Shown here piece by piece: positions 1 to 64,000 of a DNA stretch of 64,000 bases. The notes below the pieces were generated by a model. That model worked only from the letters and a program-made list of their open reading frames with translations, did not search any database and was not told the origin of the DNA. How positions within the stretch are numbered: position 1 is the first letter of the stretch; each line of letters starts with the position of its first letter. Source of the stretch: Nannocystis sp. (GTDB lineage Bacteria > Myxococcota_A > Polyangia > Nannocystales > Nannocystaceae). A program made the position numbers and the translations under genes. Location of the stretch: the NCBI RefSeq assembly GCF_016714285.1, contig NZ_JADJNN010000008.1, forward strand, positions 4,669 to 68,668. Direction: 5' to 3'.

Positions 1-1364
1 TCGCTGATGCCGGGGACCGGCTGGGCCAGAGATCGGTCGGCGAGGGTGCCGTCGCCGAGCTGACCGAGGCCGCCGGCGCCCCAGCACTGGACGGTGCCGG
101 CCGCGACGGCGCAGGAGAAGGCGTTGCCGCTGCTGAGGTCGGTGGCGTCGGTGAGGTTGCGGACGGTGCCGGCCTGGCCGTCGTCGCCGCCGCCGGGGAG
201 CAGGCCGGCCCCGAGCGCGCCGGCGTCGTTGCTGCCCCAGCACTGCACGCCGCCGGTGTGGGTGAGGGCGCAGGTGTGGCGGGCGCCGGCGGCGAGGCCG
301 ATCGCGTCGGGGAGGCCGCGCACGGGGGCGCCGGTGTTGCGGCTGTCGCGGGTGCCGTCGCCGAGCTGGCCGCGCTCGTTGTGACCCCAGCACAGCAGGT
401 TGCCCTTGCTGCGGGCGCAGGTGTGGCCGCCGCCGGCGCTGAGCTCGGCGACCTTGTCGACGCCAGCGACGGCGACGGGGGTCTTGCCGAAGCCGCTGCC
501 CCAGCACATCACGGTGCCGGCGCGGCGCAGGGCGCAGCTGTGGTCGCCGCCGGACACGAGGATCGTGGCGTCGGCGAGGCCGCTGACGGGGGCGGGCGCG
601 CTGTGCTTGCTGGCGCCGTCACCGAGCTGTCCCTCGGGACCTGTCCCGAAGCACAGGACCTTGCCGGCCCGGGTGCGGGCGCAGGTGTGCTGCGCGCCGG
701 GGGCGACCTCGATGATGTCCGTGAGGCCCGGTACCTGGGTCGGCGTGACCCAGGCGGTGCGGACCTCGTTGCCGAGCTGACCGCCGCGGTTGTCGCCCCA
801 GCAGACCACGCCGCCGCTGCGGCGCAGGGCGCAGGTGTGGTCGTCGCCGGCGCGCAGGTCGGTGGCGTCGTTGATACCGCGGACGACCACCGGCATGGCG
901 CTGCGCGAGCCGGGTCGACCCTGGCCGTCGCCGAGCTGGCCGTGGACGTTGCTGCCCCAGCACACGACCTGGCCGTCGCGGGTGCGGGCGCAGCTGTGGC
1001 TGGTGCCGAGGGCCAGCTGCACGGCGTCGGCGAGGCCGCGGACGCCGACGGGCTTGGGGCTGTCGCGGAGGTTGCCGTCGCCGAGCTCGCCGCTGCTGCC
1101 GCGGCCCCAGCAGTCGACGCTGCCGTTCTCGCTGCGGGCACAGGCATGATCGCCGCCGGCGGCGATCTCGACGGGGGGGCCGAAGGGGCTGACCTGGGTG
1201 CCCGTGCCGGGGCCGGGCTTGGTGGCGGTGCCGGTGCTGCCGGTCGGTTTGCTCGGGGTGGTGCCGGTCTTGGTCGGGGTGTGCGTGCCGTAGCCGCGGG
1301 GGCCCTCGTCGCAGGCGGCGAGCGCGAGCAGGGGGAGGGCGAGCAGGAGCTTACGGGCGGGCAT
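1..1364 (-). CDS. RCC1/BLIP-II-type repeat lipoprotein (partial; C-terminal part lies beyond window start)
   Basis: Minus-strand ATG at 1362-1364 followed by a lipoprotein signal peptide (MPARKLLLALPLLALAAC, lipobox LAAC). Then many ~50-aa repeats with the RCC1 signature (HSCAR..DG.V.CWG.N..GQLGDG). Frame stays open to position 1 and third codon positions are strongly G/C. Confidence 0.75.
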   Translation of the reverse strand, partial: MPARKLLLALPLLALAACDEGPRGYGTHTPTKTGTTPSKPTGSTGTATKPGPGTGTQVSPFGPPVEIAAGGDHACARSENGSVDCWGRGSSGELGDGNLRDSPKPVGVRGLADAVQLALGTSHSCARTRDGQVVCWGSNVHGQLGDGQGRPGSRSAMPVVVRGINDATDLRAGDDHTCALRRSGGVVCWGDNRGGQLGNEVRTAWVTPTQVPGLTDIIEVAPGAQHTCARTRAGKVLCFGTGPEGQLGDGASKHSAPAPVSGLADATILVSGGDHSCALRRAGTVMCWGSGFGKTPVAVAGVDKVAELSAGGGHTCARSKGNLLCWGHNERGQLGDGTRDSRNTGAPVRGLPDAIGLAAGARHTCALTHTGGVQCWGSNDAGALGAGLLPGGGDDGQAGTVRNLTDATDLSSGNAFSCAVAAGTVQCWGAGGLGQLGDGTLADRSLAQPVPGIS

Positions 1365-1870
1365 CGAGCAGCAGTATGTGGGTGGCGCGCATTGGACTGC
1401 AATGCTCGTGCTGGGCTCGGGCTGGGCTCGTGCTGGGCTCGGGTGGGCGACGCGGGGCGAGGCTGCCTGGGCCGGGGAGGGGGCCGACGGACTGTGGGGC
1501 CCTGCGACGCGGGTCCTCCCGGGGCACGTGCTCGCCGCCCATCTGTCCCGATGGACAGGTTGATTTCACCGACCCTGGGGTCGCGGGGACGGGCGGCCGA
1601 GGGGCGTCTGCGCGCGAGCCCCGGGTCCTCCCGCTGCGCCCTCGCCGTCGGCCCCTTGTCCCCGGGCGGACAGCGTCGGCGCCCCGCTCGGTGCGGGCGT
1701 GGTGTGGCACGCGCGAGTGCTTGTCGGTCGTGGGGCCCCCGCTCACCGGCCCAGGCAGCCTCGCCCCGCGTGCTCGGTCGGCGAGGATCGGGAGCGGCAG
1801 TTGGGGCGGGGGCCTTAAAAGGTCGCGGCCCGAAGCGGGAAGCTTCAGGCCGGTCGACGATCTGCTTGCT

Positions 1871-1945
<75 letters not shown>

Positions 1946-2041
1946 AGGAGGAGGGTGTTTATAGGAGCCCCGGGCGCTTGTCAAAGGCTTTTCGCTGCCA
2001 TCTGGCTGCGGGTGCGATGGGGCGTTAGGCTGCACGCCGCG

Positions 2042-5000
2042 ATGAAGCCGTCGGACGCAGATCTCGGCGATACGACGGGTGTGCCCGAGTCGCCGGGCGT
2101 GAAGGCCACGCGATCGTCGGGGCCGCCGCTGCACACCTCGGGCGCGTCGATCGATCCGCTGGCGATGACCGGCACGAGCTCGGGTCAGGCGACGGCGCGG
2201 GTGGGTCGGCCGGGCTTCGACGTCGACGCCGAGCTGGCGCGCGCGCAGCTCGAGACGCGGCTCTACGGGGCCGGGCGCGGCGAGGGCGGGCCGCGGATCG
2301 GGAAGTATCAGATCCTCGATCACCTCGGGCGCGGCGGGATGGGCTCGGTGTACACGGTCTACAACCCGGACCTCGATCGCAAGAGCGTGATCAAGCTGGT
2401 CCGGCCCGATCGATCGAGCCCGGACAGCCGGCGGCGGCTGCTGCGGGAGGCCCGACTGACGGCGACGCTGTCGCATCCGAACGTGGTCCAGATCCACGAC
2501 TCGGGCGAGTACCTCGACGAGATCTACGTGGTGATGGAGTTCATCGCCGGGGTCGACCTCGACGCGTGGCGGCGGCAAGGGCCGCACGCGTGGCCGGAGG
2601 TGCTGGCGGTGTATCGCCAGGCGGGGCTCGGGCTGGCGGCCGCGCACGCGCAGGGGGTCGTGCACCGCGACTTCACGCCGCGCAACGCGATGCTCGGCGA
2701 GGATGGGCGGGTGCGGGTCCTCGACTTCGGGCTGGCGCACGCGCGGCGCGATGCGGGCGAGGTGATCGACGGTGCGCCGGGGTCTGGCGGACCACGGCCC
2801 GCTGCGGTGGCGGTGAGCGACGCGATGTCGGAGCCGGGGTCGGGGGACAGCTTGACGGCGACGGGGGCGATCGTCGGCACGCCGCGCTACATGTCGCCCG
2901 AGCAGTTGCGGAGCGTGCCGACCGACGGGCGCAGCGATCAGTTCAGCTTCTGCGTCGCGCTGTGGGAGGCGCTGCTCGGGCACCTGCCGTTCATGGGCGC
3001 CGATCTGTTCGAGTACAACGAGGCGGCGCTGGCCGGGGACATCCGGCCGCCGGAGGATCTGCGGGGGGTGCCGCGGCGGGTGTTGAAGGCGCTGCGGCGC
3101 GGGCTGGCGCCGCGGGCGGACGATCGCTTCGCGGACATGCACGCGCTGCTGGCGGAGCTCGACGTGCGGCCGCTGCGGCCGTGGATCGGGCTCGCGGGGG
3201 TGGCGGGGGCGCTGGCGCTGGTCGGGCTGTGGTTCCTCGCCCTGCCGGCGACGCCAGTGTCGCCGCGCGAGCAGTGTGCGAGCGAGTTGGCGGACGAGCT
3301 GCCGGTGACGTGGTCGGCGCTGCCCGGGCCGATCGCGGGGCGACTGGGGGAGTTCGCGGACCGCTGGCGGGCGGCGCGGGTCGAGCTGTGCGCGGCGGGT
3401 GTGGCGGGCGGGCTGCCGGCGCCGGCGCTGCGGCGCGGGCTGCGTTGCCTGGCGCAGCAGCGGGCGGTGTTCGACCTGGTGGTCGATCGGGTGACGGCTG
3501 GCGATGCGCTCGAGCTCGACCTCGGGGCGCTGCCGGACAGCGATCGGGTGGCGGCGTGCACCGATCCGCTGCGCCTCGCCGACGGGGCCGCGCCGCCGTC
3601 GCCCGCGGCGCGCGAGGCGGTGAGCCGGGTCGAGGCGGACCTGGCCCGCGCCGAGACGGCGCTGATCCTCGGGCGCTACGCCGAGAGTGAGGCGATCGCC
3701 GCGAGCGCGGTGCGGCGGGTCCGGGAGATCGGTCATGCGCCGACGCTGGCGGCGGCGCTGTACCAGCTGGCCCGCGCCGAGACCTACGGGCCGAACGCGG
3801 ACGCGGCCGAGGCGACGTTGCGCGAGGCGGCGGGGCTGGCCGAGCGGCACGACCTGCACGACCTCGCGGCGGACATTTATCTGCGCCTGGTGCGGGTGGC
3901 GATGGCCCACGGGCAGCGCAGCGCCGACGGCAGCGTGGTTCGCGGTCCTCGGCTACAAGCTGGCGCGGCTCGACGAGCGTCGCGGTCGGCGCTGGGCGGA
4001 GGGGCTCGAGTACCTCGGGGCGATCGCCCTCGACGCGCGTGAGCTGGCGACCGCCGAGAGTCTGTTCGAGCGGGGCGCGGCGGCCGAGGAGGGGGCCGGG
4101 CCGCTGCGTCGCGGCCTGGTCGAGCTGCGGCTCGGGCGGGTGCAGCGGCTGCGTGGCGATGCGGCGGGGGCGGCCGGGCGCTTCGCGCGGGGGCTCGCGC
4201 TGGCGGAGGAGGAGCTCGGGCCGGAGCACCCGCAGCTGGTGCAGTTCCTGGTCAACCTCGGCGAGGTGCAGCTCGAGCTGCGCGAGCTGGAGGCGGCGGA
4301 GGCGACGATCGGGCGCGGGCTGGCGATCTCTACGGGCGGGGCGGGCGGGGCGGGGCGCGGCGTGTACCGGCCGCAGCTGCTGCTCGCGGCGGCGCAGGTC
4401 GCCGAGCTGCGGGGCGACATGGCGGGCGCGGGGGCGCTGGCGCGGCAGGCCCGGGCCTTGCTGCGCGACCGGGCCCTGCCGGCCGATGTCCGCAGCTACC
4501 GCGGGGCGGTGCTCGACCTGGTGGCCCGGGCCGCGTTCGCGGCGGGCGACGCGACGGCGGCGCTGGACGCCTACAGCGAGCTGCTCGCGGTGCCGGAGGG
4601 GCACCTGTCCCGAGAGGCAGCTCGCTTGCTGATCGCGTACCGCAACGCGGCCGGGCTGGCGGTGACGCGCGAGCAGCCGGCGCTGGCGCTGCGCTTCGTG
4701 GCCGCGGCGGTGCCCCTGCTGGGCGAGCCGGGGCTGGCGGAGGCGGCCGGCGAGGCGCTGCGGGTCGATCTGGCGGCCCGCGAGGGGGAGGCCTTGCTGG
4801 CCCTGGGGCGGCCGGCGGCGGCGGTCCTGGTCGCCGAGCGCGCGCTCGAGCGCTGGGACCCGCAGGGCCGGCGGGAGGACGCCTCCACCGCCGACCTGCA
4901 CCTGCTGTGCTTCGAGGCGCTGAAGCAGCGGGCGCCGACGCAGGCGCTGCCGCACGCGCGGGCGGCCCTGCGATACTTCGCGAACGAGGCGTCGCTGCGC

Positions 5001-5057
5001 GAGATCACGGAGATCCTCGAGACATGGTTGCGCCGCTACCCGGGACCCTCGCGCTGA
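2042..5057 (+). CDS. Ser/Thr protein kinase fused to a C-terminal TPR-like repeat domain; reading frame shifts near 3925-3945 (frameshift or sequencing error)
   Basis: ATG at 2042; Hanks kinase motifs (GRGGMGSVY, VIK, HRDFTPRN, DFG, GTPRYMSPE) in frame 2 up to ~3930. From ~3930 the coding signal continues in frame 0 (AAWFAVLGYKLARLDERRGRRWAEGLEYLG... TPR-like helices) to the stop at 5057. Frame 2 after 3930 is Arg/Ala-rich junk ending at 4042. The ORF track therefore shows two pieces (1376..4042 and 3687..5057). Confidence 0.75.
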
Positions 5058-5082
5058 GCGAGGCCACCAGAAGGACCGAGAC

Positions 5083-5403
5083 ATGCCAGACCTGCTCACT
5101 GCATCCACGAATAGCTGCGATGACCCGAAGACCCCGCTGGTCGAGCTGTGTAGCGCGATCCGGCGGCCGAGGCCGTTGACGGGGAGCGTCGGCGGCGGCG
5201 GCGGCTCGGGTGGCAGCGGCCACATGCCGAACCCCGAGGAGCTGGTGGCCAAGGCGCTCGAGCACGTGTGGGACGCGCTGTCGGATCAGATCCAGACCCT
5301 GCGGGCCGAGAACCGCAGCTTGCAGGAGAAGATGGACGCGATGCAGCACAGCTTCGGCAGCGAGCTGGCGGCGGCGCGCAAGGTCGCCGAGCGCCAGCGC
5401 TGA
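5083..5403 (+). CDS. hypothetical small protein with a Gly-rich linker and a C-terminal coiled-coil (possible alternative start at ATG 5227)
   Basis: ORF 26 bp downstream of the kinase/TPR gene on the same strand, high GC3. C-terminal half (PNPEELVAKALEHVWDALSDQIQTLRAENRSLQEKMDAMQH...) is protein-like. Confidence 0.45.
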   Translation: MPDLLTASTNSCDDPKTPLVELCSAIRRPRPLTGSVGGGGGSGGSGHMPNPEELVAKALEHVWDALSDQIQTLRAENRSLQEKMDAMQHSFGSELAAARKVAERQR

Positions 5404-5490
5404 GCGTGACGGGTCGCCGCGGCGGCGCGACGCGAGGCCCTGGGATGAGGGGGCCGGCGTGCGCCGCCGCGGGATGTTGGCCTCGCTGGT

Positions 5491-5949
5491 TCACGCGGCG
5501 GCGCGGCGCGGGCGGGCGATCCGGAGATCGGGGCGCCCGCGCTCGAGCATGAAGCGCCACAGCGGCTTGTCGCTCTTGGCCCGGTTGCACGGGCCGCAGC
5601 TGGGCACCAGGTTGTCCGGGTGGTTGCTGCCGCCGCGCGAGCGCGGGACCACGTGGTCCCGCGTCACCTCGCGCTTGCACAGGCGCGCGCCGCAGTAGGT
5701 GCAGAGCGTGCGCACGTGCCAGAGGTAGTGGCGGAACTCGCTGGTGAAGCAGACATCGAGGCGGTCGTGGATAACGTCGGCGACGGAGGTCTTCTTGTAG
5801 CGTGCGGTCTCCCGGAGCCGGCCCAGACGCCCGTCGCCCTTGCCCTGGCGCAGGCCCATCTTGCGCAGATGGCGTGCCAGGTAGAACTCGGGGCCGCGCT
5901 CCGGGCGGGGCGTGAGGGTGTCGTATTCGTGTTTCAGCTTGACGTACAT
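5491..5949 (-). CDS. HNH endonuclease (small stand-alone HNH nuclease)
   Basis: 152-aa ORF with HNH motif C-YCG....-DH.VPRSRGG...DNLVPSC..CNRAKSDK. GGAGG Shine-Dalgarno sequence upstream of ATG 5949. 40 bp downstream of the AbrB-like gene on the same strand. Confidence 0.85.
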   Translation of the reverse strand: MYVKLKHEYDTLTPRPERGPEFYLARHLRKMGLRQGKGDGRLGRLRETARYKKTSVADVIHDRLDVCFTSEFRHYLWHVRTLCTYCGARLCKREVTRDHVVPRSRGGSNHPDNLVPSCGPCNRAKSDKPLWRFMLERGRPDLRIARPRRAAA

Positions 5950-5989
5950 GACGGCGCCTCCTTTCGGCTTGGAACGGGTGGTCGGTGGA

Positions 5990-6196
5990 TCAATCGCGGT
6001 AGGTCAGGGTGCTCCACTGCGGGACGGCGACCGGGCCGCCGCGGCGCAGCTCGACCTGGGCCTCGACCTCCATGTCGCCGCCGGCCAGGCGCACGCGGTC
6101 GCCGGTGCGGATGCACAGCTCGCGCAGGCGGGCCGGGGAGAGGGGGATGCAGTGGTCCTCGGTGCGGACCGTGATATCGGCGTGGATCGTGCGCAT
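5990..6196 (-). CDS. small AbrB/MazE/SpoVT-like (swapped-hairpin) protein, putative regulator/antitoxin or immunity partner of the HNH nuclease
   Basis: 68-aa ORF (MRTIHADITVRTEDHCIPLSPARLRELCIRTGDRVRLAGG...). Perfect AAGGAGG Shine-Dalgarno sequence 6 nt upstream of ATG 6194-6196. The pattern vR..D...IPl....LRelgI..GD.V.l resembles AbrB/MazE N-domains; this is pattern-based, not searched. Confidence 0.6.
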   Translation of the reverse strand: MRTIHADITVRTEDHCIPLSPARLRELCIRTGDRVRLAGGDMEVEAQVELRRGGPVAVPQWSTLTYRD

Positions 6197-6441
6197 GACG
6201 GCCTCCTTCTCGGCGGAGCGATGGATGAATGGACAGAGATAAAGCGCGCAGAGGGAGTTGAACCCTCGCTTCCTCCGTGGCAGGGAGGCGTGCGGCCACC
6301 AGCACCTTGCACGCAGATCGATGGATCGACGGGTGTGGCCGCGACGGGCCAATGCCGCGGCGAATCAGCGCCCACGGATATGTGGGTACTTGCGGAGCTG
6401 CGACGGCGGGCCGCGGTCCGACGGAGGGCCGATCGAGCGGG

Positions 6442-6490
6442 TGTCCCGATGTCGGGGTGCCCCGATGTCGGGGTGCCCCGATGTCGGGGG
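6442..6490. repeat. three tandem 16-bp direct repeats TGYCCCGATGTCGGGG, each an imperfect dyad (CCCGA-TG-TCGGG); candidate operator upstream of the AbrB-like/HNH operon
   Basis: Read directly in sequence 6442-6490. Followed by a 7-bp-arm palindrome GCTCGCT-C-AGCGAGC at ~6497-6511. Confidence 0.8.
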
Positions 6491-6516
6491 GCGCTCGCTC
6501 GCTCAGCGAGCGGGGC

Positions 6517-6699
6517 TCATTCGCTGCGGAGGTCGGGGCTGGCCTGCAGGTGATAACCTGTGTGGCCTGGCGCCGTACCTGCGAACCAGCGACCTCGTCC
6601 CGACTCGCTCGCATCGTTCGCGGCGAACAGGCCCTTCGCCTGCACTGGGGCGGCGATCGGGAGCTGGGCGCGAAGCGGCATGTCGTGGACGGAAAGCAT
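6517..6699 (-). CDS. hypothetical small ORF (60 aa) in intergenic region
   Basis: ATG 6699 preceded by AGAGGTG 5 nt upstream; mixed codon bias. Lies below a lower-GC putative promoter stretch (6700-6850) and is followed by a palindrome just after its stop. Could equally be noncoding. Confidence 0.3.
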   Translation of the reverse strand: MLSVHDMPLRAQLPIAAPVQAKGLFAANDASESGRGRWFAGTAPGHTGYHLQASPDLRSE

Positions 6700-6853
6700 G
6701 GTTCACCTCTTTTACAGGCGGGCAGTGTTCCCGAACGCCGCGCCGCTGTCAAGCACCTGAACGCGACGATTGTACGAATGCGGTGATAATTTTGTGGCCG
6801 GTCCGCGGGGCCTGCTTATATGCGCACTTTCGTTCTGATGGGTTTGTTCCGGA

Positions 6854-9199
6854 TCAGGGCGGCGCGATGCGGGCGCGGAGGATGTGGTCGCCGAGGGCGA
6901 GGGCGTCCAGGCGATCGGGATGACCGTGCTGGTCTGGGCGCAGGCGGCCGATCCAGGTGTAGCGGCCCTCGAGGTGCGGGGCGCGGGCGTGCATGAAGAA
7001 GAACTGGCTGCCGCCGGTGTCCTTGCCGGCGTCGGCGATGCCGACCGCGCCGCGATCGAAGGCGTGGTCGCCGGGCTCGCTCGGGAGCACGAAGCCGGGG
7101 CCGCCCCAGCCGTTGCCGTCGGGGTCGCCGCCCTGAAGCACGAAGCCCGGGACGTCGCGGTGGAAGCGGAGGCCGTCGTAGTAGCCGCGGCGGGTGAGGG
7201 CGACGATCTCGGCGACGGCCCAGGGCGCGGCGGTGGGGTCGAGGTCGATCTCGAGGTCGCCGACCTCGGTGCTGAGGATCCAGCGGATCGGGGCGCCGGG
7301 CAGGCTGCGCGGGTCGAGCGGCGGCGGGGGCAGTGCTGCGGCGGTGGCGATCGAGGCGGCGTTGCCCGGGCCCGGGTCGGGGGCGGTGGCGATCGCGGCG
7401 GGGCCCTGGCCCTGGCCCTGGCCGCGGAGCTGCTGCACGCAGGCGCGGGCGGCCTTGCGGACGGCGGGGCTGGCGTGGGCGCGGCTGGCCTCGCAGACGG
7501 GGAGACCGGCGGCGACACCGGTGGCCGCGAGGGTGGCGAGGAGGGTGCTGTGCAGCTCGGGCTCGCGGGCGGCGTGGGCGGTGGCGAGGGCGGCGAGGCG
7601 CTGCCACAGCGGATCGCTGGCGGCGAGAAGCGATGGCTTGGCGTGGGTCGGTGGCTTGTCGTGCGGTGCGGCGATCACATCGGCGGCCGATCCGACGACG
7701 CCGAGGACCGGGTCGGCGAGGGCGCGCAGCAGCCAGGCGTGGACGATCGTGGTGGTCGCGGGGTCGTGCCACAGCGGGCCGAGAGCGGCGACGGCGGCGA
7801 GGCGCAGCTGTGGATCGGTGGCGGTGAGGAGCGCGTCGAGCCGGGCGGCGCGCGCGGGCCAGGGGCCGCCGAAGCCGTGGATCAGCGGGCCGAGCTCGTG
7901 GGCCTCGCGCTCGCCGGGGCGCAGCAGCGGGCTCTGGCAGACGAGCGGCGGGCGCCAGCGCGGGTCGTGGGCGAGGCGCGCGGCGAGCTGGCAGTCGATG
8001 CGGGCGAGCAGGCGACGACGAGCTTCGCGGCGGGCGTCGTCGAGGTTGGCTGCGTTGGTGGGTGGGTTCGTGGGCGAGTTGTTGTTGGTCGCGGTGGGTG
8101 GGCTCGTTGGTGTGTTGTTGTTGGTCGTGGCGGGTGGGTTGATCGGCGAGTTGTTGGTGGTCGTGGTGGTGTTGCGATCGATCGCGGTGCGCAGCTGCTC
8201 GAGGGCGTGGCGCTCGCGGATCGAGGGGGCGGTGGTCTCGCTGGCGAGGCACGCGAGGGCGGCGTGGAGCTGGCGGGCGTGGGCGAGGCGCTGGGGCTCG
8301 TCCTGCGTGCGGTCGGCGATGCTGCTGCGGGCCCAGGCGAGGACGGCGAGGACGGCGGTCTGGCGATCGGGGGCGATGAGGGCGGCGAGGCGGCGCGGGT
8401 CGCTGGCGGCGGCGGGCAGCTCGCGGGTGAGGCAGGCTTGCAGCGGCGGTGTGGCGCTGCGGCGGACCAGGCCGGCGAGGGCGAGGCGCTGGAGCTCGCG
8501 GTCGCTGCTGCGGGTGTGGTCCCGCAGGAGGGCGAGGATCGACGGATCGGGGGGCGGCGTGTGCTCGTTGGCGAGGGCGTAGAGGGCGGCGTAGGTGAGC
8601 GCGGGGTCGCTGGCCAGGGCGAGGAGGTTGGCGCGGGTCGGGGCGTCGAGCGGGTGCTTGCGGCGACCGAGCACGCCGAGGGCGATCGCGGCGGTGCTGC
8701 GCAGGGCCGGGCTCGCGGTCGGGGCGAGGGCGTCGCGCAGGACGGGCAGAGATGCGGGGCCTCCGAGGCGGCCGAGAGCCTCGGCGATGGCGCGGCGCTC
8801 GTCGGCGTCGGCGCGCGGCCAGGCGGTGAGGAGGGCGGCGTCGAGGTCGGTGAGCTCGGTGTCGAGGAGGGCGGCGATGCCGAGCGCACGCGCGGCGTGC
8901 TCGCGTCGGCGAGGATCGTCGCCGCGGAGCAGGGTGAGCAGGGCGGCGATCGCCGGCGGGTCGCCGACGCGTGCGAGGGCGAGGATAACCGGGCCGGGAT
9001 CGGGGTCGCCGAGGCGAGCGATGAGGGGGGCGCTGTCGCGGAGCAGCTCGAGCTCGAAGAGGGGGGTCGCGGGGATCGTTGTCGTGGTTGGGGCGGGGCC
9101 GGGGGGCGCGGCGGGGACCTGCGGGGGCGCAGCGGGGACCTGCGGGGGCGCGCAGGCGAGCAGGCAGCTCAGGGTCGTGAGGGCGAGGGCCGGGCGCAT
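6854..9199 (-). CDS. HEAT/PBS-lyase repeat lipoprotein with C-terminal cyclophilin-type peptidyl-prolyl isomerase domain
   Basis: 781-aa ORF. Lipobox LSCLLAC at the N-terminus. Repeated ALG..GD..A...L helical repeats. C-terminal cyclophilin motifs (GYYDGLRFHRDVPGFVLQGGDP...GGSQFFF). Internal Asn/Thr/Pro-rich tandem repeat encoded by ~42-bp repeats at ~8040-8180. Confidence 0.85.
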   Translation of the reverse strand: MRPALALTTLSCLLACAPPQVPAAPPQVPAAPPGPAPTTTTIPATPLFELELLRDSAPLIARLGDPDPGPVILALARVGDPPAIAALLTLLRGDDPRRREHAARALGIAALLDTELTDLDAALLTAWPRADADERRAIAEALGRLGGPASLPVLRDALAPTASPALRSTAAIALGVLGRRKHPLDAPTRANLLALASDPALTYAALYALANEHTPPPDPSILALLRDHTRSSDRELQRLALAGLVRRSATPPLQACLTRELPAAASDPRRLAALIAPDRQTAVLAVLAWARSSIADRTQDEPQRLAHARQLHAALACLASETTAPSIRERHALEQLRTAIDRNTTTTTNNSPINPPATTNNNTPTSPPTATNNNSPTNPPTNAANLDDARREARRRLLARIDCQLAARLAHDPRWRPPLVCQSPLLRPGEREAHELGPLIHGFGGPWPARAARLDALLTATDPQLRLAAVAALGPLWHDPATTTIVHAWLLRALADPVLGVVGSAADVIAAPHDKPPTHAKPSLLAASDPLWQRLAALATAHAAREPELHSTLLATLAATGVAAGLPVCEASRAHASPAVRKAARACVQQLRGQGQGQGPAAIATAPDPGPGNAASIATAAALPPPPLDPRSLPGAPIRWILSTEVGDLEIDLDPTAAPWAVAEIVALTRRGYYDGLRFHRDVPGFVLQGGDPDGNGWGGPGFVLPSEPGDHAFDRGAVGIADAGKDTGGSQFFFMHARAPHLEGRYTWIGRLRPDQHGHPDRLDALALGDHILRARIAPP

Positions 9200-9367
9200 C
9201 GTCGGCGAGTGTACAGAACAATGTTGCGAGGGACTGCGGGCGAGCGAGAGAACAATGTTGCGAGCGGGATGGGTTGCGCGGGGTCGCGGCGGGCGTGCCT
9301 GCTAGCGCGGTGCGGGGTGCCTGATAGCGCGGTGGCGGCGGCGGGGCGCGCCTGATAGCGTGGGGGC

Positions 9368-9901
9368 ATGGCGAGGTCGGTGCATATTCTGTCGTTGCTG
9401 GACGACAGCGACATCGAGTGGTTGGTGCAGGTCGGGCTGCGCCTGAGCGTGCCGCCGGTGGCTCCGCTGGTGGAGGAGGGGCTGCGCACGCCGTTCCTCT
9501 ACATCATTCTTTCGGGGGCCTTTCTCGTGACGCAGAGCGCGACGGGGGCGACGGAGCGGTCGCTGTCGGTGATCCAGCGCGGGGAGCTGGTCGGGGAGCT
9601 GTCGTATCTCGACGCGCGGCCGCCGTCGGCGACGGTGCGGGCGGCCCGGGCCTCGCAGGTGCTGGCGGTGGCGCGCTCGGAGGTCGCGCGCAGGCTGCAG
9701 ACGGACGTCGGGTTCGCGGCCCGCTTCTACCGGGCGCTGGGGATCACGGTGGCGATGCGGCTGCGGGCCCTGACGCGCGGCGAGCCGGAGGACGAGCCGG
9801 ACCTCGAGCAGCTCGGGCTGGTGACGGTGGACGAGCGGCGCTTCGAGGCGATCATGCGCCGGCTGGAGGGGCTCCCAGGCGACGCAGACGCAGCGAGTTG
9901 A
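9368..9901 (+). CDS. cyclic nucleotide-binding domain protein
   Basis: 177-aa ORF starting at ATG 9368. cNMP-binding fold pattern ([12 protein letters not shown]...[23 protein letters not shown]). High GC3. Confidence 0.7.
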
Positions 9902-12323
9902 GCACGACGGTGAGGCTGCTGAGGGCCATCGCCAGGGCGGCGAGGGCGGGGTGGAGCGCGCGCAGGAAGCCCGGGGCGGCGGCGATCGGGTAGAGGGCGC
10001 CGGCGGCCACCGGGATCAGGACGAGGTTGTAGATCGAGGCCCACAGCAGGTTCTGGCGGACCACGGCGAGGGTGCGGCGCGACAGCTCCAGGGCCTCGGG
10101 CAGGCCGCGGAGGTCGCTGCGCATGAGGGTGAGGTCGGCGGCGTGGATCGCGACCTCGGCGCCGCTGCCCATGGCGACGCCGAGGTCGGCCTGGGCCAGG
10201 GCGGGGCCGTCGTTGATGCCGTCGCCGACCATGCCGACCGGGCCGTCCCGCTGGAGCGTGACGATCGCGGCGGCCTTGTCGGCCGGGAGCACGCCGGCGA
10301 TCACGTCGGCGGCGGGGATGCCGGCCTGGGCGGCGATGGCGATGGCGACCTGGCGGTGGTCGCCGGTCAGCATGAGCACGCGCAGGCCGGCGCGGCGCAG
10401 GGTGGCGACGGCCTCGGCGGCCTCGGGGCGCAGGGCGTCGGCCAGGGCGAGCAGGCCGAGCAGGGCGCCGTCGCGGGCCAGCCAGACGAGGGTCTGCGGG
10501 GCCTGCAGGGCGGCGGCGGGGAGGGCGAGGAGGGCGGGTGTCGCTTGGGACAGGTGGGTGGCGGTGGCGGTGGATGTCCCGGCGGACAGGTCGGGTGTCG
10601 CTTGGGACAGGTGGGTGGCGGCTGTCCCGGGGGACAGGTTTGATGTCTCTTGGGACAGGTTGATCGTGGCGCTGGCGGTGGCTGTCCCGGCGGACAGGTC
10701 GGCGGCGAGGGCGGTGAGGGCGGTGGTGTCGACGTGGTTGCTGGTGAGCCAGCGTTCGCTGCCGATGAGGAGGTCGTGGCCGCCGACGCGGGTGCGCAGG
10801 CCGTGGCCGCCGACGGCGCGGAGGTTGTCGCTGGCGGGGAGTTCGAGGCCGGCGTCGCGGGCGGCGGTGACGATCGCGCGGGCGAGCGGGTGCTCGCTGC
10901 GCTGCTCGGCGGCGGCGGCGAGGCGGAGGAGCTCGCGCGGGTCGACGCCGGGGGCGGGCGCGAGGGCGCTGAGCGTGGGGCGGCCGCGGGTGAGGGTGCC
11001 GGTCTTGTCGAGGACGAGGGTGCGCAGGGCCTGGGCTCGCTCGAGCGCGGCCATGTTCTTGAACAGGACGCCGCGGCGGGCGGCGGCGCCGGTGCCGACG
11101 ACGATCGCGGTCGGGGTGGCGAGGCCGAGGGCGCAGGGGCAGGCGATCACGAGGACGGCGACGGCGCGCAGGAGGGCCGCGCCGGCGCCCTGGTCGGCGA
11201 GCAGCCACCACAGCGTGAAGGTGAGGCCGGCGAGGGCGAGGACGACGGGGACGAACACGGCGGCGACGCGGTCGACCAGGCGCTGCACGGGGGCCTTGCT
11301 GGCCTGGGCGGCGCGGACGAGGCGGACGATCTGGGCCAGGGCCGTGGCTGCGCCGACGCGGGTGGCCTCGATCTCGAGGGCGCCGTCGCCGTTGACGGTG
11401 GCGCCGGTGACGGGGTCGCCGGTGGTCTTGCCGACGGGGCGGCTCTCGCCGGTCAGCATGCTCTCGTCGACCTCGGAGGCGCCGCTGCGGACGACGCCGT
11501 CGACCGGGATCGCGGCGCCAGGGGCGACCAACACGGTGTCGCGGACCCGGACCTCTGCGGCGGGGATCTCGAGCTCGTGGCCGTCGCGGCGGACCCGGGC
11601 GGTGGCGGGGCGGAGCGCGAGCAGGGCCCGGATCGCGGCGCCGGCCTGGCCGCGGGCGCGGGTCTCGAGCAGGCGGCCGACGCCCACGAGGGTGATGATC
11701 GCGGCGGAGGTCTCGAAGTGGACGTGGTGGCCGAGAGCGTGGCTGCCGAGGGACTCGGCGACGACCACCGGGACGCTGGCGAGGAAGGCCACGCCGGCGC
11801 CGAGGCTGATCAGGACGTCCATGGTGGCGGCGCGGGCCTTGAGCGCGTGCCAGGCCCCGCGCAGGTGCGGCGCGCCGGTGTAGGCGAGGACCGGCAGGGC
11901 GAGCGCCAGCAGGAGCCACAGGAGCCACGGGGCGGCCGTCCAGGCGCCGAGCAGGTCGAAGTCGCGGCCCATACCGAGGACCATCAGCGGGGCGGTGCAG
12001 GCGATCCCGACGAGGACGCGGCGGCGCTGACTGGCGAGCTCGGCGGCGCGGGCCAGCAGCTCGGCATCGTCGCCGCCCTCGCTGCCCGCGATCACGCTGT
12101 AGCCGGCGGCCTCGACGGCGGCGACCAGCTCACCGCGAGTGACTGTGCCGGGGGTCGCCAGGTGCACGCGGGCGGTCTCACTGGCGAAGTTGACGGCGGC
12201 CGCGGCGACGCCGGGGACGCTGGTGAGCGCGCGTTCGACGGTGTTCGCACAGTTGGCGCAGCGCAGCCCGGCGATCGCCAGCTCGAACTCGGGGTCGTCG
12301 GCGGCGGGCACGGAGCCGAGCAT
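9852..12323 (-). CDS. heavy-metal-translocating P-type ATPase (CopA-like) with N-terminal HMA domain; carries an in-frame low-complexity insertion in the N-domain
   Basis: 823-aa ORF. CxxC metal-binding motif ([12 protein letters not shown]), CPC motif ([11 protein letters not shown]), DKTGTLT phosphorylation motif, [10 protein letters not shown] hinge. A 70-80 aa Ser/Thr/Ala-rich insertion (LSQET/LSAGT repeats) is encoded by the GGACAGGT repeat array at 10540-10720. Confidence 0.9.
10540..10720. repeat. intragenic array of GGGACAGGT / TGTCCCGGCGGACAGG repeat units inside the P-type ATPase gene
   Basis: Direct repeats of gtcgcttgggacaggtgggtggcgg (x2), tgtcccggcggacaggtcgg (x2) and related units read directly in sequence. 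Confidence 0.85.
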
Positions 12324-12403
12324 ATCGCCGAGTCGGCGGCGGGGTGAGCGCGGCGTGTGAAATTGCTGGACGTGCTGGTGGGGTCGCGGCGATCGTCACG
12401 CCG

Positions 12404-13219
12404 ATGCATCGCATTTCGGTCGCGGCCTTGTTGTTGTTCGCGTGCGGACCCTCGGGCGGCAAGGACCCGTCCTCGACGAGCGAGACCGGCGAGTCCGCGA
12501 CGGCGACGGGCGGGTCGACGACGGTGACGGGCGGGTCGACGACGATGACGCCGACGAGCGACGGGACCGGCGCGACGAGCGACGGGACCGGCGCGGCGAG
12601 CGAGGGGACTGGCGAGACCGCGGGGGTGGATTGCTCGCCGGTCGGGCTGGACGCGTGCCCGGTGACGCAGTGCATCGAGCGCTGGGCCTTCGAGTGCCCG
12701 GGCTGCGGTGTGGAGGTTAACCCGGTGACCTGCTTCGAGATCGATGTCGGCTGCGCCTACCCGCTGCAGAATTGTCCGCTGGCGACGCCCTGCGATCGGG
12801 TGTGGGGGATGGGCTACGACGCGATCGAGGCGTTCGAGAGCGAGGCGGCGGCGCTGTGCATGTTGACGGCGCTGCGCGACGGGACGCCCGGCAGGTTCGA
12901 GGTGCTGTGGGGCGAGATGGGCGACGAGGGCATCAACTACATGCAGGTGTACAGCGGGGGCAAGGGCACGGTGCTGATCGAGTGGGAGGTGGACTGTCAG
13001 GGCTGCCCGGAGTCGGGGGCGGTCGGTCGCTCGGGCCAGCTGACCCTTCAGCCAGGTAGCTACTTCGACGACTGTCTGGCGGCGCCGGACACCGCGTCGC
13101 TGATCCAGTGCGTGTTTGGCTTCGTCGACTTCGCCGCCGGTCAGCCGCCGCCGGACGCCTACGCGCCGCCGTTCACGACCGGCGAGTGCGCGTCGCTGGA
13201 TCTGAGCTGCCCGACCTGA
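12404..13219 (+). CDS. hypothetical Cys-rich lipoprotein
   Basis: ATG 12404 gives MHRISVAALLLFACGPSGG (lipobox LFAC). Ser/Thr/Gly-rich linker, then a Cys-rich globular domain. The ORF track allows an earlier start at 12344. Confidence 0.6.
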   Translation: MHRISVAALLLFACGPSGGKDPSSTSETGESATATGGSTTVTGGSTTMTPTSDGTGATSDGTGAASEGTGETAGVDCSPVGLDACPVTQCIERWAFECPGCGVEVNPVTCFEIDVGCAYPLQNCPLATPCDRVWGMGYDAIEAFESEAAALCMLTALRDGTPGRFEVLWGEMGDEGINYMQVYSGGKGTVLIEWEVDCQGCPESGAVGRSGQLTLQPGSYFDDCLAAPDTASLIQCVFGFVDFAAGQPPPDAYAPPFTTGECASLDLSCPT

Positions 13220-13236
13220 GGGTCGCGGGCGCGGGC

Positions 13237-13956
13237 TCAGGTGCAGTAGTTGCCGTTCATGTTGTTGGGCAGGGCGAGGCCGGTGCAGGCCATGCCGATC
13301 GGGCAGTCGGCGACGCCGGTGCACTTGAGGGCGCACACCTTCTGCGCCGGGTTCAGGCTGATCGTCAGGCACTCCTGGACGGCGGGGGCCTTGGGCGCGG
13401 GGCCGCAGTCGGCGACCTGGTTGCACAGCAGGGTGCAGTAGCCGTCGATGACCTTCATCGTCATGGCGTCGGTGATCGTGAAGCAGCCGTCGGTGAGGTT
13501 GACGTTGCAGGGGGTGTTGTCGAGGCAGGACTCGTAGAGGCCGTCGGCGGGCTGCGGGTCCTTCGGGTCGGGTGGGTCGCCGGTGGTGGTGCTGGGGTCG
13601 ACGTTGGTGGTGCTGGGGTCGACGCCGGTGGTGGTGCTGGGGTCGACGTTGGTGGTGCTGGGGTCGACGCCGGTGGTGGTGCTGGGGTCGACGCCGGTGG
13701 TGGTGACGGGGTCGCTGCTGGTCTCGCCGGGGCCCTGGGTGGTCGCGCTGACCTCACCGGTGGTGACGCCGCCGGTCTCGCCGCCGGTGGCGCTGGGGTC
13801 GGAGCTGGCCTGGGTGGGCTGGCTGGCGCTGATGCTGCTGGAGAAGCCGGAGACGTTGGACTTGTCGTCGCCGCAGGCGCTGGCCAGCGAGAGCAGGGAG
13901 ACGAGCGCGACGGAGCCTCGCAGGCGGTGAGCGGACGATAAGTAGTGCATTGTCAA
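13237..13956 (-). CDS. hypothetical lipoprotein with Thr-rich VDPSTTTG tandem repeats and C-terminal Cys-rich domain
   Basis: 239-aa ORF. Signal peptide with lipobox LASAC. Six copies of the (V/G)DPSTT(T)G repeat encoded by the 13583-13700 tandem repeats. C-terminal domain with 10 Cys. Confidence 0.65.
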   Translation of the reverse strand: MTMHYLSSAHRLRGSVALVSLLSLASACGDDKSNVSGFSSSISASQPTQASSDPSATGGETGGVTTGEVSATTQGPGETSSDPVTTTGVDPSTTTGVDPSTTNVDPSTTTGVDPSTTNVDPSTTTGDPPDPKDPQPADGLYESCLDNTPCNVNLTDGCFTITDAMTMKVIDGYCTLLCNQVADCGPAPKAPAVQECLTISLNPAQKVCALKCTGVADCPIGMACTGLALPNNMNGNYCT

Positions 13957-14028
13957 CGACCCTCCGGGGGCGCGCCTGATCTGCGAGCGCCAGCCTCGCT
14001 TTGTCTTATCGACAACGCGAGCGCAGCG

Positions 14029-15615
14029 TCAAGCGGGAACTCGCGGGGCCGGGGCGGGGGCCGGAGCCGGGGCCTTGCGGCGGCGCAGCCACAACTGCCG
14101 ACAGGCGCGCAGGGCCAGGAGCAAGGCCAGCAGGAAGCAGGCGGCCCGGCCCTGGACCAGCAGCATGCTGGCGAGGCCGGTGCTGCTCGGCATCAGCGGC
14201 GGCGTGGCGAACAGGAGGGCGTCCGGGGCGCGACAGAGGACCAGGGCGGCGAGGGTGATGAGGGCCCAGGGGACCAGGGCGGCGCGCAGCAGGGCAGCGT
14301 CGCTGCAGTCCCAGCGCCACACGGCGACGCCGGCGAGGACCAGCAGGCCGAGCAGACCGGGGCCGCTGGCGTAGAGCATGGCCTGACCCTGCGGCGGGTA
14401 GACGGCGGGGTTGGAGAGCGAGGGCCAGCCGCACTCGGCGGTCACGCCGAGGAGGGCGAGCAGGAGCCAGCCGACGCCGAGGGCGGGCGGGAGCCAGCGC
14501 GGGCCGCCGAGCGGCGGTGAGAGCAGGGCGAGGCGGCTGGTCCATGGGACATGGTGCGAACGACCTGTCCTCAGGGACAGGCTGGCGAGGATGATGATGA
14601 GGCCGGCGACGGTCCAGCGCAGCGGGCCGGGGCGGGGGATCGTGGCGCCGCGGGCGGGGTCCTGGAGGGCGGCGGCGAGGGGCCGGCCGCGGGCCTCGGG
14701 GTGGAGCTCGGCACTGAGGGCGTCGGCGAGGGCGCGGGACAGGTCGACCAGGTGGACCAGCGCGGGCAGGCCGGGGGCCACGGCGCCGCCGAACAGGCAG
14801 GCGCGGACGATGCGGATCTCCGGCTCGGCGCCGCCGTGGCCCCCGGCGGCGCGGTGACCGTGATCGGAGAGCACGAGCCAGAGGGTGCCGGGGTCGGAGG
14901 GGGCGGCGGTGTGGAGGACGCCGAGGAGGCTGTCGGCCCACGCGGCCGCGGTCGCGTAGTCGAGGGAGGCGGCGCCGCTGCGGTGGCCGGCCTCGTCGAC
15001 GCGCAGGACGTGGACGAACGCGAGGCGGGCCGGCGAGGTGACGGCGGCGTGGGCGGTGGGGATGAAGTCGTGGGCGCGCCAGTTGGGCAGGTCGTCGGAG
15101 GTGGGGTCGTCGCTCGCGTCCCATTGCGGCAGGGCGCGGCTGAAGCCGAAGGCGTGGACGATCTCCGGGTGCGATTCGGCGACGGCGACGCTGTCGACCT
15201 GACGCGGGAGCGCGGCGCGGGGCGGCTCGGGGAGGCCGCCGACGTGGTACTGCACGCCCGACTGCTGCTGCGTGCGCCCGGTCCACAGGACGTGCTGCAC
15301 GGGCAGGGAGACGGTCGGGAAGCCGACGTCGACGTGGAGCTCCTGGCCGCGGGCGCACAGCTCGGAGAGGTGCGGGAGGCCGGCGGCGTGGCTGCGCGAG
15401 AGGCCGTCGAGGAGGACGACGCGGACGCGGACGACTGGTTCGACGCCGGCGCCGATCGGGGCGCGCGGCCACACCGGGGCGTCGTCGGCGACGGCGCCGT
15501 CGACGAAGAACTGGCGGATGAAGGCGCGACGCCCGGCGCCGATGCCGAGGCCCGCGAGCACGAGCGCGAGCAGCAGGAGGCCGCGGAGCGCGAGGGTGCG
15601 GGCGAGGAAGGTCAT
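14029..15615 (-). CDS. alkaline-phosphatase-superfamily membrane protein (type I phosphodiesterase/nucleotide pyrophosphatase-like; PigN/PigO-like phosphoethanolamine-transferase architecture)
   Basis: ATG 15615 (MTFLARTLALRGLLLLALVLAGL, an N-terminal TM helix). Motifs VVLLDGLS, VDEAGH, LVLSDHGH typical of the AP/PF01663 family, followed by several C-terminal TM helices. The upstream extension to 15888 in the ORF track is Arg/Pro-rich and was rejected. Confidence 0.75.
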   Translation of the reverse strand: MTFLARTLALRGLLLLALVLAGLGIGAGRRAFIRQFFVDGAVADDAPVWPRAPIGAGVEPVVRVRVVLLDGLSRSHAAGLPHLSELCARGQELHVDVGFPTVSLPVQHVLWTGRTQQQSGVQYHVGGLPEPPRAALPRQVDSVAVAESHPEIVHAFGFSRALPQWDASDDPTSDDLPNWRAHDFIPTAHAAVTSPARLAFVHVLRVDEAGHRSGAASLDYATAAAWADSLLGVLHTAAPSDPGTLWLVLSDHGHRAAGGHGGAEPEIRIVRACLFGGAVAPGLPALVHLVDLSRALADALSAELHPEARGRPLAAALQDPARGATIPRPGPLRWTVAGLIIILASLSLRTGRSHHVPWTSRLALLSPPLGGPRWLPPALGVGWLLLALLGVTAECGWPSLSNPAVYPPQGQAMLYASGPGLLGLLVLAGVAVWRWDCSDAALLRAALVPWALITLAALVLCRAPDALLFATPPLMPSSTGLASMLLVQGRAACFLLALLLALRACRQLWLRRRKAPAPAPAPAPRVPA

Positions 15616-15761
15616 CCGCGGCGAGGGTAGGCGATCGGGCGCGGGATGTCGCCGCTGCGGGGAGCGCACGCCAGAAGCGGGCAGGCGATCGGGCGCGGGA
15701 TGCGGGGAGCGCGGGGCGGTGAGACGTTGAGTGCTGGGGTCGGGCGGTGGAGCCGACGGAT

Positions 15762-16709
15762 TCAGCGCTTCTGCGGGTGGGCCTGGAACCACGCGACGGT
15801 GGCCGCGACGGCGCGCTCGTGGGGCGTGACCTCGGCGCCGAAGGCTCGCTCGAACTTGGCGTGGCTGAACTGGTAGGGGCGCTCCCACTGGTAGAGGAGC
15901 TCGGAGAGCTCGCGCATGACGGGGATGAAGAGGCCGAGGATCTTGAACACGGCGCCGGGGGCCTCGCCGAGCTTCGGGGGCTTGCCGGCGGCCTGGAAGA
16001 TCAGGGTGAGGAGCTCGCGCTGGGTCAGGGTCGGGGCGCAGGGGAGGTGCCAGACCTGGCCCATGGCCTCCTCGTGGCTGCCGAGGGTGATGAGGCCGCG
16101 GGCGAAGTCGTCGAGGTAGATGAACGTGTGGGGCAGGTCGAGCTTGCCCATGACGGCGACCTTCTTGCCGGCGATCGCGGGGTAGAAGACGCGGTCGCCG
16201 TAGATGGTTGTGGTGGTAGCGAGCGGGCCGTAGAAGTCGGGGGCGCGGCCGATCGCGGCGCGCAGCTTGCCGGCGGCGTGGGCCTCGAGGAGCATGTTGG
16301 ACATCTCGGCGCGCAGGCGGCCCTTGCGGGTGGTGGCGGCGTACGGGAGGTCCTCCGTCATCGGGCCGGCGACGGGGCCGTAGGCGTAGACGCTCTCGGC
16401 GCTGACGAGGCGGGCGCCCCTGGCCTCGGCGGCGGCCATGACCCCGCGCTGGATCGGCGGGTAGAGCTCGGCCCAGCGGGTGTAGTCGGGGGCGGCGGTG
16501 TGGTAGAGGACGGCGGCGCCGTGGGCCGCTTTGGTGGCGGCGGCGGGGTCGGAGGCGTCGGCGCGGACGACCTCGACGCCGGCCGGGGCCTGCAGGTTGC
16601 CGCCGCGGCTGACCATTCGGACAGGTAGGTCGCGGGCCACGAGCTGGCGCATGATCGCCTGGCCGAGAGCGGCCGACCCGAACACCACGTGGAGGCCCTG
16701 GCTTGTCAT
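15762..16709 (-). CDS. NAD(P)-dependent epimerase/dehydratase (SDR/NmrA-like)
   Basis: Start at ATG 16709 (MTSQGLHVVFGSAALGQAIMRQL, a Rossmann GxxGxxG-type N-terminus). 315 aa, high GC3. Confidence 0.8.
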   Translation of the reverse strand: MTSQGLHVVFGSAALGQAIMRQLVARDLPVRMVSRGGNLQAPAGVEVVRADASDPAAATKAAHGAAVLYHTAAPDYTRWAELYPPIQRGVMAAAEARGARLVSAESVYAYGPVAGPMTEDLPYAATTRKGRLRAEMSNMLLEAHAAGKLRAAIGRAPDFYGPLATTTTIYGDRVFYPAIAGKKVAVMGKLDLPHTFIYLDDFARGLITLGSHEEAMGQVWHLPCAPTLTQRELLTLIFQAAGKPPKLGEAPGAVFKILGLFIPVMRELSELLYQWERPYQFSHAKFERAFGAEVTPHERAVAATVAWFQAHPQKR

Positions 16710-16943
16710 CGAGGCTCCCATATCACGATCGCCGGGCGGCCGGCAGCAGGGGCGGGAGGGGCATGTGCGAGCGCGTGCCGTGGCGCCAGGGCCGAGCGAG
16801 GTGGGCGCTCGCGTGGGGTGGCCGCTGGACGGCGTTTCTCGGGGGTGTGGGCTCGCAGGCGCGGACTGGCAGCGATCGCGCCCGCGGCTGCGGGGCGGCC
16901 GATCTCAGGGGCGGCGCATCAGCAGCGCCGGACATCCCGGATC

Positions 16944-18362
16944 TCAGCCGCGCCGCATCAGCAGCAAGTACGCCGCGCCGGACACCAGGACCCCCGAGAA
17001 CCACGCCCCCTGGAACAGGAACAGCGCGCCAGGGATGAGCTTGCCGGCGAGGACGACGGCGACGCCGAGCAGCATCGCGGCGATGGCCTTGAGGTTAAAT
17101 CCACGGGTATAGCGATAGGGGCCGCGGCTGTCGTAGAGGCCGTCCAGGTCGAGCTGGGTGCGGCGCAATAGCCAATAGTCGGCGAGCAGGACGCCGCTGA
17201 CGGAGCCGAGCAGGCCGGAGTAGCTGACGAGCCAGCCGATGTACATATCGAGGACCAGCCAGGGGCAGAGCAGGACGCCGAGGACGGCGGCGATGAGGCC
17301 GCCGCTGCGGAACGAGACGCGGCGGGGGAAGGCGCTGGCGATCGAGTTGGCGGGGCCGACGACGTTGGCGGCGATGTTGGTGGACAAGGTGGCGACGGCG
17401 AGTGTGAACATTGCGACGAAGGCGAGCAGGGGGCTATCGGCGTCGTGGGCCAGGCGGACGACGAGGTCGACGGGGTTCCAGATCGCGTGGCCGTAGAGCA
17501 GGACGGTGGCGGAGGTGACGGCGACGCCGATGAAGCTAAACAGCAGCATGGTGGTCGGCAGGCCGTAGAGCTGGCCGAGCAGCTGCTCGCGCTGGTCCTT
17601 GCAATAGCGGGTGAAGTCGGGAATGTTGAGCGAGAGGGTGGCCCAGAAGCCGACCATGGCGGTGAGGCCGGGGAGGAACACGTGGATAAACCAGGACAGG
17701 CCGCTGTACTCGGATTCAGTGACGAGGCTCGCTGAATGGGCGAGGATCGTGCCGAGGCCGCCAGCGGCGCTGACGGCCCAGCCGAGCAGGGCGAGGCCGA
17801 CGACGATGAGGAAGGGGGCGGCGAAGTTCTCGAGCCATTTGATTGAGTCGGTGCCGCGCCACACGAACACGACGTTCATGAGCCAGAAGGCGACGAAGCA
17901 GATCCAGCTCGGGAGGGTCAGGCTGATGAAGGTCGCGCCGCCGCCGAGGGTGAGCCATCCGGGCCAGAGGATGCCGACCATGGCGGAGATGGCCTCGCCG
18001 CCGATGTACGTCTGGATGCCGAACCAGCCGCAGGCGACCAGGGCGCGGGCGAGGCTCGGGACGTGGGCCCCGAACACGCCGAAGGAGGCGCGGGCGAACA
18101 CGGGGAAGGGGACGCCGTAGCGGGTGCCGGCGTGGCCGCAGAGGATCATCGGCACCAGCACGACGAGGTTGCCGAGCAGGATCGCCAGCATGGCCTGCCA
18201 CCAATTCATGCCGCTGTCGACCAGCGAGGCGGCCATCATGTAAGTCGGGACGCACACGGCCATGCCGACCCACAGGGCGGCGAGGTGCCAGCGGTTCCAG
18301 GTCCGCTCGTCGGGGCGGGTGGGCGCGAGGTCGGGGTTGTGGAGGACCGGGTCGGTGGTCAT
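16944..18362 (-). CDS. NCS1-family nucleobase:cation symporter (cytosine/purine/uracil/allantoin permease family)
   Basis: 12-TM hydrophobic ORF with NCS1-like segments (WNRWHLAALWVGMAV..., GFNLKAIAAMLLG). Start taken at the second ATG (18362, MTTDPVLHNPDL...). The first (18437) lies in a tandem duplication of the 5' end. Confidence 0.85.
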   Translation of the reverse strand: MTTDPVLHNPDLAPTRPDERTWNRWHLAALWVGMAVCVPTYMMAASLVDSGMNWWQAMLAILLGNLVVLVPMILCGHAGTRYGVPFPVFARASFGVFGAHVPSLARALVACGWFGIQTYIGGEAISAMVGILWPGWLTLGGGATFISLTLPSWICFVAFWLMNVVFVWRGTDSIKWLENFAAPFLIVVGLALLGWAVSAAGGLGTILAHSASLVTESEYSGLSWFIHVFLPGLTAMVGFWATLSLNIPDFTRYCKDQREQLLGQLYGLPTTMLLFSFIGVAVTSATVLLYGHAIWNPVDLVVRLAHDADSPLLAFVAMFTLAVATLSTNIAANVVGPANSIASAFPRRVSFRSGGLIAAVLGVLLCPWLVLDMYIGWLVSYSGLLGSVSGVLLADYWLLRRTQLDLDGLYDSRGPYRYTRGFNLKAIAAMLLGVAVVLAGKLIPGALFLFQGAWFSGVLVSGAAYLLLMRRG

Positions 18363-18433
18363 TGGCGCGCTGCGCTCGTGGTGGAGGACCGGGTCGGTGG
18401 TCGGGCACGCTCGTGGTGGCGGACCGGGGATGG

Positions 18434-19174
18434 TCACGGGCAGTTCTGGACCGGGAGGTCAGTGACCTGCATCGGCTCGCTGGCGGGCACCCAGGGCATG
18501 TCTTGCGGGAAGTCGAGGGTGAGGTCGAGGTCGACTGTGTGCGGGCAGCCGAGCATCGGGTCGATGATGAAGTCGACGGTGCCAGCGCCGGCGATCGCGG
18601 CGACGCCCATGTTGCCAGGCATGCCGTCGAGGCAACCGGCGACGCCCTGGGTGATGTTGGCGTTCTGGGCGCCCCACTCGGCGGGGGCGACGATCTTGAG
18701 GTTGGGGTCGCCTTGCGTGGGGTGGGCGACGTGGAGCGTGGTGCAGCGATCGTTCACCACGTCGGCCTTGTGGATCAGGACGTGGTCGAGGCCGCCGGCG
18801 AAGAAGAAGGCGGCGTACTGGGCGTCGAGGTCGACGCCGGTGGTGGTGTCGGTGGTGCTGGTCGTGGTGCTGGTCTCACCGGTGGTGCTGGTCTCACCGG
18901 TGGTGGCGTCGCTGGTGGCGGCGTGGGTGGTGATGCTGGCGTGCGTAGTGGCGAGGCCAGTGTCGTGGCCGGTGTCGTGGCCGCTGTCGGTGGTGGTCGA
19001 CGGGGTGGTGTCGCTCGAGAGCGGGCTGGTCGGGACGTCGCCGGTGTCGTCGGGGGTCGTGGTGACGTCGGTGGCGCCGGCGGTGCTGCTGGTGCCGGCG
19101 GTCTCGCCGGTGCTGTCGGCCTTGTCGGGGCCGCAGGCGGCGAGGAGGGGCAGAACCAGGAGAAGGCGAGTCAT
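18434..19174 (-). CDS. hypothetical lipoprotein with Thr/Ser-rich linker
   Basis: MTRLLLVLPLLAACG (lipobox LAAC). T/S/D-rich low-complexity region, then a C-terminal globular domain ending in CP. Confidence 0.65.
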   Translation of the reverse strand: MTRLLLVLPLLAACGPDKADSTGETAGTSSTAGATDVTTTPDDTGDVPTSPLSSDTTPSTTTDSGHDTGHDTGLATTHASITTHAATSDATTGETSTTGETSTTTSTTDTTTGVDLDAQYAAFFFAGGLDHVLIHKADVVNDRCTTLHVAHPTQGDPNLKIVAPAEWGAQNANITQGVAGCLDGMPGNMGVAAIAGAGTVDFIIDPMLGCPHTVDLDLTLDFPQDMPWVPASEPMQVTDLPVQNCP

Positions 19175-19232
19175 GAGCCCGGGTGTACGCCGGGCGGCCG
19201 CGGGCTGTCCACGGGGCCGACGAAGCAGGACG

Positions 19233-19646
19233 TCAGGGGCACACGCAGCGGACCTTGTCGCCGCCGTTCGGGACCTTGCCGGTCTGGCCGCAGTCGAGGT
19301 CGTAGCGGGCGCCGGTACAGCGTTGGGCGCCCTTCCCGTCGGGGCTGCAGGCGGAGTACATCTCGACGCAGCCGTCGCCGAGGCCGGGGCGCGGGTGGAG
19401 GTCGCGGTGGCCGGCGAGCGGAGGGGGCGGGGCGGCGGGCGGTGGAGTTGGTGGGGTTTCGGCGAGCGGGGGTGGGGGTGTCGGAGGCGTCGGTGGGGTT
19501 TCGGCGATTGGGGGTGGTGGTGTCGGAGGCGTCGGTGGGGTGGGTGCGGTCGGGGTTGTCGGTGGCGTCGGGGCGGCGGGCTTGGTCGGCTCGGTCGGGG
19601 CGGTGCAGGCGAGGAGCAGGGCGCCGAGGAGGAGGAGGCGGTGCAT
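19233..19646 (-). CDS. Pro/Thr-rich lipoprotein with C-terminal Cys-rich domain
   Basis: Start ATG 19646 (MHRLLLLGALLLAC, lipobox LLAC). PTPPTPP repeats encoded by ~45-bp tandem repeats at 19440-19560. C-terminal domain with 6 Cys. The longer upstream ORF to 19991 is low-GC3 and was rejected. Confidence 0.55.
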   Translation of the reverse strand: MHRLLLLGALLLACTAPTEPTKPAAPTPPTTPTAPTPPTPPTPPPPIAETPPTPPTPPPPLAETPPTPPPAAPPPPLAGHRDLHPRPGLGDGCVEMYSACSPDGKGAQRCTGARYDLDCGQTGKVPNGGDKVRCVCP

Positions 19647-19649
19647 GGT

Positions 19650-20564
19650 GGGACGATAACCTGGGTGGGAGCGCGGGCGGTGGGGCACGGGCCGGGGTGG
19701 GGCCGGCCCTCCGGCGAGCGACGCCTCCGCTAAAGGCAAGGCGGTCGGCGTCGCCGAGAGCCGGCCCCACCCCGGCCCTGAATGGGGTGACGTCGCTGCG
19801 CGGTATGTAGCAGCGAATGCGACGGGTTGCACTCGATATGTCGCATTGCTGTGAGCCTCGAAGCGCTCACCGTTCAATGCACTCAAATGGGTCCGGGGCA
19901 GTCCTGCGGAGCGTCCGTGTCGGGCGCGCACATTGCTGTCGGGCCCATGTCGCCGCAACAATCGTCGTGGCTGCAGAGGATGCAACTCCATTCGAAGCAG
20001 GCCGTGATGCGTCCAATGTGAATGAGTTGTGGTCGCCGTGTGGCACCTTTCGTTCCTGTCCGAAGAGGCAGGTTGCGAGTCTCAGGCCGGGGCGGGCCTC
20101 GGCGACGCCGTGATGCATGCAATGTGAATGAGTTGTGGTCGCCGTGTGGCACCTTTCGTTCCTGTCCGAAGAGGCAGGTTACGAGTCTCAGGGCCGGGGC
20201 GGGTCCGGCCTCGGCGACGCCGATCGTACCGTCCTTTAGCGGAGGCTTCGCTTGCCGGGGGGCCGACGGGGGGGTCGACCGAGTCAAGGGGCGCCGTGGA
20301 GAACGAAGTTCTCCAAAGGCGAACCCGCCCTGTCTGAGGGCGAACCCCCCGTCGGACATCCGGCTTCTCGAGGATACGCGCGCGCCCGCCGGACCCGCCC
20401 CGGTCCGTGCCACGATACTCGCGGAGTCCTGCTGTGATAGCGAGGATACTCGCGGAGTCCTGCTGTGATAGCCCGGTCCGTGCCACGATACTCGCGGAGT
20501 CCTGCTGTGATAGGCCGGTCCGTGCCTTGATATTCGCGGACCTGCGATAGCGAGGGGTCGGCCT
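19650..20564. repeat. repeat-rich noncoding region: two ~105-bp direct repeats (20005-20109, 20110-20221), 3-4 tandem ~42/27-bp units (20399-20555), flanking inverted 14-bp repeat (cctccgctaaagg / cctttagcggagg at ~19727 and ~20243)
   Basis: Read directly. Locally lower GC, with no ORF showing credible codon bias. Confidence 0.8.
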
Positions 20565-20941
20565 TCAGGGCAGCTGGGCGCGGCGCAGGGCGGCGGCGGC
20601 GAGGGCGTCGAGCACGGGCTCGTCCATGCCGATCGCGCCGGGGCTCAGGTGGAGGGTCAGCTGCGGGTATGCGGCCTGGACGGCGGCGATGAGGGCGGGG
20701 ACGTCGCGCTTGATGTGTTTGCCGCCGGGGCTGAGGAACAGGGGGACGACGGCGATCGTGCGGTGGTCCGTGGCGAGCCTGGCGATCGCGGCGGCGAGGG
20801 TGGGCCCGTGCTCGAGGGTGGCGACGTGGACCGGCGTGGCGGGCTGAGCAGGCGCAGGCGAGCCGCGGTGCGCTCTGCCGGGGCGAGCCAGTCGGGGTCG
20901 GGGCTGCCGTGGGCGAGCAGGACGATCGCGTCGGCGATCAT
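20565..20941 (-). pseudogene. cbiX: sirohydrochlorin chelatase CbiX (small form), frame-disrupted near 20850-20870 (frameshift or sequencing error)
   Basis: N-terminus MIADAIVLLAHGSPDPDW in one frame (from ATG 20941). The rest of CbiX (ATPVHVATLEHGPTLAAAIARLATDHRTIAVVPLFLSPGGKHIKRDVPALIAA...) is in the +1 frame, ending at stop 20565-20567. Start overlaps the serA stop by ATGA. Confidence 0.6.
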
Positions 20942-22143
20942 GCGCGGGCGGCTCGCAGCTCGACGGCGAGGATCGAGGCGTGGTCGCGCAGGCGCTGCAG
21001 GAGGGCGGGCGTGGGCTCCTGCTCGAAGGTGATGGTGGCGCAGGCTGCCTGGCCGCCGGCGAAGATGATGTTGCTCATGTTCTGCACGTTGACCTGCTCC
21101 TCGCGCAGGGCCGTGAGCACGCCGGCGAGCACGCCGACGTGGTCGAGGTGGCGGATGACGAGGCTGTAGCGGGTGCTGCGGTCCGCGAGGTTGACGCTGT
21201 GGTGGACCACGCCGTGGGCGGCGTAGTCGTGGACGATGCGCAGGACCTCCTCGGCGATCGCGGCCTCGGCCTGCTCGGTGGAGGCGCCGATGTGCGGGGT
21301 GGCGTAGATGTCCGGGAGGTCGGCGGCGAGGCTGTGGTAGCTGGCCTTGCTGTCGGCGGGCTCGCCCTCGAAGACGTCGAGGCCGGCGCGCAGCTGGCCG
21401 CTGCGCACGGCCGCGGCGAGGGCGGCGTCGTCGACCACGCCGCCGCGCGAGGTGTGGAGGACGATGCTGCCGGGGCGCAGGAGGGCGAGCTGCTCGGCGC
21501 CGATGAGGTGGTGGGTCGCCTTGTTGAAGGGGACGTGGACGCTGACGACATCGGCGGCGCAGAGGAGATCGGCGAGGGACGGCTGGGGGGTGACGCCGAG
21601 GTGCTCGTAGAGCTCGGGGCCGGGCATCTGCGGGTCGTAGGCGAGGAGCTTCATGCCGAAGGCGCGGGCGCGGACGGCGACCTCACGGGCGATGACGCCG
21701 AAGCCGACGAGGCCGAGGGTCTGGCCCTTGATGCCGCGGGCCTTGCCGAACTTGCCCTTGTTCCACGTGCCCTGGCGCAGCTCGAGGGTGGCGTCGACGA
21801 TGCGGCGGTCGAGCGCGAGGAGGAGGCCCATGGTGAGCTCGGCGACGGCGATGGCGTTCTTGCCGGGGCAGTTGGCGACGAAGATGCCGCGGGCGCTGGC
21901 GGCCTTGAGGTCGATGGTGTTGACGCCGGCGCCGGCGCGGATGACCAGCGAGAGGTTGGCGCTGGCCTGCATCGCGGCGGCGTTGACGACGGTGGATCGG
22001 ACGACGAGGATGTCGGCGCGGGTCTCGGCGATCGCGGCGGGCAGGTCGGCCTCGCCGAGCTCGGGGCGGTACACGACCTCGCCTGTGCGGGCCAGGATGT
22101 CGCGGCCCTGGGTCGGGAACTTGTCGGCGATCAGCACCAGCAT
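20938..22143 (-). CDS. serA: D-3-phosphoglycerate dehydrogenase with C-terminal ACT domain
   Basis: 401-aa ORF. NAD-binding GLVGFGVIAREVA motif and 2-hydroxyacid dehydrogenase catalytic region. C-terminal ACT-like domain. Confidence 0.9.
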   Translation of the reverse strand: MLVLIADKFPTQGRDILARTGEVVYRPELGEADLPAAIAETRADILVVRSTVVNAAAMQASANLSLVIRAGAGVNTIDLKAASARGIFVANCPGKNAIAVAELTMGLLLALDRRIVDATLELRQGTWNKGKFGKARGIKGQTLGLVGFGVIAREVAVRARAFGMKLLAYDPQMPGPELYEHLGVTPQPSLADLLCAADVVSVHVPFNKATHHLIGAEQLALLRPGSIVLHTSRGGVVDDAALAAAVRSGQLRAGLDVFEGEPADSKASYHSLAADLPDIYATPHIGASTEQAEAAIAEEVLRIVHDYAAHGVVHHSVNLADRSTRYSLVIRHLDHVGVLAGVLTALREEQVNVQNMSNIIFAGGQAACATITFEQEPTPALLQRLRDHASILAVELRAARA

Positions 22144-22171
22144 GCGCGCAGAGATATCACAGGCGCGGGGA

Positions 22172-22275
22172 GCGGTGGATCGCGGATCTGGCGGTGGGCG
22201 GGTCGTGTCTGGCAGGCGGCGGATCGGCGTGCGGTGTGCAGGAGCGGGTGGATCGCGGATCTGGCGGTGGGCGGG
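22172..22275. repeat. 31-bp direct repeat (GCGGTGGATCGCGGATCTGGCGGTGGGCGGG x2) in divergent serA / lipoprotein promoter region
   Basis: Copies at ~22172-22202 and ~22244-22275, read directly. Confidence 0.8.
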
Positions 22276-22285
22276 AGATCCCGGT

Positions 22286-24358
22286 ATGTGTGGGGCCGTG
22301 CGTGGCGCGGAGCGACTGCTGTGGGGTTCGTTGTGGCTGCTCGGCTGCGGGGCGGGCGAGCGGGCGCCGTCGGCCAGCCCGTCGCCGCCGCCGGCGAGCG
22401 GGGCGGTCGGTGGGCAGGAGCGCAGCGCGGGGCCGCCGGCTGCGGGTGCGGGGACCGGTGGTGGGATCGCGGGTGTTGCGGGTCTCGCTGGTGGGTCGAG
22501 CGCTGCGGGGCCGGGCGTGGTGGCGCAAGCGGTCGCGGCGAGGCCGGGGCCGGCGGACGCGGGCAGCTGCCCGGCGCAGGACGATCCGGGCTACGGGCTG
22601 CTGGTGGTGCCGCAGCGGGCGGTGGTCGGGCAGCAGCTGACGATCCTGGCGGCGACGCTCGACGACGAGGCGGCGATCGCCGTGCGCGTCGACGCGGGGC
22701 CGCGGGTGCAGGAGGCGGGGGAGGGTGTCCCTGCGGACATGTCCTTTCGGACTGGTGTGCCGGCGGCGACGATCGTCCGCCTGACGCCGACGCAGGCCGG
22801 CGAGCTGACGGTGGTCGCCGGGCGCGGCGGGGTCGGGCGCGCGTGCTTGCGGGTCAAGGTGCGGGCCGCGGCGGCGCGCGAGGCCCCGCCGGCGGCGCCC
22901 GGGAATCAGGCGTGGCCGAGCGTGCGCGGGTGGGACGCGGGCGAGGAGGCGCTGTACTCGGCGTGGCTGCGCGAGCTGTTCCACGCCGAGCTCGGGGCCG
23001 ACCTGGCGACCACGGCGCTCGACCAGATCACGAGCGACGCGGGGCGCAACCTGCTGCATGGGTCGCTCGGCTGGGACGAGGACGCGAAGCACCCGACCGG
23101 GCTGGCGATGCGGCCGGACTGCGCCGACGTGCCGTACTTCTTGCGGGCGTACTACGCGTGGAAGCGCGGGCTGCCCTTCGTGTTCCGCGGCTGCTCGCGC
23201 GGGAGCCCGGGCAAGGCGCCGCGCTGCGGTGAGGGGACGGACAACGCGGCGCCGCAGGACGGCACCGGGCCGCAGCCGGGGCAGCTCGGGGCGGTGCAGT
23301 ACTACCTGCGGCGGACGCTGGCGTGGGGGGTGCATACGGGCAACGGGCGGGTGGCGATGACGGACGAGCGCAGCGACCTGTACCCGGTGCGCCTCGATCG
23401 CCGGGCGCTGCGGCCGGGCACGGTGTACGCGGATCCCTACGGGCATATTTTGGTGCTGGTGGAGCTGTTCGAAGGGACAGGTGGTCGACCGGGGGTGCTG
23501 TACGCGGTCGACGGTCAGCCGGACGGGAGCATCACGCGCAAGCGGTTCTGGGAGGGCAACTTCCTGTGGAACCCGGACCCGGGGCTCGGCGGATCGGGGT
23601 TCAAGAACTTTCGTCCGGTGGTGGTGAGGGACGGGGTGGCGGCGCAGATGACCGACGCGGAGATCGCCGGGGCGCCGGGCTACGGGGATGGATCGCCGGC
23701 GCAGGCCGAGCTGGCGGCGCCGGCCTTTTATGACGCGATGGAGCGCATCATCACGCCGGGGACCCGCGACGCGCTGCTGGCCCAGGAGGAGGCCGTGGCG
23801 GCGCTGTTCGAGCAGGCCCGCGTGCGCGTGACCTCGGTGGCCAACGGCGACGACTACTTTAAAAAGAACCCGGGCGCGACGGTGGCGATGCCGGAGGGCT
23901 TCAAGGTGTTCGAGACGACGGGGGCGTGGGAGTCGTACTCGACGCCGGCACGCGACCTGCGGCTGCTGATCGCGATGGACGTGGTGCGCGGCTTCTCGGA
24001 CAAGGTGCGGCGCCAGCCGGCGGTGTTCGGGGTGACCGAGGGGCCGGGGCTGGACGAGTTGATCGTGAAGCTCGAGCAGGCGCGCGGGGAGCTGCTGGCC
24101 GCGCCGCGCTTTCGCTTCGAGTACCGGCGCAGCGACGGGTCGACGTGGGGGCTGACGCTCGCGGATCTGATGACGCGGGCGAGCGCGCTCGAGGCGGCCT
24201 ACAACCCGAACGACTGCCCGGAGCTGCGCTGGGGCGCGAAGCCGGGGAGCGACGAGGCGAGGACCTGCGGGCGCACGGCGCCGGCCGAGCAGCAGGCGAA
24301 GATGCAGCGGTACCGGAGCTGGTTCGCGGAGCGCAAGCGTCCGGCGCGGGGGACCTGA
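22286..24358 (+). CDS. hypothetical secreted lipoprotein (~690 aa)
   Basis: ATG 22286 gives MCGAVRGAERLLWGSLWLLGC (lipobox LLGC). Long ORF with good GC3 and globular composition; no family recognised by eye. Confidence 0.7.
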   Translation: MCGAVRGAERLLWGSLWLLGCGAGERAPSASPSPPPASGAVGGQERSAGPPAAGAGTGGGIAGVAGLAGGSSAAGPGVVAQAVAARPGPADAGSCPAQDDPGYGLLVVPQRAVVGQQLTILAATLDDEAAIAVRVDAGPRVQEAGEGVPADMSFRTGVPAATIVRLTPTQAGELTVVAGRGGVGRACLRVKVRAAAAREAPPAAPGNQAWPSVRGWDAGEEALYSAWLRELFHAELGADLATTALDQITSDAGRNLLHGSLGWDEDAKHPTGLAMRPDCADVPYFLRAYYAWKRGLPFVFRGCSRGSPGKAPRCGEGTDNAAPQDGTGPQPGQLGAVQYYLRRTLAWGVHTGNGRVAMTDERSDLYPVRLDRRALRPGTVYADPYGHILVLVELFEGTGGRPGVLYAVDGQPDGSITRKRFWEGNFLWNPDPGLGGSGFKNFRPVVVRDGVAAQMTDAEIAGAPGYGDGSPAQAELAAPAFYDAMERIITPGTRDALLAQEEAVAALFEQARVRVTSVANGDDYFKKNPGATVAMPEGFKVFETTGAWESYSTPARDLRLLIAMDVVRGFSDKVRRQPAVFGVTEGPGLDELIVKLEQARGELLAAPRFRFEYRRSDGSTWGLTLADLMTRASALEAAYNPNDCPELRWGAKPGSDEARTCGRTAPAEQQAKMQRYRSWFAERKRPARGT

Positions 24359-24456
24359 GGCGCTGCAGGGCGCAGGGGACCGGAGGGGGGGCAGGGCCTG
24401 GCATGAGGGACCTGAGGCCCGGGGCCGGGCTGGCGCGAGGGACCTGAGGGCCCGGG

Positions 24457-25104
24457 TCAGGGGTGGCGCGGGGCGTGGTCGAGGGCGCCGAGGATCATGC
24501 CGGTCATGGCGGCGGCCATCGCGGGGTCGTCGAGGCGCTCGGGGTCGCGGCGCAGGGTGGTGCGGACGAGGCCGCCGAGGGCCTGCACGAGGGCCGCGCC
24601 GAGCAGCTCGGGGGCGGCGAGGCGGAGCTCGCTGCGGGCGCGCAGGGCCTCGCCGACCCGCAGCTCGAGCTCTGTCTCGAAGTGGTCGATGCTGGCGCTG
24701 GCCTGGCGGGCGGCGCACTGGTGGAGGGCCTGGTGGAGGCGCGGGGCGACGCGGTGGGCGGCGACGATGGCGGCGACCAGCTGGGCGACCGCGCCGGGCA
24801 GCGGGCGGTCGCGGATGCCGGCGAGGGCTTCGCCGAGGACGCTGCTCATGACGGCGATGTGGCGGCGCACCAGCTCGTCGATGAGGGCGTCGCGGTCGGT
24901 GAAGTACTGGTAGAGCGAGCCGATGCTGACGCCGGCCCGCTCGGCGATCGCGTTGGTGGTGGCGGCCTCGGCTCCGTGGCGCTCGAGGATCTGAGCCGCG
25001 GCCTTGAGGATCGCCTCGACGGTCGCCTGGGCTCGACCCTGGATCGGGCTGCGGCGGGGCTGGGGACGCTTCTTGTGGGCTTTCGGGCGGGTGGGGGTGG
25101 GCAT
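24457..25104 (-). CDS. TetR-family transcriptional regulator
   Basis: N-terminal helix-turn-helix (ILKAAAQILERHGAEAATTNAIAERAGVSIGSLYQYFTDRDAL), a typical TetR signature. 215 aa. Confidence 0.9.
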   Translation of the reverse strand: MPTPTRPKAHKKRPQPRRSPIQGRAQATVEAILKAAAQILERHGAEAATTNAIAERAGVSIGSLYQYFTDRDALIDELVRRHIAVMSSVLGEALAGIRDRPLPGAVAQLVAAIVAAHRVAPRLHQALHQCAARQASASIDHFETELELRVGEALRARSELRLAAPELLGAALVQALGGLVRTTLRRDPERLDDPAMAAAMTGMILGALDHAPRHP

Positions 25105-25175
25105 CGGGAGAACGCGAGTGGCGAATATCTGAGCAAAGGCTCATCTTCTTCGCAAGCCAAAAAGGAAAGGCCACC

Positions 25176-25853
25176 ATGCGAAAGATCGTCAAGCTGTTGC
25201 GCTTTGGAAGCACGTACATCCGCCTCGTCCGCGACGCGGGTCGCCTTGATCTGGTGTTCGCCCTCGCGGACGCGCTGGCCGACCCGAAGGAGCCGCCGCC
25301 GGGGCTCACCGAGATGCTGGGTCGGCCGGGAGTCGCGGAGTATATGGCCGGGTCGATGGCGCCGCTCCAGGTCGAGTTGGTGGCGCTGCGGGCGATGCCC
25401 GCGGGCAGCCTGGGGCGGGCCTTCGCGGCCTTCCTCGACCAGCGTGGGCTCGATCCGCACGGGCTCTATCACAGAGATGCGGAGCAGGTCGTCACAGATG
25501 TCGATCGCTTCAAGCTGCACATGGAGCGGACCCACGACGTGTGGCACACGGTGCTGGGCTTCGAGACGGACGTCGCGGGCGAGCTGGGGCTGCAGGCGTT
25601 CACGATGGCGCAGCTGGATTCACCGCTGGGCGCGGTGCTCCTGTCGGCGGGGCTGCTCAACGGGCTGCTGTTGGCGCCGGAGGATCTGACGCGGCGGATG
25701 GAGGCGATCGTCCGCGGCTGGCGGCTGGGGCAGAGCTTGCGGCCGCTGTTCGGCGCCGACTGGGCCAGCATGCTGGGCTGGCAGCTCACGGAGGTGCGGG
25801 CCCACTTCGGCGTGCGTGACGAGGACGTGCGGGTCGCGGCGATGGCGGCGTGA
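25176..25853 (+). CDS. Coq4-family (ubiquinone biosynthesis COQ4-like) protein
   Basis: 225 aa. The RTHDVWHTVLGFETDVAGELGLQAF segment matches the conserved Coq4 HDxxH-(x)n-E metal-binding motif (recalled family knowledge). Divergent from the TetR gene. Confidence 0.7.
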   Translation: MRKIVKLLRFGSTYIRLVRDAGRLDLVFALADALADPKEPPPGLTEMLGRPGVAEYMAGSMAPLQVELVALRAMPAGSLGRAFAAFLDQRGLDPHGLYHRDAEQVVTDVDRFKLHMERTHDVWHTVLGFETDVAGELGLQAFTMAQLDSPLGAVLLSAGLLNGLLLAPEDLTRRMEAIVRGWRLGQSLRPLFGADWASMLGWQLTEVRAHFGVRDEDVRVAAMAA

Positions 25854-25972
25854 GCGTGGCTGCGGCGGGGGAATAATCGCCGCGATGGGCGTGCGGGGGT
25901 GACGACGCGGTGGAGCGGGCGAATGGCGCCCGCGGTTGACACCCGCGGGCGCGCGCGCGAGAACGCGGGCCC

Positions 25973-26839
25973 GTGCGCCGCCTCGCCTGTCTCTGGCTCG
26001 CCTCCTCGCTGATCGCGGTGGGCGGGCCGGCGCGCCCGCTGCACGCGGCGCCGGTCAGCGAGCGCGCGGCCGATGTGCCGCTCGCGGTCGAGGGACCTGC
26101 GCCAAAGGACAGGTCGGGAGAGGCTGGCGCGGAGGACAGGTCGGCTGGCTCCGGGGACAGGTCGGGGTCAGCTGGCCCGGAGGACAGGTCGGGAGAGGCT
26201 GGCCCGGAGGACAGGTCGGGGTCGGCTGGCCCGGAGGACAGGTCGGCTGGCTCTGGGGACAGGTCGACGCCGCGGTCGGCGGCCGAGGGGATGCCCGCGG
26301 CGCCGCGGGTGCCGGCGCCGACGGCTGCGATCAAGGATGGGGGTCCAGAGCTGGTCACGGTGGCGGTCGGGCTCGGGCCCTCGGCGCCGGGCTCGAAGGC
26401 GGAGACGGCGGTGGTCGACGCGCTCGAGCGCGCCGCCCGGGCCTCGCAGGCGCCGCCGACGCTGGTTCGCCGCCTGCGGGCCGGGGCGGGCGAGGGGCGG
26501 GCGATCTGCCGCGAGCGTCGCGACGACCTGGTGCTGCTGCTCGAGTACATGCCCGATCGACCCGAGCCGGTGTTGGTGCCCCGGGACTGCCGCCTCGACC
26601 GTGAGCTGGCGCTCCGGGGGAAGGAGGCCGCAGGTGAGCCGGCCCTCATCGGCGTACTGTGGGAGGAACATCGGGCGCTCGTCCGCGGCGGGGCCCGCGA
26701 GCGCAAGGTGAGGATCAGCCGCAAGGTGAAGACGGGCCTCATCGCTGGCGGGGCGATCGTGGTCGTCGGGCTGGCGATCGTGCTGGTTGTGGTCAACAGC
26801 TTGCGCCGCGAGACGGTCGTGCTCACAGTGGGGCCATGA
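25973..26839 (+). CDS. secreted/membrane-anchored protein with (G/A)E(A/D)GPEDRSG tandem repeats
   Basis: GTG 25973. Signal peptide LACLWLASSLIAVG. Seven ~8-9-aa repeats encoded by the GAGGACAGGTCGG tandem array at 26095-26270. C-terminal TM helix. Stop overlaps the next ATG (ATGA). Confidence 0.6.
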   Translation: MRRLACLWLASSLIAVGGPARPLHAAPVSERAADVPLAVEGPAPKDRSGEAGAEDRSAGSGDRSGSAGPEDRSGEAGPEDRSGSAGPEDRSAGSGDRSTPRSAAEGMPAAPRVPAPTAAIKDGGPELVTVAVGLGPSAPGSKAETAVVDALERAARASQAPPTLVRRLRAGAGEGRAICRERRDDLVLLLEYMPDRPEPVLVPRDCRLDRELALRGKEAAGEPALIGVLWEEHRALVRGGARERKVRISRKVKTGLIAGGAIVVVGLAIVLVVVNSLRRETVVLTVGP

Positions 26840-27879
26840 CGCTTGCGGCACGTTTCGGGCGCTGGTTCATTTCTTTGTCCCTCGCGCTCGTGGCGGCTGT
26901 ATTGCTGTACGTGGGGCTGTTCGTGGGGCTGTTCGTGGGCCCCGTCGGGGTGGCACACGCGGAGTCGGGCACGCTGGCGGGCTGGCAGCTGTCGACGGCG
27001 AGCAGCGAGCTGATCGTCGGGCGGGTGACGCTGCGCTACGACCCGAGCCTGGCCGACGAGGCGCGCGAGCTGGCGGACTACATCCCGGGCTCGTGGCGGG
27101 AGATCGAGAAGGCGCTGGCCGGCGACCTCGACGACCGGCTGACGATCAACTTCGTGGCCCACGCGGGGCGCATCGCCGAGGGCACCGGCATGCCGCGCTG
27201 GGCCGCGGGTGTGGCCCACTCGGAGAGCGGGGAGATCGTGATCTCGAAGCACGCGCCCGACGGCTCGCTCAGCGACCTCGACTCGCTGCTGCGCCACGAG
27301 ATGGCCCACGTCGCCCTGTATCGGGCCACGGGCGGGCAGGAGCTGCCGCGCTGGTTCCACGAGGGCGTGGCCGAGAGCTTCGGCAACGAGATCGATCTGC
27401 TGCGCAGCCAGACCCTCGCGGGCGCGGTGTTCGGGCCCGGCGTGCCGGCGCTCGATCAGCTCGAGGACAACTTCCACGGCATCGACCCGATCGCGGTCAC
27501 GGTGAGCTACGCGGCGGCCCGCGACTTCGTGAACCACCTCCGCTACCGCGACGACGGCTCCGACCTGCGCCAGCTGATGACCGAGCTGCGCCGCGGCACC
27601 AACTTCGAGGCCGCGTTCGTCAAGGCCTTCGACCGCAGCCTCGGGGAGCTCGACGGCGAGTGGCGCAGCGGGCTGACGGGGCGCTTCGTGTGGTTCCCGG
27701 TGATCAGCTCTGGCGGGCTGCCCTTCGCCGCCCTGTCGCCGCTGGTCGTGATCGCGGCGGTGCGTCGGCGTCGCCAGCTGAAGGCCGGCTGGGACCGCCT
27801 GAGCCGCGAGGACGAGGCGCTGCACGCCGAGGTCGCGGCGGTGCTGCGCCGGCCCGGGCTGGTGCTGGCGCCGTCCTGA
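26836..27879 (+). CDS. membrane-anchored putative zinc metallopeptidase (HEMAH motif, MA-clan-like)
   Basis: ATG 26836 overlaps the upstream stop. N-terminal TM helix. HEMAHV (HExxH) followed by EGVAESFGNE. C-terminal TM helix. 347 aa. Confidence 0.7.
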   Translation: MTLAARFGRWFISLSLALVAAVLLYVGLFVGLFVGPVGVAHAESGTLAGWQLSTASSELIVGRVTLRYDPSLADEARELADYIPGSWREIEKALAGDLDDRLTINFVAHAGRIAEGTGMPRWAAGVAHSESGEIVISKHAPDGSLSDLDSLLRHEMAHVALYRATGGQELPRWFHEGVAESFGNEIDLLRSQTLAGAVFGPGVPALDQLEDNFHGIDPIAVTVSYAAARDFVNHLRYRDDGSDLRQLMTELRRGTNFEAAFVKAFDRSLGELDGEWRSGLTGRFVWFPVISSGGLPFAALSPLVVIAAVRRRRQLKAGWDRLSREDEALHAEVAAVLRRPGLVLAPS

Positions 27880-27905
27880 GCGGGTGAGACCTCGCCTGGC
27901 CTCAG

Positions 27906-27980
27906 GGACATGTCCGTGGGGCCTCGGCTGCTGACTCCGTCCTGAGGGGGGCGCTTCGCCTGGCCCCACGGACATGTCTG
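27906..27980. repeat. inverted pair of GGACATGTC(C/T)GTGGGG 16-mers flanking a ~45-bp spacer in the intergenic region
   Basis: gggacatgtccgtgggg at 27905-27921 and ccccacggacatgtct at 27965-27980, read directly. Confidence 0.85.
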
Positions 27981-28080
27981 CAAGGCCAGGTGGATCGGCG
28001 CGGCCGAGGTCGAGGGGGCAGGTGGCGCGCCGAGGGCGCGGCTTTACAGGAGGGGGCGCGCTGGGCTATGGCCCCGGACG

Positions 28081-28662
28081 ATGCAACGGATCGGTGCAGG
28101 GACGCTGCGCGGGCGGGTGCTTCGGCCGCTGCCGGCTGCGATCGCGGGCCTGCGTCCGACCGGGTCGAAGGTGCGGGGGGCGATCTTCGATCGCCTGCAC
28201 CTCGGGCTCCCGGACATGGTGGTGCTCGATCTGTTCGGGGGCAGCGGGGCCCTGACGATCGAGGCGCTGAGCCGCGGCGCAGCCCGGGCCACGATGTTTG
28301 AGCAGCACCCGAAGGTGCTTGCCCACCTGCGGACGCAGCTCCGTGAGTTCGCGCTCGAAGATCGGGTGCGGCTGTTCGCGGGCGACGCCTGCGAGCTGCT
28401 GCTGCGCCCGGTGGCGGTGCTCGGCGGGCCCTTCTCGCTGGTCCTGGTCGATCCGCCCTACGCGATCACCACGGCCGTGCTGCCGATCGTGGCGGCGCGC
28501 CTGAGCGGGGGTCTGCTGGTCCCGGGGGCCACGCTGGTGTGCGGGTACGATCGCGCGACTCGCCTGCCCGCGTGGCCGGCGGGGTTCACCGTCGAGACCT
28601 CGCGTCACTACGGTCAGGCCGGGGTGGATTTTGTCCGCTGGGACGGCGGCTCCAGCCGCTAA
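28081..28662 (+). CDS. rsmD: 16S rRNA (guanine966-N2)-methyltransferase RsmD
   Basis: 193 aa. LDLFGGSGALTIEALSRGA SAM-binding motif and DPPY motif typical of RsmD. Confidence 0.85.
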   Translation: MQRIGAGTLRGRVLRPLPAAIAGLRPTGSKVRGAIFDRLHLGLPDMVVLDLFGGSGALTIEALSRGAARATMFEQHPKVLAHLRTQLREFALEDRVRLFAGDACELLLRPVAVLGGPFSLVLVDPPYAITTAVLPIVAARLSGGLLVPGATLVCGYDRATRLPAWPAGFTVETSRHYGQAGVDFVRWDGGSSR

Positions 28663-28696
28663 GCTGGGGACACCCGAAAACCCCGAGGCGACGCCG

Positions 28697-29914
28697 ATGA
28701 TCGACCTACCCACCAACGCTCGCGCCGGCATGCTGAGCTCGTCGCCCACTCTGGCGATCTCCGCCCGTGCGGGCGAGCTGCGGGCGCAGGGCAAGGCGGT
28801 GCTCAACTTCAGCGCTGGCGAGCCCGACTTCCGCCCGCCGGCCGCGGTCACGGCGGCGCTCACCGAGTTCCTGGCCACGCGGCCGGTGCACTACACGCCG
28901 GTCGCGGGGATGCCCGAGCTGCGTGACGCGGCGGCGGCCGAGCTCGGTCGCTACCACGAGCGGCCGGTGCTGCGGAGCGAGCTGCTGGTGTCGTGCGGGG
29001 CGAAGCACAGCCTGGCCAACCTGTTCGCGGTGACGCTGGCGCCGGGCGACGAGGTCGTGATCCCGGCGCCGTATTGGGTCTCGTACGTGGACATGGTGAA
29101 GCTCGGGGACGGCGTGCCGGTGGTCGTGTCGACCCGGCGCGAGGACGGCTGGCGCCTGCAGCCGGACGATCTGGCGGCGGCCCTGACCCCGCGGACGCGC
29201 TTCGTCGTGATCGGCAACCCGACCAACCCGACGGGCGCCGGCTACAGCGCGGCCCAGCTGCGGGCGCTCGGCGAGGTGATGGCCCGGGTGGCGCCGCAGT
29301 GCTGGCTGCTGGTCGACGACATCTATCGTCGGCTGGTGTACGGCGACTTCGTGCACGCGAGCGCGTTCACGGCGCTGCGCGGGGTGACGGAGCAGATCGT
29401 GGTGATCGACGGGGTGTCCAAGAGCTTCGCGATGACGGGCTACCGCATCGGCTTCATGCTCGCGCCGGCGAAGGTGGTCGCGGCGGCGTCGCGGCTGCAG
29501 GGGCACGTCACCTCGGGCGCGGCGACAACCTCGCAGGTGGCGGCCCTCGCCGCGCTGCGCGACCCGAGCTGCGAGCCGGCGGTGCAGGCGATGCACGCCG
29601 CCTTCACGCGGCGCCGCGAGTTCATGCTCGCGGGGCTGCAGGCGCTGCCGGGGGTCGACACCTTCGCGCCGGACGGGGCCTTCTATTTGTTCGCGGACAT
29701 CTCGCGCCACCTCGGGCCGGGCACGCCCTTCGCGGACGATCTGGCGCTGGCGACCTGGTTGCTCGAGCAGAAGCTGGTGGCGACGGTGCCGGGCACGGCC
29801 TTCGGCACGCCCGGGTTCCTGCGCATCTCGTATGCGACCGACGACGAGAGTCTGCGGGCCGGGCTTGTGCGGATCGGCGAGGCGATCGGCGGGCTGGCGA
29901 CGGCGCGGGCCTGA
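28697..29914 (+). CDS. pyridoxal-phosphate-dependent aminotransferase, class I (aspartate aminotransferase-like)
   Basis: ATG 28697 (MIDLPTNARAGMLSSSPTL...); an alternative TTG at 28631 would overlap rsmD. Motifs NPTNPTG, SKSFAMTGYRIGF (Lys-PLP region) and GxAFG. Confidence 0.9.
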   Translation: MIDLPTNARAGMLSSSPTLAISARAGELRAQGKAVLNFSAGEPDFRPPAAVTAALTEFLATRPVHYTPVAGMPELRDAAAAELGRYHERPVLRSELLVSCGAKHSLANLFAVTLAPGDEVVIPAPYWVSYVDMVKLGDGVPVVVSTRREDGWRLQPDDLAAALTPRTRFVVIGNPTNPTGAGYSAAQLRALGEVMARVAPQCWLLVDDIYRRLVYGDFVHASAFTALRGVTEQIVVIDGVSKSFAMTGYRIGFMLAPAKVVAAASRLQGHVTSGAATTSQVAALAALRDPSCEPAVQAMHAAFTRRREFMLAGLQALPGVDTFAPDGAFYLFADISRHLGPGTPFADDLALATWLLEQKLVATVPGTAFGTPGFLRISYATDDESLRAGLVRIGEAIGGLATARA

Positions 29915-30006
29915 GGTCTCGTCGCGGCGCGGCGGAGCTCGTGCCGCTCGTCGGCGAGGCGATCGGCGGGCTGGCGACGGCGCGGGCCTGAGGTCTCGTC
30001 GCGGCG
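29874..30006. repeat. tandem duplication (~55 bp x2, 22-bp spacer) of the 3' end and stop of the aminotransferase gene
   Basis: GGCGAGGCGATCGGCGGGCTGGCGACGGCGCGGGCCTGAGGTCTCGTCGCGGCG occurs at 29874-29930 and 29953-30006. Confidence 0.85.
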
Positions 30007-30010
30007 AAGC

Positions 30011-31768
30011 TCAGACGCGGGCGTCGGTCTCGAACAGGCGCTCGAGCTCGTCGGCGGACTGCTTTGCGTGGGCGATCAGGGCCTGCTCGTTGTCGCGGAG
30101 GGTGAATTGCTCGGCGAGGACGCGCTCGTCCCAGCGGCGGAAGGCGAGGGTGAGCTCGTGGGCGTCGGCGCGGCCGAGCTCGGTGAGGGCCTGCTCGGCG
30201 AGCTCGAGGCTGGACACGAGTGTCTCGCGGATCACCGTGTCGGCGCCGGCGGCGACGAGCGCGTGGTTGTGCTGGCGGTTGCGGCTGCGGGCGAGGATCC
30301 GCAGCTGGGGGAAGTGCTGGCGCGCGTGCTGGACGATGTGGAGCGCGGCCTCGGTGTCGTCGACGGCGACGATCAGGAGGCGGGCCTTGTGGGCGCCGGC
30401 GGCGTGGAGCAGGTCGAGGCGGGCGGCGTCGCCGTAGAAGATCTTGCTGCCGTAGCGGCGCACGAAGTCGATCTGGGTCGGGCTGACCTCGAGCGCCGTG
30501 AAGCCGACGCGGGCCATGCGGAGCACGCGGGCGACGATCTGACCGAAGCGGCCGAAGCCGGCGATGATGACCCCGTGGGCCTCGTCGATGGTGTCGAAGG
30601 GGCGCGGATCTGCGGCTGTCTCTCGGGACAGACGGTCGCGCAGCAGGAAGAGCAGCGGGGTGGTGACCATCGACAGGGTGACGACCAGGATCAGCATGTC
30701 GGCGGTCGGGCGGTCGAACACGCCGGCCGCGATCGCGGCGCTGCAGACGACGAAGGCGAACTCACCGCCCTGGGACAGGGCGATAGCGAGGTCGAGGGCG
30801 CCGTGGCGCGGCAGCTTGAAGACCAGGCGGCCGAGCACGAGCACGGCGAGCAGCTTGACGGCGACCAGCGCGAGGACCAGGCCGGCGAGGGTGAGCGGCT
30901 GCTCGGCGAGCAGGCCGAGGCGGGCCGACATGCCGACGGCGACGAAGAAGAGGCCGAGCAGGAGGCCCTTGAAGGGGTCGATGTCGGCCTCTAGCTGGTG
31001 GCGGTAGGGCGAGTCGGCGAGCAGCACGCCGGCCAGGAAGGCGCCGAGGGCCATCGACAGGCCGACCTGTTCGACGAGGATGGCGGTGGCGAGGACGATG
31101 AGGAGGGCGAGCGCGGCGGAGAGCTCGCGGATGCGGGTGCCGGCGACGACGCGGAACAGCGGGCCGAGCAGGTAGCGGCCGGCGAACACGAGGCTGACGA
31201 TGACGCCGAGGGCGAGGCCGACCTGGGCGAGGCCGCTGCGGCCGGCGGCCTCGGCGGCGCGGGCCGTGCCGAGCAGGGGGAGGACGGCGAGGAGCGGGCT
31301 GGCGGCGACGTCCTGGAACAGGAGGATGCCGAACGCGGCGTGGCCGTGGGGCGTGGAGAGGCTGTGGCGGTCGGCGAGGATCTGCAGGACGATCGCGGTG
31401 GACGAGAGGGCGAGGGCGAGGCCGGTGACGATCGCGGCGCTCGGGGGCAGGCCGAGCAGCCAGACGATCGGCGCGAGCAGGACGGCGCTGACGGCCACCT
31501 GCAGGCCGCCGTACTCGAACACCTGGGCGCGCAGCTGCCACAGGCGGGCGGGCTGCAGCTCGAGGCCGACGAGGAACATGAGCAGGACGACGCCGAGCTC
31601 GGCGAAGTGGAGGGTGGAGTCGACCTCGTGGATGAAGCCGAAGCCGGAGGGGCCGATCGCCACGCCCGCGGCGAGGTAGCCGAGCACGGCGCCGAGGCCG
31701 AGGCGCTTGAACACCGGGACCGCGACGACGGCAGCGGCGAGGAAGATCGTGGCCTGGGCGAGCTGCAT
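30011..31768 (-). CDS. CPA2-family K+/H+ antiporter (KefB/KefC-like) with C-terminal RCK/TrkA-N domain
   Basis: ATG 31768 (MQLAQATIFLAAAVVAVPVFKRLGLGAVLGYLAAGV...). 12-13 TM helices, then a Rossmann RCK domain (GVIIAGFGRFGQIVARVL). The upstream extension in the ORF track lies in a tandem duplication. Confidence 0.9.
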   Translation of the reverse strand: MQLAQATIFLAAAVVAVPVFKRLGLGAVLGYLAAGVAIGPSGFGFIHEVDSTLHFAELGVVLLMFLVGLELQPARLWQLRAQVFEYGGLQVAVSAVLLAPIVWLLGLPPSAAIVTGLALALSSTAIVLQILADRHSLSTPHGHAAFGILLFQDVAASPLLAVLPLLGTARAAEAAGRSGLAQVGLALGVIVSLVFAGRYLLGPLFRVVAGTRIRELSAALALLIVLATAILVEQVGLSMALGAFLAGVLLADSPYRHQLEADIDPFKGLLLGLFFVAVGMSARLGLLAEQPLTLAGLVLALVAVKLLAVLVLGRLVFKLPRHGALDLAIALSQGGEFAFVVCSAAIAAGVFDRPTADMLILVVTLSMVTTPLLFLLRDRLSRETAADPRPFDTIDEAHGVIIAGFGRFGQIVARVLRMARVGFTALEVSPTQIDFVRRYGSKIFYGDAARLDLLHAAGAHKARLLIVAVDDTEAALHIVQHARQHFPQLRILARSRNRQHNHALVAAGADTVIRETLVSSLELAEQALTELGRADAHELTLAFRRWDERVLAEQFTLRDNEQALIAHAKQSADELERLFETDARV

Positions 31769-31870
31769 CCCGGCGGTGATGGTTACGCGAGCTCGCGGGC
31801 GGCGGCGAGGAAGATCGTGGCCTGGGCGAGCTGCATCCCGGCGGTGGTGATTACGCGAGCTCGGGGCGGG
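31737..31870. repeat. tandem duplication (~65 bp x2) of the ribosome-binding site, start codon and first ~10 codons of the kefB-like gene
   Basis: GAGGAAGATCGTGGCCTGGGCGAGCTGCATCCCGGCGGTG(A/G)TG(G/A)TTACGCGAGCTCG at ~31737-31800 and ~31808-31870. Confidence 0.85.
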
Positions 31871-32954
31871 CGCCGAGGACGGGGAGGCGGCGGACCGGCG
31901 CACGGGGGGAAGCGGCCGCTGCGGCGAGCTCGGGGCGCGGGGCGCCGCAGACGGAGCCCTCGAGGCCGAGCTGGGCGAGCATGTCGAGGTCGTCCTGGAC
32001 CGAGCGGTTGGGGGTGGTGAGGAAGTCGCCGATCATCATGCCGGAGGCGCCGGCGCTGAAGATGAGCGGCTGGAGCTGACCGAGGTGCTGGCGACCGGCG
32101 GCGATGAAGATGTTCTGGCGCGGGAGGGCGAGGCGGAAGCAGGCGATGATGCGCAGCATCTCGAGCGGCTGCAGCGGCTCGGAGCGGGCCAGGCGGGTGC
32201 CGTCGACGCTGACGAGGAAGTTGATCGGGACCTCGTCGACGTCGAGGGCGCGCAGGTCCATGGCCAGCTCGGCGCGGTGCTCGGGGCGCTCGCCCATGCC
32301 CATGATGCCGCCGACGCAGGTGCGCAGGCCGAGCTCCCTGGCGTGGCGGATGGTGGCGATGCGGTCGTCGTAGCTGTGGGTGGTGACGACCTCGCCGAAG
32401 TAGCCGCGGCCGGTCTCGAGGTTGTGGTTGAACTCGGTCATGCCGGCGTCCTTGAGCCGCTGCAGGCCGGCCTTGCTGACGAAGCCGAGCGAGGCGTGGG
32501 CCTCGGTGAAGCCGGCCTCACGCACGGCGCGGATGCCCTCGACCATGTGCTCGAGCGCGCGGGAGCCGTCTTCGTAGCCGCGGGTGGCGGTGACCAGGCC
32601 GAGCGCGCTGGCCCCCTGGGCCTGGGCGCGCAGGCTGGCGCTGACCATCTGATCGTGCGTGAGGAATTTTTCGGCGCTGACGCCAGTGTCGAAGTGCTTC
32701 GATTGGGCACAGAAGCCGCAGTCCTCGGGGCAGCCGCCCTGCTTGGCGTTGACGATCGAGCAGAGGTGGACGTGGTTGCCGAAGCGCCCGCGGCGGACGC
32801 GGTCGGCGGCGGCGATGAGCTCCCAGGTGTCGTGCTCACCGGCGAGGTAGCGGGTCAGGCTGGCAGCGTCGAGCGCGTCGAGCTCGCCAGCGAGGACGCG
32901 ATCGGCGATCGCGTGCGGGGCGGGGAGATCGAGGGGCCGCGCTTCATGCTGCAT
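31851..32954 (-). CDS. bioB: biotin synthase (radical SAM)
   Basis: CPEDCGFCAQ (CxxxCxxC) radical-SAM motif and YNHNLET motif. The 3' end runs into the duplicated kefB start region, so the last ~30 codons are uncertain. Confidence 0.9.
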   Translation of the reverse strand: MQHEARPLDLPAPHAIADRVLAGELDALDAASLTRYLAGEHDTWELIAAADRVRRGRFGNHVHLCSIVNAKQGGCPEDCGFCAQSKHFDTGVSAEKFLTHDQMVSASLRAQAQGASALGLVTATRGYEDGSRALEHMVEGIRAVREAGFTEAHASLGFVSKAGLQRLKDAGMTEFNHNLETGRGYFGEVVTTHSYDDRIATIRHARELGLRTCVGGIMGMGERPEHRAELAMDLRALDVDEVPINFLVSVDGTRLARSEPLQPLEMLRIIACFRLALPRQNIFIAAGRQHLGQLQPLIFSAGASGMMIGDFLTTPNRSVQDDLDMLAQLGLEGSVCGAPRPELAAAAASPRAPVRRLPVLGARPELA

Positions 32955-33047
32955 GGCCGCGAGATATACCGCAGGCGACCGGCGTGGCCGAGTGCGCAGC
33001 GCTCAGGCTGCGACGGCGGCGTGCATGGCCCTGCGCGGGTGGTCGGA

Positions 33048-33173
33048 GGGAGCTCGTGCGGCCGGCGGGAGGCGATCGCGGTGGTCTGCGGGCTCGTGCG
33101 GCCGAGGGGAGGCGAGCGCGGTGGCAGGAGGGGGCCTCGCGCGGCCGGGGAGGCTATCGCGGCGGGGGAGCTG
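33048..33173. repeat. three tandem ~42-bp repeats (CTCG(Y)GCGGCCG(R)NGGGAGGC(K)A(K)CGCGG...) in the bioB / pdhA divergent promoter region
   Basis: Read directly at 33048-33089, 33090-33130, 33131-33173. Confidence 0.75.
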
Positions 33174-33210
33174 TGTTACCCTCCCGGCGCCCTGCGAGGG
33201 GGAGATCGTG

Positions 33211-34257
33211 ATGACCGCATCCACTGCTACATCCGAGGCCGCGGCGACGACGACGGCGGAGCACGCCGCCGCCGAGATCGCCGCCCAGTTCAAGGGCCAG
33301 AGCAAGGACGACACGCTGCGCGACTATCTGGCGATGCTGCGGATCCGTCGCTTCGAGGAGTCTGCCGCGCGCGCGTACACGCGCGGGAAGATCAGCGGCT
33401 TCCTCCACCTCTACATCGGCCAGGAGGCGATCGCGGTGGCGACCAAGCAGGCGATCGCGGCCCACGACCGGGTCGTCTCGGCGTACCGCACCCACGGCTT
33501 CGCCCTCGCGCTCGGCAGCGACATCAAGGCCTGCGCGGCGGAGCTGTTCGGCAAGGCGGCGGGGCTGGTCGGCGGGATGGGCGGGTCGATGCACTTCTTC
33601 GACAAGGCGCACCAGCTGTGGGGCGGCTACGCGATCGTGGGCAACCACATCCCGGTCGCGACGGGGCACGCCTTCGCCAGCAAGTACACCGGCGACGGCG
33701 CGGTGACCCTGGTGTTCATGGGCGACGGGGCGGTCGGCATCGGCCCGGTGCACGAGGGCATGACCCTGGCGGGGGTGTGGAAGCTGCCGATCGTGTTCGT
33801 CGTCGAGAACAACCAGTACTCGATGGGCACGCCGCTCAAGCGCAGCGTGCCGGTCGAGGACATCACGGCGCGGGCGGCCGGCTACGGGTTTCACAGCGAC
33901 CGCTTTCACGTGACCTCGGTGCACGAGACGCGGGCCCGCATCGCCGCGGCGGTGGACCGGGCGCGGGCCGACAACCAGCCGAGCCTGCTCGAGCTCATCA
34001 CGTACCGCTTCCGCGGGCACAGCATGAGCGACCCGGCGAAGTACCGGCAGAAGGAGGAGGTCGACACCTGGCGGCTGCAGGACCCGCTCGAGCGCACGCT
34101 GCTGGCGCTGCAGCAGCTGCACGGCCTCGACGAGGCGACGCTCGAGCAGCACGACGCGAAGATCATCGCCGAGGTCGACGCGGCCTACGAGTTCGCCGAG
34201 GCGACGCCGCAGCCGCCGCCCGAGGCGCGCTTCGAGAACATCCTGGTGGGGGAGTAA
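33211..34257 (+). CDS. pdhA: pyruvate dehydrogenase E1 component alpha subunit
   Basis: ATG 33211 with GAGGGGGAG ribosome-binding site. ThDP-binding motif (GDGA...NN) and the phosphorylation-loop region YRFRGHSMSDP. Confidence 0.9.
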   Translation: MTASTATSEAAATTTAEHAAAEIAAQFKGQSKDDTLRDYLAMLRIRRFEESAARAYTRGKISGFLHLYIGQEAIAVATKQAIAAHDRVVSAYRTHGFALALGSDIKACAAELFGKAAGLVGGMGGSMHFFDKAHQLWGGYAIVGNHIPVATGHAFASKYTGDGAVTLVFMGDGAVGIGPVHEGMTLAGVWKLPIVFVVENNQYSMGTPLKRSVPVEDITARAAGYGFHSDRFHVTSVHETRARIAAAVDRARADNQPSLLELITYRFRGHSMSDPAKYRQKEEVDTWRLQDPLERTLLALQQLHGLDEATLEQHDAKIIAEVDAAYEFAEATPQPPPEARFENILVGE

Positions 34258-34260
34258 GCC

Positions 34261-35241
34261 ATGGCCATCTTGCAGATCCGTCAAGCCATCCGCGACGCGA
34301 TGAAGGAGGAGATGCTCCGCGACGAGCGGGTGTTCCTCATGGGCGAGGAGGTCGGCCACTACAACGGGGCGTACAAGGCCAGCGAGGGGCTGCTCGAGCA
34401 GTTCGGGGCGCGGCGCGTGATCGACACGCCGATCGTCGAGACCGGCTTCGCCGGGGTCGGGATCGGGGCGGCGATGTGCGGGCTGCGGCCGATCATCGAG
34501 TTCATGACCTTCAACTTCTCGGCCGTGGCCTTCGACCAGATCTTGAACAACGCGGCCAAGATCCGGCACATGACGCACGGGCAGTTCGGGGTGCCGATCG
34601 TGTTCCGCGGGCCGAACGCAGCGGCGCACATGCTGGGTTCGACGCACAGCCAGGCATTCGAGCCGTTCTACGCGCACATCCCCGGGCTCAAGGTGGTCGC
34701 GGTGGCGACCCCCTACGACGCCAAGGGGCTGCTCAAGTCGGCGATCCGCGACGACAACCCGGTGGTCTTCCTCGAGGCCGAGCTGATGTACTCGGTGAAG
34801 GGCGAGGTGCCCGACGAGGAGTACACGATCCCGATCGGCAAGGCCGACATCAAGCGCGAGGGCAAGCACGTCACGCTGATCACCTGGGGGCAGGCGGTGC
34901 CGATCTCGCTGAAGACGGCCGAGCTGGCGGCGAAGGAGGGCATCGAGGTCGAGGTGATCGACCTGCGGACGCTGCGGCCGCTCGACACCGACGCGATCCT
35001 CGCCAGCGTGATGAAGACCAACCGCGCGGTGGTGCTGTTCCACGGCTGGCCCTACGGCGGGGTCGGCTGCGAGGTCATCGCCCGCATTCAGGAGCTGGCC
35101 TTCGACCACCTCGACGCGCCCGTGCTGCGCGAGTGCTACGAGGACGTGCCCTTCCCGTACGCCGAGAACCTCGAGCACCTGTGCCTGCCGACCCCCGAGA
35201 AGGGGCTCGCGGCGGTCAAAAAGGTGCTCTACAAGCGATAA
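34261..35241 (+). CDS. pdhB: pyruvate dehydrogenase E1 component beta subunit
   Basis: 326 aa. Transketolase-like pyrimidine-binding and C-terminal domains (MGEEVGHYNGAYK, FHGWPYGGVG). Confidence 0.9.
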   Translation: MAILQIRQAIRDAMKEEMLRDERVFLMGEEVGHYNGAYKASEGLLEQFGARRVIDTPIVETGFAGVGIGAAMCGLRPIIEFMTFNFSAVAFDQILNNAAKIRHMTHGQFGVPIVFRGPNAAAHMLGSTHSQAFEPFYAHIPGLKVVAVATPYDAKGLLKSAIRDDNPVVFLEAELMYSVKGEVPDEEYTIPIGKADIKREGKHVTLITWGQAVPISLKTAELAAKEGIEVEVIDLRTLRPLDTDAILASVMKTNRAVVLFHGWPYGGVGCEVIARIQELAFDHLDAPVLRECYEDVPFPYAENLEHLCLPTPEKGLAAVKKVLYKR

Positions 35242-35295
35242 CGGGCGATAACGGGCGATAACGGGCGATAGAAGCGACAGAAGGAAACAGACGCC

Positions 35296-36716
35296 ATGGC
35301 AACCGTGGTCCAGCTCCCGCGACTCAGCGACACGATGGAAGAGGGCGTGATCGCCAAGTGGCGGATCAAGGTCGGCGACAAGGTCAAGCGCGGCCAGGTC
35401 ATCGCCGAGATCGAGACCGACAAGGCGACGATGGAGTTCGAGTCATTCGACTCGGGCGTCGTGCTCAAGCTGATAGCGACGGAGGGCGAGACGCTGCCGC
35501 TCGGGGCGCCGATCGCCGTGCTCGGGCAGGCGGGCGAGAGCCCGGACGGGGCGAGCGCGGGTGCCGGCGCGAGTGTTGGCGCGAGCGAGCCGGCAGCGGC
35601 GACGCCGGCGGCTGAGGCGAGCAAGCCGGCAGCGGCGGCTGAGGCGAGCAAGCCGGCAGCGGCGGTGGCCGAGGCGGCGGCGAGCAGTCCCGAAGGCCAG
35701 GTAGCGAAGGACATGTCCAAAAAGCCAGCCGGGGACGGCGCGCGGGTGCCGGCGTCGCCGCTGGCGCGGCGTCTGGCGCGGGAGCACGACCTCGAGCTCG
35801 GCGAGATCAGCGGCAGCGGCCCGCACGGGCGGGTCGTGAAGGCGGACGTCGACCAGGCGATCGCGGCGGCTGGCAAGCCGCCAGCGACCGCTGCGGCTGC
35901 GGGGACGAGCGCTGCTGCGGCGCCGGTTGCTGCGGGGACGCGCTCGGGGGGAGCGACGGCCGCGGCCGCCGTGAAGTCCGTGGGTGCGGCGACGGCCGAG
36001 GTCGACGCCGACGGGCGGCCCTACGTGTCGCGCCCGGCGCGGACGATCAAGCTGAGCCAGATGCGCAAGACGATCGTCAAGCGCATGGGCCAGAGCAAGC
36101 GCGAGGCGCCGCACATCTACCTCACGACGGCGATCCGCATGGACCGGGCGCTGGCGGTGCGGGCCGAGATCAACGCGGCGGTCGACGGGACCAAGGTCAG
36201 CGTCAACGACCTCATCGTGCTGGCCTGCGCCAAGGCGCTGCGCAAGCACCCGAAGGTGAACGCCAACTACACCGAGGCCGGCATCGTCGAGCACGGCGAC
36301 ATCCACGTCGGCGTGGCGGTCGCGCTGGACGACGGGCTGGTGGTGCCGGTGGTCCGCTTCGCCGAGCAGAAGTCGATCACGGCGATCTCGCGCGAGACGC
36401 GGGACCTCGGCCTGCGGCCAAGGCCAAGGAGCTGCGCCCGGAGGAGATGGCGGGGAGCACCTTCACGATCAGCAACCTCGGGATGCTCGGCGTGGAGAGC
36501 TTCATGGCGGTGATCAACCCGGGCGAGGGGGCGATCCTCGCGGTCGGGGCGACGGCCGACGAGGCGGTGGTCGAGGACGGGGCCGTGGTGATCCGCAAGG
36601 TCATGCGCGTGACGATGTGCTCCGACCACCGGGCCTTCGACGGGGCCGACAGCGCCCGCTTCCTGCAGACGCTGAAGGCGCTGCTCGAGGCGCCGCTGGC
36701 GATGTTCAGCTGAGCG
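35296..36716 (+). CDS. dihydrolipoamide acetyltransferase E2 of pyruvate dehydrogenase; frame broken by an apparent 1-nt deletion near 36417 (probable sequencing error in a G run)
   Basis: Lipoyl domain (EIETDKATME), Ala/Pro-rich linkers and E3-binding domain in frame 1 up to ...SRETRDLGLR. The catalytic-domain continuation (AKAKELRPEEMAGSTFTISNLGMLGVESF...DHRAFDGAD) is in frame 0 to stop 36716. The ORF track shows 35296..36513 and 36447..36713. Confidence 0.85.
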
Positions 36717-37389
36717 AGCGGCCGCTGACCGCGGTGACGAGGGCGGCGAGGCTGGTGCTCGCGTCGCCCTCGACGCGCTGGATCGCGAGCTCGATCAGGT
36801 CGATCGGGGTGGGGTCGTCGGCGGCGAGGAACGCGAGGGACAGGGCGGCGTGCTCGTCGTCGAGGATCCAGCGGCCGCCGTGGCGGGCTCGCAGGAGCTC
36901 GCCGGCGAAGGCTGCGAGCTCGACGACGGCGCGCCAGTGGCGGAGCTCGTCGGCGTCGCGGAGGACGATCGGGGTGGCCTGCTCGAGCTGCGCGAGGCCG
37001 GCGAGGTCGCGGCCGAGCCCGCGATCGCGCGCGATGCGGGTGGCGAGGCCGGCGAGGGCGAGGCGGACGATCGCGGTGAGGTCGGGCGGGACGCCAGCGA
37101 AGGGGTGATGGACGTCGGTCCACAGCTCGGCGCCGGCGGCCGCGATCGCGGCGCGCAGGAAGGCGGGCGGCAGATGCTGGCACCTGTACTCGAGGACAGG
37201 TGGCGGAGCATCGATCGGGAAGTCGCGCCGCGGCGAGCGCAGGCGCAGGGCGGCGTAGATCAGGGAGAGCTCGGGCTCGGCCTCGATGTGGGCGGGGCGG
37301 CGGTGGTCGGTCTGCAGCCAGCGAGTGCGGCCCGCAGGGTCGGTGTAGACGAGGTCGACGCAGTCGAGCGAGCTGAACAAGGCGGGCAC
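36706..37389 (-). CDS. hypothetical protein
   Basis: GTG 37389 (VPALFSSLDCVDLVYTDPAGRTRWLQTDH...). 227 aa with balanced globular composition and good GC3. The upstream part of the 352-aa track ORF is Arg/Pro-rich and was rejected. Converges on the E2 gene with an 11-bp overlap. Confidence 0.5.
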   Translation of the reverse strand: MPALFSSLDCVDLVYTDPAGRTRWLQTDHRRPAHIEAEPELSLIYAALRLRSPRRDFPIDAPPPVLEYRCQHLPPAFLRAAIAAAGAELWTDVHHPFAGVPPDLTAIVRLALAGLATRIARDRGLGRDLAGLAQLEQATPIVLRDADELRHWRAVVELAAFAGELLRARHGGRWILDDEHAALSLAFLAADDPTPIDLIELAIQRVEGDASTSLAALVTAVSGRSLS

Positions 37390-37481
37390 GCTAGCATGCG
37401 GCGGCGGGGGGGCCGGTGGGCGCGGGCTTGCTCGCGGCGGTGGGGTGTCGGGGTAGCGCGGGTCCGTGGTAGGGTGGCGAC

Positions 37482-37955
37482 GTGCGGGGACTGCCTCGAA
37501 TTCTCCTCGTGGCTGCGGTGGTCGTGGCGCCGCTGGCGTGCGCGAGCGGGCCGCGGCGGACCAACGGCGAGCTGCGGATGCCGGTGGCATCGAGTTCGTC
37601 GGGGGCGTCGGGGTCATCGGGGCGGACGACGCGGCAGCAGGTGCTGGACCGCGACCGGGCGTTGATCGCCGGGCTGGCGACCAGCCTCGCGTTCGGGATC
37701 GTCGGGCTCGGGATGCTGCTGGCCAACGCCAACCTGGCGCGACCGGCCGACACGGCGCCGCCACCCGGGATGCCGGCCGTGTTCGCGGTGTCGGGCGGGG
37801 TGATGAGCGCGGGCTTCCTGGCGGCGATCCCGTTCGGTGTGGCGGTCGAGCGCCACCGCAATCGCCATCCGGAGTACTTCAGGCCGCGTGCGCCGCGGCC
37901 GAGCGCGTCGCTGCGGCCAGGGGTTCGTCTCGCGCCGACGCCCGCGCAGCCGTGA
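37482..37955 (+). CDS. hypothetical lipoprotein / membrane protein
   Basis: GTG 37482. MRGLPRILLVAAVVVAPLACASG (lipobox LAC). Two predicted TM segments. Confidence 0.5.
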   Translation: MRGLPRILLVAAVVVAPLACASGPRRTNGELRMPVASSSSGASGSSGRTTRQQVLDRDRALIAGLATSLAFGIVGLGMLLANANLARPADTAPPPGMPAVFAVSGGVMSAGFLAAIPFGVAVERHRNRHPEYFRPRAPRPSASLRPGVRLAPTPAQP

Positions 37956-38041
37956 CGGCGGGCCGTCACCGGGCACGATCGCTGATCGCCGACGCTGCCC
38001 CGAAGATCGGTGCTCGCGGATCGCCGAGCGGTGATCGGCGA

Positions 38042-39571
38042 TCAGGGCGTGAAGGCGTGGTCGAGGGTCAGGCCGCCCTGGTTTTGCGAGAAGCGGTGGC
38101 GGCGAAACAGGTCGGCGATGCAGCGGGCGGCCGGGCTGCTGGCGAGGGTGGCGGTGGCCCGGGCGGCGCCGCTGGGGTCGATCTCGACGCGGACCGGGAA
38201 CTGCTGACCCTTGATCAGGCGGGTGTGCTGGGCCAGGCAGGCGCGGGCCTTCGGGGCGATCTTGCGGTCGATCTCCTTGCGCACGGCGGCGACTTGCAGA
38301 CGCACGGGGCGGGGCGGCTCGCTCGCGGCTGGTTCGACGCGCGGGGGCGGAGCGCGGGTCGCAGGCGGGGCGGGCGGGGCGAGGTGCAGGGGCAGGCGCG
38401 GCGCAGGGACGGGCTCGGCGAGCGCGAGCGGCGGGGCGGGGGCGTCGGTCTGGAGCTGCTCGGGCGCGGCGGGGATGAGGGCCCAGGTGAGCGCGCCGGT
38501 CGCGAGGACGACCAGCAGGGCGGCGCCGAGGTAGATGCCGAGGGGACGGCGACGCGTCGGGGGGACGGGTCGGTGGGCGCGCGAGGCCTCGCGGCGCATG
38601 GCCGTGAGGTACGAGCCGGTCGGCACGGCGCCGCTCTCGATCGCGATCTGCAGGGTGTCGGGATCGAGGGTGGCGGCGACGGCCTCGGCGAGCTCGGCCA
38701 TGCTCTGGAAGCGCTGGGCGGGGTCCTTCTCGAGGCTGCGGAGGACCAGGGCGTCGACGGCCTCGGACACGCGCGCGGGGATCTTGCTGCGCAGCGGGGC
38801 CGGGCGGTGCTGGAGGTGGCCGAGCAGGATGTCGGCGAGGGCCTCGCCGGTGAACGGGCGCTCGCCGAGGAGGAGCTCGTACATGAGGATGCCGAGCGCG
38901 TAGATGTCGACGCGGTGGTCGGCGGTCTTGCCGGAGAGGAGCTCGGGGGCGACGTAGGCGGCTGTGCCGTAGACGGAGCCGCTGACGGTGCGCGGACGGT
39001 CGCCGTGGAGGTTGCCGGCGAGGTCCTTGGCGATGCCGAAGTCGATGATCTTGACGTAGTCTTGGGCGCCGTTGAAGTCGGTGACGACGCAGTTCTCGGG
39101 TTTGATGTCGCGGTGGACGATGCCGCGGGCGTGGGTCGCGGTGAGGGCGTCGCAGATCTGCAGGACCATCGGGCCGAGCCGGGCCCACGGGAGCGGGCCG
39201 CTGCGCGCGAGCAGGGTCGCGAGGTCCTCGCCGTCGAGCAGCTCCATCGCCATGTAGGCGAGGCCCTCGGGGGTGAAGCCGACGTCGATGATGTCGACGA
39301 CGTGGGGGTTTCGCACCAGCGAGGCGGCGCGGGCCTCCTGCAGGAAGCGACGGACGACGTCGGGCTGCACGGCCTGGTCGGGGTGGAGGATCTTGATGGC
39401 GAGCTGGCGGCCGACGGCGACGTGCTCGGCGAGGTAGACGGTGGCCATGCCGCCGTCGCTGAGGTGCTCGAGGATGCGGTAGCGGTCCGCGATCACGGTG
39501 CCGACCGGGTCGTCGAAGCGCAGGGCTCCGGCGGGCAGGCTGTCGGACGCAGGGGGTGTGGTCGGGACCAT
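38042..39571 (-). CDS. Ser/Thr protein kinase with TM segment and C-terminal extracytoplasmic domain
   Basis: ATG 39571 (MVPTTPPASD...). Kinase motifs YRILEHLSDGGMATVY, AIK, HRDIKPEN, DFGIA, APE. TM helix LGIYLGAALLVVLATGALTWAL. ~130-aa C-terminal domain. The upstream extension to 39727 in the track would overlap the neighbouring gene. Confidence 0.85.
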   Translation of the reverse strand: MVPTTPPASDSLPAGALRFDDPVGTVIADRYRILEHLSDGGMATVYLAEHVAVGRQLAIKILHPDQAVQPDVVRRFLQEARAASLVRNPHVVDIIDVGFTPEGLAYMAMELLDGEDLATLLARSGPLPWARLGPMVLQICDALTATHARGIVHRDIKPENCVVTDFNGAQDYVKIIDFGIAKDLAGNLHGDRPRTVSGSVYGTAAYVAPELLSGKTADHRVDIYALGILMYELLLGERPFTGEALADILLGHLQHRPAPLRSKIPARVSEAVDALVLRSLEKDPAQRFQSMAELAEAVAATLDPDTLQIAIESGAVPTGSYLTAMRREASRAHRPVPPTRRRPLGIYLGAALLVVLATGALTWALIPAAPEQLQTDAPAPPLALAEPVPAPRLPLHLAPPAPPATRAPPPRVEPAASEPPRPVRLQVAAVRKEIDRKIAPKARACLAQHTRLIKGQQFPVRVEIDPSGAARATATLASSPAARCIADLFRRHRFSQNQGGLTLDHAFTP

Positions 39572-39614
39572 CGAGCCCCGGGATCCTAGCCAGGTTTGAG
39601 CGCGTGAACGTTGG

Positions 39615-40541
39615 CTAAAAGCGCAGACCGAGGCCGCCGGGGCCGACGGCGACGCGGGTCCGCGGCCGCGTCTTGGCGAGGGCCATGAGGGCCGCACCGG
39701 CGACGAGGGTGACGCCAGCCAGGACACCGCCGACGACGGCGAGGCGGTTGCCGGCGCGGCCGCGCTGGATCAGGCCCTCGGCGAGCAGGGCGTCGATATC
39801 GCGCCCGGGATCGGCGGCTCGCTCGTCGCGCAGGCGGGACTCGGCGTGGGCGCCGACGCCGAGGCCGGTGGCGAACAGGGCGAGGCAGAGGCCGCCGGCG
39901 CCGAGCAGGGCGGCGCCGGCGATCACCCGCGGGTCGGGGCCGGGGACCGGGGCGGGGGCGAGGCGCAGCGGGGGTGCACGCGGCGGTGGCACCTCGGCGA
40001 CGGGCTGGTCTTCGGGACAGGTCGCTTCGGCCAGCTGGGCGTCGAGCTCGTCGCGCAGCTGGAGCGCCTGGCGCACGCCGTCGAGCTCGTGGGCGGCGAG
40101 GCCGTGGGCCGCGTCGGCGGCGGCGAGGTAGTCGCGGACGAGGGTGCGGGCGCGACACAGCTGCGCGGGGTCGTGGCTGCGGGCGTGGGCCTGGCGGCGG
40201 GCGGCGACGCTGTCGAGGAGGGCGAGGGCGCGGCTCTCGTGGGTCTCGCGCGACTCGACGAGCAGGGCGAGGACCTCGGCGTAGCGGTCGGCGGCGGCGG
40301 CGAAGTCACCGGCCTGGGTGGCCTCGTTGGCGGCGCCGTAGATCGCCTCCAGGCGGGCGCGCTCGTCGGATGGCGGCGCCTCGCTGCTGTGGGCGCCGGC
40401 GTGGGCCGGGGTCGCGAGGGCGAGGACGACGGCGGCGATCAGGGTCCGCAGGCCCCTGGCGCCCTGGCGGGCACCCGCCTGCAGGCCCGCTGGGCCGCGA
40501 TCCTGGCGCTTTCGCGGGCAAATGCGAGCCGCAAGGTACAC
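39615..40541 (-). CDS. hypothetical secreted/membrane protein (helical, Ala-rich)
   Basis: 308-aa ORF with signal-like LRTLIAAVVLALATPAHA and a C-terminal TM region. Stop 44 bp upstream of the kinase start. Confidence 0.55.
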   Translation of the reverse strand: MYLAARICPRKRQDRGPAGLQAGARQGARGLRTLIAAVVLALATPAHAGAHSSEAPPSDERARLEAIYGAANEATQAGDFAAAADRYAEVLALLVESRETHESRALALLDSVAARRQAHARSHDPAQLCRARTLVRDYLAAADAAHGLAAHELDGVRQALQLRDELDAQLAEATCPEDQPVAEVPPPRAPPLRLAPAPVPGPDPRVIAGAALLGAGGLCLALFATGLGVGAHAESRLRDERAADPGRDIDALLAEGLIQRGRAGNRLAVVGGVLAGVTLVAGAALMALAKTRPRTRVAVGPGGLGLRF

Positions 40542-40604
40542 CGGTGTGCAGGATCACCGATGGCCGGCCCCGGTGCAAGCCGACGAGGGTGATAGCATCG
40601 GCCG

Positions 40605-40952
40605 ATGTTCGCGCGGAGCCAGCGACGAGCCGGCCGGCGCTCGCTGAGGGGCGCCGCGGGGCTGGCTCTCGGGGGGCTGCTCGGCTGCTTCGTGCCGGAT
40701 TTCCTGGCTTATACGCCGTGCCTGAGCGCGGACAGCTGCGCGGAGGCCGGGCTGCTCGGCTGCCTGTTGCCGCCGGCGGACAGCGGCCTGCGCGGGCTGT
40801 GCACGCTGGCCTGCGAGGACGACGCGGGCTGTCCGGAGCCGGCCGACGGCGACGCGCCGGCTCGCTGCGCGGGGGTCGGCGAGCGGCACCTGTGTGTCCT
40901 TTCGTGCATGGACGGAGAGACATGTCCCGAGGACATCTTTGCGCCGCGGTGA
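40605..40952 (+). CDS. small Cys-rich lipoprotein
   Basis: Lipobox LGGLLGC; 10 Cys in 115 aa. Confidence 0.45.
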   Translation: MFARSQRRAGRRSLRGAAGLALGGLLGCFVPDFLAYTPCLSADSCAEAGLLGCLLPPADSGLRGLCTLACEDDAGCPEPADGDAPARCAGVGERHLCVLSCMDGETCPEDIFAPR

Positions 40953-40961
40953 CAGGCGTCG

Positions 40962-42587
40962 ATGGCGGGACGGCGTCGCTGTGCTTCCCGGAGGCGGCGC
41001 CGTGAGGGGCTGGGGCGGCTGTGGTCGGCGGGCCTTTGGCGCGGGTTGTGGCTGGGGCTGGGGCTGGTGCCGGTGGTGGCGGCGGCGATGGTGCCGGTGC
41101 ACGCGCAGCAGCAGCCGATCGTGGCGCCCGTGCGCGGGGCGGGCGATCAGTTCGGGTCGGCGATCGCGGTCGACGGCGACTTCGCGGTGATTGGCGCGCC
41201 GACGCGGACCTCGGTGTACCTGGGCGCGGGCGCGTTCTATCTCCTGCAGCGCAGCGGCGACACCTGGACGGTGACGCTGACCTACGACGAGCTGACGACG
41301 ACGAGCCCGAACCGGGCGCTCGGGAGCTCGCTGGCGATCCGCGGTGATCTGCTGGCCGTGGGGGCGCCCGGGGCCAACGCCGTCGGGCAGACCTACCTGT
41401 ACCGCTACACGCGGGGGCTCGGCTGGACGATGGCGACGCTGCTCGGGTCGCCGCTGCCGACGGTGGGGGCCCGCTTCGGCGCGGCGGTCGGGGTGGCGCA
41501 GGGGCAGGTGCTGGTCGGCGAGACGGTCGAGAGCTTGCCGCCGGTCGACATGGTGACGGGCAAGGCCCATGTGTTCGACGAGGCGAGCAGCTGGGTCGCC
41601 ACGCAGACGCTGACGCCGGTCGACAGCGAGGCCGGCGATCGCTTCGGGCTGGCGATCGCGGTCGACGGCGACATCGCGGTGATCGGGGCGCCAGGCAAGG
41701 AGGGGGCGCGCGGGGCGGCCTATGTGTGGACGCGCTTCGGCGCGACGTGGACGCAGGCGCAGAAGCTGGTGATCGCGGGCGACCGGGTGATCGACGACTT
41801 CTTCGGGCAGACGGTGGCGGTGGCGGGGGAGCGGGTGCTGGTCGGGGCGTACGGCCGCAATGGTCAGCTCGGGGCGGCGTACCTGTTCGTGCGCAGCGGC
41901 GACACCTGGACGCAGACGCAGGAGCTGACCGCGGACGAGCCGACGATGTTCGAGGTGTTCGGCGGGCGGGTGGCGCTGACGTCCGAGCACGCGCTGGTGG
42001 CCGGCTGGGGCTACGAGTTCGTCGACGCGATCGGCTCGCGCGGGGGCGGGTACCTGTTTCGCGGCAGCGGCGAGGCGCTGACAATGCTGGCGGCGCTGCG
42101 GGCCGACGACGGGGTGCCGGGCGATCTGCTCGGCGTCGGCGCGGCGCTGTCCGACCAGGCGGCGCTGCTCGGCGCGCCCTTCGACGACGCGCCGGCCAAT
42201 CCGCCCAACATGAGCAAGGCGCCTGGCTCGGCGCAGGTGTTCGGGCTGCTGCAGGCGGTCGGGGAGGGCTGCGTCGACGACCTCGACTGCGGGGCGGAGG
42301 CCCGCTGCTGCGAGGATGTGTGCGCCGAGGTGTCGCTGTGCGCGGTGGCCGGCTCGAGCAGCGGCGGGGGCGAGGGGTCGAGCGGCGGGGCGGCGACGAC
42401 GCCGACGACCGGCGGTCCAGAGCAAGGCAGCAGCGGGACGGGCCCGCCGGGCGTGAGCTTCGAGCCGGGTGAGGCGGGCTGCGCCTGCGGGGCGACGCGG
42501 CCCAGCGGCGTCGCCGCCGCGTGGTGCTTCGCGCTGCTGCTGAGTTTGCGCAGGCGACGGGTGGCGAGTCGCCGGGTCGGGATGTAA
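40962..42587 (+). CDS. FG-GAP (integrin-alpha-like) repeat protein with MYXO-CTERM sorting signal
   Basis: Signal peptide. Repeats FGSAIAVDGDFAVIGAP, FGLAIAVDGDIAVIGAP, FGQTVAVAGERVLVGA. C-terminus GCACGATRPSGVAAAWCFALLLSLRRRRV is a MYXO-CTERM (Gly-Cys motif, hydrophobic helix, Arg cluster). Confidence 0.8.
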   Translation: MAGRRRCASRRRRREGLGRLWSAGLWRGLWLGLGLVPVVAAAMVPVHAQQQPIVAPVRGAGDQFGSAIAVDGDFAVIGAPTRTSVYLGAGAFYLLQRSGDTWTVTLTYDELTTTSPNRALGSSLAIRGDLLAVGAPGANAVGQTYLYRYTRGLGWTMATLLGSPLPTVGARFGAAVGVAQGQVLVGETVESLPPVDMVTGKAHVFDEASSWVATQTLTPVDSEAGDRFGLAIAVDGDIAVIGAPGKEGARGAAYVWTRFGATWTQAQKLVIAGDRVIDDFFGQTVAVAGERVLVGAYGRNGQLGAAYLFVRSGDTWTQTQELTADEPTMFEVFGGRVALTSEHALVAGWGYEFVDAIGSRGGGYLFRGSGEALTMLAALRADDGVPGDLLGVGAALSDQAALLGAPFDDAPANPPNMSKAPGSAQVFGLLQAVGEGCVDDLDCGAEARCCEDVCAEVSLCAVAGSSSGGGEGSSGGAATTPTTGGPEQGSSGTGPPGVSFEPGEAGCACGATRPSGVAAAWCFALLLSLRRRRVASRRVGM

Positions 42588-42637
42588 GAGTTTCATTGCC
42601 GCTGCAACGAGGGCGGCGTCGCGGACGAACGCCGGCC

Positions 42638-44497
42638 ATGCACACACGCAACACGGCAGCGATCATCGGGATCGGGATGATGTGGGTCGCGCTCGTCGCT
42701 GGCTGTTACACCGGGGCGGTGGCGCAGGAGGCGAGCGAGGGCGGTGAGATCGAGGGCAGCGGGGGCAGCGGCGGCAGCGGGGGCGCGGCGGGTGAGAGCA
42801 GCGGCGAGGTCGGCGAGAGCAGCGGCGGTGAGTCCGAGGGGCGCATGCTGGACGCGGGCAACCAGGCGCCGGAGATCGTCGACCCGGGGCCGCAGAGCGT
42901 CGCAGAGGATGAGTCGCTGGCGCTGGCGCTGACGGTCCACGATCCCGACGGCGATCCGCTGCGGGTGTGGGCGCTGGGGCTGCCGCCCGGGGCCAGCTGG
43001 GACGAGCCGGCGCGGGTGCTGCGGTTCCGGCCGGACTTCATCCAGGGCGGGCAGCAATGGACGGTGACGATCGTCGCCGACGACGGGGCGCGCCGCAGCA
43101 CGCTCGCGGTGGAGGTCGCGGCGAGCGACAGCATCCGTCCGCCCGAACCGGAGATCCTCGGGGTCGAGGAGCTCGACGGCTTCACTCGCATCACCCTGTC
43201 GCAGATCCCGGACGACTACCTGGCGAGCCCGGGCAACGCCGGCCAGGAGTTCGCTGCGTTCGTGATGGTGCCGGCGTTCATGGACGAGGCTGAGCGCTTC
43301 CCGGTGCGGATCGGGCTGCACGGGATCGGCACCGCGACGCCGCCGAGCAGCGGCAGCGCCAGCGAGTTTCGCATCGGCCCGCACGACCCGGACAACACCT
43401 ACTGGTGGGGCTACGACGCCGGCCTGCCGGACGCCGACCCGCTCGGCGTGGACGTGCCGGACTACACGCAGCGGCGGGTGATGCACCTGCTCGGCTGGGT
43501 GCTGGAGTCGTATCCGCAGGCCGACGCGGGGCGGGTGTACGTGGCCGGGAGCTCGATGGGCGGGGCCGGGGCGATGACGCTGGGGCTGTGGTACGCGCGG
43601 CACTTCGCGTACCTGAGCGCGCAGCTCGGGCAGTCGGTGCCGCGCAACCACCGGCCGTCCCGCGTGGCCCAGCTCGAGGGGCTGTGGGGTCCGAGCGACG
43701 CGCCGGTGTGGGACAGCCTCGACCTGACGTGGGTGCTGGCGACGTCGGCGGAGGCGCGCGAGCAGTACCTGTTCGTGCGGCACGGCAAGGACGACCCGAC
43801 GATCCACTTCGGGGCCGCGGTGCGGGCGAGCCCGCGGACCGGCGAGCGCTTCTACGACGCGCTGCAGGGGCTGGCGGTCGGGCACCTCGCGGTGTGGGAC
43901 GAGGGGGCGCACGGTCCGGCGGACCCGAAGCTCGGCGCGGGCTGGTGGGACGAGAGCTTCTCGCCGATCTACGACGGGACCAGCTTCCTGCGCAGCGACC
44001 TCGCGTTCCCGGCCTTCAGCCTGTCGTCGGCGGACGGCGATCCGGGCGACGGCGGCGGCAACGGCAAGCAGAGCTGGGACGTGAACGCCGGCTACGCGGG
44101 CGTGCTGGAGGTGGCGGGGGACACCGGCTGGAACGGCGAGATCGCGGGGGCGCTCAATCGTTTCTTGCGCTGGGACGCGACCGCGATCGTCGACACGCTC
44201 GACCGCTTCGCCGTGCCGCTGCACGTCCACGACGGCGACGGTGAGGATGCGCCGGCGGCCGGGTACCCGAGCCGTGGCGATCGCTTCGACGGCGAGCTGC
44301 CGGTGGTGGTCGACGTGACGCCGCGGCGAGTGCAGGCGTTTCGTCTGCGGCCGGGCGAGGTGGTGGCGTGGCGCTTCGGCGCGCAGTCGGGCGAGGCGAG
44401 CGCGAACGCGACGGGCGAGCTGACGATCCCGGGGCTCGAGCTGGGGCTCGACTGGCAGCTGCTCGAGCTGCGTCGGGTGGCGATCCTGGTGCGCTGA
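42638..44497 (+). CDS. secreted lipoprotein with alpha/beta-hydrolase (esterase/depolymerase-like) domain
   Basis: ATG 42638 gives MHTRNTAAIIGIGMMWVALVAGC (lipobox). Gly/Ser/Glu-rich linker. Nucleophile elbow GSSMGG (GxSxG) and a His near the C-terminus. Confidence 0.75.
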   Translation: MHTRNTAAIIGIGMMWVALVAGCYTGAVAQEASEGGEIEGSGGSGGSGGAAGESSGEVGESSGGESEGRMLDAGNQAPEIVDPGPQSVAEDESLALALTVHDPDGDPLRVWALGLPPGASWDEPARVLRFRPDFIQGGQQWTVTIVADDGARRSTLAVEVAASDSIRPPEPEILGVEELDGFTRITLSQIPDDYLASPGNAGQEFAAFVMVPAFMDEAERFPVRIGLHGIGTATPPSSGSASEFRIGPHDPDNTYWWGYDAGLPDADPLGVDVPDYTQRRVMHLLGWVLESYPQADAGRVYVAGSSMGGAGAMTLGLWYARHFAYLSAQLGQSVPRNHRPSRVAQLEGLWGPSDAPVWDSLDLTWVLATSAEAREQYLFVRHGKDDPTIHFGAAVRASPRTGERFYDALQGLAVGHLAVWDEGAHGPADPKLGAGWWDESFSPIYDGTSFLRSDLAFPAFSLSSADGDPGDGGGNGKQSWDVNAGYAGVLEVAGDTGWNGEIAGALNRFLRWDATAIVDTLDRFAVPLHVHDGDGEDAPAAGYPSRGDRFDGELPVVVDVTPRRVQAFRLRPGEVVAWRFGAQSGEASANATGELTIPGLELGLDWQLLELRRVAILVR

Positions 44498-44529
44498 GCG
44501 ACGGGTGAGGGCCGCGGGGGCGCTGCGGC

Positions 44530-45072
44530 TCAGGGCGCCGGCTGGCCGTCGCGGCGGGCCTCGCTGAGCAGGCGCTCGAGCAGCTGGATCTGCTGCTGTT
44601 GCATCTGCACGAGCTCGGACCACTGGCGCTCGCGCAGGAGGTCGAGCTTCTCGTGGAGGTAGCGGATCTCGAGCTCGGCCTTGAGGTTGACCTCGTAGTC
44701 GTGGGCGGCGTCGGCCCGGTCGCGGGCGGCCTGGCGGTTCTGCGACATGAGGATGACCGGGGCCTGGAGGGCGGCGAGCATCGACAGGGCGAGGTTTAGC
44801 AGGATGAAGGGGAAGGGGTCGAAGGCGCCGCGGCCGAGCGAGATGTTGAAGACGATCCACACGGCGAGCACGCCGAGGCAGATCAGGATGAAGGTCCACG
44901 AGCCGCCGAAGCTGGCGATGCGGTCGGCGATGCGCTCGCCGAAGGTGCGCTCGTCGTCGAGGGCCTGCTGAACGTCGCGGCTGATCGCCGTTCCGGCCCG
45001 CAGGGCCTCGACGACGCGGAGCTCCTGGGCGTCGAGTTCACGGGGGTCGCCGGTCGGCTCGGGGGGCTGCAT
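44530..45072 (-). CDS. DUF1003-family membrane protein
   Basis: 180 aa. Two TM helices (WTFILICLGVLAVWIVFNISLG, FPFILLNLALSMLAALQAPVILMSQNR), then a coiled-coil; matches the DUF1003 pattern from memory. Confidence 0.7.
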   Translation of the reverse strand: MQPPEPTGDPRELDAQELRVVEALRAGTAISRDVQQALDDERTFGERIADRIASFGGSWTFILICLGVLAVWIVFNISLGRGAFDPFPFILLNLALSMLAALQAPVILMSQNRQAARDRADAAHDYEVNLKAELEIRYLHEKLDLLRERQWSELVQMQQQQIQLLERLLSEARRDGQPAP

Positions 45073-45084
45073 GGCCTGGCGAGC

Positions 45085-46113
45085 CTACACCGGCGGTCTG
45101 CGGTTCAGGAGGTGGCGATCACGGCGAGGCCCAGGACGACAGGTAGGGGACGAAGGGAGCAGGCCGACGCGCACGAGCAGGGTCATGAGGGCGCGCAGGG
45201 TCAGGCTGCCGACCGCGAAGCTGGCGGCGAAGCCGAGGGCGTAGCTGGTCGGGGCGATGCTCGTGGCGCTGCCGTGCTGCCACAGGTCGAGCGACTCCTT
45301 GAGCGAGGCGCCGAGGATCGCGGGGATCGCGAGCAGGAAGGAGAAGCGGGCCGCGGGCAGGCGACCGAGGCCGAGGGCCATCGCCGCGGCCATGGTCGTG
45401 CCGCTGCGCGAGACGCCGGGGAGGATCGCGACCAGCTGGGCGAGGCCGATGACGAGGCCCTGCCACGGGCGCGGGGCCTCGAGGCTGGCGACGCTGTCGT
45501 CGCGCCGGTGCGAGAAGGCGAGCAGGGCGGCGGTGATGAGGAAGCCGCAGCCGATCCAGCGGGTGCTGGTCTCGGCGGCGAGGACGATCGCCATGGTGGT
45601 GTCGCTGAGCGCGAGGGCCAGCGGGAGGGTGCCGACGATCAGGGCGAACAGGAGGGCGCGGGCGGTGTTCAGCGGCGGGCCGACGCGCGCGGGGACCAGG
45701 TCGCGCGAGGGGCCAGGTGGGGGGCCAGGGTTAGCACCTGGCCCATCGGACAGGTCGTCGGCGAGCGCGGGGCCAGTGTGTGGGCCTGGCCGTGAACCTG
45801 CCCCATTGGACAGGTCGTCGGCGAGCGCGAGGGGGTCGCCGACGGGGGCTGTGGGGGTCCCGGTGTGGTGGACGATCGCGACCTGGCGCGGCTGGAACAC
45901 GGCGCGGGCGAGGGCGCCGAGGTCGTGGCGGTAGAACAGCAGGACGGCGACCAGGGTGCCGGCGTGGACGACGATGTTGAAGGTGTGGCCGCCGCTGGCC
46001 GCGTCGACGCCGAGCCAGGTCTGGGCCAGGGCGAGGTGGCCCGAGGAGGAGATCGGGAGGAACTCGGCGACGCCCTGGAGTGCGCCGAGGGCGAGGGCCA
46101 GCAGCGGGCCCAT
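45085..46113 (-). CDS. uppP: undecaprenyl-diphosphatase (UppP/BacA) carrying an ~80-aa in-frame low-complexity insertion
   Basis: ATG 46113 (MGPLLALALGALQGVAEFLPISSSGHL, the BacA N-terminal motif). Later BacA motifs (PGVSRSGTTM, FSFLLAIP). The insertion (QPRQVAIVHHTGTPTAPVGDPLALADDLS...GPPPGPSRDL) is encoded by GGACAGGTCGTCGGCGAGCGCG direct repeats at 45745-45835. Confidence 0.85.
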   Translation of the reverse strand: MGPLLALALGALQGVAEFLPISSSGHLALAQTWLGVDAASGGHTFNIVVHAGTLVAVLLFYRHDLGALARAVFQPRQVAIVHHTGTPTAPVGDPLALADDLSNGAGSRPGPHTGPALADDLSDGPGANPGPPPGPSRDLVPARVGPPLNTARALLFALIVGTLPLALALSDTTMAIVLAAETSTRWIGCGFLITAALLAFSHRRDDSVASLEAPRPWQGLVIGLAQLVAILPGVSRSGTTMAAAMALGLGRLPAARFSFLLAIPAILGASLKESLDLWQHGSATSIAPTSYALGFAASFAVGSLTLRALMTLLVRVGLLPSSPTCRPGPRRDRHLLNRRPPV

Positions 46114-46124
46114 GCCGGGGTCGC

Positions 46125-48041
46125 TCACGCATCCTCCGCGGGGGCCTCGTTGGCGGCGGAGCTGTCCTCCGGGACAGCCGGACGCGTGCTGTCCTCCGGG
46201 ACAGCCGCGGACGCGTGCTCGGCGGAGCTGTCCTCCGGGACAGCCGCGGACGCGTGCTCGGCGGAGCTGTCCTCCGGGACAGCCGCGGACGCGTGCTCGG
46301 CGGAGCTGTCCTCCGGGACAGCCGCGCGCGCGCGCTCGACGACGCCGCGCTCCCACAGCTGCTCGTCGATCGCGCGCATGAGGGCCGCGGTGCTGCGGCG
46401 CTCGTTGGCGCTGATGAAGTAGGTGTGGCGGTCGGCGTCGGCGCGGCGGTGGTTGAGCTCGTCGGGGCCCAGGCGGTCGATCTTGTTGTAGACCCACAGG
46501 CGGGGCACGGCGCCGGCACCGATCTCGCCGAGGATCGCCTCGACGGTGGCGCGCTGCTGGTCCTGGTCGGGGTCGCTGGCGTCGACGACGACGAGCAGGA
46601 GGTCGGCCTCGGCGACCTCCTCGAGGGTGGCGGAGAAGGCCTGGACGAGCGCGGGGGGGAGGTCGCGGATGAAGCCGACGGTGTCGAGGAGGACGACCTC
46701 GTAGTCCTTGGGGAAGCGGATCCTGCGGACGCTGGGGTCGAGGGTGGCGAACAGCTTGTCCTCGGCGACGACGGCGCTGTCGGTGACGGTGTTGAGCAGG
46801 CTGCTCTTGCCGGCGTTGGTGTAGCCGACGATCGCGACCACGGGCACGCCGGTGCGCCGACGCAGGGCCCGACGCTGGTCGCGGCGCTGCTTGAGCGCGA
46901 GCAGGCGGCGCTCGAGGTCGTGGATGCGCTCCTTGGCGCGGCGGCGGTCGATCTCGAGTTTGGTCTCGCCGGGGCCGCGACCACCGATGCCGCCGGCGAG
47001 CCGCGACATGGCGGTGCCGTGGCCGATCATCCGCGGCAGGAGGTAGCGCAGCTGGGCCAGCTCGACCTGCAGCTTGCCGTCGGCCGAGGTGGCGTGCTGG
47101 GCGAAGATGTCGAGGATGAGGGTGGTGCGGTCGATGACCTTGAGGTCGGTGCGCTCGCCGATCTCGCGGGCCTGCGAGGGGGTGAGGTCGGGGTCGCAGA
47201 TCAGGAGCTCGACGTCCTGGGCGAGGGCCCGCACGAGCACGTCGCGCAGCTTGCCCTGGCCGAAGAAGGTGCGCGGGTCGGGGCCGGGGCGGCGCTGGGT
47301 GGCGAGGTCGACTAAGTGGAGGCCGTCGGTGCGGCACAGCTCGCGCAGCTCCTGCTCGCGGGCGTGCAGCTCGGGGCCCTCGCCCTGGTGGATCATGAGG
47401 GCCATGGCGCGGGTGCCCTGCGACTCGGCGCGCGCGCCCGCGGTGGCGGCGACGAGGCCGGCCTCGAGGTCGCGGATGAAGCCGAGGAAGTCGGAGGGCA
47501 TGTCCGCGGCGGGCCGCATGCCGGTGGTGTGGCCGGGGTCGTCGTCGTCGCGGGCGAGCACGCCGAGCGGGACGCGCGGGAAGCCGCGCACGACGAAGAT
47601 GTCCTTTGAGCCAGGTTGTGGCGGGGCCAGGCTGGCGAGGTCGATCTGGACGCCGGCGGGGCCGGTGTGGATCGCGGCGAGGAGGTCGAGGCGCAGCTTG
47701 GCGAGGTCGGCGAGCTCCTCGCGGGTCGGCGGGTCGGGGACCAGGTGGGTGAGGACCAGCCGGACGCCGCGCAGGCGGCCGCCCTGGCCGCGCACGCGGG
47801 TGAACTCCGGGAGGGCGAGGCTGTGGGCGTCGCCGAGGATGACGCGCTGCACGCGGCCGCGGCGGTCGATGAAGAGGCCGAGCTGGCGGTTGAGCTGGTG
47901 CGAGAGCTCGAGCAGGTCGCGCGCGAGCACGGCCGAGATGACGCTCGTCGGCGGGACCTGGCGCGCGCCGAGCCGCTGCAGCGCGCGGGCCTGGCTGCTC
48001 TTGAGGTTCGCCGTGTCGCCGTGGACGATCGGGTCGCTCAC
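46125..48041 (-). CDS. hflX: GTPase HflX with N-terminal extension and C-terminal AAVPEDSSAEHAS tandem-repeat tail
   Basis: GTG 48041 overlaps the stop of the upstream gene (GTGA). HflX N-domain and G-domain motifs (GYTNAGKSSLLN, DTVGF, NKID). Five C-terminal 13-aa repeats encoded by 39-bp tandem repeats at 46160-46326. Confidence 0.9.
   Translation of the reverse strand: MSDPIVHGDTANLKSSQARALQRLGARQVPPTSVISAVLARDLLELSHQLNRQLGLFIDRRGRVQRVILGDAHSLALPEFTRVRGQGGRLRGVRLVLTHLVPDPPTREELADLAKLRLDLLAAIHTGPAGVQIDLASLAPPQPGSKDIFVVRGFPRVPLGVLARDDDDPGHTTGMRPAADMPSDFLGFIRDLEAGLVAATAGARAESQGTRAMALMIHQGEGPELHAREQELRELCRTDGLHLVDLATQRRPGPDPRTFFGQGKLRDVLVRALAQDVELLICDPDLTPSQAREIGERTDLKVIDRTTLILDIFAQHATSADGKLQVELAQLRYLLPRMIGHGTAMSRLAGGIGGRGPGETKLEIDRRRAKERIHDLERRLLALKQRRDQRRALRRRTGVPVVAIVGYTNAGKSSLLNTVTDSAVVAEDKLFATLDPSVRRIRFPKDYEVVLLDTVGFIRDLPPALVQAFSATLEEVAEADLLLVVVDASDPDQDQQRATVEAILGEIGAGAVPRLWVYNKIDRLGPDELNHRRADADRHTYFISANERRSTAALMRAIDEQLWERGVVERARAAVPEDSSAEHASAAVPEDSSAEHASAAVPEDSSAEHASAAVPEDSTRPAVPEDSSAANEAPAEDA
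46160..46326. repeat. five tandem ~39-bp repeats each containing the perfect palindrome GCTGTCC-TCCG-GGACAGC, inside the 3' end of hflX
   Basis: Read directly (gagctgtcctccgggacagccgcggacgcgtgctcggcg x5). Confidence 0.9.
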
Positions 48042-49996
48042 GAGGCGTCGCTGTCGCCGGTGTCAAGCACGCGCAGGGCCACGGCGAGGGCCTGCTGGGC
48101 GTGCAGCGCGGCCTCGCGGCGGCGGTGGAGCCCAGCCTCGGCGCGCTCGAGGTTGCCGGTCAGGTCGTCCTGGATCGCGACGAGCTCGCGGATCCTGGCG
48201 GCGGCCTCGTCGGCCTGGCTCTGGGCCTGGTCGGCGGCGATGTCGGCGGCCTGCTGGAGGCGCTGGATCTCGGCGCGGGCGTGGGCCTCGGCGGTGGCGA
48301 GGTTGTGGGTGAGGCGCTGGATCTCGGCGCGGGCGCTGTCCTCGGTGGCGGCCAGGCTCTGGGTGAGCTGGGAGATCTGGAGGCGGGCGTTCTCCTCGGT
48401 CTCGGCGAGCAGCTGGGACATGCGCTCGCGCTCGTGCTGGGCCTGCTGCTGGGCCGCGGTGAGCTGGCGCTGGGCCTGCTGCTGGGTGTCGGCGAGCTGG
48501 CGCTGGGCCTGCTGCTGGGTGTCGGCGAGCAGGTGCTGGGCTTGCTGCTGGGTGTCGGCGAGCTCCTTCTGCAGGCCGTCGACGGTGATGCGGTGCTCCT
48601 GCGTGAGCTCGTCGATCTCGGCCTGGTGCTGATCACCGAGCGAGGCGATGGCGGCGGCGCGCTCCCTGCGGGCGGTGGCGAGGCCGTCGGCGAGCTCCTG
48701 GCGGGCCAGCTCGAGCTGCTGGGCGAGGCTCGCGGCCTGTTCGCGGGTGTTCTCGAGGTCCTCGTGGATGCCGGCGACCTGCTCCGAGAGCGCCTGCACG
48801 CGGGCGGCGAGGCCGTCGCGCTCCTGCTCGAGCTCGGCGATCTGGCTGGCCTGCGTGGCGATGTGCTGGCGGGCCTCGGTGGCGGCGGCGCCGGCCTGCT
48901 GTTGGGTCTGGGCGAGCTGCTGCTGGACGCCGGCGAGCTGGGCCTCGGTGTCCTTGAGCTTCTTGAGGGTGACCTCGAGGCGGGTCTTGAGGCCCTCCTC
49001 GCGCTTGAGCAGCGTCTGCTTGTCGCGCTGGGCGGCCTCGGCGGTCTCGCGCGAGGAGAGGACCTGCTCCTGCGAGCTGACCAGCTGGGTCTCGAGCTCG
49101 CCGAGCTGGGCCTGGAGCTCGCGGTGGTGCTTCTTGGCGTCGAGGACGGCGCGCTCACGCAGCTCGAGCTCGTCCTTGAGGGCGAGGATCTCGCGGTTCT
49201 TGGCGTTGAGCTGCGACTTGAGCTGGAGCGCCTCGCGCTGGGCCTTGAAGCCGGCGCCGGACGACTCGCCGTCGCCGACGGCGAGCTCGGGGACGGGTCC
49301 GGAGATCCGGCTGGCGCCGGAGGCCTCGCTGACGACGCCGCTGCGCGAGCGGGCCGGCGGCTCGGCGCTGCGGCGCACGGCGACGGTATGATCGTCGTCG
49401 TCGCGGAGCTCACCCGTCTGGTTGCCGCTGGTGGCGGTCAAGTTGTTGAACTCGTCGGCGAACTCGCGTTCGAACTGCTGGTGCGGGGCGGGTGGCGGGG
49501 CTCGGATGCCGGAGGGCTCGCTGAGCTCGACGTCGAGGCGGGGGCGGGCGCGGGCCTCGGGGCGGGAGATCGGGCGCGGACTCGCGGGCGCAGCGGCGGC
49601 GGCCGGGGCGGCGCGGCCGGGCTCGCCGAGGTTCAAGTACGGGCGCACGGCGGCGAGCAGGCGATCGGCGTCGACCGGGAGGCGCAGGTACTGGTCGGCG
49701 TGGGTCTTGAGGTTGCGGTGCTGCTCGATGACATCGTCGCTGGCGTTGGACGAGTAGAGCACCAGCGGGATCTTGCGCGTGTCCTCGTTGCGGCGCAGGC
49801 GGTTGCACACCGAGAAGCCGGTGGTCAGCGGCAGCTCGGCGCGCAGGAGGATGATGTCCGGCGCGGCCTGGCGGGCGACGTTGACGGCCTCCGGTCCGTT
49901 CTCCGTGACCGTGAACTCGAACCCGTACGGCGCGAGGATGCTCTTGAGGGTGGCGGGAGTCTTGCCGTCAGCGTCGATGATCAGGGCAGAGAACAC
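48038..49996 (-). CDS. response-regulator receiver domain protein with long C-terminal coiled-coil (FrzS/AglZ-like architecture)
   Basis: GTG 49996 (VFSALIIDADGKTPATLKSILAPYGFEFTVTENGPEAVNVARQAAPDIILLRAELPLTTGF..., a CheY-like receiver). About 450 aa of heptad-rich Q/E/A/L/R coiled-coil with internal ADTQQQAQ(H/R)(L/Q)L repeats. The upstream part of the 760-aa track ORF is Arg/Pro-rich and was rejected. Confidence 0.75.
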   Translation of the reverse strand: MFSALIIDADGKTPATLKSILAPYGFEFTVTENGPEAVNVARQAAPDIILLRAELPLTTGFSVCNRLRRNEDTRKIPLVLYSSNASDDVIEQHRNLKTHADQYLRLPVDADRLLAAVRPYLNLGEPGRAAPAAAAAPASPRPISRPEARARPRLDVELSEPSGIRAPPPAPHQQFEREFADEFNNLTATSGNQTGELRDDDDHTVAVRRSAEPPARSRSGVVSEASGASRISGPVPELAVGDGESSGAGFKAQREALQLKSQLNAKNREILALKDELELRERAVLDAKKHHRELQAQLGELETQLVSSQEQVLSSRETAEAAQRDKQTLLKREEGLKTRLEVTLKKLKDTEAQLAGVQQQLAQTQQQAGAAATEARQHIATQASQIAELEQERDGLAARVQALSEQVAGIHEDLENTREQAASLAQQLELARQELADGLATARRERAAAIASLGDQHQAEIDELTQEHRITVDGLQKELADTQQQAQHLLADTQQQAQRQLADTQQQAQRQLTAAQQQAQHERERMSQLLAETEENARLQISQLTQSLAATEDSARAEIQRLTHNLATAEAHARAEIQRLQQAADIAADQAQSQADEAAARIRELVAIQDDLTGNLERAEAGLHRRREAALHAQQALAVALRVLDTGDSDAS

Positions 49997-50466
49997 GGGC
50001 GGCAGGTTATCCGACCTGCCGGTGCTGTGACCAGAGGCGCGCCGAAAGTCGAGGCGGGGTGGGGCGCGGGGGGCGGGTCGTGGGGTGCAGGGCCGGGCTG
50101 TCGGGGCGGGTCCTGGGCCAGGAGCAATTGCTGGCCAGGCGCGGCGTTGCTGGCCATGGCGGGGCGCGGGGCGATTTGGCGCATGATGAACGGTCGCGGG
50201 TGCGGGAGTTGCCGGGCCGGGGGCCGCGTCGGATCGGGCCGGGACCGGAGCCAGACCTCCGGACCTCGCCGCGTCGACGAGCCGGGCGCGGCGGGTGTCG
50301 GGGCCGGGCCTTTTGGACATGTTCCTTTGGACATGTCCCTTGGCGCAGGCCGTGGCGCGTGGCGACGCGCGTGTGTCCAGAGCGGCGGGCCGACGCGCGG
50401 CGGCGTGGCTTGACCGGGGTCGGCGGTCTGGCTACGAAGGATCGGTTTTTGGCGGGAGGTGCTGCG

Positions 50467-51792
50467 ATGGGCGTGCGTCATTGGTCGGTGTTGGTGTCCC
50501 TCACGGTGGGCAGCGCGGGGCTGCTGGTGGCGCATCCGTTGCTCGCTGCGCCGCAGCTCAAGAAGACGACGCCGCAGGTCGCAGTGCAGCCCGCGCGCAA
50601 GCTGGAACCGGCGCCGGGGACCGGGGGCGGGCGCTTCGTCACGTTGCCGCAAGCGGGCGGCCCGGTGGTGCGAGACAACCAGACCGGGCGCATGTGGCTG
50701 CGGGCGCCGGCGACCAGCAAGTACGGGTTCGCGGCGGCGAAGGCCGCGTGCGATGCGAAGGTTGTCGGGGGCCACGACGACTGGCGGCTGCCTCGCATCG
50801 AGGAGCTCAAGGGTTTGCTGTCCGGACCGGTGGAGGCGCCGCTGCCGGCGGGGCACCCGTTCACCGTGACCGGGACGTACTGGTCGTCGACCGAGACCTC
50901 GGACACAGGGGCGCTGCAGATCCTGGTCTTCAACGGCAACATGTTCCACGACATGAAGACCAGCGAGCTCGGGGCGTGGTGCGTGCGCGGCGGGGGCGAC
51001 ACCTCGTACCCGAACAGCAACCCGCGCTTCCACGTGATCGGGGCGGATGTCGAGGACGCGCAGACAGGGCGGCTGTGGAAGCGGCAGCCGACCGGGATCG
51101 GTGGCTGGCACGCGGCCCGGATCGAGTGCCGGGCGCACGGGGCGGGCTGGCGGCTGCCGACGATCGCCGAGCTGACGGGGCTGCTCGACATGAACGCGGC
51201 GGAGACCAAGCTACCGGCGGGGCACCCGTTCCTCAACGCGTGGGCGCCCTATGATCAGCGGCAGATGTGGTCGAACGACTCGAGCAGCATCAGCGCCGCG
51301 GCGACGCTGCGCTTCGCGGACGGCGTGGTCGGCGGGGCCGACAAGGCGGCGTCCGACGGGATGAGTCGCTGCATCAAGATGGACCTCGGCGCGGCCTGGC
51401 CGGTCGGTCCGGTGGGTCGCTTCGCGCTGCGCCTCGGCGACGCGGCGGTGCTCGACCAGGAGACGCGGCTGCTGTGGGAGCGCGCGCCGGCGGCGAGCGG
51501 CGTGCAGTACCCCGACGCGGCGGCGGCGTGCGCGGGCAAGTCGATCGCCGGGGTCGGCGGGTGGCGGCTGCCGACGCTCGTCGAGATCACGACGCTGATC
51601 GACTACAACATCTCGAGCGGGGCCAAGCTGCCGGCGGGGCACCCCTTCGTCGGCATCGTCACGGGCGACTACTGGACGACCACGCCGCACACCTCGGACA
51701 TGAAGACGCTGGACCTCGGCAACGGGCTGCCGGGGCACATGTCGCAGATGGGCGGGCACCTCTACGGCTGGTGCGTGCGCGCCGAGCCGTGA
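50467..51792 (+). CDS. secreted protein with three DUF1566 (Lcl C-terminal-like) repeats
   Basis: ATG 50467, signal peptide. Three repeats of the pattern WRLP(T/R)I(E/A)EL..L.......LP.GHPF....YW(S/T)(S/T)T. Recognised from memory of PF07603. Confidence 0.7.
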   Translation: MGVRHWSVLVSLTVGSAGLLVAHPLLAAPQLKKTTPQVAVQPARKLEPAPGTGGGRFVTLPQAGGPVVRDNQTGRMWLRAPATSKYGFAAAKAACDAKVVGGHDDWRLPRIEELKGLLSGPVEAPLPAGHPFTVTGTYWSSTETSDTGALQILVFNGNMFHDMKTSELGAWCVRGGGDTSYPNSNPRFHVIGADVEDAQTGRLWKRQPTGIGGWHAARIECRAHGAGWRLPTIAELTGLLDMNAAETKLPAGHPFLNAWAPYDQRQMWSNDSSSISAAATLRFADGVVGGADKAASDGMSRCIKMDLGAAWPVGPVGRFALRLGDAAVLDQETRLLWERAPAASGVQYPDAAAACAGKSIAGVGGWRLPTLVEITTLIDYNISSGAKLPAGHPFVGIVTGDYWTTTPHTSDMKTLDLGNGLPGHMSQMGGHLYGWCVRAEP

Positions 51793-51857
51793 CGGCTGGT
51801 GCGTGCGCGCCGGGCCGTGGTGTGCGCGCCGAGCCGTGACGGTCCTTGTGCGGGGGC

Positions 51858-52733
51858 TCAGCGCGGGCGCTCGGCGTCGCGGAGGGCGTGGCCGAGGCTG
51901 AGCAGCAGCATGTACTCACGGGCGTCGCGCAGGGTCTGTTCGTCGCCGCTGCTGAGGGTGTGGCGGACGCCGTCGGACTCGAAGGCGACGGCGGGCCGGC
52001 CCTGGACCTGGCCGAGCCAGTAGCTGCGGCCGCGGTACTCGTGGGCGCGGCTCGGCCCGGGCTGCTCGGCGCCGGCGGGCCCCCTGGCGGGCCCCCTGGC
52101 GGGCCCCCTGGCGGGCTGATGGCGATCGAGCACCAGGCGGGCGCCGACGCGGCGCTTGACGATGACGGAGCGGGCCTCGCCGAGCTCGGGGTTGTCCCCC
52201 GGGAGGGCCGCGCCGACCAGGCGCACGCCGGCGGCGGGGCGTTCGCCCGGAGCTTCGGCGCCGACGATCAGCGGGGCGGCGGTCGCCACGGTGCTCGCGG
52301 CGGTGGCGACGGTCGGGCTGGCCTCGAGGACATGTCTCTCGGTTCCTGTCCGCGTGACCAGGAAGAGGGCGAGGGCGGTGGCGCCGGCGGGGACCATGAC
52401 GGCGGCGCCGCGGAGGAAGCTGCGCAGGCGGGCGGCGAGGCCCGGGCGGAGCTCACCGGCGGGGCGGAGCTCGGCCTCGGCGGCGTGCTCGCGGTCGACG
52501 GCGTCGAGCTCGAGCAGGACGCGGGCCTGCAGCGCCTGCGGGGCTGGCTCTCGGGACATGTCCCGGAGGACCTGGCGGACGGTTCGTTGCTCGTCGACCA
52601 TGTCCCGAAGGACAGGATCTTCGGCGAGCACGGCCTCGACCCGGGCGCGCTCGGCGGGCCCGAGCTCGTCGTCGACGAAGGGCTGGATGAGGGCGATGAG
52701 GCTGTCGCTGGCGGACTTGGCTTCGGGGCTCAT
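51858..52733 (-). CDS. putative anti-sigma factor (membrane-spanning)
   Basis: ATG 52733 overlaps the stop of the ECF sigma gene (ATGA). N-terminal anti-sigma-like helix (LIALIQPFVDDELGPAERARVEAVLAEDPVLRDMV). Central TM helix (AAVMVPAGATALALFLV). 291 aa. Confidence 0.6.
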   Translation of the reverse strand: MSPEAKSASDSLIALIQPFVDDELGPAERARVEAVLAEDPVLRDMVDEQRTVRQVLRDMSREPAPQALQARVLLELDAVDREHAAEAELRPAGELRPGLAARLRSFLRGAAVMVPAGATALALFLVTRTGTERHVLEASPTVATAASTVATAAPLIVGAEAPGERPAAGVRLVGAALPGDNPELGEARSVIVKRRVGARLVLDRHQPARGPARGPARGPAGAEQPGPSRAHEYRGRSYWLGQVQGRPAVAFESDGVRHTLSSGDEQTLRDAREYMLLLSLGHALRDAERPR

Positions 52734-53380
52734 GCTTGACCTCGCTTGCGGTACGCGGCGAGCGACACGGGCGGCTCGGCCTTTGCCTCCACGACCAGGC
52801 CGGCCTCGACGGCGGCGGGGTAGAGGAGGGTGTGGAGCTGGCGGCGGCCGCGGTAGATGCGGCTCATGACGGTGCCGATCGGGCACTCCATGACCTCGGC
52901 GATCTCCTTGTAGGAGAGGCCCTCGATGTCGGCGAGGGCGACGGCCATGCGGTAGTCCGGGGGGAGCTGCTGGAGGGCGGCGTCGATGCGCTCGCGGGTG
53001 CCGAGGCGGCCGAGGGCCTGCTCCGGGGTGAGCATGTGGGCGGGGGCGGGGCCGCAGGCGCCGTCGTCGTCGGCGCTCTCGTGGTGGACGGCGAGCGCAC
53101 CGTTGGCGATGCGGTCGCGGTTGGCGGTGTGATAGCGGGTGATGAAGGTGTTGCGCACGATGGTGAAGAGCCACGAGCGGACGCTCGTGCCGGGCTTGAA
53201 GCTGGCCCAGAAGCGGTAGGCGCGGACCATGACGTCCTGCGCGAGATCTTCGGCCTCGGCCCGGCTCCGGGTCAGGCGGAGGGCCATGCCGAAGACGCGG
53301 TCCAGCTGGGGGAGGACCGTGTCCTCGAAGGCGCGACGAGCAGCGGCGTCCATGCGGGGGTCGGAACCGGAGGGGGTCAT
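52730..53380 (-). CDS. ECF-family RNA polymerase sigma-70 factor
   Basis: Region 2 (LAQDVMVRAYRFWASF...SWLFTIVRNTFITRY) and region 4 (IEGLSYKEIAEVMECPIGTVMSRIYRGRRQL) motifs. Confidence 0.9.
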   Translation of the reverse strand: MTPSGSDPRMDAAARRAFEDTVLPQLDRVFGMALRLTRSRAEAEDLAQDVMVRAYRFWASFKPGTSVRSWLFTIVRNTFITRYHTANRDRIANGALAVHHESADDDGACGPAPAHMLTPEQALGRLGTRERIDAALQQLPPDYRMAVALADIEGLSYKEIAEVMECPIGTVMSRIYRGRRQLHTLLYPAAVEAGLVVEAKAEPPVSLAAYRKRGQA

Positions 53381-53498
53381 GGGCTATTCCCGTGCGCTTT
53401 CTCGTGTTCCTCGAGCGGTGTCGGAGCGGGGGTGGAGCGGCGGTCCGCGGGGGCAGGCGCGCCATCACGGGGTCCGGGGCGAGTATGTTCTCGCCGCG

Positions 53499-54953
53499 AT
53501 GACCACGCGACCGTCCGTCACGGAGCCCGAGGCAACATACACGAGCCCGCTCGGCCAGCGCTACGCCACGCCGGCGATGCTGGCCAACTTCTCGGACCGG
53601 CGCCGGGTGCTGCTGTGGCGCGACCTGTGGATCGCCCTGGCGGAGGCCGAGCGGGGGCTCGGGCTGCCGATCTCGGCGGCGCAGGTCGAGGCGCTGCGGG
53701 CCGCTCGCGAGCAGATCGACATGGGCCGGGTCGCCGAGCTCGAGGCCCGCCTGCGTCACGACGTGATGGCGCACGTGCACCACTTCGGCGAGGTGGCGGG
53801 GGCGGACGCGGCGAAGATCATCCACCTCGGGGCGACCAGCTGCTTCGTCACCGACAACGCGGAGCTGGTGATGATCCGGGCCGGGCTCGAGCTGGTGATG
53901 GACCGGCTGGTGGCGGCGCTCGAGCGGCTGGCGGAGTTCGCCCGGGCCCAGCGCGAGCAGCCCTGCCTGGCCTTCACGCACTTCCAGCCGGCCCAGCTGA
54001 CGACGGTCGGGAAGCGGGCCTGCCTGTGGGCGCAGGACCTGGGCCTCGACCTCGAGACGATCGCGGCGCTGTGCGAGCGCCTGCCGCTGCGCGGGGTGAA
54101 GGGGACGACGGGGACGCAGGCGTCGTTCCTCGGGCTGTTCGCGGGCGACCACGCGAAGGTCCGCGAGCTCGATCGACGGGTCTGCGCGGCGATGGGCTTC
54201 GCCAAGTCGATCGCGGTGAGCGGGCAGACCTACACGCGCAAGCTCGACACCTGGGTGGTGTCGGCGCTGGCCGACGTGTGCGGCTCGGCGGCCAAGCTGG
54301 CGACCGACCTGCGCCTGCTGGCGCACAAGCGGGAGGTCGACGAGCCCTTCGAGGCGCACCAGGTCGGGTCGTCGGCGATGGCGTACAAGCGCAACCCGAT
54401 GCGCAGCGAACGGATCTGCAGCCTGGCGCGCTTCGTCCACTCGCTGGCGAGCAGCCCGCGCGAGACGCACGCGAATCAGTGGTTCGAGCGCACCCTCGAC
54501 GACAGCGCGAACCGGCGGCTGGTGATCACGGAGGCGTTCCTGGCGACCGACGCGGTGCTGAACCTGGTGGTCGACGTGTGCGGCGGGCTGATCGTCCACC
54601 CGGCGGTGATCGCCGCCAACATGCGCGACGAGCTGCCGTTCATGGCGACCGAGGACGTGATCATGCGCGGGACGGCGGCGGGGGCGAGCCGGCAGGCGTT
54701 GCACGAGGCGGTGCGCACGGCCAGCCTGGCGGCGGTGGCCGGCATGAAGGAGGGAGCGGGCAACGACCTGGTCGCGCGCATGCTGGCCGACCCGGAGCTG
54801 GCGCCGCACGTGAACCCGGGGGCGATCGACCCGCGGCGCTACGTCGGGCGCGCGCCGGAGCAGGTCGACGAATTTCTCGGCGAGACGCTGGGGCCGCTGC
54901 TGGCCGCACACGCGCAGCGTCGCGGTCGCTTCGTGCCGGGGGTGCGGGTCTAG
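53499..54953 (+). CDS. purB: adenylosuccinate lyase
   Basis: ATG 53499. Fumarate-lyase signature GSSAMAYKRNPMRSE. 484 aa. Length and motifs fit PurB. Confidence 0.9.
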   Translation: MTTRPSVTEPEATYTSPLGQRYATPAMLANFSDRRRVLLWRDLWIALAEAERGLGLPISAAQVEALRAAREQIDMGRVAELEARLRHDVMAHVHHFGEVAGADAAKIIHLGATSCFVTDNAELVMIRAGLELVMDRLVAALERLAEFARAQREQPCLAFTHFQPAQLTTVGKRACLWAQDLGLDLETIAALCERLPLRGVKGTTGTQASFLGLFAGDHAKVRELDRRVCAAMGFAKSIAVSGQTYTRKLDTWVVSALADVCGSAAKLATDLRLLAHKREVDEPFEAHQVGSSAMAYKRNPMRSERICSLARFVHSLASSPRETHANQWFERTLDDSANRRLVITEAFLATDAVLNLVVDVCGGLIVHPAVIAANMRDELPFMATEDVIMRGTAAGASRQALHEAVRTASLAAVAGMKEGAGNDLVARMLADPELAPHVNPGAIDPRRYVGRAPEQVDEFLGETLGPLLAAHAQRRGRFVPGVRV

Positions 54954-55017
54954 CAGCCCGGCGTTCGCGGGCTCGCGGCGGGAGAAAAAAGCGACGCTCG
55001 CCGGTTGATTCGCGCGC

Positions 55018-55289
<272 letters not shown>

Positions 55290-55305
<16 letters not shown>

Positions 55306-55370
55306 GGCTGTCCGAGGGGACAGGTTGCGGCCGGCGTACTTGATGTGAGGCTGTCCGAGCGGACAGGTCA
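55290..55370. repeat. two direct copies of TGATGTGAGGCTGTCCGAG(G/C)GGACAGGT, each with a CTGTCC-N4-GGACAG palindrome, between convergent genes whose stop codons lie in or next to the copies
   Basis: Read directly. Candidate bidirectional terminator or repeat element. Confidence 0.8.
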
Positions 55371-56270
55371 GCGGCGACGACGGAGCAGGAGGGCGAGCGG
55401 GAGCAGGAGGGCGAGCGAGGCGGGCTCGCCGGGGCTGCCGTTGCAGCCGCAGCCGCTGCTGCGCTCGGGGTCGGTGTTGATGCAGTCGCAGTCGCTGCAG
55501 TCGGGCGGGCGCAGGTCGAGGCCCGAGGCCTGCTCGAGCCAGCACAGGCCGCCGATCGGCGCGGCGTAGAAGCCGCCCTTGCCGCAGGTGTAGCCGCGCG
55601 AGGTGACGCCGGCGAGCACGTACTCGCCGCTGGCGAGCTTGGCGAAGGCGGGGCCGCCGGAGTCGCCCTGGCACGAGTCGAGGCCCATGCCGCCGGCCTG
55701 GAACTCGAGGCCGGAGCCGCTGAACTTGGTGATCGGGACGTCGACCTGGCGCTTGATGCCGGTGATGTCGCCCTCGTTGAGGCCGTAGCCGACGACGGTG
55801 ACCTTGTTGTCGACGGCCATGAGCTCGTCCCACTCGTCCTGGTCGGCGATCGGGCGCGGGAACTCGAGGATGTCGGACTGCGGCTTGGTGAGCACGAGGA
55901 AGCCGTAGTCGTGGATGTCCTCCTTGCAGCTCTTCGCGCCGCAGAACTCGGGGTCGAAGCCGATGGCGGCGACCTTGTAGACCGGGACCGGGAAGTTGAC
56001 GTCGTCGCCGCGGCGGACGGTGATGCTGCTGAGCGAGGGCTCGGACTCGAGGCAGTGGGCGGCGGTGAGGACGATGGTCGGGCTGACGAGGGTGCCGGTG
56101 CACAGCGAGCTGCCGAGGGTGATGGCGACGACCGCCGGCCAGGCGCCCGGCTCGACGACCTGGCCGCCGTAGATCGGGACGGGCGGCGGTGGGACGGCGG
56201 TGAGGGTGCCCGTGGGGGTGGCGAGGGCGATCACGGCGGCGAGCCCGGAGAGCAGCATGGCGGCCAGCAT
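55368..56270 (-). CDS. trypsin-like S1 serine protease with MYXO-CTERM sorting signal
   Basis: Catalytic triad context TAAHC, D, GDSGGP. C-terminus GCGCNGSPGEPASLALLLPLALLLRRRR (MYXO-CTERM). Confidence 0.85.
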   Translation of the reverse strand: MLAAMLLSGLAAVIALATPTGTLTAVPPPPVPIYGGQVVEPGAWPAVVAITLGSSLCTGTLVSPTIVLTAAHCLESEPSLSSITVRRGDDVNFPVPVYKVAAIGFDPEFCGAKSCKEDIHDYGFLVLTKPQSDILEFPRPIADQDEWDELMAVDNKVTVVGYGLNEGDITGIKRQVDVPITKFSGSGLEFQAGGMGLDSCQGDSGGPAFAKLASGEYVLAGVTSRGYTCGKGGFYAAPIGGLCWLEQASGLDLRPPDCSDCDCINTDPERSSGCGCNGSPGEPASLALLLPLALLLRRRR

Positions 56271-56315
56271 ACCGTGTTCACCGTGGGGCCGCGGTGAGCG
56301 ATGCTGCGCCCGTGA

Positions 56316-57698
56316 TCACAGGCTGGCGGCGGGGAGGTCGACGATCGGGCCGAGGTCGAGGTCGGCGAGCGGGGCGTCGACGAGGGACGGGTCGCCGACG
56401 ACGACGATCTGGAGGTCGTCGAGGGCGAAGTGGCTGCGCAGCGAGCGGGTGACCGCGGCGGCGTCGCAGGGTGGGGGGCGAGCGTTCGGGAGCGCGTGCC
56501 AGTGGGCGCGGGCGAGGCTCTGCAGCTGGTCGGCGTCGGTCTGGCGGCGGTACAGCTGCTCCAGGGCCTCGTGGACGCAGACGCGGGCGACGAGCCCGGG
56601 AGCGAGGCCCTGGCGGCGCAGGCGGGCGAGGGTGTCGGCGATGACGCCGAGGCTGCGGCCGACGGCGGCGGCGTCGACCTGGGTGACGATGCGGAGCAGG
56701 CCCGGGCCGCGGGCGGGCTCGCGGCTCACTTCGACGCCGTAGGTCGCGGCCATGTCGTCGCGCAGGCGCTCGCCGAGGGCGCTCTGCACGATGTCGGCGG
56801 CGACCTGGGTGGCGAGGTCGTCCTCGGCGATCGCGGCGGCGCGGCCGAGCACGACGACGGCCTGGGCGAGGCCCGGGCGGGCGATGCGGTGGATGGCGCG
56901 GCGCGGGGCGGGCGCGAGGGCGGGGAGCCCCTGCGGGTCGGCGGGGCCGCTCCAGCCGGCGAGTCTGGGGGCGGCGGCGGCGACGAGGGCCTGCGGGTCG
57001 GCGTCGCCGGCGACGACGATCGTCAGCGCGGCGGGGCCGAGGCTGCGCTGGCCGTGCTCGCGGACCTGCTCCAAGGACCATGTCCCGGAGGACAGCTCGC
57101 TGGTCGCGTGGGGGTGGCCGGGCGGGAGGCTGACGCGGCGCAGGCCGGCGAGCGCGAGGGTTGTTGGGTCGTCGCGGGCGCGGGCCCGGGCGGCGGCGAG
57201 TTCGGCGGTGATGTCGGCCAACTCGGCGGCCAGCTCGGCGGCGTCGCCGGGCTGGTCGAGCGGGCGGCGGATCGCAGCGAGGAGGGCGCGCAGCGCCGCG
57301 GGGGCGTGCTCGGCGGGGACCTCGGTGGCGAGCAGGGCGCCCGAGCTGCTGATGTGCAGCTGCGGCGCGCCGCCGAGGTCGGCGAGGGCGGCGGCGAGGC
57401 TGCCCTCGCGCTCGTCGTGGCCGCGCAGGAGGCCGAGCAGGAGGGCGCTGAGGCCCGGGCGATCGGGCGGGTCGCTGGCGTGGCCGAGGCGGAGCGACAG
57501 GCCGAGGGCGACGCTGCGCGGGCCGGCGCCGGGGCGCGTGATCGGGGTGAAGTGCAGCGGCACGTCGGCGACGACGAGGCGACGGGTGGCGGGCGCGGGC
57601 GGGAGCGCGGGCGCGGGCGGGGCCGGCGGCGGCGTGCGCCGCCAGACCGAGCAGGCGAGGGTGGCGGCGGCGAGGGTGAGGACGAGGGCGCGAGACAT
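56316..57698 (-). CDS. M16-family peptidase-like lipoprotein (non-catalytic/C-terminal-type subunit)
   Basis: ATG 57698; lipobox LAC. M16 C-terminal-domain-like sequence, no HxxEH. 460 aa. Paired with the upstream M16 gene. Confidence 0.75.
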   Translation of the reverse strand: MSRALVLTLAAATLACSVWRRTPPPAPPAPALPPAPATRRLVVADVPLHFTPITRPGAGPRSVALGLSLRLGHASDPPDRPGLSALLLGLLRGHDEREGSLAAALADLGGAPQLHISSSGALLATEVPAEHAPAALRALLAAIRRPLDQPGDAAELAAELADITAELAAARARARDDPTTLALAGLRRVSLPPGHPHATSELSSGTWSLEQVREHGQRSLGPAALTIVVAGDADPQALVAAAAPRLAGWSGPADPQGLPALAPAPRRAIHRIARPGLAQAVVVLGRAAAIAEDDLATQVAADIVQSALGERLRDDMAATYGVEVSREPARGPGLLRIVTQVDAAAVGRSLGVIADTLARLRRQGLAPGLVARVCVHEALEQLYRRQTDADQLQSLARAHWHALPNARPPPCDAAAVTRSLRSHFALDDLQIVVVGDPSLVDAPLADLDLGPIVDLPAASL

Positions 57699-57848
57699 GG
57701 CGCGGGGGACAGGTGCGAGGAGACAGGTGCGAAGGGACAGGTTGGAAGGGACAGGTGGGATGGCCGCGGGGACAGGTGCGAAGGGACAGGTGGGGATGGC
57801 CGAAGGGACAGGTGGGAGGGGACCGGTGGGGATGGCCGAAGGGACAGC
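57699..57848. repeat. intergenic tandem array of eight degenerate 14-22-bp units built on GGGACAGGTG (…GGACAGGTGCGAAG / GGACAGGTTGGAAG / GGACAGGTGGGGATGGCCGAAG…)
   Basis: Read directly between the two M16 peptidase genes. All copies are on the + strand. Confidence 0.9.
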
Positions 57849-59189
57849 TCAGGTGGGTGGGGTGGCGAGGATGATGGCGCGGCGCGGGGCGGCGAGGAGG
57901 GTCCTGGCGGCGGCGGCGACGTCGGCGGGGGTGACGGCGAGCCACTGGGCGAGGTCGTGCTCGAGGCGGTCGGGGTCGCCGAATGCGGCGGCGTAGCCAG
58001 ACAGGAGGCTGGCGCGGGTGAGCAGGTCCTGGGGGGCGCGGCGCAGGCGCTGGGCGAGGCGCAGGCGGGCGCGGCGGAGCTCGGGCTCGGCGAGCTCGCC
58101 GGCGGCGACGCGGGCGAGCACGCCGTCGATCGCGGCGAGCAGGCGGGCCCCGTCGCTGCCGGGCGGGCCGATCAGCTCGATGACGGCGACCGACTGCTGC
58201 GGCTGGCTGAACTGCTCGGCGCCCAGGGCGGCGACGAGGGCGGCGTCGGGGCCGGCGAGGCGGCGGAAGGCGCCGGCGTGGAGGGCCGCGAACAGGACGT
58301 CGAGGGCGGCGTCGCCGTCGGCGTGCAGGCCCGGGCTGGCCCAGCCGCACAGGGCGCTCGGCGGGCCGCCGGTGGCGACGCGCTCGTGCTGCGGGCCGTC
58401 GGCGGGGAGCGGCGGGAGCGGGCGCGGGCGCCTGTCCCGGGGGACAGGTGAGCCGGGGATGCTGGCGAAGTAGCGGTCGATCTGGGCGCGGGTGTCTTGC
58501 GGGAGGTCGCCGACGATCGTGAGGGTGGCGTTGCTCGGGGTGTAGTGGGCGGCGAGGAAGGCGTCGACGTCGGCGGGGCGGATCGCGGCGATCGCCGCGT
58601 GCGGGCCGATGACGGTGTGGTGGTAGGGGTGCTCGGGCGGGAAGAGGCGGGCGAACAGGCGCTCGATGCGGGCGCCGCGGGGGTCGGTCTCGCGTCGCTG
58701 GCGGCGCTCCTGGGCGACGATCGCCTGCACCGAGGCGAGGGTGTGGGCGCCGGTGCTGCCGCGCAGGTAGCCCATGCGGTCGGCCTCGAGCCACAGCACG
58801 GTGGCGAGGCCGGCCTGCGGGGCGAGGGTGTAGTACTCGCTGCTGTGGAGGTCGGTCTCGGCGTTGTCGTGGTGGATGAAGGCGCGGGCGCGGGCGCGTT
58901 CGCGGGCCTCGGCGTCGATGTGGCGCGAGCCCGCGAACATGAGGTGCTCGACGACGTGGGCGAGGCCGCGGCGCTGCGGCGGATCGTCGACGGCGCCGAC
59001 GTGGTAGCGCAGGTGCACGGCGACGAGCGGGAGCCGGGCGTCGCGGCGGAGGATGACCTCGAGGCCGTTGGCGAGGTGGTAGTGCGCGTCGCCGGGGGCG
59101 CGGGCGGAGCTCGGGGTCGCGGGGGCGAGGTCCGGTGCCGCGGGCGCGAGGGCCAGCCAGGCGGGCAGCAGGGCGGCGAGGATGCGCAC
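57849..59189 (-). CDS. M16-family zinc peptidase (pitrilysin-like, HxxEH motif)
   Basis: GTG 59189 (VRILAALLPAWLALAPAAP, a signal peptide). Inverted zinc-binding motif HVVEHLMFAGS. 446 aa. Confidence 0.8.
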   Translation of the reverse strand: MRILAALLPAWLALAPAAPDLAPATPSSARAPGDAHYHLANGLEVILRRDARLPLVAVHLRYHVGAVDDPPQRRGLAHVVEHLMFAGSRHIDAEARERARARAFIHHDNAETDLHSSEYYTLAPQAGLATVLWLEADRMGYLRGSTGAHTLASVQAIVAQERRQRRETDPRGARIERLFARLFPPEHPYHHTVIGPHAAIAAIRPADVDAFLAAHYTPSNATLTIVGDLPQDTRAQIDRYFASIPGSPVPRDRRPRPLPPLPADGPQHERVATGGPPSALCGWASPGLHADGDAALDVLFAALHAGAFRRLAGPDAALVAALGAEQFSQPQQSVAVIELIGPPGSDGARLLAAIDGVLARVAAGELAEPELRRARLRLAQRLRRAPQDLLTRASLLSGYAAAFGDPDRLEHDLAQWLAVTPADVAAAARTLLAAPRRAIILATPPT

Positions 59190-59408
59190 GAATTGACCAT
59201 GGGGCGACGACGTCGCGGGGGTCAAGGGCAGGGCCGGTCGCGGTCCGATCGGGTGGGCGCGAAGCGGGGCGCGCAGGGACGGCGGAGCGTGAAAGGCGGC
59301 GCACACTCGGGCCGGGGCGGGCCTGGGATCCGTACGGGGCGGGCGGCGCCGCGGTCGTGAAGGCCGGCAGAGAAATCTGGTAATGCTCGGGCCGCCGCGG
59401 AGCCTCGC

Positions 59409-60665
59409 TTGTCCACCTCCTCGACTCCTCCCTCCGGCGATCGCCAGACCCCGCCCCAGGTGGTGCGGCCGGACCTGCCGCCGCGCTTCGAGCTCGACCA
59501 CGACTTCACGGAGGCGCTGGCCCACATCGCGGCGATCCGGACCCGCCGCAAGCTCGAGCGCGACCCGGTGTACCGCGAGATCAAGCCGCAGCTCGAGCGG
59601 GTGCTGCGGGGCTTCGAGTGGGACCTCGAGCCGACGCTCGGGACCTCGCTGACGGCGCGGCGGCCGGGCGTGGTGCGGGTGGCGGCGTGGAACGTCGAGC
59701 GAGGCAAGCGCTTCGCCGGGCTGCGGCACGCGCTGACCCACGACCCGGTGCTGCGCGAGGCGGACGTGCTGCTGCTGACGGAGGTCGACATCGGCATGGG
59801 TCGCTCGCAAAACCTCAACGTGCCGCGCGAGCTGGCGGCGGCGCTGGGCATGGGCTACGTGTTCGCCAACTATCACATCGTGCTGGCGGAGGGCGACCGC
59901 GGCGAGCGCGGGCACGGGATCCCGAACACCAAGGCGATGCACGGCTGCGCCCTGCTGACCCGCTTCCCGGTGCTGCGCTTCGAGGCGGTCGACCTGGCGG
60001 AGCGCAAGGACAAGTTCCACGCGACCGAGAAGCGCATCGGCAACAAGCGCACGCTGCTGTGCGAGCTGCTGCTGCCGGACGGGCCGCTGTCGCTGGCGCT
60101 GGTGCACCTCGATCCCTTCACGGGGCCGCGGCACCGGGCGGGCCAGCTGCGGCAGATCGTCGCCCGGCTGCGGCGCTTCGGCGGCGAGCGGATGCTGCTC
60201 GGCGGCGACCTCAACACCAACACCTACGACCTCGGCAGCGGCCAGGGGATGCTCTACAACATGCTCTACAAGCTCACGCGCTTCGGCTTCGAGGGCACGG
60301 TGGAGCAGTACATGAAGCCGGAGGAGATCCTCGAGCGCAAGGTGTTCGACGCGCTGCGAGCGGGCGGGCTGGCGATCGAGGGCTTCAACGACTTCGCCCG
60401 CGGGACCATTTACTACGACGTGTACGACCCGGAGATGGCGCGCAAGGCCCTCGACTACCTGCCGAAGCCGGTGTGTCGGTGGTTGATGGGCTGGCTCGAG
60501 CGCCGGCTCGAGCCGTGGGACGGCCGGGTGCCGCTGCGGGTCGACTGGTTCGCGGGCGCCGGGCTGCGACCGCGCTCGCCGCAGGTGATCGAGCGGCCGA
60601 TGGTCGACGGGCAGATCATCAGCGACCACAACCCGATCCTCGTCGACCTCGAGCTGGCGAACTAG
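59409..60665 (+). CDS. endonuclease/exonuclease/phosphatase (EEP) family protein
   Basis: 418-aa ORF (TTG start in track, so the true start is uncertain). EEP-like segments (VAAWNVERGKRF, LLTEVD, LVHLDPF, ISDHNPILVDLEL). Confidence 0.75.
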   Translation: MSTSSTPPSGDRQTPPQVVRPDLPPRFELDHDFTEALAHIAAIRTRRKLERDPVYREIKPQLERVLRGFEWDLEPTLGTSLTARRPGVVRVAAWNVERGKRFAGLRHALTHDPVLREADVLLLTEVDIGMGRSQNLNVPRELAAALGMGYVFANYHIVLAEGDRGERGHGIPNTKAMHGCALLTRFPVLRFEAVDLAERKDKFHATEKRIGNKRTLLCELLLPDGPLSLALVHLDPFTGPRHRAGQLRQIVARLRRFGGERMLLGGDLNTNTYDLGSGQGMLYNMLYKLTRFGFEGTVEQYMKPEEILERKVFDALRAGGLAIEGFNDFARGTIYYDVYDPEMARKALDYLPKPVCRWLMGWLERRLEPWDGRVPLRVDWFAGAGLRPRSPQVIERPMVDGQIISDHNPILVDLELAN

Positions 60666-60826
60666 GGCGCCGCGGACGTCGCACGACGTCGCCGATGCTG
60701 TGTCGAGCTACGAGGCGGCCACGAAGCGTGGTCGCGCGGGCGCGTGGTCGCGCGGGCGGGTGTGGGTGGGCCTGTCGCTGCGGGCGAGAGACGGGTAAAT
60801 TCGCGGCCCGTGGAGGCGCAGCGGAC

Positions 60827-62614
<1,788 letters not shown>

Positions 62615-62676
62615 CCCGGGCTGGCCCCCGGGACATGCGCCGAAGGACATGGCAGATCGGACATGTCCTCGCGGCC

Positions 62677-64000
62677 ATGTTGATCGCGGGCTGCGCGGCG
62701 CGGGGCAAGGGGACGGCGGCAGCGAGCGCGCCAGCGGCCGAGCAGGCGGCGACGGGCGGCGGGGCGGCGATCGCTGCGTGCACGCAGCAGGCGGCGGTCG
62801 TGGAGCTGGCGCTCGAGCGGCACGCGGATCGCTACCTGTGGGAGGAGATCGAGGCGCTCGTGCAGCGCTGGGTCGCGGCGGGTGGGGCGGGGTCCGGCGT
62901 CACGGCGGGCGGCGGGACGGCGGGGTCCGGCGTCACGGCGGGCGAGCTCGTGGCCTGCGGGCAGGTGGCCGAGGCGGCCTTGTTGGCGGCGGCGCGGCGC
63001 TGGGCCGAGGCGGGTGCGCGTGGCGGCGGTGGGCAGGACCACGACCTGGCGCAGCGGGCCTACCGGGCGCTGGCGAGCCACTTCCCGGGGGCGGAGCAGG
63101 AGCTGGACTTCGCGTTCGGGCGGCTCGACTGGGCGCGGGCGCTGCGGACCGCGAACGAGCTCGGCGAGCAGACGCTGGCGGCCGAGCTCTACGCGTCGGC
63201 GCAGCAGCACCACGCAGCGGCGCTGCGGCGCGGCGGGCTGCGGCCGGAGCAGGCGCGCATGGCAGCGAGCGAGCAGCTCGAGGCGACGCGGCGGGTGCTC
63301 GACTACCAGGCGGGCTGGCAGCCGACGGCGTGGTCGCCCGAGCCGTGGATCTGCGCGCCGGACCCGGGCGGGCGCTGCGTGACGCGGCCGAGCTCGGCGG
63401 TGACGATCCCGCTGCCGCCGGCCGAGGCGCAGATGCTGGCGGCGTACGAGCTGTACCTGGGGGAGCCGGCGACGCGCGAGCTGCCGGAGGCGGCGACGGT
63501 GGCGGTCGATAGGGCCGAGCTGCTGCTGCGGCACGGTCGGCTGGCGGAGGCGGAGGCGGGGCTGCGCGAGGTGCTGCGGGCGCGCGACGGCGACGCGGTC
63601 GGGGCGCGGGCGGGGCTGCTGCTGCTGCGATCGCTGCAGGCGCGCTGGCAAGATCCGGCGGCCTCGCCGGCCGCGCAGGCGCGGGCGCGGGCGGGGCTCA
63701 TCGCCACCACGAGCGAGCTGCAGCGGCTGCGGGCGTGGCACCTGGCGACCCCGGCGGGCGAGGAGATCCGGCGGGCGACGCCGGGGCTGCGGGCGGCGGC
63801 GCTGTGGCAGGCGGCCGCGGCGGCGCGCGCGAGCGGGGCCTTCGCCGAGTGCGCGCAGGTCCTCGAGGACATGTCCGAAGAGACCGGTCCCGAAGGCCAG
63901 CCGGAGTCGACGCTGCGCTTCGAGGCGGCGGCGTGTCACGAGGAGGGCGGGGCCTTCGCGGCGGCGATCGCCGGCTACGGCGAGTGGCTGCGCCGCTTCG
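62677..64000 (+). CDS. hypothetical lipoprotein, Ala/Arg-rich helical (partial; continues beyond window end)
   Basis: ATG 62677 gives MLIAGCAARG (lipobox LIAGC). Frame 1 stays open to 64000 with protein-like composition. The two other + frames in the track have stops or junk. Confidence 0.55.
   Translation, partial: MLIAGCAARGKGTAAASAPAAEQAATGGGAAIAACTQQAAVVELALERHADRYLWEEIEALVQRWVAAGGAGSGVTAGGGTAGSGVTAGELVACGQVAEAALLAAARRWAEAGARGGGGQDHDLAQRAYRALASHFPGAEQELDFAFGRLDWARALRTANELGEQTLAAELYASAQQHHAAALRRGGLRPEQARMAASEQLEATRRVLDYQAGWQPTAWSPEPWICAPDPGGRCVTRPSSAVTIPLPPAEAQMLAAYELYLGEPATRELPEAATVAVDRAELLLRHGRLAEAEAGLREVLRARDGDAVGARAGLLLLRSLQARWQDPAASPAAQARARAGLIATTSELQRLRAWHLATPAGEEIRRATPGLRAAALWQAAAAARASGAFAECAQVLEDMSEETGPEGQPESTLRFEAAACHEEGGAFAAAIAGYGEWLRRF

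Follow-up and report, generated by a model that had tools for sequence, protein, structure and literature searches.

Why does a gene for a copper pump carry a tandem repeat inside its ATP-binding domain, and does that repeat belong to the protein or to the DNA? We address this question for copA on a 64,000-nucleotide stretch of Nannocystis sp. DNA (the window), where a preliminary description had noted that the N-domain of a CopA-like P-type ATPase contains a motif-bearing minisatellite. The features discussed below are collected in Table 1. Pfam assigns HMA (residues 15-75), E1-E2_ATPase and Hydrolase domains to the copA product, and a HMMER alignment matches it to A. fulgidus CopA 3j09 with E = 1.5e-157. 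Inspection of a 39-sequence alignment reveals invariant DKTGT (439-443), TGE (291-293) and GDGIND (GDGxND, 700-705) motifs, an invariant CxxC (C22, C25) and an invariant N-domain HP (H478, P479). The CPC (395-397), Y765-N766 and MxxSS (M799, S802-S803) signatures are likewise invariant and align to CopA 3j09. The AF2 model (mean pLDDT 79) has a normal CopA fold apart from residues 546-610, and Foldseek returns 7r0g as the best match (target-normalised TM 0.80), with 4bbj at E = 8e-45. Motifs, copper-site signature, HMA domain and predicted fold are those of a P1B-1 (Cu+) CopA-type pump, and all of its catalytic and copper-binding motifs are intact despite the array. A protein that is 100% identical (P0001; NCBI, Nannocystis sp.) starts 4 codons later and counts 819 aa.

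Table 1. Positions in the window of copA, its repeat units and the related arrays.
Feature	Position	Strand	Description
copA ORF	9852-12323	-	complete CopA-type (P1B-1) copper-exporting P-type ATPase, 823 aa counted from first ATG
Repeat array proper	10536-10703	-	168 bp; residues 541-596 (ADLSAGT...HLSQATP)
Unit 1	10539-10555	+	TGTCGCTTGGGACAGGT; half-palindrome TGTC/GACA; minus-strand reading HLSQAT
Unit 2	10575-10591	+	TGTCCCGGCGGACAGGT; hairpin TGTCC/GGACA; minus-strand reading DLSAGT
Unit 3	10596-10612	+	TGTCGCTTGGGACAGGT; minus-strand reading HLSQAT
Unit 4	10623-10639	+	TGTCCCGGGGGACAGGT; 7-bp stem CTGTCCC/GGGACAG; minus-strand reading NLSPGT
Unit 5	10644-10660	+	TGTCTCTTGGGACAGGT; minus-strand reading NLSQET
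Unit 6	10683-10699	+	TGTCCCGGCGGACAGGT; minus-strand reading DLSAGT
Remainder of lineage-specific loop	10497-10535	-	residues 597-609, ahead of conserved strand TLVWLARDG (alignment)
Sister array in ORF 25973-26839	26106-26266	+	7 copies of GGACAGGTCGG; partner arms CTGGCC
Sister array in HflX GTPase gene 46125-48062	46154-46338	-	5 copies of CTGTCCTCCGGGACAGC, period 39; C-terminal tail
Sister array, intergenic	57707-57847	+	at least 6 copies of GGGACAGGTG, spacing 14-28 nt; two minus-strand M16 peptidase genes around
Repeat pair	55308-55368	+	two copies of tgatgtgaggCTGTCCGAGnGGACAGGT between convergent genes, each directly after a stop codon

Read directly from this assembly, the array comprises six units of the form TGTC(C/G/T)C-N3/4-GGACAGGT, and both unit types quoted in the preliminary description are present. 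Tandem Repeats Finder places it at 10531-10702, with a period of 48, 3.1 copies, 75% matches and a score of 183, and a repeat search finds direct repeats of 49-56 nt across 10509-10716. Translation from the minus strand yields six [D/N/H]LSx[G/E/A]T units with Ala/Thr/Ser spacers between them, in frame and without a stop. That is to say, the units stand head to tail and keep the reading frame, as in a coding minisatellite or VNTR. The Tandem Repeats Finder score, the six units and the CopA domains and motifs together bear out the description of a minisatellite within the N-domain of a CopA-like ATPase, and its translation as LS-type repeats in an unbroken minus-strand frame is confirmed.

The array lies between DKTGT and GDGIND, as had been described. 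The HMMER alignment to CopA 3j09 breaks here: query residue 526 pairs with CopA 492 and query residue 607 with CopA 513, so that 80 query residues stand where CopA has 20. Between fixed alignment anchors, the query has 111 residues versus 49 in the non-Nannocystis CopA of four outgroup proteins, none of which has a D[LM]S unit. The ~60 residues that are extra relative to other CopA fall between the last N-domain helix and the strand returning to the P-domain, an insertion point that the orthologue alignment fixes. Inspection of the AF2 model reveals a helix at 534-545, no regular structure from there through 610 and a strand that restarts at 611, with pLDDT <50 for residues 558-593. The model thus indicates that the repeat forms a disordered surface loop of the ATP-binding N-domain, predicted to make no contact with the nucleotide pocket, which agrees with the earlier suggestion of a surface loop.

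To place the loop in the lineage, 34 close orthologues (58-92% identity) were aligned; those whose source is named are Nannocystis. Between 1 and 9 D[LM]S units occur at the same CopA site in 33 of the 34. The orthologue without a unit by this count is P0029, and P0028 has a single unit surrounded by a different repeat. The statement that conserved P-type ATPases normally have no such segment holds for CopA proteins outside the lineage, with 49 versus 111 residues; nearly all of the close orthologues carry it. Copy number differs between strains, as the preliminary description had proposed to check. Outside the array P0019 and P0021 share 99.9% identity, and inside it they differ by 32 aa; P0012 and P0016, also 99.9% identical outside, differ by 18 aa, which are length changes deduced from sequence comparison in a set where many sequences are metagenome assemblies and repeat copy number can be mis-assembled. 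In pairs that are 96-99% identical the arrays differ by 15-61 aa, except for P0003 and P0004, where lengths are equal. Such copy-number polymorphism among closely related genomes is that of a VNTR. The same CopA site holds arrays of this kind in the isolate records of N. punicea and N. pusilla, both multi-megabase, and in a draft of N. exedens. When genome contigs were scanned with the ATPase, the CopA genes recovered were all distant (at most 52% identity), and no close genome was among them.

These comparisons indicate that the site of the array is conserved while its content is hypervariable, and that the array is neither a recent or private insertion nor a strain-specific one. The repeat segment is not a folded native domain, one of the cases that had been named as fatal to the minisatellite description. 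Inspection of the codons also dismissed the idea that the arrays of N. pusilla, N. exedens and N. punicea are inverted and read in another phase, as after re-colonisation of the site. In both subclades the core GAC-(C/A)TG-TCC is read in one and the same phase, as D-(L/M)-S, and only the partner arm switches side. Because this phase is common to both clades, common descent suffices to account for the array at the CopA site.

At the DNA level, the pattern xAC CTG TCC NNN GNG ACA holds for all units of the window as well as those of two further lineages (L081, L083), and the codons that make it up are unusual for the gene. Rare codons (ACA, GGG, CAA and TCC) are enriched in the array. Threonine is encoded by ACA in 6/12 insert codons versus 1/45 in the rest of copA, glycine by GGG in 3/3 versus 3/70 and glutamine by CAA in 3/3 versus 0/15, with a GC3 of 0.82 in the insert versus 0.97 in remaining copA. 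The array folds on itself to excess, more so as DNA (z = -4.7, with 0/200 shuffles folding as well) than as RNA (z = -2.3). Rare codons at synonymous positions preserve the palindrome, and judging from these codons the constraint would act on DNA.

The repeat is abundant beyond copA. The sequence CTGTCCCGGCGGACAGGT, with at most 3 mismatches, occurs 20 times in the 64-kb window versus 0.18 expected, a number reached by 0/100 shuffles, and GGACAGGT is found in 33 copies over both strands versus 2.1 expected under an order-2 Markov model. The window also holds 18 TGTCC-N(2-8)-GGACA palindromes, and loci from other Nannocystis species show enrichment of the motif as well. The consensus is a core GGACA(G/T)GTC(C) whose partner arm, TGTC(C/T)C or GGGACA, lies at a distance of 3-4 nt, and such a short imperfect palindrome in many copies is of the REP type. 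The same DNA core reads EDRS, VPEDSS, WPEGQV and CPxGQ in other genes. On the sense strand of ORF 25973-26839, the sister array reads EDRSGEAGP or EDRSGSAGP; the product of this ORF matches no Pfam family and, on visual inspection, begins with a hydrophobic, signal-like segment at its N-terminal end and has another hydrophobic segment at its C-terminal end, making it a putative membrane-anchored protein. In the HflX gene, whose domains are identified by Pfam, the tail array is read in another phase than copA, as AAVPEDSSAEHAS (VPEDSS). A metagenome scan identified at least 120 stretches with the repeat, on high-GC contigs, and among the matches listed all three phases appear to be used by arrays, others of which sit between coding sequences. 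In one locus, L106, a single 2201-aa ORF contains units in all three phases. An Rfam search of the window returned only two tRNAs and no match at any array, and the papers searched contained no account of these repeats in Nannocystis or other myxobacteria. The repeat family is dispersed over the window, the Nannocystis loci examined and high-GC metagenomic contigs, both inside and between genes. This goes beyond the preliminary description, in that the motif matters at the DNA level, as a short palindrome dispersed in other phases and in intergenic DNA.

We consider it probable that the copA array is a hairpin-forming minisatellite belonging to a REP-like family of repeats found across the genus, and that slippage or recombination changes its size within a tolerated disordered loop. 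Units would be gained and lost by replication slippage or unequal recombination, which we propose because the units are direct repeats, each able to form a hairpin. Since the phase used in copA contains no stops and the encoded peptide is hydrophilic and rich in Ser/Thr/Ala/Pro/Gly, the array would be expressed as a disordered surface loop. Selection may then act solely against variants with a broken frame or a disturbed fold, and the outcome would be a variable-number repeat that differs between near-identical strains. The array looks like a tolerated passenger rather than a new protein domain, and we infer that the loop is a passenger at the DNA level with no role in pumping. Some constraint at the protein level may remain, because the D[LM]S core persists at the CopA site in orthologues as distant as 58% identity, with both subclades reading it in one phase, and because the LS/MS phase looks commoner than one third among coding single copies.

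In a different reading, D[LM]Sx[GE]T is a selected short linear motif or flexible tether, such as a Ser/Thr phosphorylation or glycosylation site or a regulatory linker on the N-domain, and the palindrome in the DNA would arise as a by-product. Consistent with this are the D[LM]S core, present in 33 of 34 close orthologues and read in one phase by both subclades, the many coding single copies that read xLS or xMS and the SP or TP dipeptides in several units. However, synonymous positions are fixed on rare, palindrome-preserving codons, and the same DNA gives four other peptides elsewhere and also lies between genes. Arrays range from 1 to 9 units, with different numbers in strains that are otherwise 99.9% identical, and the predicted structure is disordered and makes no contact with the nucleotide pocket. 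We regard a protein-level module as rather unlikely on this balance. In a further reading, the units are mobile: REP/REPIN- or MITE-like non-autonomous elements would be placed here and elsewhere by a dedicated RAYT or IS200/IS605-like transposase, and the array would grow by repeated insertion instead of slippage. A short palindrome dispersed at high copy through many unrelated genes, with hairpins directly after the stops of convergent genes, is expected of such elements, and intragenic REP clusters encoding 43-82 aa are among the cases given for Thauera and Rickettsia conorii in PMC3733652. The array units are direct repeats rather than inverted pairs, though, their 5' flank is CGAC and not the GTAG/CGTC tags of known REP superfamilies, and a single site is conserved across the genus with changes that are in-place gains and losses of units. 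Repeated insertion is thus quite improbable as the source of the copA array. A Pfam search of the ATPase and eight other window ORFs found no transposase among these nine.

Strand bias raises the further prospect that GGACAGGT is a functional chromosomal site, either a polar KOPS/Chi-like motif or an operator, whose arrays pile up where they are tolerated. Thirty of the 33 window copies fall on the plus strand, G-rich over its entire length, and 77/100 independent clusters in the loci examined lie on the locally G-rich strand; the palindrome may also bear a loose resemblance to MerR/CueR-type dyads. The motif itself, however, has 5 G and 1 C, and we calculate that a GC skew of 0.1-0.2 is enough by itself to give a 2-5:1 bias, as seen. 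Loci with weak skew are balanced (N. punicea 7/5, N. pusilla 5/4, N. exedens 6/3), and tandem arrays in coding regions are unlike the organisation of KOPS, Chi or operators. KOPS/Chi-like polarity (30:3 and 77:23) was dropped on the ground that composition alone accounts for it, and a MerR/CueR-like operator (ACCT..CC/GG..AGGT dyad) was set aside given the spread of the motif over unrelated genes and in arrays. A chromosomal site is very unlikely overall. An assembly artefact, in which a metagenome-style assembly collapsed or expanded repeats and so produced the array or its copy number, has slighter prospects still and can be considered hardly credible. The 168-bp array is close to a typical short-read length, and P0001, the only identical protein on record, may stem from the same assembly; against this, arrays stand at the same position in the independent assemblies of N. 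punicea, N. pusilla and N. exedens, the frame is intact and the flanks align undisturbed.

With a tolerated, hairpin-forming minisatellite as the preferred account, several consequences follow. In the CopA N-domain, the disordered repeat of this loop ranges from ~15 to ~140 residues while no catalytic motif is lost, which makes the loop a natural permissive site, for example for tag insertion. The arrays could also serve as ready VNTR markers for strain typing in Nannocystis. A broader idea, which we offer tentatively as one that may well prove wrong, is that Nannocystis and related uncultured high-GC bacteria carry undescribed, self-propagating hairpin repeats of ~15-20 nt that seed and expand arrays in ORFs, in three phases, and between genes, so that many proteins, housekeeping enzymes like CopA and HflX among them, would acquire disordered loops and tails that vary between strains. 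If so, the family would be kept by a dedicated DNA-level mechanism, be it a recombination hotspot or an enzyme specific for hairpins (a transposase or nuclease), and would constitute a bacterial counterpart of eukaryotic motif-bearing minisatellites. Already in the lineage studied here, a short palindromic repeat usually considered extragenic is a common source of in-frame, fast-changing protein segments that are read in several phases. The arrays offer a tractable system for studying the spread and persistence of hairpin repeats, the ways in which proteins accommodate them and the question of whether useful variation arises.

Long loops in this domain have a precedent in the human copper ATPase ATP7B (the Wilson disease protein), whose nucleotide-binding domain reportedly tolerates a long disordered loop in NMR structure work. 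Both are P1B copper ATPases with a long N-domain loop, yet that of ATP7B lies one beta-hairpin earlier, before the GNREWL segment, has no tandem repeat and is unrelated in sequence.

Among repeats, the Rickettsia palindromic elements (RPE) resemble those of Nannocystis in being palindromic and both intergenic and translated in frame within ORFs. RPE measure ~100-150 bp, whereas the Nannocystis unit is ~15-20 nt (17 nt in copA) and forms direct tandem arrays of strain-variable copy number. As described in PMC3733652, RPE are palindromic DNA found between genes and, in frame, within ORFs whose products are apparently still functional; they are single insertions there, RPE-1 being a longer palindromic insertion. 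The copA array shares the in-frame translation and is not a single palindromic insertion. The hosts differ as well, RPE being found in a reduced intracellular genome and the present repeats in a free-living myxobacterial genus with genome records of 12-13 Mb.

REP sequences, in the account of PMC3733652, are short GC-rich hairpins, mostly near gene ends with some within ORFs, and GTAG/CGTC 5' tags define their superfamilies. The flanks seen here read CGAC-CTGTCC (CGAC/GTCG), equivalent to GGACAGGTCG, and thus lack these tags, and the repeats are not known to be associated with a RAYT gene. Extragenic inverted pairs are not the arrangement either: the largest arrays lie in coding sequences (copA, HflX and ORF 25973-26839), with one orientation per array. 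The intragenic REP clusters of Thauera and R. conorii, at 43-82 aa (PMC3733652), include inserts in the same size range as that of copA, although the Nannocystis array is conserved in site across the genus and hypervariable in length.

Coding minisatellites and VNTRs of bacterial proteins offer a further parallel, with intragenic tandem repeats that keep the frame and vary in copy number. Bacterial coding VNTRs usually occur in surface or contingency proteins, while the Nannocystis hosts include the catalytic domain of a housekeeping ion pump and the HflX GTPase. Palindromic amphipathic repeat coding elements (PARCELs) are described as palindromic at the DNA level too (PMC2996958). What sets the Nannocystis repeats apart from both coding VNTRs and PARCELs is that their core is used in all three reading phases.

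Inspection of the ATPase gene that carries the repeat array points to an intact pump. Its product is 100% identical to a public protein labelled heavy metal translocating P-type ATPase (Nannocystis sp.) and matches the solved Archaeoglobus CopA structure (E = 1.5e-157). Every signature residue of the CxxC, TGE, CPC, DKTGT, HP, GDGxND, YN and MxxSS motifs is invariant in the alignment, and nothing in the sequence suggests a pseudogene. The 3' end of the gene overlaps that of a convergent gene by 50 nt (9852-9901). Tandem Repeats Finder places the array at 10531-10702 (period 48, 3.1 copies, score 183), a repeat search returns direct repeats of 49-56 nt, and direct reading of the sequence resolves six units of the form TGTC(C/G/T)C-N3/4-GGACAGGT. 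The coding strand of every unit reads xAC CTG TCC NNN GNG ACA, that is [D/N/H]-L-S-x-[G/E/A]-T, and the 56 translated residues keep the frame without a stop, in agreement with the preliminary description of an in-frame minisatellite inside the ATPase ORF.

The segment follows the N-domain HP dipeptide and glycine-rich strands and precedes the strand returning to the P-domain, well within the interval between DKTGT and GDGxND to which it had been assigned. The HMMER alignment to CopA is broken at this site (query 15-526 to chain 6-492; query 607-820 to chain 513-717), with 80 query residues set against 20 in CopA. The segment is missing from four CopA proteins of other lineages, as had been proposed for conserved P-type ATPases; they have 49 residues between the GSERWL and TLVWxARDG anchors, versus 111 in the query. 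An AlphaFold2 model of the whole ATPase (39 orthologues as input, mean pLDDT 79) adopts the CopA fold (Foldseek target-normalised TM-score 0.80 to 7r0g), with a predicted helix at 534-545, no regular structure thereafter up to a strand at 611, and pLDDT below 50 over residues 558-593.

Comparison with the 34 closest orthologues (58-92% identical), whose sources include N. pusilla, N. exedens, N. punicea, N. bainbridge and, for many, metagenomic contigs and assemblies, reveals a repeat segment at the same site in nearly all, with D[LM]S-x-x-T-like units such as DLSPGT, DMSPGT, NLSHGT and DMSESAG. A simple count of D[LM]S units, the peptide core encoded by one repeat unit, gives 1 to 9 per protein in 33 of the 34 and none at the array site of P0029. 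The 62% identical orthologue P0028 holds mainly a different repeat at the N-domain site (~3-4 copies of SPSPVSPTLPREPADTIGG) and a single D[LM]S unit, so the site seems to tolerate the expansion of repeats other than those of the D[LM]S family. Anchor-to-anchor length ranges from 46 to 171 residues among the orthologues, and no other part of the protein varies nearly as much as the array. The predicted copy-number variation is borne out by pairs that are 99.9% identical outside the array and differ inside it by 32 residues (P0019/P0021) or 18 residues (P0012/P0016); pairs 96-99% identical differ by 15-61 residues, with the exception of P0003/P0004, whose arrays are of equal length. The alignment thus portrays the array site as lineage-wide and hypervariable, and as neither a private insertion nor a conserved folded domain. 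Within N. punicea copA, a lone ACCTGTCC core read as DLSAET (L082 10254, ~residue 85) falls in the stretch linking the HMA domain to the first transmembrane helix, a second unit-bearing site in the same protein family.

Codon usage of the insert is atypical for the ATPase gene. Thr is encoded by ACA in 6/12 cases (1/45 in the rest of the gene), Gly by GGG in 3/3 (3/70), Gln by CAA in 3/3 (0/15) and Ser by TCC in 7/9 (4/28), and GC3 is 0.82 versus 0.97. Exactly these rare codons complete the palindrome CTGTCC-N3/4-GGGACAG, and they are found again in the arrays of L081 and L083, two other lineages with 75-82% identity to the query protein. The unit of the N. pusilla/N. exedens/N. punicea clade is GTGTCTC-N3-GGACATGTCC, read V-S-x-D-M-S; its core GAC-(C/A)TG-TCC shares the reading phase of the window lineage, whereas the partner arm lies 5' of the core rather than 3'. 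The array is more self-complementary than shuffled sequence as single-stranded DNA (z = -4.7, 0/200 shuffles fold as well), and as mRNA its folding z is -2.3. These patterns indicate that the constraint on the copA array acts on DNA.

The window has ~74% G+C and positive GC skew throughout, and related repeats are dispersed across it. GGACAGGT occurs 33 times versus 2.1 expected, CTGTCCCGGCGGACAGGT with at most 3 mismatches 20 times versus 0.18, and GGACATGT, a related palindrome core, 18 times (both strands) versus 0.6. Copies of GGACAGGT in the window are split 30:3 between the strands, and over all loci compared the strand ratio is 77:23. A polar KOPS/Chi-like role is unsupported, since by our own calculation the bias is of the size expected from GC skew for a 5-G/1-C word, and strand counts are balanced in weak-skew loci.

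Positions in the window of the copA array units, associated genes, related repeats and further tandem arrays
Feature	Position	Strand or location	Details
ATPase ORF	9852-12323	minus	823 aa; HMA, E1-E2_ATPase, HAD-hydrolase domains
Cyclic-nucleotide-binding-domain protein gene	9368-9901	plus	convergent with ATPase gene
copA array unit 1	10539-10555		
copA array unit 2	10575-10591		
copA array unit 3	10596-10612		
copA array unit 4	10623-10639		
copA array unit 5	10644-10660		
copA array unit 6	10683-10699		
Sister array, seven GGACAGGTCGG units	26106-26266	plus	sense strand of ORF 25973-26839; EDRSGEAGP / EDRSGSAGP
Sister array, CTGTCCTCCGGGACAGC	46154-46338	minus	39-nt period; HflX-type GTPase gene 46125-48062
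Sister array, GGGACAGGTG units	57707-57847	intergenic	spacing 14-28 nt; between two tandem M16-family peptidase genes
Two hairpins CTGTCCGAGnGGACAGGT	55308-55368		one right after each stop codon of convergent genes
Palindrome GACATGTC, 10 in window	22736, 27907, 27971, 35710, 40919, 50330, 52329, 52555, 62660, 63868		
Further Tandem Repeats Finder arrays, examples	12473-12618, 13578-13714, 31730-31879, 48257-48564		

Sister arrays occupy several contexts. By eye, the 288-aa product of ORF 25973-26839 starts with a hydrophobic, signal-like segment and has another hydrophobic segment at its C-terminal end; it has no Pfam match. The HflX-type GTPase (GTP-bdg_N, GTP-bdg_M and MMR_HSR1 domains) carries its array as a C-terminal tail, with four to five AAVPEDSSAEHAS units right before the stop codon, and the intergenic array stops shortly before the ATG start codon of the downstream M16 gene, whose product begins with a lipoprotein-like signal, MSRALVLTLAAATLAC. 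The GACATGTC palindrome, often GGACATGTCC and frequently with CTGGCC/GGCCAG flanks and near gene boundaries, appears to be the symmetric form of the GGACAGGTC core. At 55240-55368, a run of ~14 Asp codons closes the small ORF 55009-55305, and two 43-nt repeats, each with hairpin CTGTCCGAGnGGACAGGT, span the gap to the convergent gene 55368-56315. Rfam identifies two tRNA genes, 1872-1945 and 6243-6314 (minus strand), the former sharing an inter-coding gap with hairpin units 1543-1560 and 1657-1672.

The octamers are also enriched in N. punicea, N. pusilla and N. exedens loci. A metagenome scan returned at least 120 stretches with two adjacent CTGTCCNNNGGGACA units, and most of the 80 loci analysed have 70-78% G+C. 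With frames called by codon-position GC rather than from curated genes, some of the metagenomic arrays among those listed read LSxGT, PVPxDS or CPxGQ, some lie between CDSs, and the remainder are not placeable. A single 2201-aa ORF at locus L106 carries units in all three phases, as WPEGQV, LSEGTG and VPEDRS/GPGDMS.

The genome is minisatellite-rich, at least in the window, where Tandem Repeats Finder reports ~20 separate arrays in 64 kb at a score of at least 90, several of them overlapping mapped coding ORFs. The gene for a HEAT-repeat plus cyclophilin protein (6854-9199, minus) contains an unrelated 36-nt-period array at 8056-8184 that encodes a stretch rich in Asn, Thr and Pro (TTTTTNNSPINPPATTNNNTPTSPPTATNNNSPTNPPTN); its product has 781 aa, versus 695 aa for that of the gene at the equivalent position in L081. 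Codon periodicity is weak and G+C somewhat lower at 19200-20550, a region in which 106 nt are duplicated in tandem (20001-20203, 95% match) and repeats of 31/42 nt carry TGTGATAG (20414-20540). Among octamers seen at least 6 times in the window, TGTGATAG has the top observed/expected ratio.

Given the observed anatomy and comparative pattern of the copA array, its best-supported reading is as a hairpin-forming minisatellite of a REP-like repeat family. The array would occupy DNA coding for a permissive loop, which we infer to be dispensable, and its length would be changed by slippage or unequal recombination, with an intact frame and fold as the sole filters of selection on it. The D[LM]S peptide may have a role in the protein, as its core is persistent at the copA site and its phase looks over-used among coding single copies; however, rare codons fixed in the units, the use of other reading phases and copies of the core between genes argue for a secondary role of the peptide motif. 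For the repeat family as a whole, spread by a transposase is possible, although the array units are direct repeats and lack the GTAG and CGTC tags that mark known REPs.

Our literature search returned no account of these repeats from any myxobacterium, Nannocystis included. The closest known cases to this proposed hairpin-forming minisatellite are the Rickettsia palindromic elements, which are translated in frame; the intragenic REP clusters of Thauera and R. conorii, which encode 43-82 residues (PMC3733652); PARCELs, which are palindromic coding repeats (PMC2996958); and ordinary coding VNTRs. In contrast to these, the Nannocystis hairpin unit is very short, its units stand in direct tandem arrays, the repeat uses all three reading phases, and a site in a housekeeping pump is occupied genus-wide and variable between strains.

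Follow-up and report, generated by a model that had tools for sequence, protein, structure and literature searches.

Repeat-rich sequences that do not code for proteins can be compared with a number of described systems. REP/REPIN and MITE families are defined by many copies dispersed in each genome, and a myxobacterial repeat family of the kind described below was not found in the literature. In high-GC bacteria, large GC-rich inverted-repeat terminators and hairpins that stabilise 3′ ends are known, and many terminators lack a U-run. Other systems are recognised by more specific signatures, such as integron attC sites, which are imperfect palindromes ending in RYYYAAC / GTTRRRY core sites and accompanied by an integron integrase nearby.

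Here, we describe a spacer of 919 nt that combines large palindromes with two kinds of tandem repeat, located downstream of serA and cbiX in a 64-kb stretch of DNA from Nannocystis sp. (hereafter, the window). In fact, the locus downstream of serA-cbiX in Nannocystis holds four different contents in four lineages, and the spacer is the one found in the window and its closest strains. An earlier description, made from the letters alone and referred to here as the sequence-only reading, is compared with our results where they bear on it.

Position, Limits and Composition of the Spacer

SerA homologs place the window in the Nannocystaceae, and the closest named genome is that of Nannocystis sp. 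MAG_AAO_AS.74, with 92% SerA identity. The spacer is bounded by the stop codon of cbiX (20566–20568) and by the ATG of a Pro-rich lipoprotein gene (19646); both genes, like all of those flanking the spacer, are on the minus strand. The features of the locus are the following.

19233–19646, minus strand: Pro-rich lipoprotein gene, 137 aa, with a lipobox signal peptide
19647–20565, no strand: the spacer, that is the whole non-coding gap from cbiX stop to lipoprotein start, 919 nt
19680–19781, minus strand: palindromic module A, with its hairpin stem-loop A at 19689–19778
19783–20000, no strand: unique lower-GC segment, ~60% GC, holding a 42-nt hairpin at 19810–19851
20001–20106, plus strand: tandem repeat copy 1, 106 nt, whose last ~30 nt are a copy of the module C 5′ stem strand
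20107–20218, plus strand: tandem repeat copy 2, 112 nt, continuing into module C
20188–20413, plus strand: module C, an inverted copy of module A split by a 122-nt insertion
20266–20387, plus strand: insertion of 122 nt nested within the module C 3′ arm, with a GCCG direct repeat at both sides
20399–20555, plus strand: 42-bp variable-number tandem array, consisting of three full units plus a short one
20566–20941, minus strand: cbiX, frameshifted, 376 nt from ATG to stop

The GC content is 0.605–0.68 over most of 19700–20499, rising to 0.72 at 20200–20399, in comparison with ~0.73–0.78 in the flanks, and GC by codon position is flat (0.54–0.74) across 19700–20500, whereas one position reaches 0.96–1.00 in the flanking genes. 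Together with the repeats and the boundaries, these values agree with the sequence-only reading, which had described a non-coding, repeat-rich region of locally lower GC between serA-cbiX and the lipoprotein gene, with no ORF of convincing codon bias. In particular, a protein-coding gene is ruled out by the flat codon-position GC, by the lack of homologs in any frame (none at E ≤ 10 among 5.8 billion proteins, with every open stretch of the six frames joined in a chimeric query) and by the indels that separate the window from the close strain L022, those of 2 and 73 nt among them, which disrupt every long ORF of the spacer. No tRNA or tmRNA is present within the spacer, and a promoter scan returned no sigma-70-like site on either strand. 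The fold of the unique lower-GC segment has z = –1.1 on the plus strand and z = –2.3 on the minus strand.

The flanking genes are recognisable members of protein families. The frameshift of cbiX, either genuine or an assembly error, lies near 20845–20850, where the gene has a net deficit of 1 nt with respect to the intact genes of the related contigs L022, L023 and L019, and the reconstructed CbiX protein matches the Pfam CbiX family (E = 4e-17). The Pro-rich lipoprotein has 72 homologous cluster representatives at E ≤ 1e-3, 8 of them at E ≤ 1e-10, which match mainly through its Cys-rich C-terminal part, and it has no Pfam family. Its gene also contains, at 19450–19541, an in-frame 42-bp tandem repeat (2.2 copies, 94% matches) that encodes a PPTPPTPPPP(I/L)AET-like motif. 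Exact protein matches on record were found neither for SerA nor for the Pro-rich lipoprotein or a 246-aa lipoprotein. Elsewhere in the window, ARAGORN reports at 10824–10920 a tRNA-Ala(GGC) of 97 nt, unusually long for a bacterial tRNA, which may contain an insertion or be a miscall.

Two Inverted Palindromic Modules and a Nested Hairpin

Modules A and C are two inverted copies of a GC-rich palindromic module of ~100 nt. When the minus strand of A is aligned with the right arm on the plus strand, after removal of 122 nt (20266–20387), the two share defined ends, from TCAGGGCC to GTGCC(CC)AC. Hairpin A is a near-perfect palindrome of 90 nt with a folding energy of –85.1 kcal/mol (z = –7.45; none of 200 shuffles was as good), and its end lies ~33 nt short of the lipoprotein ATG. 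Together with its flanks (20183–20420), module C forms a single hairpin of 238 nt, whose predicted stability is –148.4 kcal/mol on the plus strand (z = –6.45) and –141.8 kcal/mol on the minus strand (z = –4.73); it starts ~150 nt past the cbiX stop in the window and ~75 nt past it in L022. Between the outer 19-bp stems of A and C there are two differences, T-A to C-G and G-C to T-A; both sides have changed in each case, so that pairing is kept. This co-variation could result from concerted evolution of DNA palindromes rather than from selection on an RNA.

The 122-nt insert forms a further hairpin, B (arms 20254–20280 / 20338–20364, z = –2.8), and it is only at this inner insert that a flanking direct repeat, of 4 nt, was found. 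The insert is also present in L022, with four substitutions, none of which falls at a paired position of the predicted fold. The 14-bp inverted repeat that the sequence-only reading had seen around the 105-bp repeats does exist, as a 13-mer pair, but its size was underestimated, since it is the core of a pair that extends over 33 nt at 91% identity without gaps (19704–19736 / 20233–20265) and over 80 nt at 86% with gaps (19704–19781 / 20188–20265).

Smaller palindromes are found elsewhere. The palindromic 10-mer GGACATGTCC occurs exactly at 22735, 27906, 35709, 50329, 52554, 62659 and 63867 and is over-represented in the window, with 13 matches at no more than one mismatch against 1.67 expected (0 of 100 shuffles reach 13). 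Some of its copies stand within longer hairpins (27895–27990 and 62647–62680), and related GGACATGCCCTGAG repeats are present downstream of cbiX in the contig L013. This 10-mer could be a binding site shared across the genus, or else a small repeat.

The Tandem Repeats

The larger of the two tandem repeats is a duplication with a period of 106 (TRF: 1.9 copies, 95% matches, score 378), and the window contains two exact copies of a 42-nt core of it, where 0.00 are expected. Two repeats of ~105 bp had been reported from the sequence; they are present, with limits and sizes corrected to 20001–20106 and 20107–20218, the second copy being longer by an insertion of 6 nt. As read from the sequence, GCCG is common to all three unit boundaries. 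The 106-nt units fold no better than their shuffles (z ~0). Both copies are also found in L022; the first 38 nt of that contig do not match window 19963–20000 and loosely resemble the end of a repeat unit, and this left end may be a third, diverged 106-nt copy or a different left junction.

The array is the smaller and the more regular repeat. Three exact copies of the 27-mer GATACTCGCGGAGTCCTGCTGTGATAG are present (20414, 20445 and 20487), where 0.00 are expected, and a short unit follows at 20529–20550, with start-to-start spacings of 31, 42 and 42; the sequence-only reading, which counted three full units and a degenerate one of ~42 bp at 20399–20555, was correct in this respect. The 42-bp units are arranged head-to-tail with 92–100% identity, each spacer between them copies the 3′ end of module C, CCGGTCCGTGCCAC, and the 42-nt units begin with this same CCGGTCCGTGCCAC. 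The window has four copies, while L022 and L023 have two (one full and one short), and the core GATAYTCGCGGA is kept in every unit of the three strains. The array lies 10 nt past the cbiX stop and ~750 nt from the lipoprotein start. It is not a CRISPR array: the spacers would be of 4, 15 and 15 nt, the two longer ones are the same save for the first base (C vs. G), and the units that flank the first of these two show 100% identity over 42 nt.

Both repeats contain words that approach promoter consensus sequences. For sigma-54, the consensus used was TGGCAC-N5-TTGCW, with GG and GC exactly 10 nt apart. On the minus strand, the duplicated array units read TGGCACGGACCGGGCT, that is GG-N10-GC with GGGCT replacing TTGCW (read from the sequence), and the innermost unit, bordering module C, has GG-N11-GC; the 106-nt units have TGGCAC-N5-GTTCC on the plus strand and, on the minus strand, an ECF-type near-match, GGAAC-N16-CGAC, whose spacing is cut to 14 by a 2-nt deletion in copy 2 of L022. 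TGGCAC is expected ~0.6 times by chance in 919 nt, on an estimate from base composition. The sigma-54 and ECF-type words are near-matches only.

The Locus in Close Strains and Distant Relatives

None of the units has a further copy in the 64-kb window, and none was detected in 312 kb of related loci by nhmmer, either with a profile of the module or with the whole 919 nt. Exact-word scans found the 27-mer neither in 185,579 species-representative genomes nor in viral contigs. For a 25-mer of the 106-nt unit, viral contigs likewise gave no match, and its single hit in JGI metagenomes was a contig representing this locus in another strain. Plasmids and phages show no similarity in a distant blastn search.

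A comparison of synteny, which the sequence-only reading had recommended, confirms the segment as syntenic in L022 and L023 (serA 97.5–99% identical) and as absent from relatives at 92, 91 and 80–84% SerA identity. L022, whose serA 3′ end is 99.0% identical, covers window 20001–21451 and retains the 106-nt duplication along with module C and hairpin B, with an array of two units; it differs from the window by four indels of 6, 2, 73 and 9 nt. L023 is 97.5% identical over the last 514 nt of serA (98% in protein) and extends for 78 nt past cbiX, where two array units are found with a different spacer between them. For the left third of the spacer (19647–20000), homologous sequence is limited to hairpin A.

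The spacer of L022 is 95.4% identical to that of the window, in comparison with 99.0% for serA and 99.4% for its third codon positions; being faster than that of serA, this divergence reveals no detectable purifying selection on the spacer as a whole. The part at 20301–20400 is 98–100% identical. Nine substitutions fall in hairpin C, of which four are unpaired, four keep or improve a pair and one breaks a pair, a pattern that is suggestive of compatibility with the modelled pairing and that, coming from two sequences, has no statistical weight. In all strains cbiX also diverges unusually fast, being 83–91% identical where the serA 3′ end is 96–99%, and codon positions 1 and 2 have changed more often than position 3.

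At larger distances, the content of the locus is different in each lineage. In the L003 group (91% SerA), homology breaks off precisely where cbiX stops and is found again from window 19192, and the 5.4 kb between these points encode an RCC1-repeat protein, a 110-aa protein, an ECF sigma factor and a Ser/Thr kinase. In L019, the contig of Nannocystis sp. MAG_AAO_AS.74, cbiX is followed by two paralogous lipoprotein genes that replace the spacer; at 9645–11551 they encode proteins of 321 and 314 aa, 39% identical, with no Pfam match and no homolog in the window. An ortholog of hairpin A, 92% identical, is found in L019 at 11585–11663, starting 34 nt past a gene stop and without C, and the contig ends inside this palindrome. 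In relatives at 80–84% SerA, a convergent CBS-domain gene comes directly after cbiX. The spacer itself contains no significant pseudogene remnant of any of these genes (tblastn with the RCC1, 110-aa, ECF sigma, Ser/Thr kinase and CBS proteins and the two L019 lipoproteins). The segment of 761 nt at 19804–20564 is specific to one narrow lineage, that is to strains at least 97.5% identical in serA, and the different contents found in relatives indicate that the position downstream of cbiX is a hot spot of gene content. Conservation in relatives as ordinary single-copy sequence, which the sequence-only reading had set against its own proposals, holds in part: the segment is single-copy and syntenic in close strains, but it is absent at SerA identities of 92% and below.

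A wastewater contig, L011, matches the window over 2060 nt at 99.6% identity, and both of its ends (1–220 and 2281–2379; window equivalents 22940 and 20881) diverge completely, with one breakpoint within cbiX. These breakpoints are either a structural variant at the hot spot or the product of a chimeric assembly. The species of the window is represented in wastewater and soil metagenomes (ERZ965210, SRR23073232 and Ga0209170).

An Unstable Spacer With Large Hairpins as the Favoured Reading

The explanation that we favour, and to which we give an even chance of being correct as a whole, is that of a lineage-specific, fast-evolving spacer at a hot spot of gene content, in which the hairpins are probable terminators or insulators and the tandem repeats are by-products of slippage. 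The core of the locus is formed by the two inverted palindromic modules of ~100 nt, A and C, the second of which later gained the nested 122-nt hairpin insertion. On the minus strand, which is the transcribed one, the hairpins would probably act as factor-independent terminators, insulators or stabilisers of 3′ ends; they would end the serA-cbiX transcript and separate the lipoprotein gene from serA-cbiX transcription. The duplication of 106/112 bp and the 42-bp array would be products of slipped-strand events or unequal exchange beside a large hairpin, with no function of their own.

The slippage origin that we infer for the tandem repeats is consistent with their position, in that both of them adjoin module C and each includes one strand of its stem. 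Slippage beside the hairpin would explain both the presence of stem sequence in the two repeats and the variable copy number of the array among strains. In this respect, the locus offers a clean natural example, since the sequence of a highly stable hairpin recurs in part in each of the two tandem duplications, as fits hairpin-promoted slippage.

As for the hairpins, the ortholog of hairpin A in L019 follows a gene stop by 34 nt, which is a terminator-like position. On the other hand, neither A nor C is followed by a U-run on either strand and, hence, they are not canonical intrinsic terminators; a terminator scan found only two weak sites, both inside the 106-nt units, and hairpins of 90–240 nt are far larger than a terminator needs. 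Furthermore, with hairpin A ending so close to the lipoprotein ATG, there is no room for a promoter downstream of it, so that the lipoprotein mRNA must read through A or start inside it.

Nothing marks the spacer as a new RNA gene or as an active mobile element, and it is ordinary in kind. It is one more unstable intergenic VNTR with large palindromes at a strain-variable locus and, as such, matters little; its weight would rise if the genome held further palindromic modules or if a discrete RNA mapped there.

Alternative Explanations

The sequence-only reading had proposed a remnant of a small mobile element, a candidate sRNA locus or a multi-site regulatory region. None of these, nor the invertible promoter discussed below, has positive support beyond the anatomy of the locus.

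A small non-autonomous palindromic mobile element, MITE- or REPIN-like, of which A and C would be insertions or ends and the 122-nt hairpin a second element, is an unlikely explanation. It would account for two inverted copies with defined shared ends, for a nested insertion bounded by the 4-nt direct repeat GCCG, for the presence of the 761-nt segment in some lineages and its absence in others, and for the break of the MAG contig inside a palindrome. Nevertheless, nhmmer retrieved no further copy from the window or the 312 kb of related loci, so that the multi-copy character of MITE and REP/REPIN families is missing within this scope, and the scans of species-representative genomes, viral contigs and JGI metagenomes with the 27-mer and 25-mer found nothing save the syntenic locus, with no plasmid or phage match. 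The composite from A to C has no target-site duplication at its flanks (19694–19703 and 20266–20275, next to the 80-nt arms, are not direct repeats, which argues against a MITE) and no transposase nearby, and hairpin A occurs without C in L019. With no second copy in the collections searched, and A alone in L019, the proposal of a mobile-element remnant gained nothing from our analysis. A broader version of the same idea, in which the 100-nt module and the 122-nt hairpin belong to an undescribed low-copy palindromic family of Nannocystis that drives gene turnover, and the transcribed hairpins, or the 406-nt segment that they bracket (19782–20187), could control the lipoprotein gene, has only a slim chance of being true.

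About as improbable as the mobile element is a lineage-specific structured non-coding RNA, for example a plus-strand transcript running from the lower-GC segment through the 106-nt units into the 238-nt hairpin C. Such an RNA would agree with the greater relative stability of hairpin C on the plus strand (z = –6.45 vs. –4.73), with substitutions in L022 that are mostly compatible with pairing, with the co-variation between the stems of A and C and with the near identity of 20301–20400 in L022. Against it, the matches obtained from Rfam at E ≤ 10 were all to eukaryotic miRNA or snoRNA models, at 15–30 bits where the thresholds are 45–168, and are spurious, the miRNA matches being triggered by hairpin A as a generic long hairpin; apart from these, no Rfam family is found at E ≤ 10. 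No promoter-like site is present on either strand, the 106-nt units have z ~0, the occurrence of the sequence is limited to strains with a serA identity of 97.5% or more, its divergence outpaces that of serA and includes indels, and the co-variation comes from two or three sequences and has no statistical weight. For the same reasons of Rfam, promoters and folding of the 106-nt units, the sRNA proposed earlier obtained no positive support.

That the 42-bp array is a set of in-phase sites bound by a protein regulator of one of the neighbouring genes, or the relic of an iteron-type origin, is decidedly improbable. The spacings of 31, 42 and 42 bp are near whole helical turns, the core GATAYTCGCGGA is kept in all the units of three strains, and lower-GC DNA and large inverted repeats are close by; however, in-phase spacing is automatic when a single 42-bp unit has been duplicated. 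Two sister strains have two copies where the window has four, the array is separated from the lipoprotein start by ~750 nt and two very stable hairpins, no gene for a replication initiator or a regulator is adjacent, and there is no plasmid similarity. The multi-site regulatory region of the sequence-only reading is a possibility that gained no positive support, and the array differs between near-identical strains (four copies against two).

Finally, phase variation of the lipoprotein gene, switched on and off by a 406-nt promoter segment inverting between the 80-nt inverted repeats, is extremely unlikely, since, although these repeats bracket the lower-GC segment upstream of a gene whose product belongs to a real family, the neighbourhood has no recombinase gene, the arms, each a palindrome in itself, share only 86% identity, L022, the sole other strain over the right-hand junction, has the same orientation, and the promoter scan gave no promoter-like site.

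Comparison With Known Systems

The explanation of an unstable spacer with large hairpins can be set beside the described systems that share part of its anatomy. Two of these are readily distinguished. A retron is discarded, as no reverse-transcriptase domain is found among the neighbours or the annotated orthologs, the inverted repeats are 406–496 nt apart, whereas a msr-msd unit of ~200–250 nt lies between short inverted repeats, and Rfam gives no match; an integron attC site is discarded in turn, as the module ends, TCAGGGCC and GGCCCGTGCC, are without AAC or GTT cores and the neighbourhood has no integrase.

Type III toxin-antitoxin loci resemble the spacer in that ToxI-like antitoxins consist, as here on the minus strand, of tandem units of ~40 nt followed by a strong hairpin. 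In this case, however, no ToxN/AbiQ-like gene follows the array and the hairpin, which rejects this assignment, and the ORFs located between the hairpins lack homologs and are disrupted in L022.

With REP/REPIN and MITE families the locus shares a hairpin module of ~100 nt with co-varying arms, inverted copies, a nested insertion and an intergenic position. In contrast with these families, there are two adjacent copies only, and a third is found nowhere in the 376 kb covered from this and related genomes; neither a RAYT nor another transposase is associated with them, and the composite is not bounded by a target-site duplication.

The large terminators of high-GC bacteria have in common with the spacer a stable GC-rich stem-loop soon after a stop codon (in L019 and at cbiX), which is palindromic, so that it could act in both directions, and the lack of a U-run. 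The module differs from them in its length of 90–240 nt, beyond the typical range, and in that one copy lies 33 nt before a start codon; the terminator role is a predicted one.

Intergenic VNTRs correspond to one part of the locus, the 42-bp array, which shows no essential difference from them: as in these loci, its copy number differs between near-identical strains, and the array behaves as an ordinary VNTR.

Follow-up and report, generated by a model that had tools for sequence, protein, structure and literature searches.

The stretch of Nannocystis sp. DNA analysed here, hereafter the window, is 64,000 nucleotides long, with positions counted from its first base, and has a G+C content of 73.8%. 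In the gap between a peptidase gene and rsmD it carries two near-palindromic copies of one element, separated by a short spacer and followed by a promoter-like block (Table 1).

Table 1. Genes and sequence features around the peptidase-rsmD gap, in window coordinates.
Feature	Position	Strand	Remarks
Peptidase-MA gene, HEMAH	26902..27879	+	start approximate; stop 27877-27879; Pfam Peptidase_MA_2; codon-usage gene call
Gene-end segment A, TGCTGGCGCCGTCCTGAGCGGG	27863..27884	+	stop codon included; source of the duplicated flank; direct repeat 86%, spacing 66
Copy 1, CCTGGCC-tcag-GGACATGTCC-gtgg-GGCC	27895..27923	.	orientation as in relatives' single copy; right outer arm degenerate
Module TGGCC-tcag-GGACA in copy 1	27897..27910	.	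match to module pattern TGKCCNNNNGGMCA
Core decamer GGACATGTCC, copy 1	27906..27915	.	junction of two abutting modules
Gene-end segment B, TGCTGACTCCGTCCTGAGGGGG	27929..27950	+	non-coding duplicate of segment A, in the spacer between copies
Copy 2, CCTGGCC-ccac-GGACATGTCT-gcaa-GGCCAGG	27959..27990	.	interior is the reverse complement of relatives' single copy
Module TGGCC-ccac-GGACA in copy 2	27961..27974	.	match to module pattern
Promoter-like block GGCTTTACA-N14-GGGCTAT	28040..28069	+	conserved before rsmD; 3' of the element and separate from it
rsmD, 16S rRNA methyltransferase family	28081..28662	+	Pfam Cons_hypoth95, E = 5e-36, residues 3-184 of 193

The peptidase-rsmD gap and its inverted pair

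The genes around the element belong to a conserved neighbourhood. Homologues of the peptidase, ~340 aa long, occur in Nannocystis and uncultured relatives; the best matches are uncultured proteins with identities up to 89%, followed by Nannocystis species and Nannocystaceae MAGs at ~65-71%. Relatives keep the order peptidase-rsmD-aminotransferase. Public assemblies had no exact match on record for the rsmD protein of the window. The block before rsmD is common to the window and to the related loci L002, L207 and L008; in L004 it is reduced to CTTTACA plus GGGCTA(C), and the L001 sequence stops just past TTTACA. A strict sigma-70 scan made no call on this block. When the rsmD promoter pattern was used in a metagenome scan, it proved too unspecific: it returned 120 stretches, mostly unrelated gut and marine contigs, of which only L207 and L226 were useful.

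The first-pass annotation had described an inverted pair of 16-mers here, with coordinates off by one base. The 16-mer GGACATGTCCGTGGGG is exact at 27906-27921 (+), and its reverse complement, which differs at one position (AGACATGTCCGTGGGG on the minus strand), occupies 27964-27979, leaving 42 nt between the two. Across the window GGACATGTCCGTGGGG has four matches at up to two mismatches, against 0.17 expected, a count that 0 of 100 shuffles reached. The pair sits where it had been placed, directly after the HExxH peptidase gene and upstream of rsmD: it begins 16 nt past the peptidase stop codon and ends 91 nt short of the rsmD ATG (28081).

Complementarity runs well beyond the 16-bp stems first proposed. 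The arms extend to 29 nt (27895-27923 and 27962-27990; 86%), with 38 nt between them, and each is a ~30-bp near-palindrome of the form CCTGGCC-N4-GGACATGTCC-N4-GGCC(AGG), whose core GGACATGTCC is itself a palindrome. Because the arms are near-palindromes, the two copies can just as well be read as direct repeats spaced 64 bp apart, and they do align directly over 32 nt at 81%.

The suggested long stem-loop is supported by folding. RNA of 27880-28000 on the plus strand reaches -78.5 kcal/mol (z = -5.6; 0 of 200 shuffles as good), and the minus strand reaches -70.8 kcal/mol; for the doublet alone the values are -75 kcal/mol in sense and -66 kcal/mol in antisense. The site thus holds a GC-rich hairpin of -75 to -78 kcal/mol directly 3' of a gene, as an intrinsic terminator would. 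Each copy also folds by itself (copy 1, -23.9 kcal/mol; copy 2, -22.2 kcal/mol), and both are short imperfect palindromes able to form a stem-loop, as REP and REPIN elements are. In Rfam 15 no family reached its gathering score at the site; the sub-threshold matches were chance hits to miRNA hairpin models, the best reaching 25.8 bits where the gathering score is 51.

Single copies in relatives and the history of the doublet

The closest relatives carry one copy where the window carries two. Loci L001-3 and L207 each have a single element in the peptidase-rsmD gap, which in L207 reads CTGGCC-ttgc-GGACATGTCC-gtgg-GGCCAGGTG, and downstream of it an extra terminator-like hairpin with a T-rich tail. 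The L004 gap has a degenerate copy, GGACCTGTCC, and then a T-rich tail. In N. punicea and N. bainbridge a simpler hairpin, ACCTGTC-N5-GGACAGGT, stands straight after the stop codon. In the more distant L008 and L009 the peptidase-rsmD gap is 43 bp long and lacks the element, and in another relative, L226, a classical hairpin plus TTTTT takes its place.

The single copies of relatives fold at -28 to -31 kcal/mol. Here, too, the sense strand is the more stable (L001, -31 versus -21; L207, -28 versus -16 kcal/mol). Through G.U pairs in the N4 segments the sense hairpin is 9-12 kcal/mol stronger, at this locus and in the closest relatives only, and this advantage counts as one shared event. The modelled stabilities hint at selection at the RNA level at this locus.

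Orientation of the two copies was read from their asymmetric N4 spacers, by which copy 1 is direct and copy 2 is the reverse complement. Similarity searches (blastn) gave the same picture: copy 1 matches L207 over 18 nt at 100% on the plus strand, and copy 2 matches L207 over 31 nt at 96.8% and L001-3 over 33 nt at 90.9%, both on the minus strand. In hand-aligned 32-mers, copy 2 differs from the relatives' copy at 2 of 32 positions when inverted versus 8 when direct.

Copies of a palindrome look inverted in any true orientation, so the sequence outside the palindrome decides how the pair arose. That sequence is duplicated directly. The segment 27863-27884, comprising the gene end with its stop codon and five further bases, recurs at 27929-27950 with 19 of 22 positions identical, and the score of this flank-only direct repeat was equalled in 1 of 1000 shuffles. 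Over the longer segments 27863-27915 and 27929-27978, direct alignment scores 55 versus 40 for inverted alignment. Since the flanks are duplicated directly, the doublet goes back to a direct duplication, in tandem, of ~64 bp holding the gene end and the element.

The ancestral state is a single copy, which L001-3 and L207 still show; it lies in the peptidase 3' UTR, with the conserved promoter of rsmD itself further downstream. In the window lineage a segment of ~64 bp, made up of the last 17 nt of the gene, the stop codon and the element, was duplicated directly, and the interior of the second copy is flipped relative to the relatives' single copy. Slipped-strand or template-switch events at the palindrome could account for both the duplication and a flip, and the simplest history that fits the sequence is a duplication followed by a presumed flip of the palindrome interior.

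The 96-bp doublet as such is found nowhere else in ~640 kb of related DNA. The earlier expectation of further genomic copies holds for the motif, which recurs in the window and in related genomes, and fails for the doublet: elsewhere in the related DNA, blastn recovers the ~18-33-nt palindrome alone.

A repeat family built from a 14-bp dyad

The building block of both copies is a 14-bp dyad, TGKCC-N4-GGMCA. Its pattern TGKCCNNNNGGMCA has 28 matches in the window where 0.38 would be expected, and only a spacer of four is enriched (28 versus 0-2 for other spacer lengths). The extended consensus is GAC-M-TGKCC-N4-GGMCA-K-GTC. Two abutting modules meet as GGACA/TGTCC, which creates the GGACATGTCC core; this decamer has 13 matches in the window at up to one mismatch, against 1.67 expected. 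Copies of the family share no common sequence past ~30 bp and have unrelated flanks.

The family is specific to one lineage, being hyper-abundant in Nannocystis and other Nannocystaceae and in uncultured relatives of the organism behind the window. A scan of the genomes of 185,579 species with CTGGCCNNNNGGACATGTCC returned at least 113 stretches; among the matches listed, 64 belong to Nannocystis or Nannocystaceae (N. punicea, N. pusilla, N. exedens, N. bainbridge, N. radixulma, strain RBIL2 and Nannocystaceae MAGs), and the remainder are single matches in scattered taxa. With the ascertained site masked, Nannocystaceae scan loci hold 132 spacer-4 modules in 477 kb (2.8 per 10 kb; other spacers 0-11), and other GC-rich taxa hold 2 in 215 kb (0.09 per 10 kb). 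A Plesiocystis locus of 21 kb has 0 (0 per 10 kb), and in unbiased syntenic loci density is 2.4-4.9 per 10 kb. Extrapolation from such densities gives an estimate of a few thousand modules (3,000-6,000) per genome of 12-13 Mb. High copy number, dispersal, unrelated flanks and lineage specificity are all properties of REP and REPIN families.

Modules concentrate downstream of genes, and also build up in tolerant stretches of coding sequence. We called genes with a self-trained codon-usage caller in 639 kb, 84% of which was called coding, and located 274 modules, 145 in predicted coding sequence and 129 intergenic; the picture is the same with the genes that an independent pipeline had called in L004, L125 and L126. 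Per base, intergenic density is ~5-fold above coding density. Convergent gaps carry 3.2 modules per kb, co-directional gaps 1.6, divergent gaps 0.25 and coding sequence 0.27, a 13-fold difference between convergent and divergent gaps. The median distance to the nearest stop codon is 30 nt (quartiles 11 and 62 nt). This bias may mark where insertions are tolerated.

The same distribution speaks against an operator of rsmD, one of the roles first suggested for the pair. Promoter regions are not enriched in modules: divergent, promoter-only gaps are depleted to the density of coding sequence, against 3.2 per kb in convergent gaps. Nor does the element travel with the rsmD promoter. The promoter block is kept, whereas L008 and L009 have no element before it and L226 has another hairpin.

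Copies within genes are confirmed by in-frame arrays in an orthologous protein. Just 5' of the peptidase gene, the window's gene for a signal-peptide protein contains an in-frame array of seven KDRS/EDRS units; in the orthologues the number of units is four (PGPGDMS) in L008, three in L001 and one in L004, and the N. punicea and N. bainbridge orthologue retains one or two array remnants. Coding copies fall into the three frames as 35/17/2, a bias explained by GC3 codon usage, which predicts the favoured, GC3-compatible reading GAC-ATG-TCC. A protein motif (PGDMS/PEDRS) was rejected as the cause of coding copies: the DNA word is also non-coding, occurs in several frames and forces the rare codon CCT.

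The family grows locally, and it grows mostly by direct duplication. Modules occur singly, in 14-bp phase (50307-50338 and 62622-62677 in the window; also L057) and as tandem duplications with periods of 24-120 bp. Module pairs at distances of 20-120 bp number 68; the clearly direct ones make up 44 of these and the clearly inverted ones 2, and the other 22 are ambiguous. The inverted doublet is thus not the recurrent unit that it is in REPINs, and the view of an inverted pair as the defining architecture gives way, also at the present site, where the flanks are directly duplicated. Copy number changes between close species: the aminotransferase-P460 gap has five copies in N. bainbridge versus one in N. 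punicea. The modules at 55309 and 55352 are both preceded by TGATGTGAGGC, and this duplication appears to have carried the stop-codon context along, as at the peptidase site. Taken as a sequence pattern, tandem duplication of element plus flank is how the family expands locally.

Genome-wide dispersal would be a DNA-level process. A hairpin-recognising transposase of the RAYT/IS200 kind could serve as a model, although the mechanism is a guess because no transposase or other mobilising or binding protein was identified.

Two other signals fit few copies or none. A start-codon or leaderless-mRNA signal, with the core's ATG serving as start, would suit only a few sites (35709, L013, L063 and L088), most copies being intergenic after stop codons or internal to genes. 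As a sigma-54 or sigma-70 promoter element the dyad has unsuitable spacing, and a scan found none.

Readings of the site and resemblance to known repeats

We consider it probable that a REP-like, Nannocystaceae-specific family of palindromic repeats has a locally duplicated member here, lodged in the 3' UTR of the peptidase gene. The earlier description of an extragenic, palindromic-element-like member of a repeated motif family is upheld. Where transcription reads through the peptidase gene, the doublet would fold in the mRNA as a hairpin of -75 kcal/mol. Such a hairpin could act as a barrier at the 3' end, as a by-product of the repeat and not as a dedicated regulator. On this REP-like reading the hairpin at this locus amounts to repeat DNA lying in a 3' UTR and not to a regulator built for the peptidase gene or rsmD; the site becomes ordinary once the family is recognised, and it is the family that stands out as very abundant, modular and specific to Nannocystis-like myxobacteria.

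Several observations run against the REP-like reading. Unlike classical REPs, the family has over half of its modules in predicted coding sequence; the elements have neither a target-site duplication nor a defined end that would indicate transposition; no mobilising protein was identified; the sense hairpin is the stabler one at this locus and in its closest relatives; and in L226 a canonical terminator fills the slot.

A functional RNA hairpin at the 3' end is an unlikely alternative, although its position would suit the task. Such a hairpin would end or pause transcription of the peptidase operon, or shield the 3' end of the mRNA from exonucleases, and so insulate rsmD. The element lies a short way past the stop codon and upstream of the conserved rsmD promoter block, the family as a whole sits past stop codons with its 13-fold contrast between convergent and divergent gaps, the L226 slot has a classical hairpin plus TTTTT, and a T-rich tail follows the degenerate copy of L004. 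At the locus itself, the sense hairpin is the stabler one in the window, L001 and L207.

The T-run of an intrinsic terminator is missing, at the site and across the family. A terminator had been proposed, but no T-run follows the stem, where the sequence is GGTGGATCGGCGCGG; a terminator scan returned 0 sites there; and downstream of intergenic copies the T fraction is 0.164 versus 0.162 on the other side, with no enrichment. Nor do the stems vary as RNA helices under selection would: at arm position 3, family-wide covariation yielded 6 G-C pairs against ~8 expected (p = 0.38), and complementarity of the outer 3 nt was no higher than in partner-shuffled controls. The family also shows no preference for the sense strand. 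In co-directional gaps sense-strand G.U is in no excess over A.C (6 versus 13), and family-wide the sense RNA is stabler than the antisense in 24 cases versus 38 with the opposite order. Half of the copies lie within genes, L001-3 and L207 have their own separate terminator-like hairpin downstream of the element, and L008 has no element at all. Selection for a UUCG tetraloop in N4 was rejected as well: of 200 spacers only 15 are TTCG or CGAA, and close to stop codons the sense bias (6 versus 2) involves too few cases.

Less likely again is a recognition site for an abundant, lineage-specific protein that binds or modifies DNA, the doublet being two such sites. The binder on TGKCC-N4-GGMCA would be nucleoid-associated, or dimeric and cooperative; the other candidate would be a HIP1-like methyltransferase signal at the CATG/ACATGT centre. 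The exact 5-N4-5 dyad, with spacer 4 alone enriched, favours such a site; half-sites keep their sequence and show no covariation; abutting modules are in 14-bp phase (50307-50338, 62622-62677 and L057); and modules occupy coding and non-coding DNA as cyanobacterial HIP1 does (PMC5861425, PMC4390886). Against such a site, a transcription factor would not be expected to show a bias to gene 3' ends with depletion from divergent gaps, no candidate protein was identified, variation is free in the N4 spacer and in the flanks, and orthologous sites among close relatives have 0, 1, 2 or 5 copies. Strict half-site spacing, conservation at the level of sequence and 14-bp-phased arrays fit a protein-binding site and a REP-like repeat equally well.

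A broader form of this idea is similarly doubtful, namely that the 14-bp dyad is more than selfish DNA and serves as a genome-wide signal of Nannocystaceae, read by an abundant, lineage-specific protein, for instance a nucleoid or roadblock protein, or by a methylase or repair system acting on the CATG centre. If true, the dyad would mark gene 3' ends in a clade without U-tract terminators at these sites, and its slippage-prone arrays would give these genomes an inbuilt means of producing hypervariable linkers, in frame, within secreted proteins.

A MITE in the peptidase-rsmD gap, with a 38-bp body between terminal inverted repeats of 29 bp, is very improbable: two long inverted arms in an intergenic unit of ~96 bp gave the locus its MITE-like look, but the body (27924-27961) duplicates the adjacent gene end and has no other copy in any related locus compared (blastn), there is no target-site duplication at 27895 / 27990 (the flanks ...GACCTCG and TGGATCG... 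do not repeat each other directly), relatives have just one element, of the size of an arm, in this position, and the family is otherwise seen as single palindromes or as direct arrays.

Among known systems, the REP-like family identified here works most like REP/BIME elements. REPs and BIMEs are known from Enterobacteria and Pseudomonas, and REPINs are mobilised by RAYT transposases (PMC3116915, PMC3337134). The shared traits are an imperfect palindrome of 20-35 bp in dispersed copies that number hundreds to thousands, with unrelated flanks and restricted to a lineage (PMC3116915, PMC3337134); crowding downstream of genes, in convergent and co-directional gaps, and rarity in divergent promoter gaps; and an occurrence as singles and local clusters. 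Like a REPIN, the present doublet can fold into a long hairpin.

The differences are equally specific. About half of the Nannocystis-type copies lie within genes, where some form in-frame arrays; clusters consist of direct tandem duplications and not of the inverted doublets seen in REPINs; the unit is modular, with 14-bp modules able to abut in phase; and the host group is Myxococcota. The searchable literature, outside of which subscription-only papers fall, contained no description of the motif in bacteria: papers on GGACATGTCC concern p53 response elements only, and queries for palindromic, REP or RAYT repeats in Nannocystis or myxobacteria gave nothing relevant and no Myxococcota REP/RAYT system. 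The family would offer a REP-like system outside Gammaproteobacteria for asking how repeats spread and persist, and a possible clue to transcript ends in very GC-rich myxobacterial genomes. Its copy-number polymorphism is usable in strain typing, and the family is a practical warning to gene callers and assemblers that handle such genomes.

HIP1 (GCGATCGC), the highly iterated palindrome of cyanobacteria, is found in coding and non-coding DNA alike (PMC5861425, PMC4390886). The Nannocystis-type module resembles it as a short palindromic word that is massively over-represented in one lineage, within and outside coding sequence, and that persists at orthologous positions. HIP1 is a solid octamer, whereas the present module is a gapped 5-N4-5 dyad with extended arms, strongly biased to gene 3' ends and able to form tandem arrays. 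The likeness to intrinsic terminators goes as far as a GC-rich stem-loop a few nucleotides past a stop codon; the element differs in having neither a U-tract nor a sense-strand bias, and its stem is a conserved word and not a free-varying helix.

Rickettsia palindromic elements are ~100-150 bp long with conserved bodies, and are tolerated in-frame in genes as well as between genes. Tolerance of in-frame copies is common to both families. The Nannocystis-type units, in contrast, measure 14-30 bp, and in low-complexity linkers they increase in number through local duplication in tandem; they exemplify DNA repeats whose in-frame expansion gives hypervariable protein linkers.

Repeat arrays within and between genes

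Modules of the 14-bp dyad occur in coding sequences as well as in intergenic gaps (table). The gene directly upstream of the peptidase gene carries an in-frame array in the linker that follows the signal peptide of its product, and the number of units in this linker differs among orthologues: four units, of sequence PGPGDMS, in relative L008, three units in L001, one in L004, and only one or two remnants in N. punicea and N. bainbridge. The linker is thus hypervariable and made out of the DNA repeat. In L004, the sequence on either side of the 100-N run is duplicated. Two further arrays lie within predicted genes; the five TGTCCTCCGGGACA modules follow a mostly 39-bp (13-codon) period, and the modules at 10575-10696 are spaced by 48 and 60 bp, each a multiple of three.

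Among the intergenic arrays, the 55306-55367 pair looks like a second tandem duplication that took its stop-codon context along, comparable to the one at 27895-27990 between the peptidase gene and rsmD. In the three-module array at 57761-57846, 2 nt separate the last module from the stop codon of the gene at 57849-59189. Of the two arrays with abutting modules, that at 62622-62677 nearly fills a 62-bp gap between co-directional genes, and that at 50307-50338 sits in a divergent gap. Five elements in N. bainbridge versus one in N. punicea in the aminotransferase-P460 gap constitute a BIME-like cluster expansion.

Repeat arrays and associated features. Positions refer to the window unless a relative's locus (L004; L125, N. 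punicea; L126, N. bainbridge) is named.
Feature	Position	Setting
~7 modules (GGACAGGTCG variant), in frame	26095-26240	gene ~25973-26839 (+); encodes KDRS/EDRS/GDRS repeats
5 identical modules (TGTCCTCCGGGACA)	46163-46320	inside 3' end of predicted CDS 46125-48041 (-)
3 modules	10575-10696	inside predicted CDS 9852-12323 (-)
2 modules, TGATGTGAGGC before each	55306-55367	convergent gap, 62 bp
3 modules, 36-bp period	57761-57846	between genes 56316-57698 (-) and 57849-59189 (-)
Abutting modules, 14-bp phase	62622-62677	GGACATG every 14 bp, 3x
Abutting modules, 14-bp phase	50307-50338	GGACATG every 14 bp, 2x
Five CCTGTCY-N4-GGNCAGGTC elements	L126 12888-13151	aminotransferase-P460 gap; start-to-start 38-57 bp
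One CCTGTCY-N4-GGNCAGGTC element	L125 12885-12988	aminotransferase-P460 gap; at last position
Run of 100 N (assembly gap or mask)	L004 8925-9024	between Coq4 and signal-peptide protein gene
Conserved block GGCTTTACA-N14-GGGCTAT and rsmD start codon	28040-28083	block ends 11 nt before rsmD ATG

Core copies near gene starts

Three lineages have retained a core copy, formed by two abutting modules, in the 5' end region of an orthologous gene of ~600-680 aa, at the corresponding position (window 22726-22744; L001, 2131; L004, 5918), which indicates that some copies persist over considerable divergence. At 35709-35718, GGACATGTCC contains an ATG at which translation of the downstream gene (MSKKPAGDG…) may actually begin; just upstream of it, the GC3 signal falls. 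A few more copies, at loci L013, L063 and L088, have a similar look.

Terminator-like hairpins and the block upstream of rsmD

Terminator-like hairpins of the ordinary kind, with T-rich tails, are present in this lineage. In the metagenomic relative L226 (Ga0075163_10009469), such a hairpin replaces the repeat in the gap upstream of GGCTTTACA, and in L002 one (2656-2684) shares the same gap, downstream of the repeat. If the conserved block before rsmD is its promoter, the rsmD mRNA would be almost leaderless.

Follow-up and report, generated by a model that had tools for sequence, protein, structure and literature searches.

The two short repeats that adjoin the kefB gene in a 64-kb stretch of Nannocystis DNA (the window, by which we mean the whole of the sequence analyzed) are real but ordinary local duplications. 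Most probably, they represent two independent, lineage-specific small duplications made by slippage or template switching, in a species unusually rich in such duplications. In each case, the slip or switch during replication would have occurred between short stretches of GC-rich microhomology. Where a duplication spans the boundary of a gene, one intact copy of each gene end would be left together with a harmless relic, and the duplication would thus persist; duplications within genes would be purged by selection. The layout of the repeats, their distribution among lineages, the conserved gene order and the excess of such duplications are shown directly, and we infer from them that slippage or template switching was the molecular mechanism and that both events were neutral.

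The genome is compact (74% G+C), and the genes of interest occur in the order pdhA-bioB-kefB-aminotransferase-methyltransferase. The kefB gene (30011-31768, minus strand) codes for a kefB/kefC-type CPA2 K+/H+ antiporter of 585 aa (Pfam Na_H_Exchanger, E = 1.1e-63; TrkA_N, E = 7e-25), which is identical to P0001, annotated as "CPA2 family protein [Nannocystis sp.]". Its start codon, ATG, lies at 31768-31766 and lines up with the start in all relatives; its stop codon lies at 30013-30011. Upstream of it and on the same strand is bioB (31851-32954), coding for a biotin synthase of 367 aa (Pfam Radical_SAM and BATS) with an intact C-terminus, and the BioB protein is identical to the copy on GCA_016717175.1. 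On the other side, a convergent class I/II aminotransferase gene (28697-29914, plus strand, 405 aa; Pfam Aminotran_1_2, E = 1.8e-66) was likewise called in L075, L134, L135 and L139. An Rfam search of the whole window detected only two tRNAs, both far from the kefB region.

At the bioB/kefB junction, the start region of kefB is doubled, as had been noticed in a preliminary description of this DNA. The repeat is a head-to-tail duplication of 68 bp whose copies abut (31730-31797 and 31798-31865, minus strand) and agree at 64 of 68 positions (94%). TRF reported it with a period of 68, 2.2 copies and a score of 254; the array is stretched to 2.2 copies by the CCGCC/GCC-rich homology at the breakpoints, both of which, as read from the sequence, directly follow CCGCC in GCC-rich runs. 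Each copy comprises the last 4-5 codons of bioB, TAA, a 14-nt spacer, ATG and 12-13 codons of kefB. The kefB-proximal copy (31730-31797) holds the functional kefB start with its 12-13 codons and 14-nt spacer, preceded by a relic bioB end (RELA and TAA at 31785-31783). The kefB-distal copy (31798-31865) holds the functional bioB end (PELA and TAA at 31853-31851), the spacer and a relic kefB start (ATG at 31836-31834). The duplication had also been thought to extend or overlap the 3' end of bioB, which it does not: bioB runs to the distal TAA (31851-31853), and its C-terminus is that of its relatives.

On the other side of kefB, the 3' end of the aminotransferase gene, including its stop codon, is doubled ahead of the kefB stop. 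The two copies (29874-29929 and 29951-30006, plus strand; the second starts 2 nt before the position first given, 29953) form a direct repeat of 56 nt without a mismatch, with a start-to-start period of 77. Copy 1 is functional: it contains the last ~13 aminotransferase codons, TGA and 15 nt, and within it the true 3' end of the gene and its TGA (29912-29914) are found, the C-terminus agreeing with that of relatives. Copy 2, 100% identical, is a non-coding relic that carries a relic TGA at 29989-29991, sits between the two convergent stop codons and ends 4 nt short of the kefB stop (30011-30013). The copies are direct but not strictly head-to-tail, being separated by a non-repeated 21-nt filler (29930-29950); this site therefore conforms only loosely to the adjacent copies expected of a slippage duplication, whereas the upstream repeat does so fully. 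No template for the filler was found in the window on either strand with up to 3 mismatches, and simple one-step slippage is thus an incomplete explanation of this junction. Short breakpoint homology is present at the upstream repeat, and the downstream junction is too scrambled to tell. In part, the filler looks like the sequence of the kefB stop and spacer, GAGCTTCGCCGCG, bearing a micro-duplication of 5 nt. A leftward extension of the downstream repeat (GGGCTTGTGC versus GAGCTCGTGC, offset 74) was considered but discarded as too weak.

An exact 56-mer, or a match at 64 of 68 positions, is unexpected at such spacings in 64 kb, so chance can be excluded for both repeats; a blastn-short search detected no further copy of either unit within the window. 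Through the 77-bp event, the distance between the stops of the convergent aminotransferase and kefB genes grew from about 19 nt to 96 nt. The plus strand of this enlarged spacer folds at -73 kcal/mol, but the z-score is only -2.3 and the fold depends on G-U pairs; the minus strand folds no better than shuffled sequences. We rejected RNA structure here as a sign of function, given the weak z-score, the reliance on G-U pairs and the absence of a terminator-like site.

The two duplications differ in their distribution among relatives. Both occur in identical form in the window and in L075 (99.4% nucleotide identity). The upstream duplication alone is present in L134, L135, L136 (the same as L076), L137, L138 and L139, whose kefB is about 97% identical at the nucleotide level; the filler is missing from these, along with copy 2, and likewise from L001. 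Neither duplication occurs in L001, L140 and L142 (kefB about 89.5% identical), where the gene order is unchanged, and in the more distant L077 and L078 (76% and 69% amino acid identity) bioB and kefB are adjacent and the upstream site is unduplicated. At both sites, then, a single-copy ancestral state is combined with variable presence among close relatives, as in slippage duplication. The upstream event is the older one, being common to both sampled clades of the species (about 97% identical), and the downstream event the younger, confined to the clade of the window; identity between copies is 94% at the upstream site and 100% at the downstream site. In the older event, the junction of bioB stop, spacer and kefB start would have been copied, with a 17-codon upstream ORF as a by-product; the younger 77-bp event would have added a 56-nt copy and a 21-nt scrambled junction. 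The suggestion of replication-slippage-type local duplication is thus supported: the repeats are local, absent from the sister species and nested by age, and the upstream one shows microhomology.

To place these two sites in context, we scanned for near-tandem repeats (copies of at least 30 nt, period 25-400). The window contains 13 duplication clusters in 64 kb; elsewhere, 8 clusters turned up in comparison loci totalling 1.17 Mb, or about 0.07 per 10 kb. This excess rests on one 64-kb window set against heterogeneous loci, mostly from short-read assemblies. The orthologous 14-22 kb of congeners has 0-1 such clusters. In the window, 13% of the non-coding and 5% of the coding sequence belongs to near-tandem repeats. 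The preliminary description had proposed looking for similar terminus duplications elsewhere, and at least three further cases occur within the 64-kb window, with a stop or start codon inside a near-tandem repeat: pdhB (35235-35270) and the genes ending at 51792 and 55305. The pdhB duplication is likewise specific to the clade of the window. A terminus duplication of lower identity is found at the 18322-18437 junction. Altogether, about 5-6 of the ~53 gene junctions in the window carry one, which by our own arithmetic gives a chance of 0.34-0.47 that at least one pair is adjacent. The hint that the bracketing of a single gene is meaningful is therefore unsupported, and it is a coincidence that both duplications adjoin kefB.

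In bacteria, short tandem duplications and minisatellite or VNTR loci are made by slipped-strand mispairing or unequal recombination. The copies at the kefB flanks resemble such loci in being local copies in head-to-tail order whose periods measure tens of bases, in their breakpoint microhomology, in a presence that varies between close strains and in their enrichment outside coding sequence. However, the sites differ from VNTRs in that they have two copies only, their units are pieces of the adjoining genes (stop or start regions) rather than a dedicated repeat, and the downstream repeat has a 21-nt junction that is non-templated or scrambled.

The second potential translation start that had been ascribed to the upstream duplication is real. 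However, the distal ATG (31836) lies 68 nt upstream of the kefB ATG and hence out of frame with kefB, and it yields just the duplication-made 17-codon upstream ORF (31783-31836, minus strand), which would encode MQLAQATIFLAAARELA and ends at the relic bioB TAA (31785-31783). Gaps of 14 nt set it apart from the bioB stop on one side and the kefB start on the other, and it overlaps neither gene. The sister clade keeps it intact as MQLAQATIFLAAGRELA, again followed by a stop codon. One might suppose that the upstream duplication was retained because this ORF is useful, either as a ribosome relay or buffer from bioB to kefB or in tuning kefB translation, and we consider this very improbable. In its favor, both clades of the species have kept the ORF intact and at 14 nt from either neighbor, and codons 1-12 do not vary among the copies. 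Indeed, the relic kefB start has the same initial 36 nt in every one of the four upstream copies (two per clade), whereas the 14-nt spacers of these copies differ at 2-5 positions. Such identity amid diverged spacers could reflect gene conversion or selection on the upstream ORF, as opposed to pure neutrality. However, only two lineages about 3% apart are involved, for which the intactness of 54 nt is expected by default. In addition, these 36 nt hardly vary in the real kefB start among relatives down to 86% identity, and at one spacer position both copies carry a clade-specific base, which points to gene conversion; the invariance of the real start and gene conversion jointly account for the 36-nt identity, and selection on the ORF need not be invoked. 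In congeners, a plain bioB-kefB spacer of 14-15 nt suffices. A search of 29500-32300 for sigma-70-type promoter-like sites gave none, and the duplicated junctions contain neither of the two terminator-like hits; compared with a leader peptide or attenuator, the ORF is intact in two clades, and its junction contains no terminator-like or promoter-like site.

[quoted passage not shown] Similarly, the bioB/kefB junction has a 40-100-nt unit between co-directional genes, with a small ORF near the upstream stop and the downstream start. However, MIRUs are dispersed over many loci, apparently mobile, and coupled at -4 nt, whereas the bioB/kefB unit copies its own junction just once and has 14-nt gaps. 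It has no other copy in the 64-kb window, and thus no dispersed family is seen there.

It is even less probable that one or both repeats are assembly or polishing artefacts of a metagenome-assembled genome (MAG). In favor of this reading, the window and L075 are apparently long MAG contigs (418 kb and 915 kb), no other sequence is so far seen to carry the downstream repeat, and its copies are 100% identical. For the upstream repeat, this reading is refuted by its presence in L134-L139, six independent short-read contigs from different wastewater metagenomes, assembled with MEGAHIT, SPAdes or by JGI. For the downstream repeat, the artefact is very unlikely: the repeat is found with its odd 21-nt filler, in identical form, in both the window and L075, a second long-read MAG that differs from the window by 62 SNPs and 12 indels over 13 kb and so represents a different population and read set. 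Moreover, the arrangement is not the exact, abutting repeat of k-mer length that an unmerged contig overlap leaves. Thus, each repeat recurs in independent assemblies, the upstream one in six short-read assemblies and the downstream one in a second MAG. As genuine sequence, the repeats call for no "correction".

That both repeats are footprints of one rearrangement that brought kefB here, whether by insertion, inversion or allelic replacement through illegitimate recombination, is scarcely credible: its sole support is the geometry of one repeat at each gene end, whereas the two repeats differ in age and distribution and have no sequence in common, kefB lies between bioB and the aminotransferase gene in the repeat-free L001, L140 and L142 too, bioB-kefB adjacency is kept down to 69% KefB identity and in all Nannocystis-like relatives examined, and no integrase, transposase or inverted repeat was found at the borders. 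The divergence of kefB matches that of its flanks at three depths (identities of 99.3/97.0/89.5% for kefB, 99.3/97.7/89.0% for the aminotransferase gene and 99.5/97.2/90.1% for bioB). We also rejected horizontal replacement of kefB, as it is as diverged as its flanks. Integrative elements duplicate the 3' end of a gene as attL and attR, and the last aminotransferase codons and stop are indeed present twice in direct orientation. However, just 21 nt separate these copies, with no integrase and no inserted element, and the gene order around kefB is unaltered in relatives; each repeat is a local doublet, not a flanking repeat shared by both borders as at att sites or target-site duplications. The insertion or inversion raised in the preliminary description is therefore refuted by synteny, matching divergence and unequal repeat ages. 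kefB has stayed in place.

As for annotation, the proper kefB start is the proximal ATG (31768) and the proper aminotransferase stop is the first TGA (29914). Different stages are visible in this lineage, with doublets of 100% and 94% identity and one spacer wholly replaced by copies of a stop-codon 10-mer. We found nothing specific in the literature on gene-terminus duplication as a phenomenon or on tandem repeats in Nannocystis. We tentatively raise the possibility that, in the species (the clade of the window together with the ~97% clade), tandem duplication of 10-110 bp occurs at a heritably increased rate. In that case, its intergenic spacers would be in the course of being rebuilt from copies of gene ends, giving relic stops, relic starts and small upstream ORFs at many junctions; the kefB flanks would be two samples of a genome-wide process, whose cause may perhaps lie in the set of replication and repair genes. 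The importance of the finding itself is small and its wider point modest: boundary-straddling duplications provide a visible route to new intergenic spacers and small upstream ORFs.

The KefB/KefC-type CPA2 antiporter gene (30011-31768, minus strand; 585 aa with a TrkA_N domain, Pfam), whose product is identical to the database entry 'CPA2 family protein [Nannocystis sp.]', is located between a convergent class I/II aminotransferase gene (28697-29914, plus strand; Pfam) and bioB (31851-32954, minus strand; Pfam) in a window of 73.8% G+C. Repeats were present on both flanks of kefB, as reported in the preliminary description. The downstream one is an exact 56 nt direct repeat (29874-29929 and 29951-30006); its start-to-start spacing is 77 and its copies are separated by a 21-nt filler that has no match elsewhere in the window, so it is not strictly in tandem, contrary to what had been stated. 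Copy 1 is the true aminotransferase end (about 13 codons, TGA at 29912-29914, then 15 nt), and copy 2, a relic, stops 4 nt short of the kefB stop. The upstream repeat is a clean head-to-tail duplication of 68 bp (31730-31797 and 31798-31865; 64/68 positions identical). Its distal copy holds the true bioB end (…PELA, TAA 31853-31851) and a relic kefB start, and its proximal copy a relic bioB end (RELA, TAA 31785-31783) and the true kefB start (ATG 31768); bioB is neither extended nor overlapped, contrary to what had been proposed.

Both upstream breakpoints directly follow CCGCC within GCC-rich runs (bioB …GGCGCCCGCC followed by CCGAG; kefB …CTCGCCGCCGCC followed by GTCGTC), which also accounts for the 2.2 copies counted by TRF. 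Microhomology at breakpoints typically marks slipped-strand mispairing or unequal exchange, and either process may have generated the upstream repeat, in agreement with the slippage suggested previously. The downstream junction is more complex. Its filler partly resembles kefB-stop/spacer sequence (GAGCTCCGCCGCG versus GAGCTTCGCCGCG) and contains a 5-nt CGCCG micro-duplication, which leaves ~10 nt unaccounted for; serial template switching would fit. In a Nannocystis sp. MAG (L001, 7760-7790), the kefB-aminotransferase spacer holds its own small direct repeat, GTCCAGGCC AC GTCCAGGCC, showing that micro-duplication also reshapes this spacer outside the lineage of the window.

It is conceivable, if highly improbable, that the upstream duplication created a functional ORF or that the enlarged convergent spacer has a role. 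The second kefB start noted earlier does exist as a relic ATG (31836); however, because the repeat period is 68, it is out of frame with kefB and opens only a 17-codon ORF, MQLAQATIFLAAARELA*, which is closed by the relic bioB stop and separated from each neighbour gene by 14 nt. This ORF is uninterrupted in both clades of the species, and the four copies agree throughout its first 12 codons, although the 14-nt spacers differ. However, the clades compared are only about 3% apart, the genuine kefB start is near-invariant over the same 36 nt out to 86% relatives, and gene conversion is plausible: one spacer position, which is A in both window-clade copies but G in the other clade's two, hints at such conversion. 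The nearest described analogue is the mycobacterial MIRU, in which a repeat unit lying between genes of an operon carries a coupled small ORF (PMC12548453), but MIRU form a dispersed family whereas the kefB-upstream unit is a one-off within the window. As for the enlarged aminotransferase/kefB spacer, a search for a terminator-like site found none, and fold z-scores of -2.3 (plus strand) and +1.3 (minus strand) indicated no convincing RNA structure.

An assembly artefact, also raised earlier, was addressed with close relatives. A bioB protein look-up identified GCA_016717175.1 (contig JADKFZ010000004.1, 915 kb; L075), which is distinct from the window (62 scattered substitutions and 12 indels over 13.1 kb, 99.4% identity) and reproduces both duplications exactly, down to the 21-nt filler; the downstream repeat is therefore very unlikely to be an artefact. 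Six more short-read contigs, from different wastewater metagenomes and assemblers, were reached through KefB proteins of 97-98% identity (L134 and L135, MEGAHIT; L136, the same as L076, and L138, JGI; L137, SPAdes; L139, GenBank). The 68-bp duplication occurs in all six with a few substitutions relative to the window, and therefore the upstream repeat is independently confirmed in short-read data. The downstream junction is single-copy in 6/6, with convergent stops 14 nt apart. Elsewhere, the window and L075 differ by a 5-nt indel (TGTCC) within a predicted gene, in its degenerate 27/48/54-bp array (26106-26284 versus 12698-12845 in L075), and by a small-indel cluster at 37962-38002; these reflect either instability of the repeats or errors in the long-read consensus.

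In three congeners (L001, L140 and L142; KefB 86-87% aa, all four genes ~82-90% nt identity), the order pdhA-bioB-kefB-aminotransferase-methyltransferase is the same, and neither kefB flank is duplicated (plain 14-15-nt and 14-25-nt junctions). More distant loci (L077 and L078; KefB 76% and 69% aa) also have bioB immediately upstream of kefB, unduplicated. At every comparison depth kefB is as diverged as both neighbours, which argues against allelic replacement, and no sequence common to the two repeats, or to either and the rest of the window, was found. The upstream event postdates the divergence of the ~89.5% congeners and predates that of the two ~97% clades, and the downstream event falls between the latter and the 99.4% split; inter-copy identity (94% upstream, 100% downstream) agrees with an older upstream event. 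The proposed footprint of kefB insertion or inversion was rejected given the conserved order in unduplicated congeners, the flank-equal divergence, and the unlike sequences and ages of the repeats.

Duplications of this kind are frequent in the genome. Under a fixed near-tandem criterion (copy length ≥30 nt, period 25-400), 13 clusters were detected in the 64-kb window versus 8 in 1.17 Mb of other fetched loci (5 in the 66 kb with at least 70% G+C). The orthologous 18-22 kb of L140 and L142 had none, and L001 had one, against four in the same 13 kb of the window clade. Of the non-coding bases in the window, 13% fall in near-tandem repeats, compared with 5% of the coding bases. A search there for similar terminus duplications revealed three further genes whose stop or start codon falls within a repeat copy. 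At the pdhB end (35235-35270), GCGATAACGG x3.6 repeats the last codon and TAA and accounts for most of the spacer between pdhB and E2; the arrangement is shared with L075 and specific to the window clade, and in the three congeners a 50-nt spacer, similar in length but unrelated in sequence, takes its place. The last ~28 nt and TGA of gene 50467-51792 occur in ~2.7 copies ahead of a convergent gene (51764-51840), and the TGA of gene 55018-55305 is repeated with a TGTCC…GGACA hairpin at period 43 (55298-55370). In addition, a stop/start junction of two co-directional minus-strand genes (18322-18437) is seemingly triplicated (period ~42, ~82% identity), so that the downstream gene could start at either ATG 18363 or GTG 18437. 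If 5-6 of ~53 junctions are marked in this way, at least two would be adjacent with a probability of 0.34-0.47 (1 - C(49,5)/C(53,5) and 1 - C(48,6)/C(53,6)).

The palindrome TGTCC-N3-6-GGACA occurred 18 times in the window versus 0.17 expected from shuffles, often within tandem arrays at gene ends (e.g., 10575-10696, 46163-46320, 55309-55365, 57081 and 58433), and resembles a REP-like family of dispersed hairpins. A large intergenic region (about 19175-20625) combines lower G+C with stacked duplications at 19412-20540 (106 bp x1.9 at 20001-20203, 95%; 31-bp and 42-bp repeats at 20414-20540), in which no Rfam match was found.

The simplest account is a high input of small duplications with selection as a filter: a duplication straddling a gene boundary would survive because each gene end is still present once in intact form. 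The earlier interpretation is partly supported, with regard to slippage but not to a rearrangement footprint or an artefact, and both kefB-flank repeats are ordinary local duplications of a known kind. Only the gene-terminus duplications, apparently in excess across the lineage as counted in one 64-kb window, are mildly notable.
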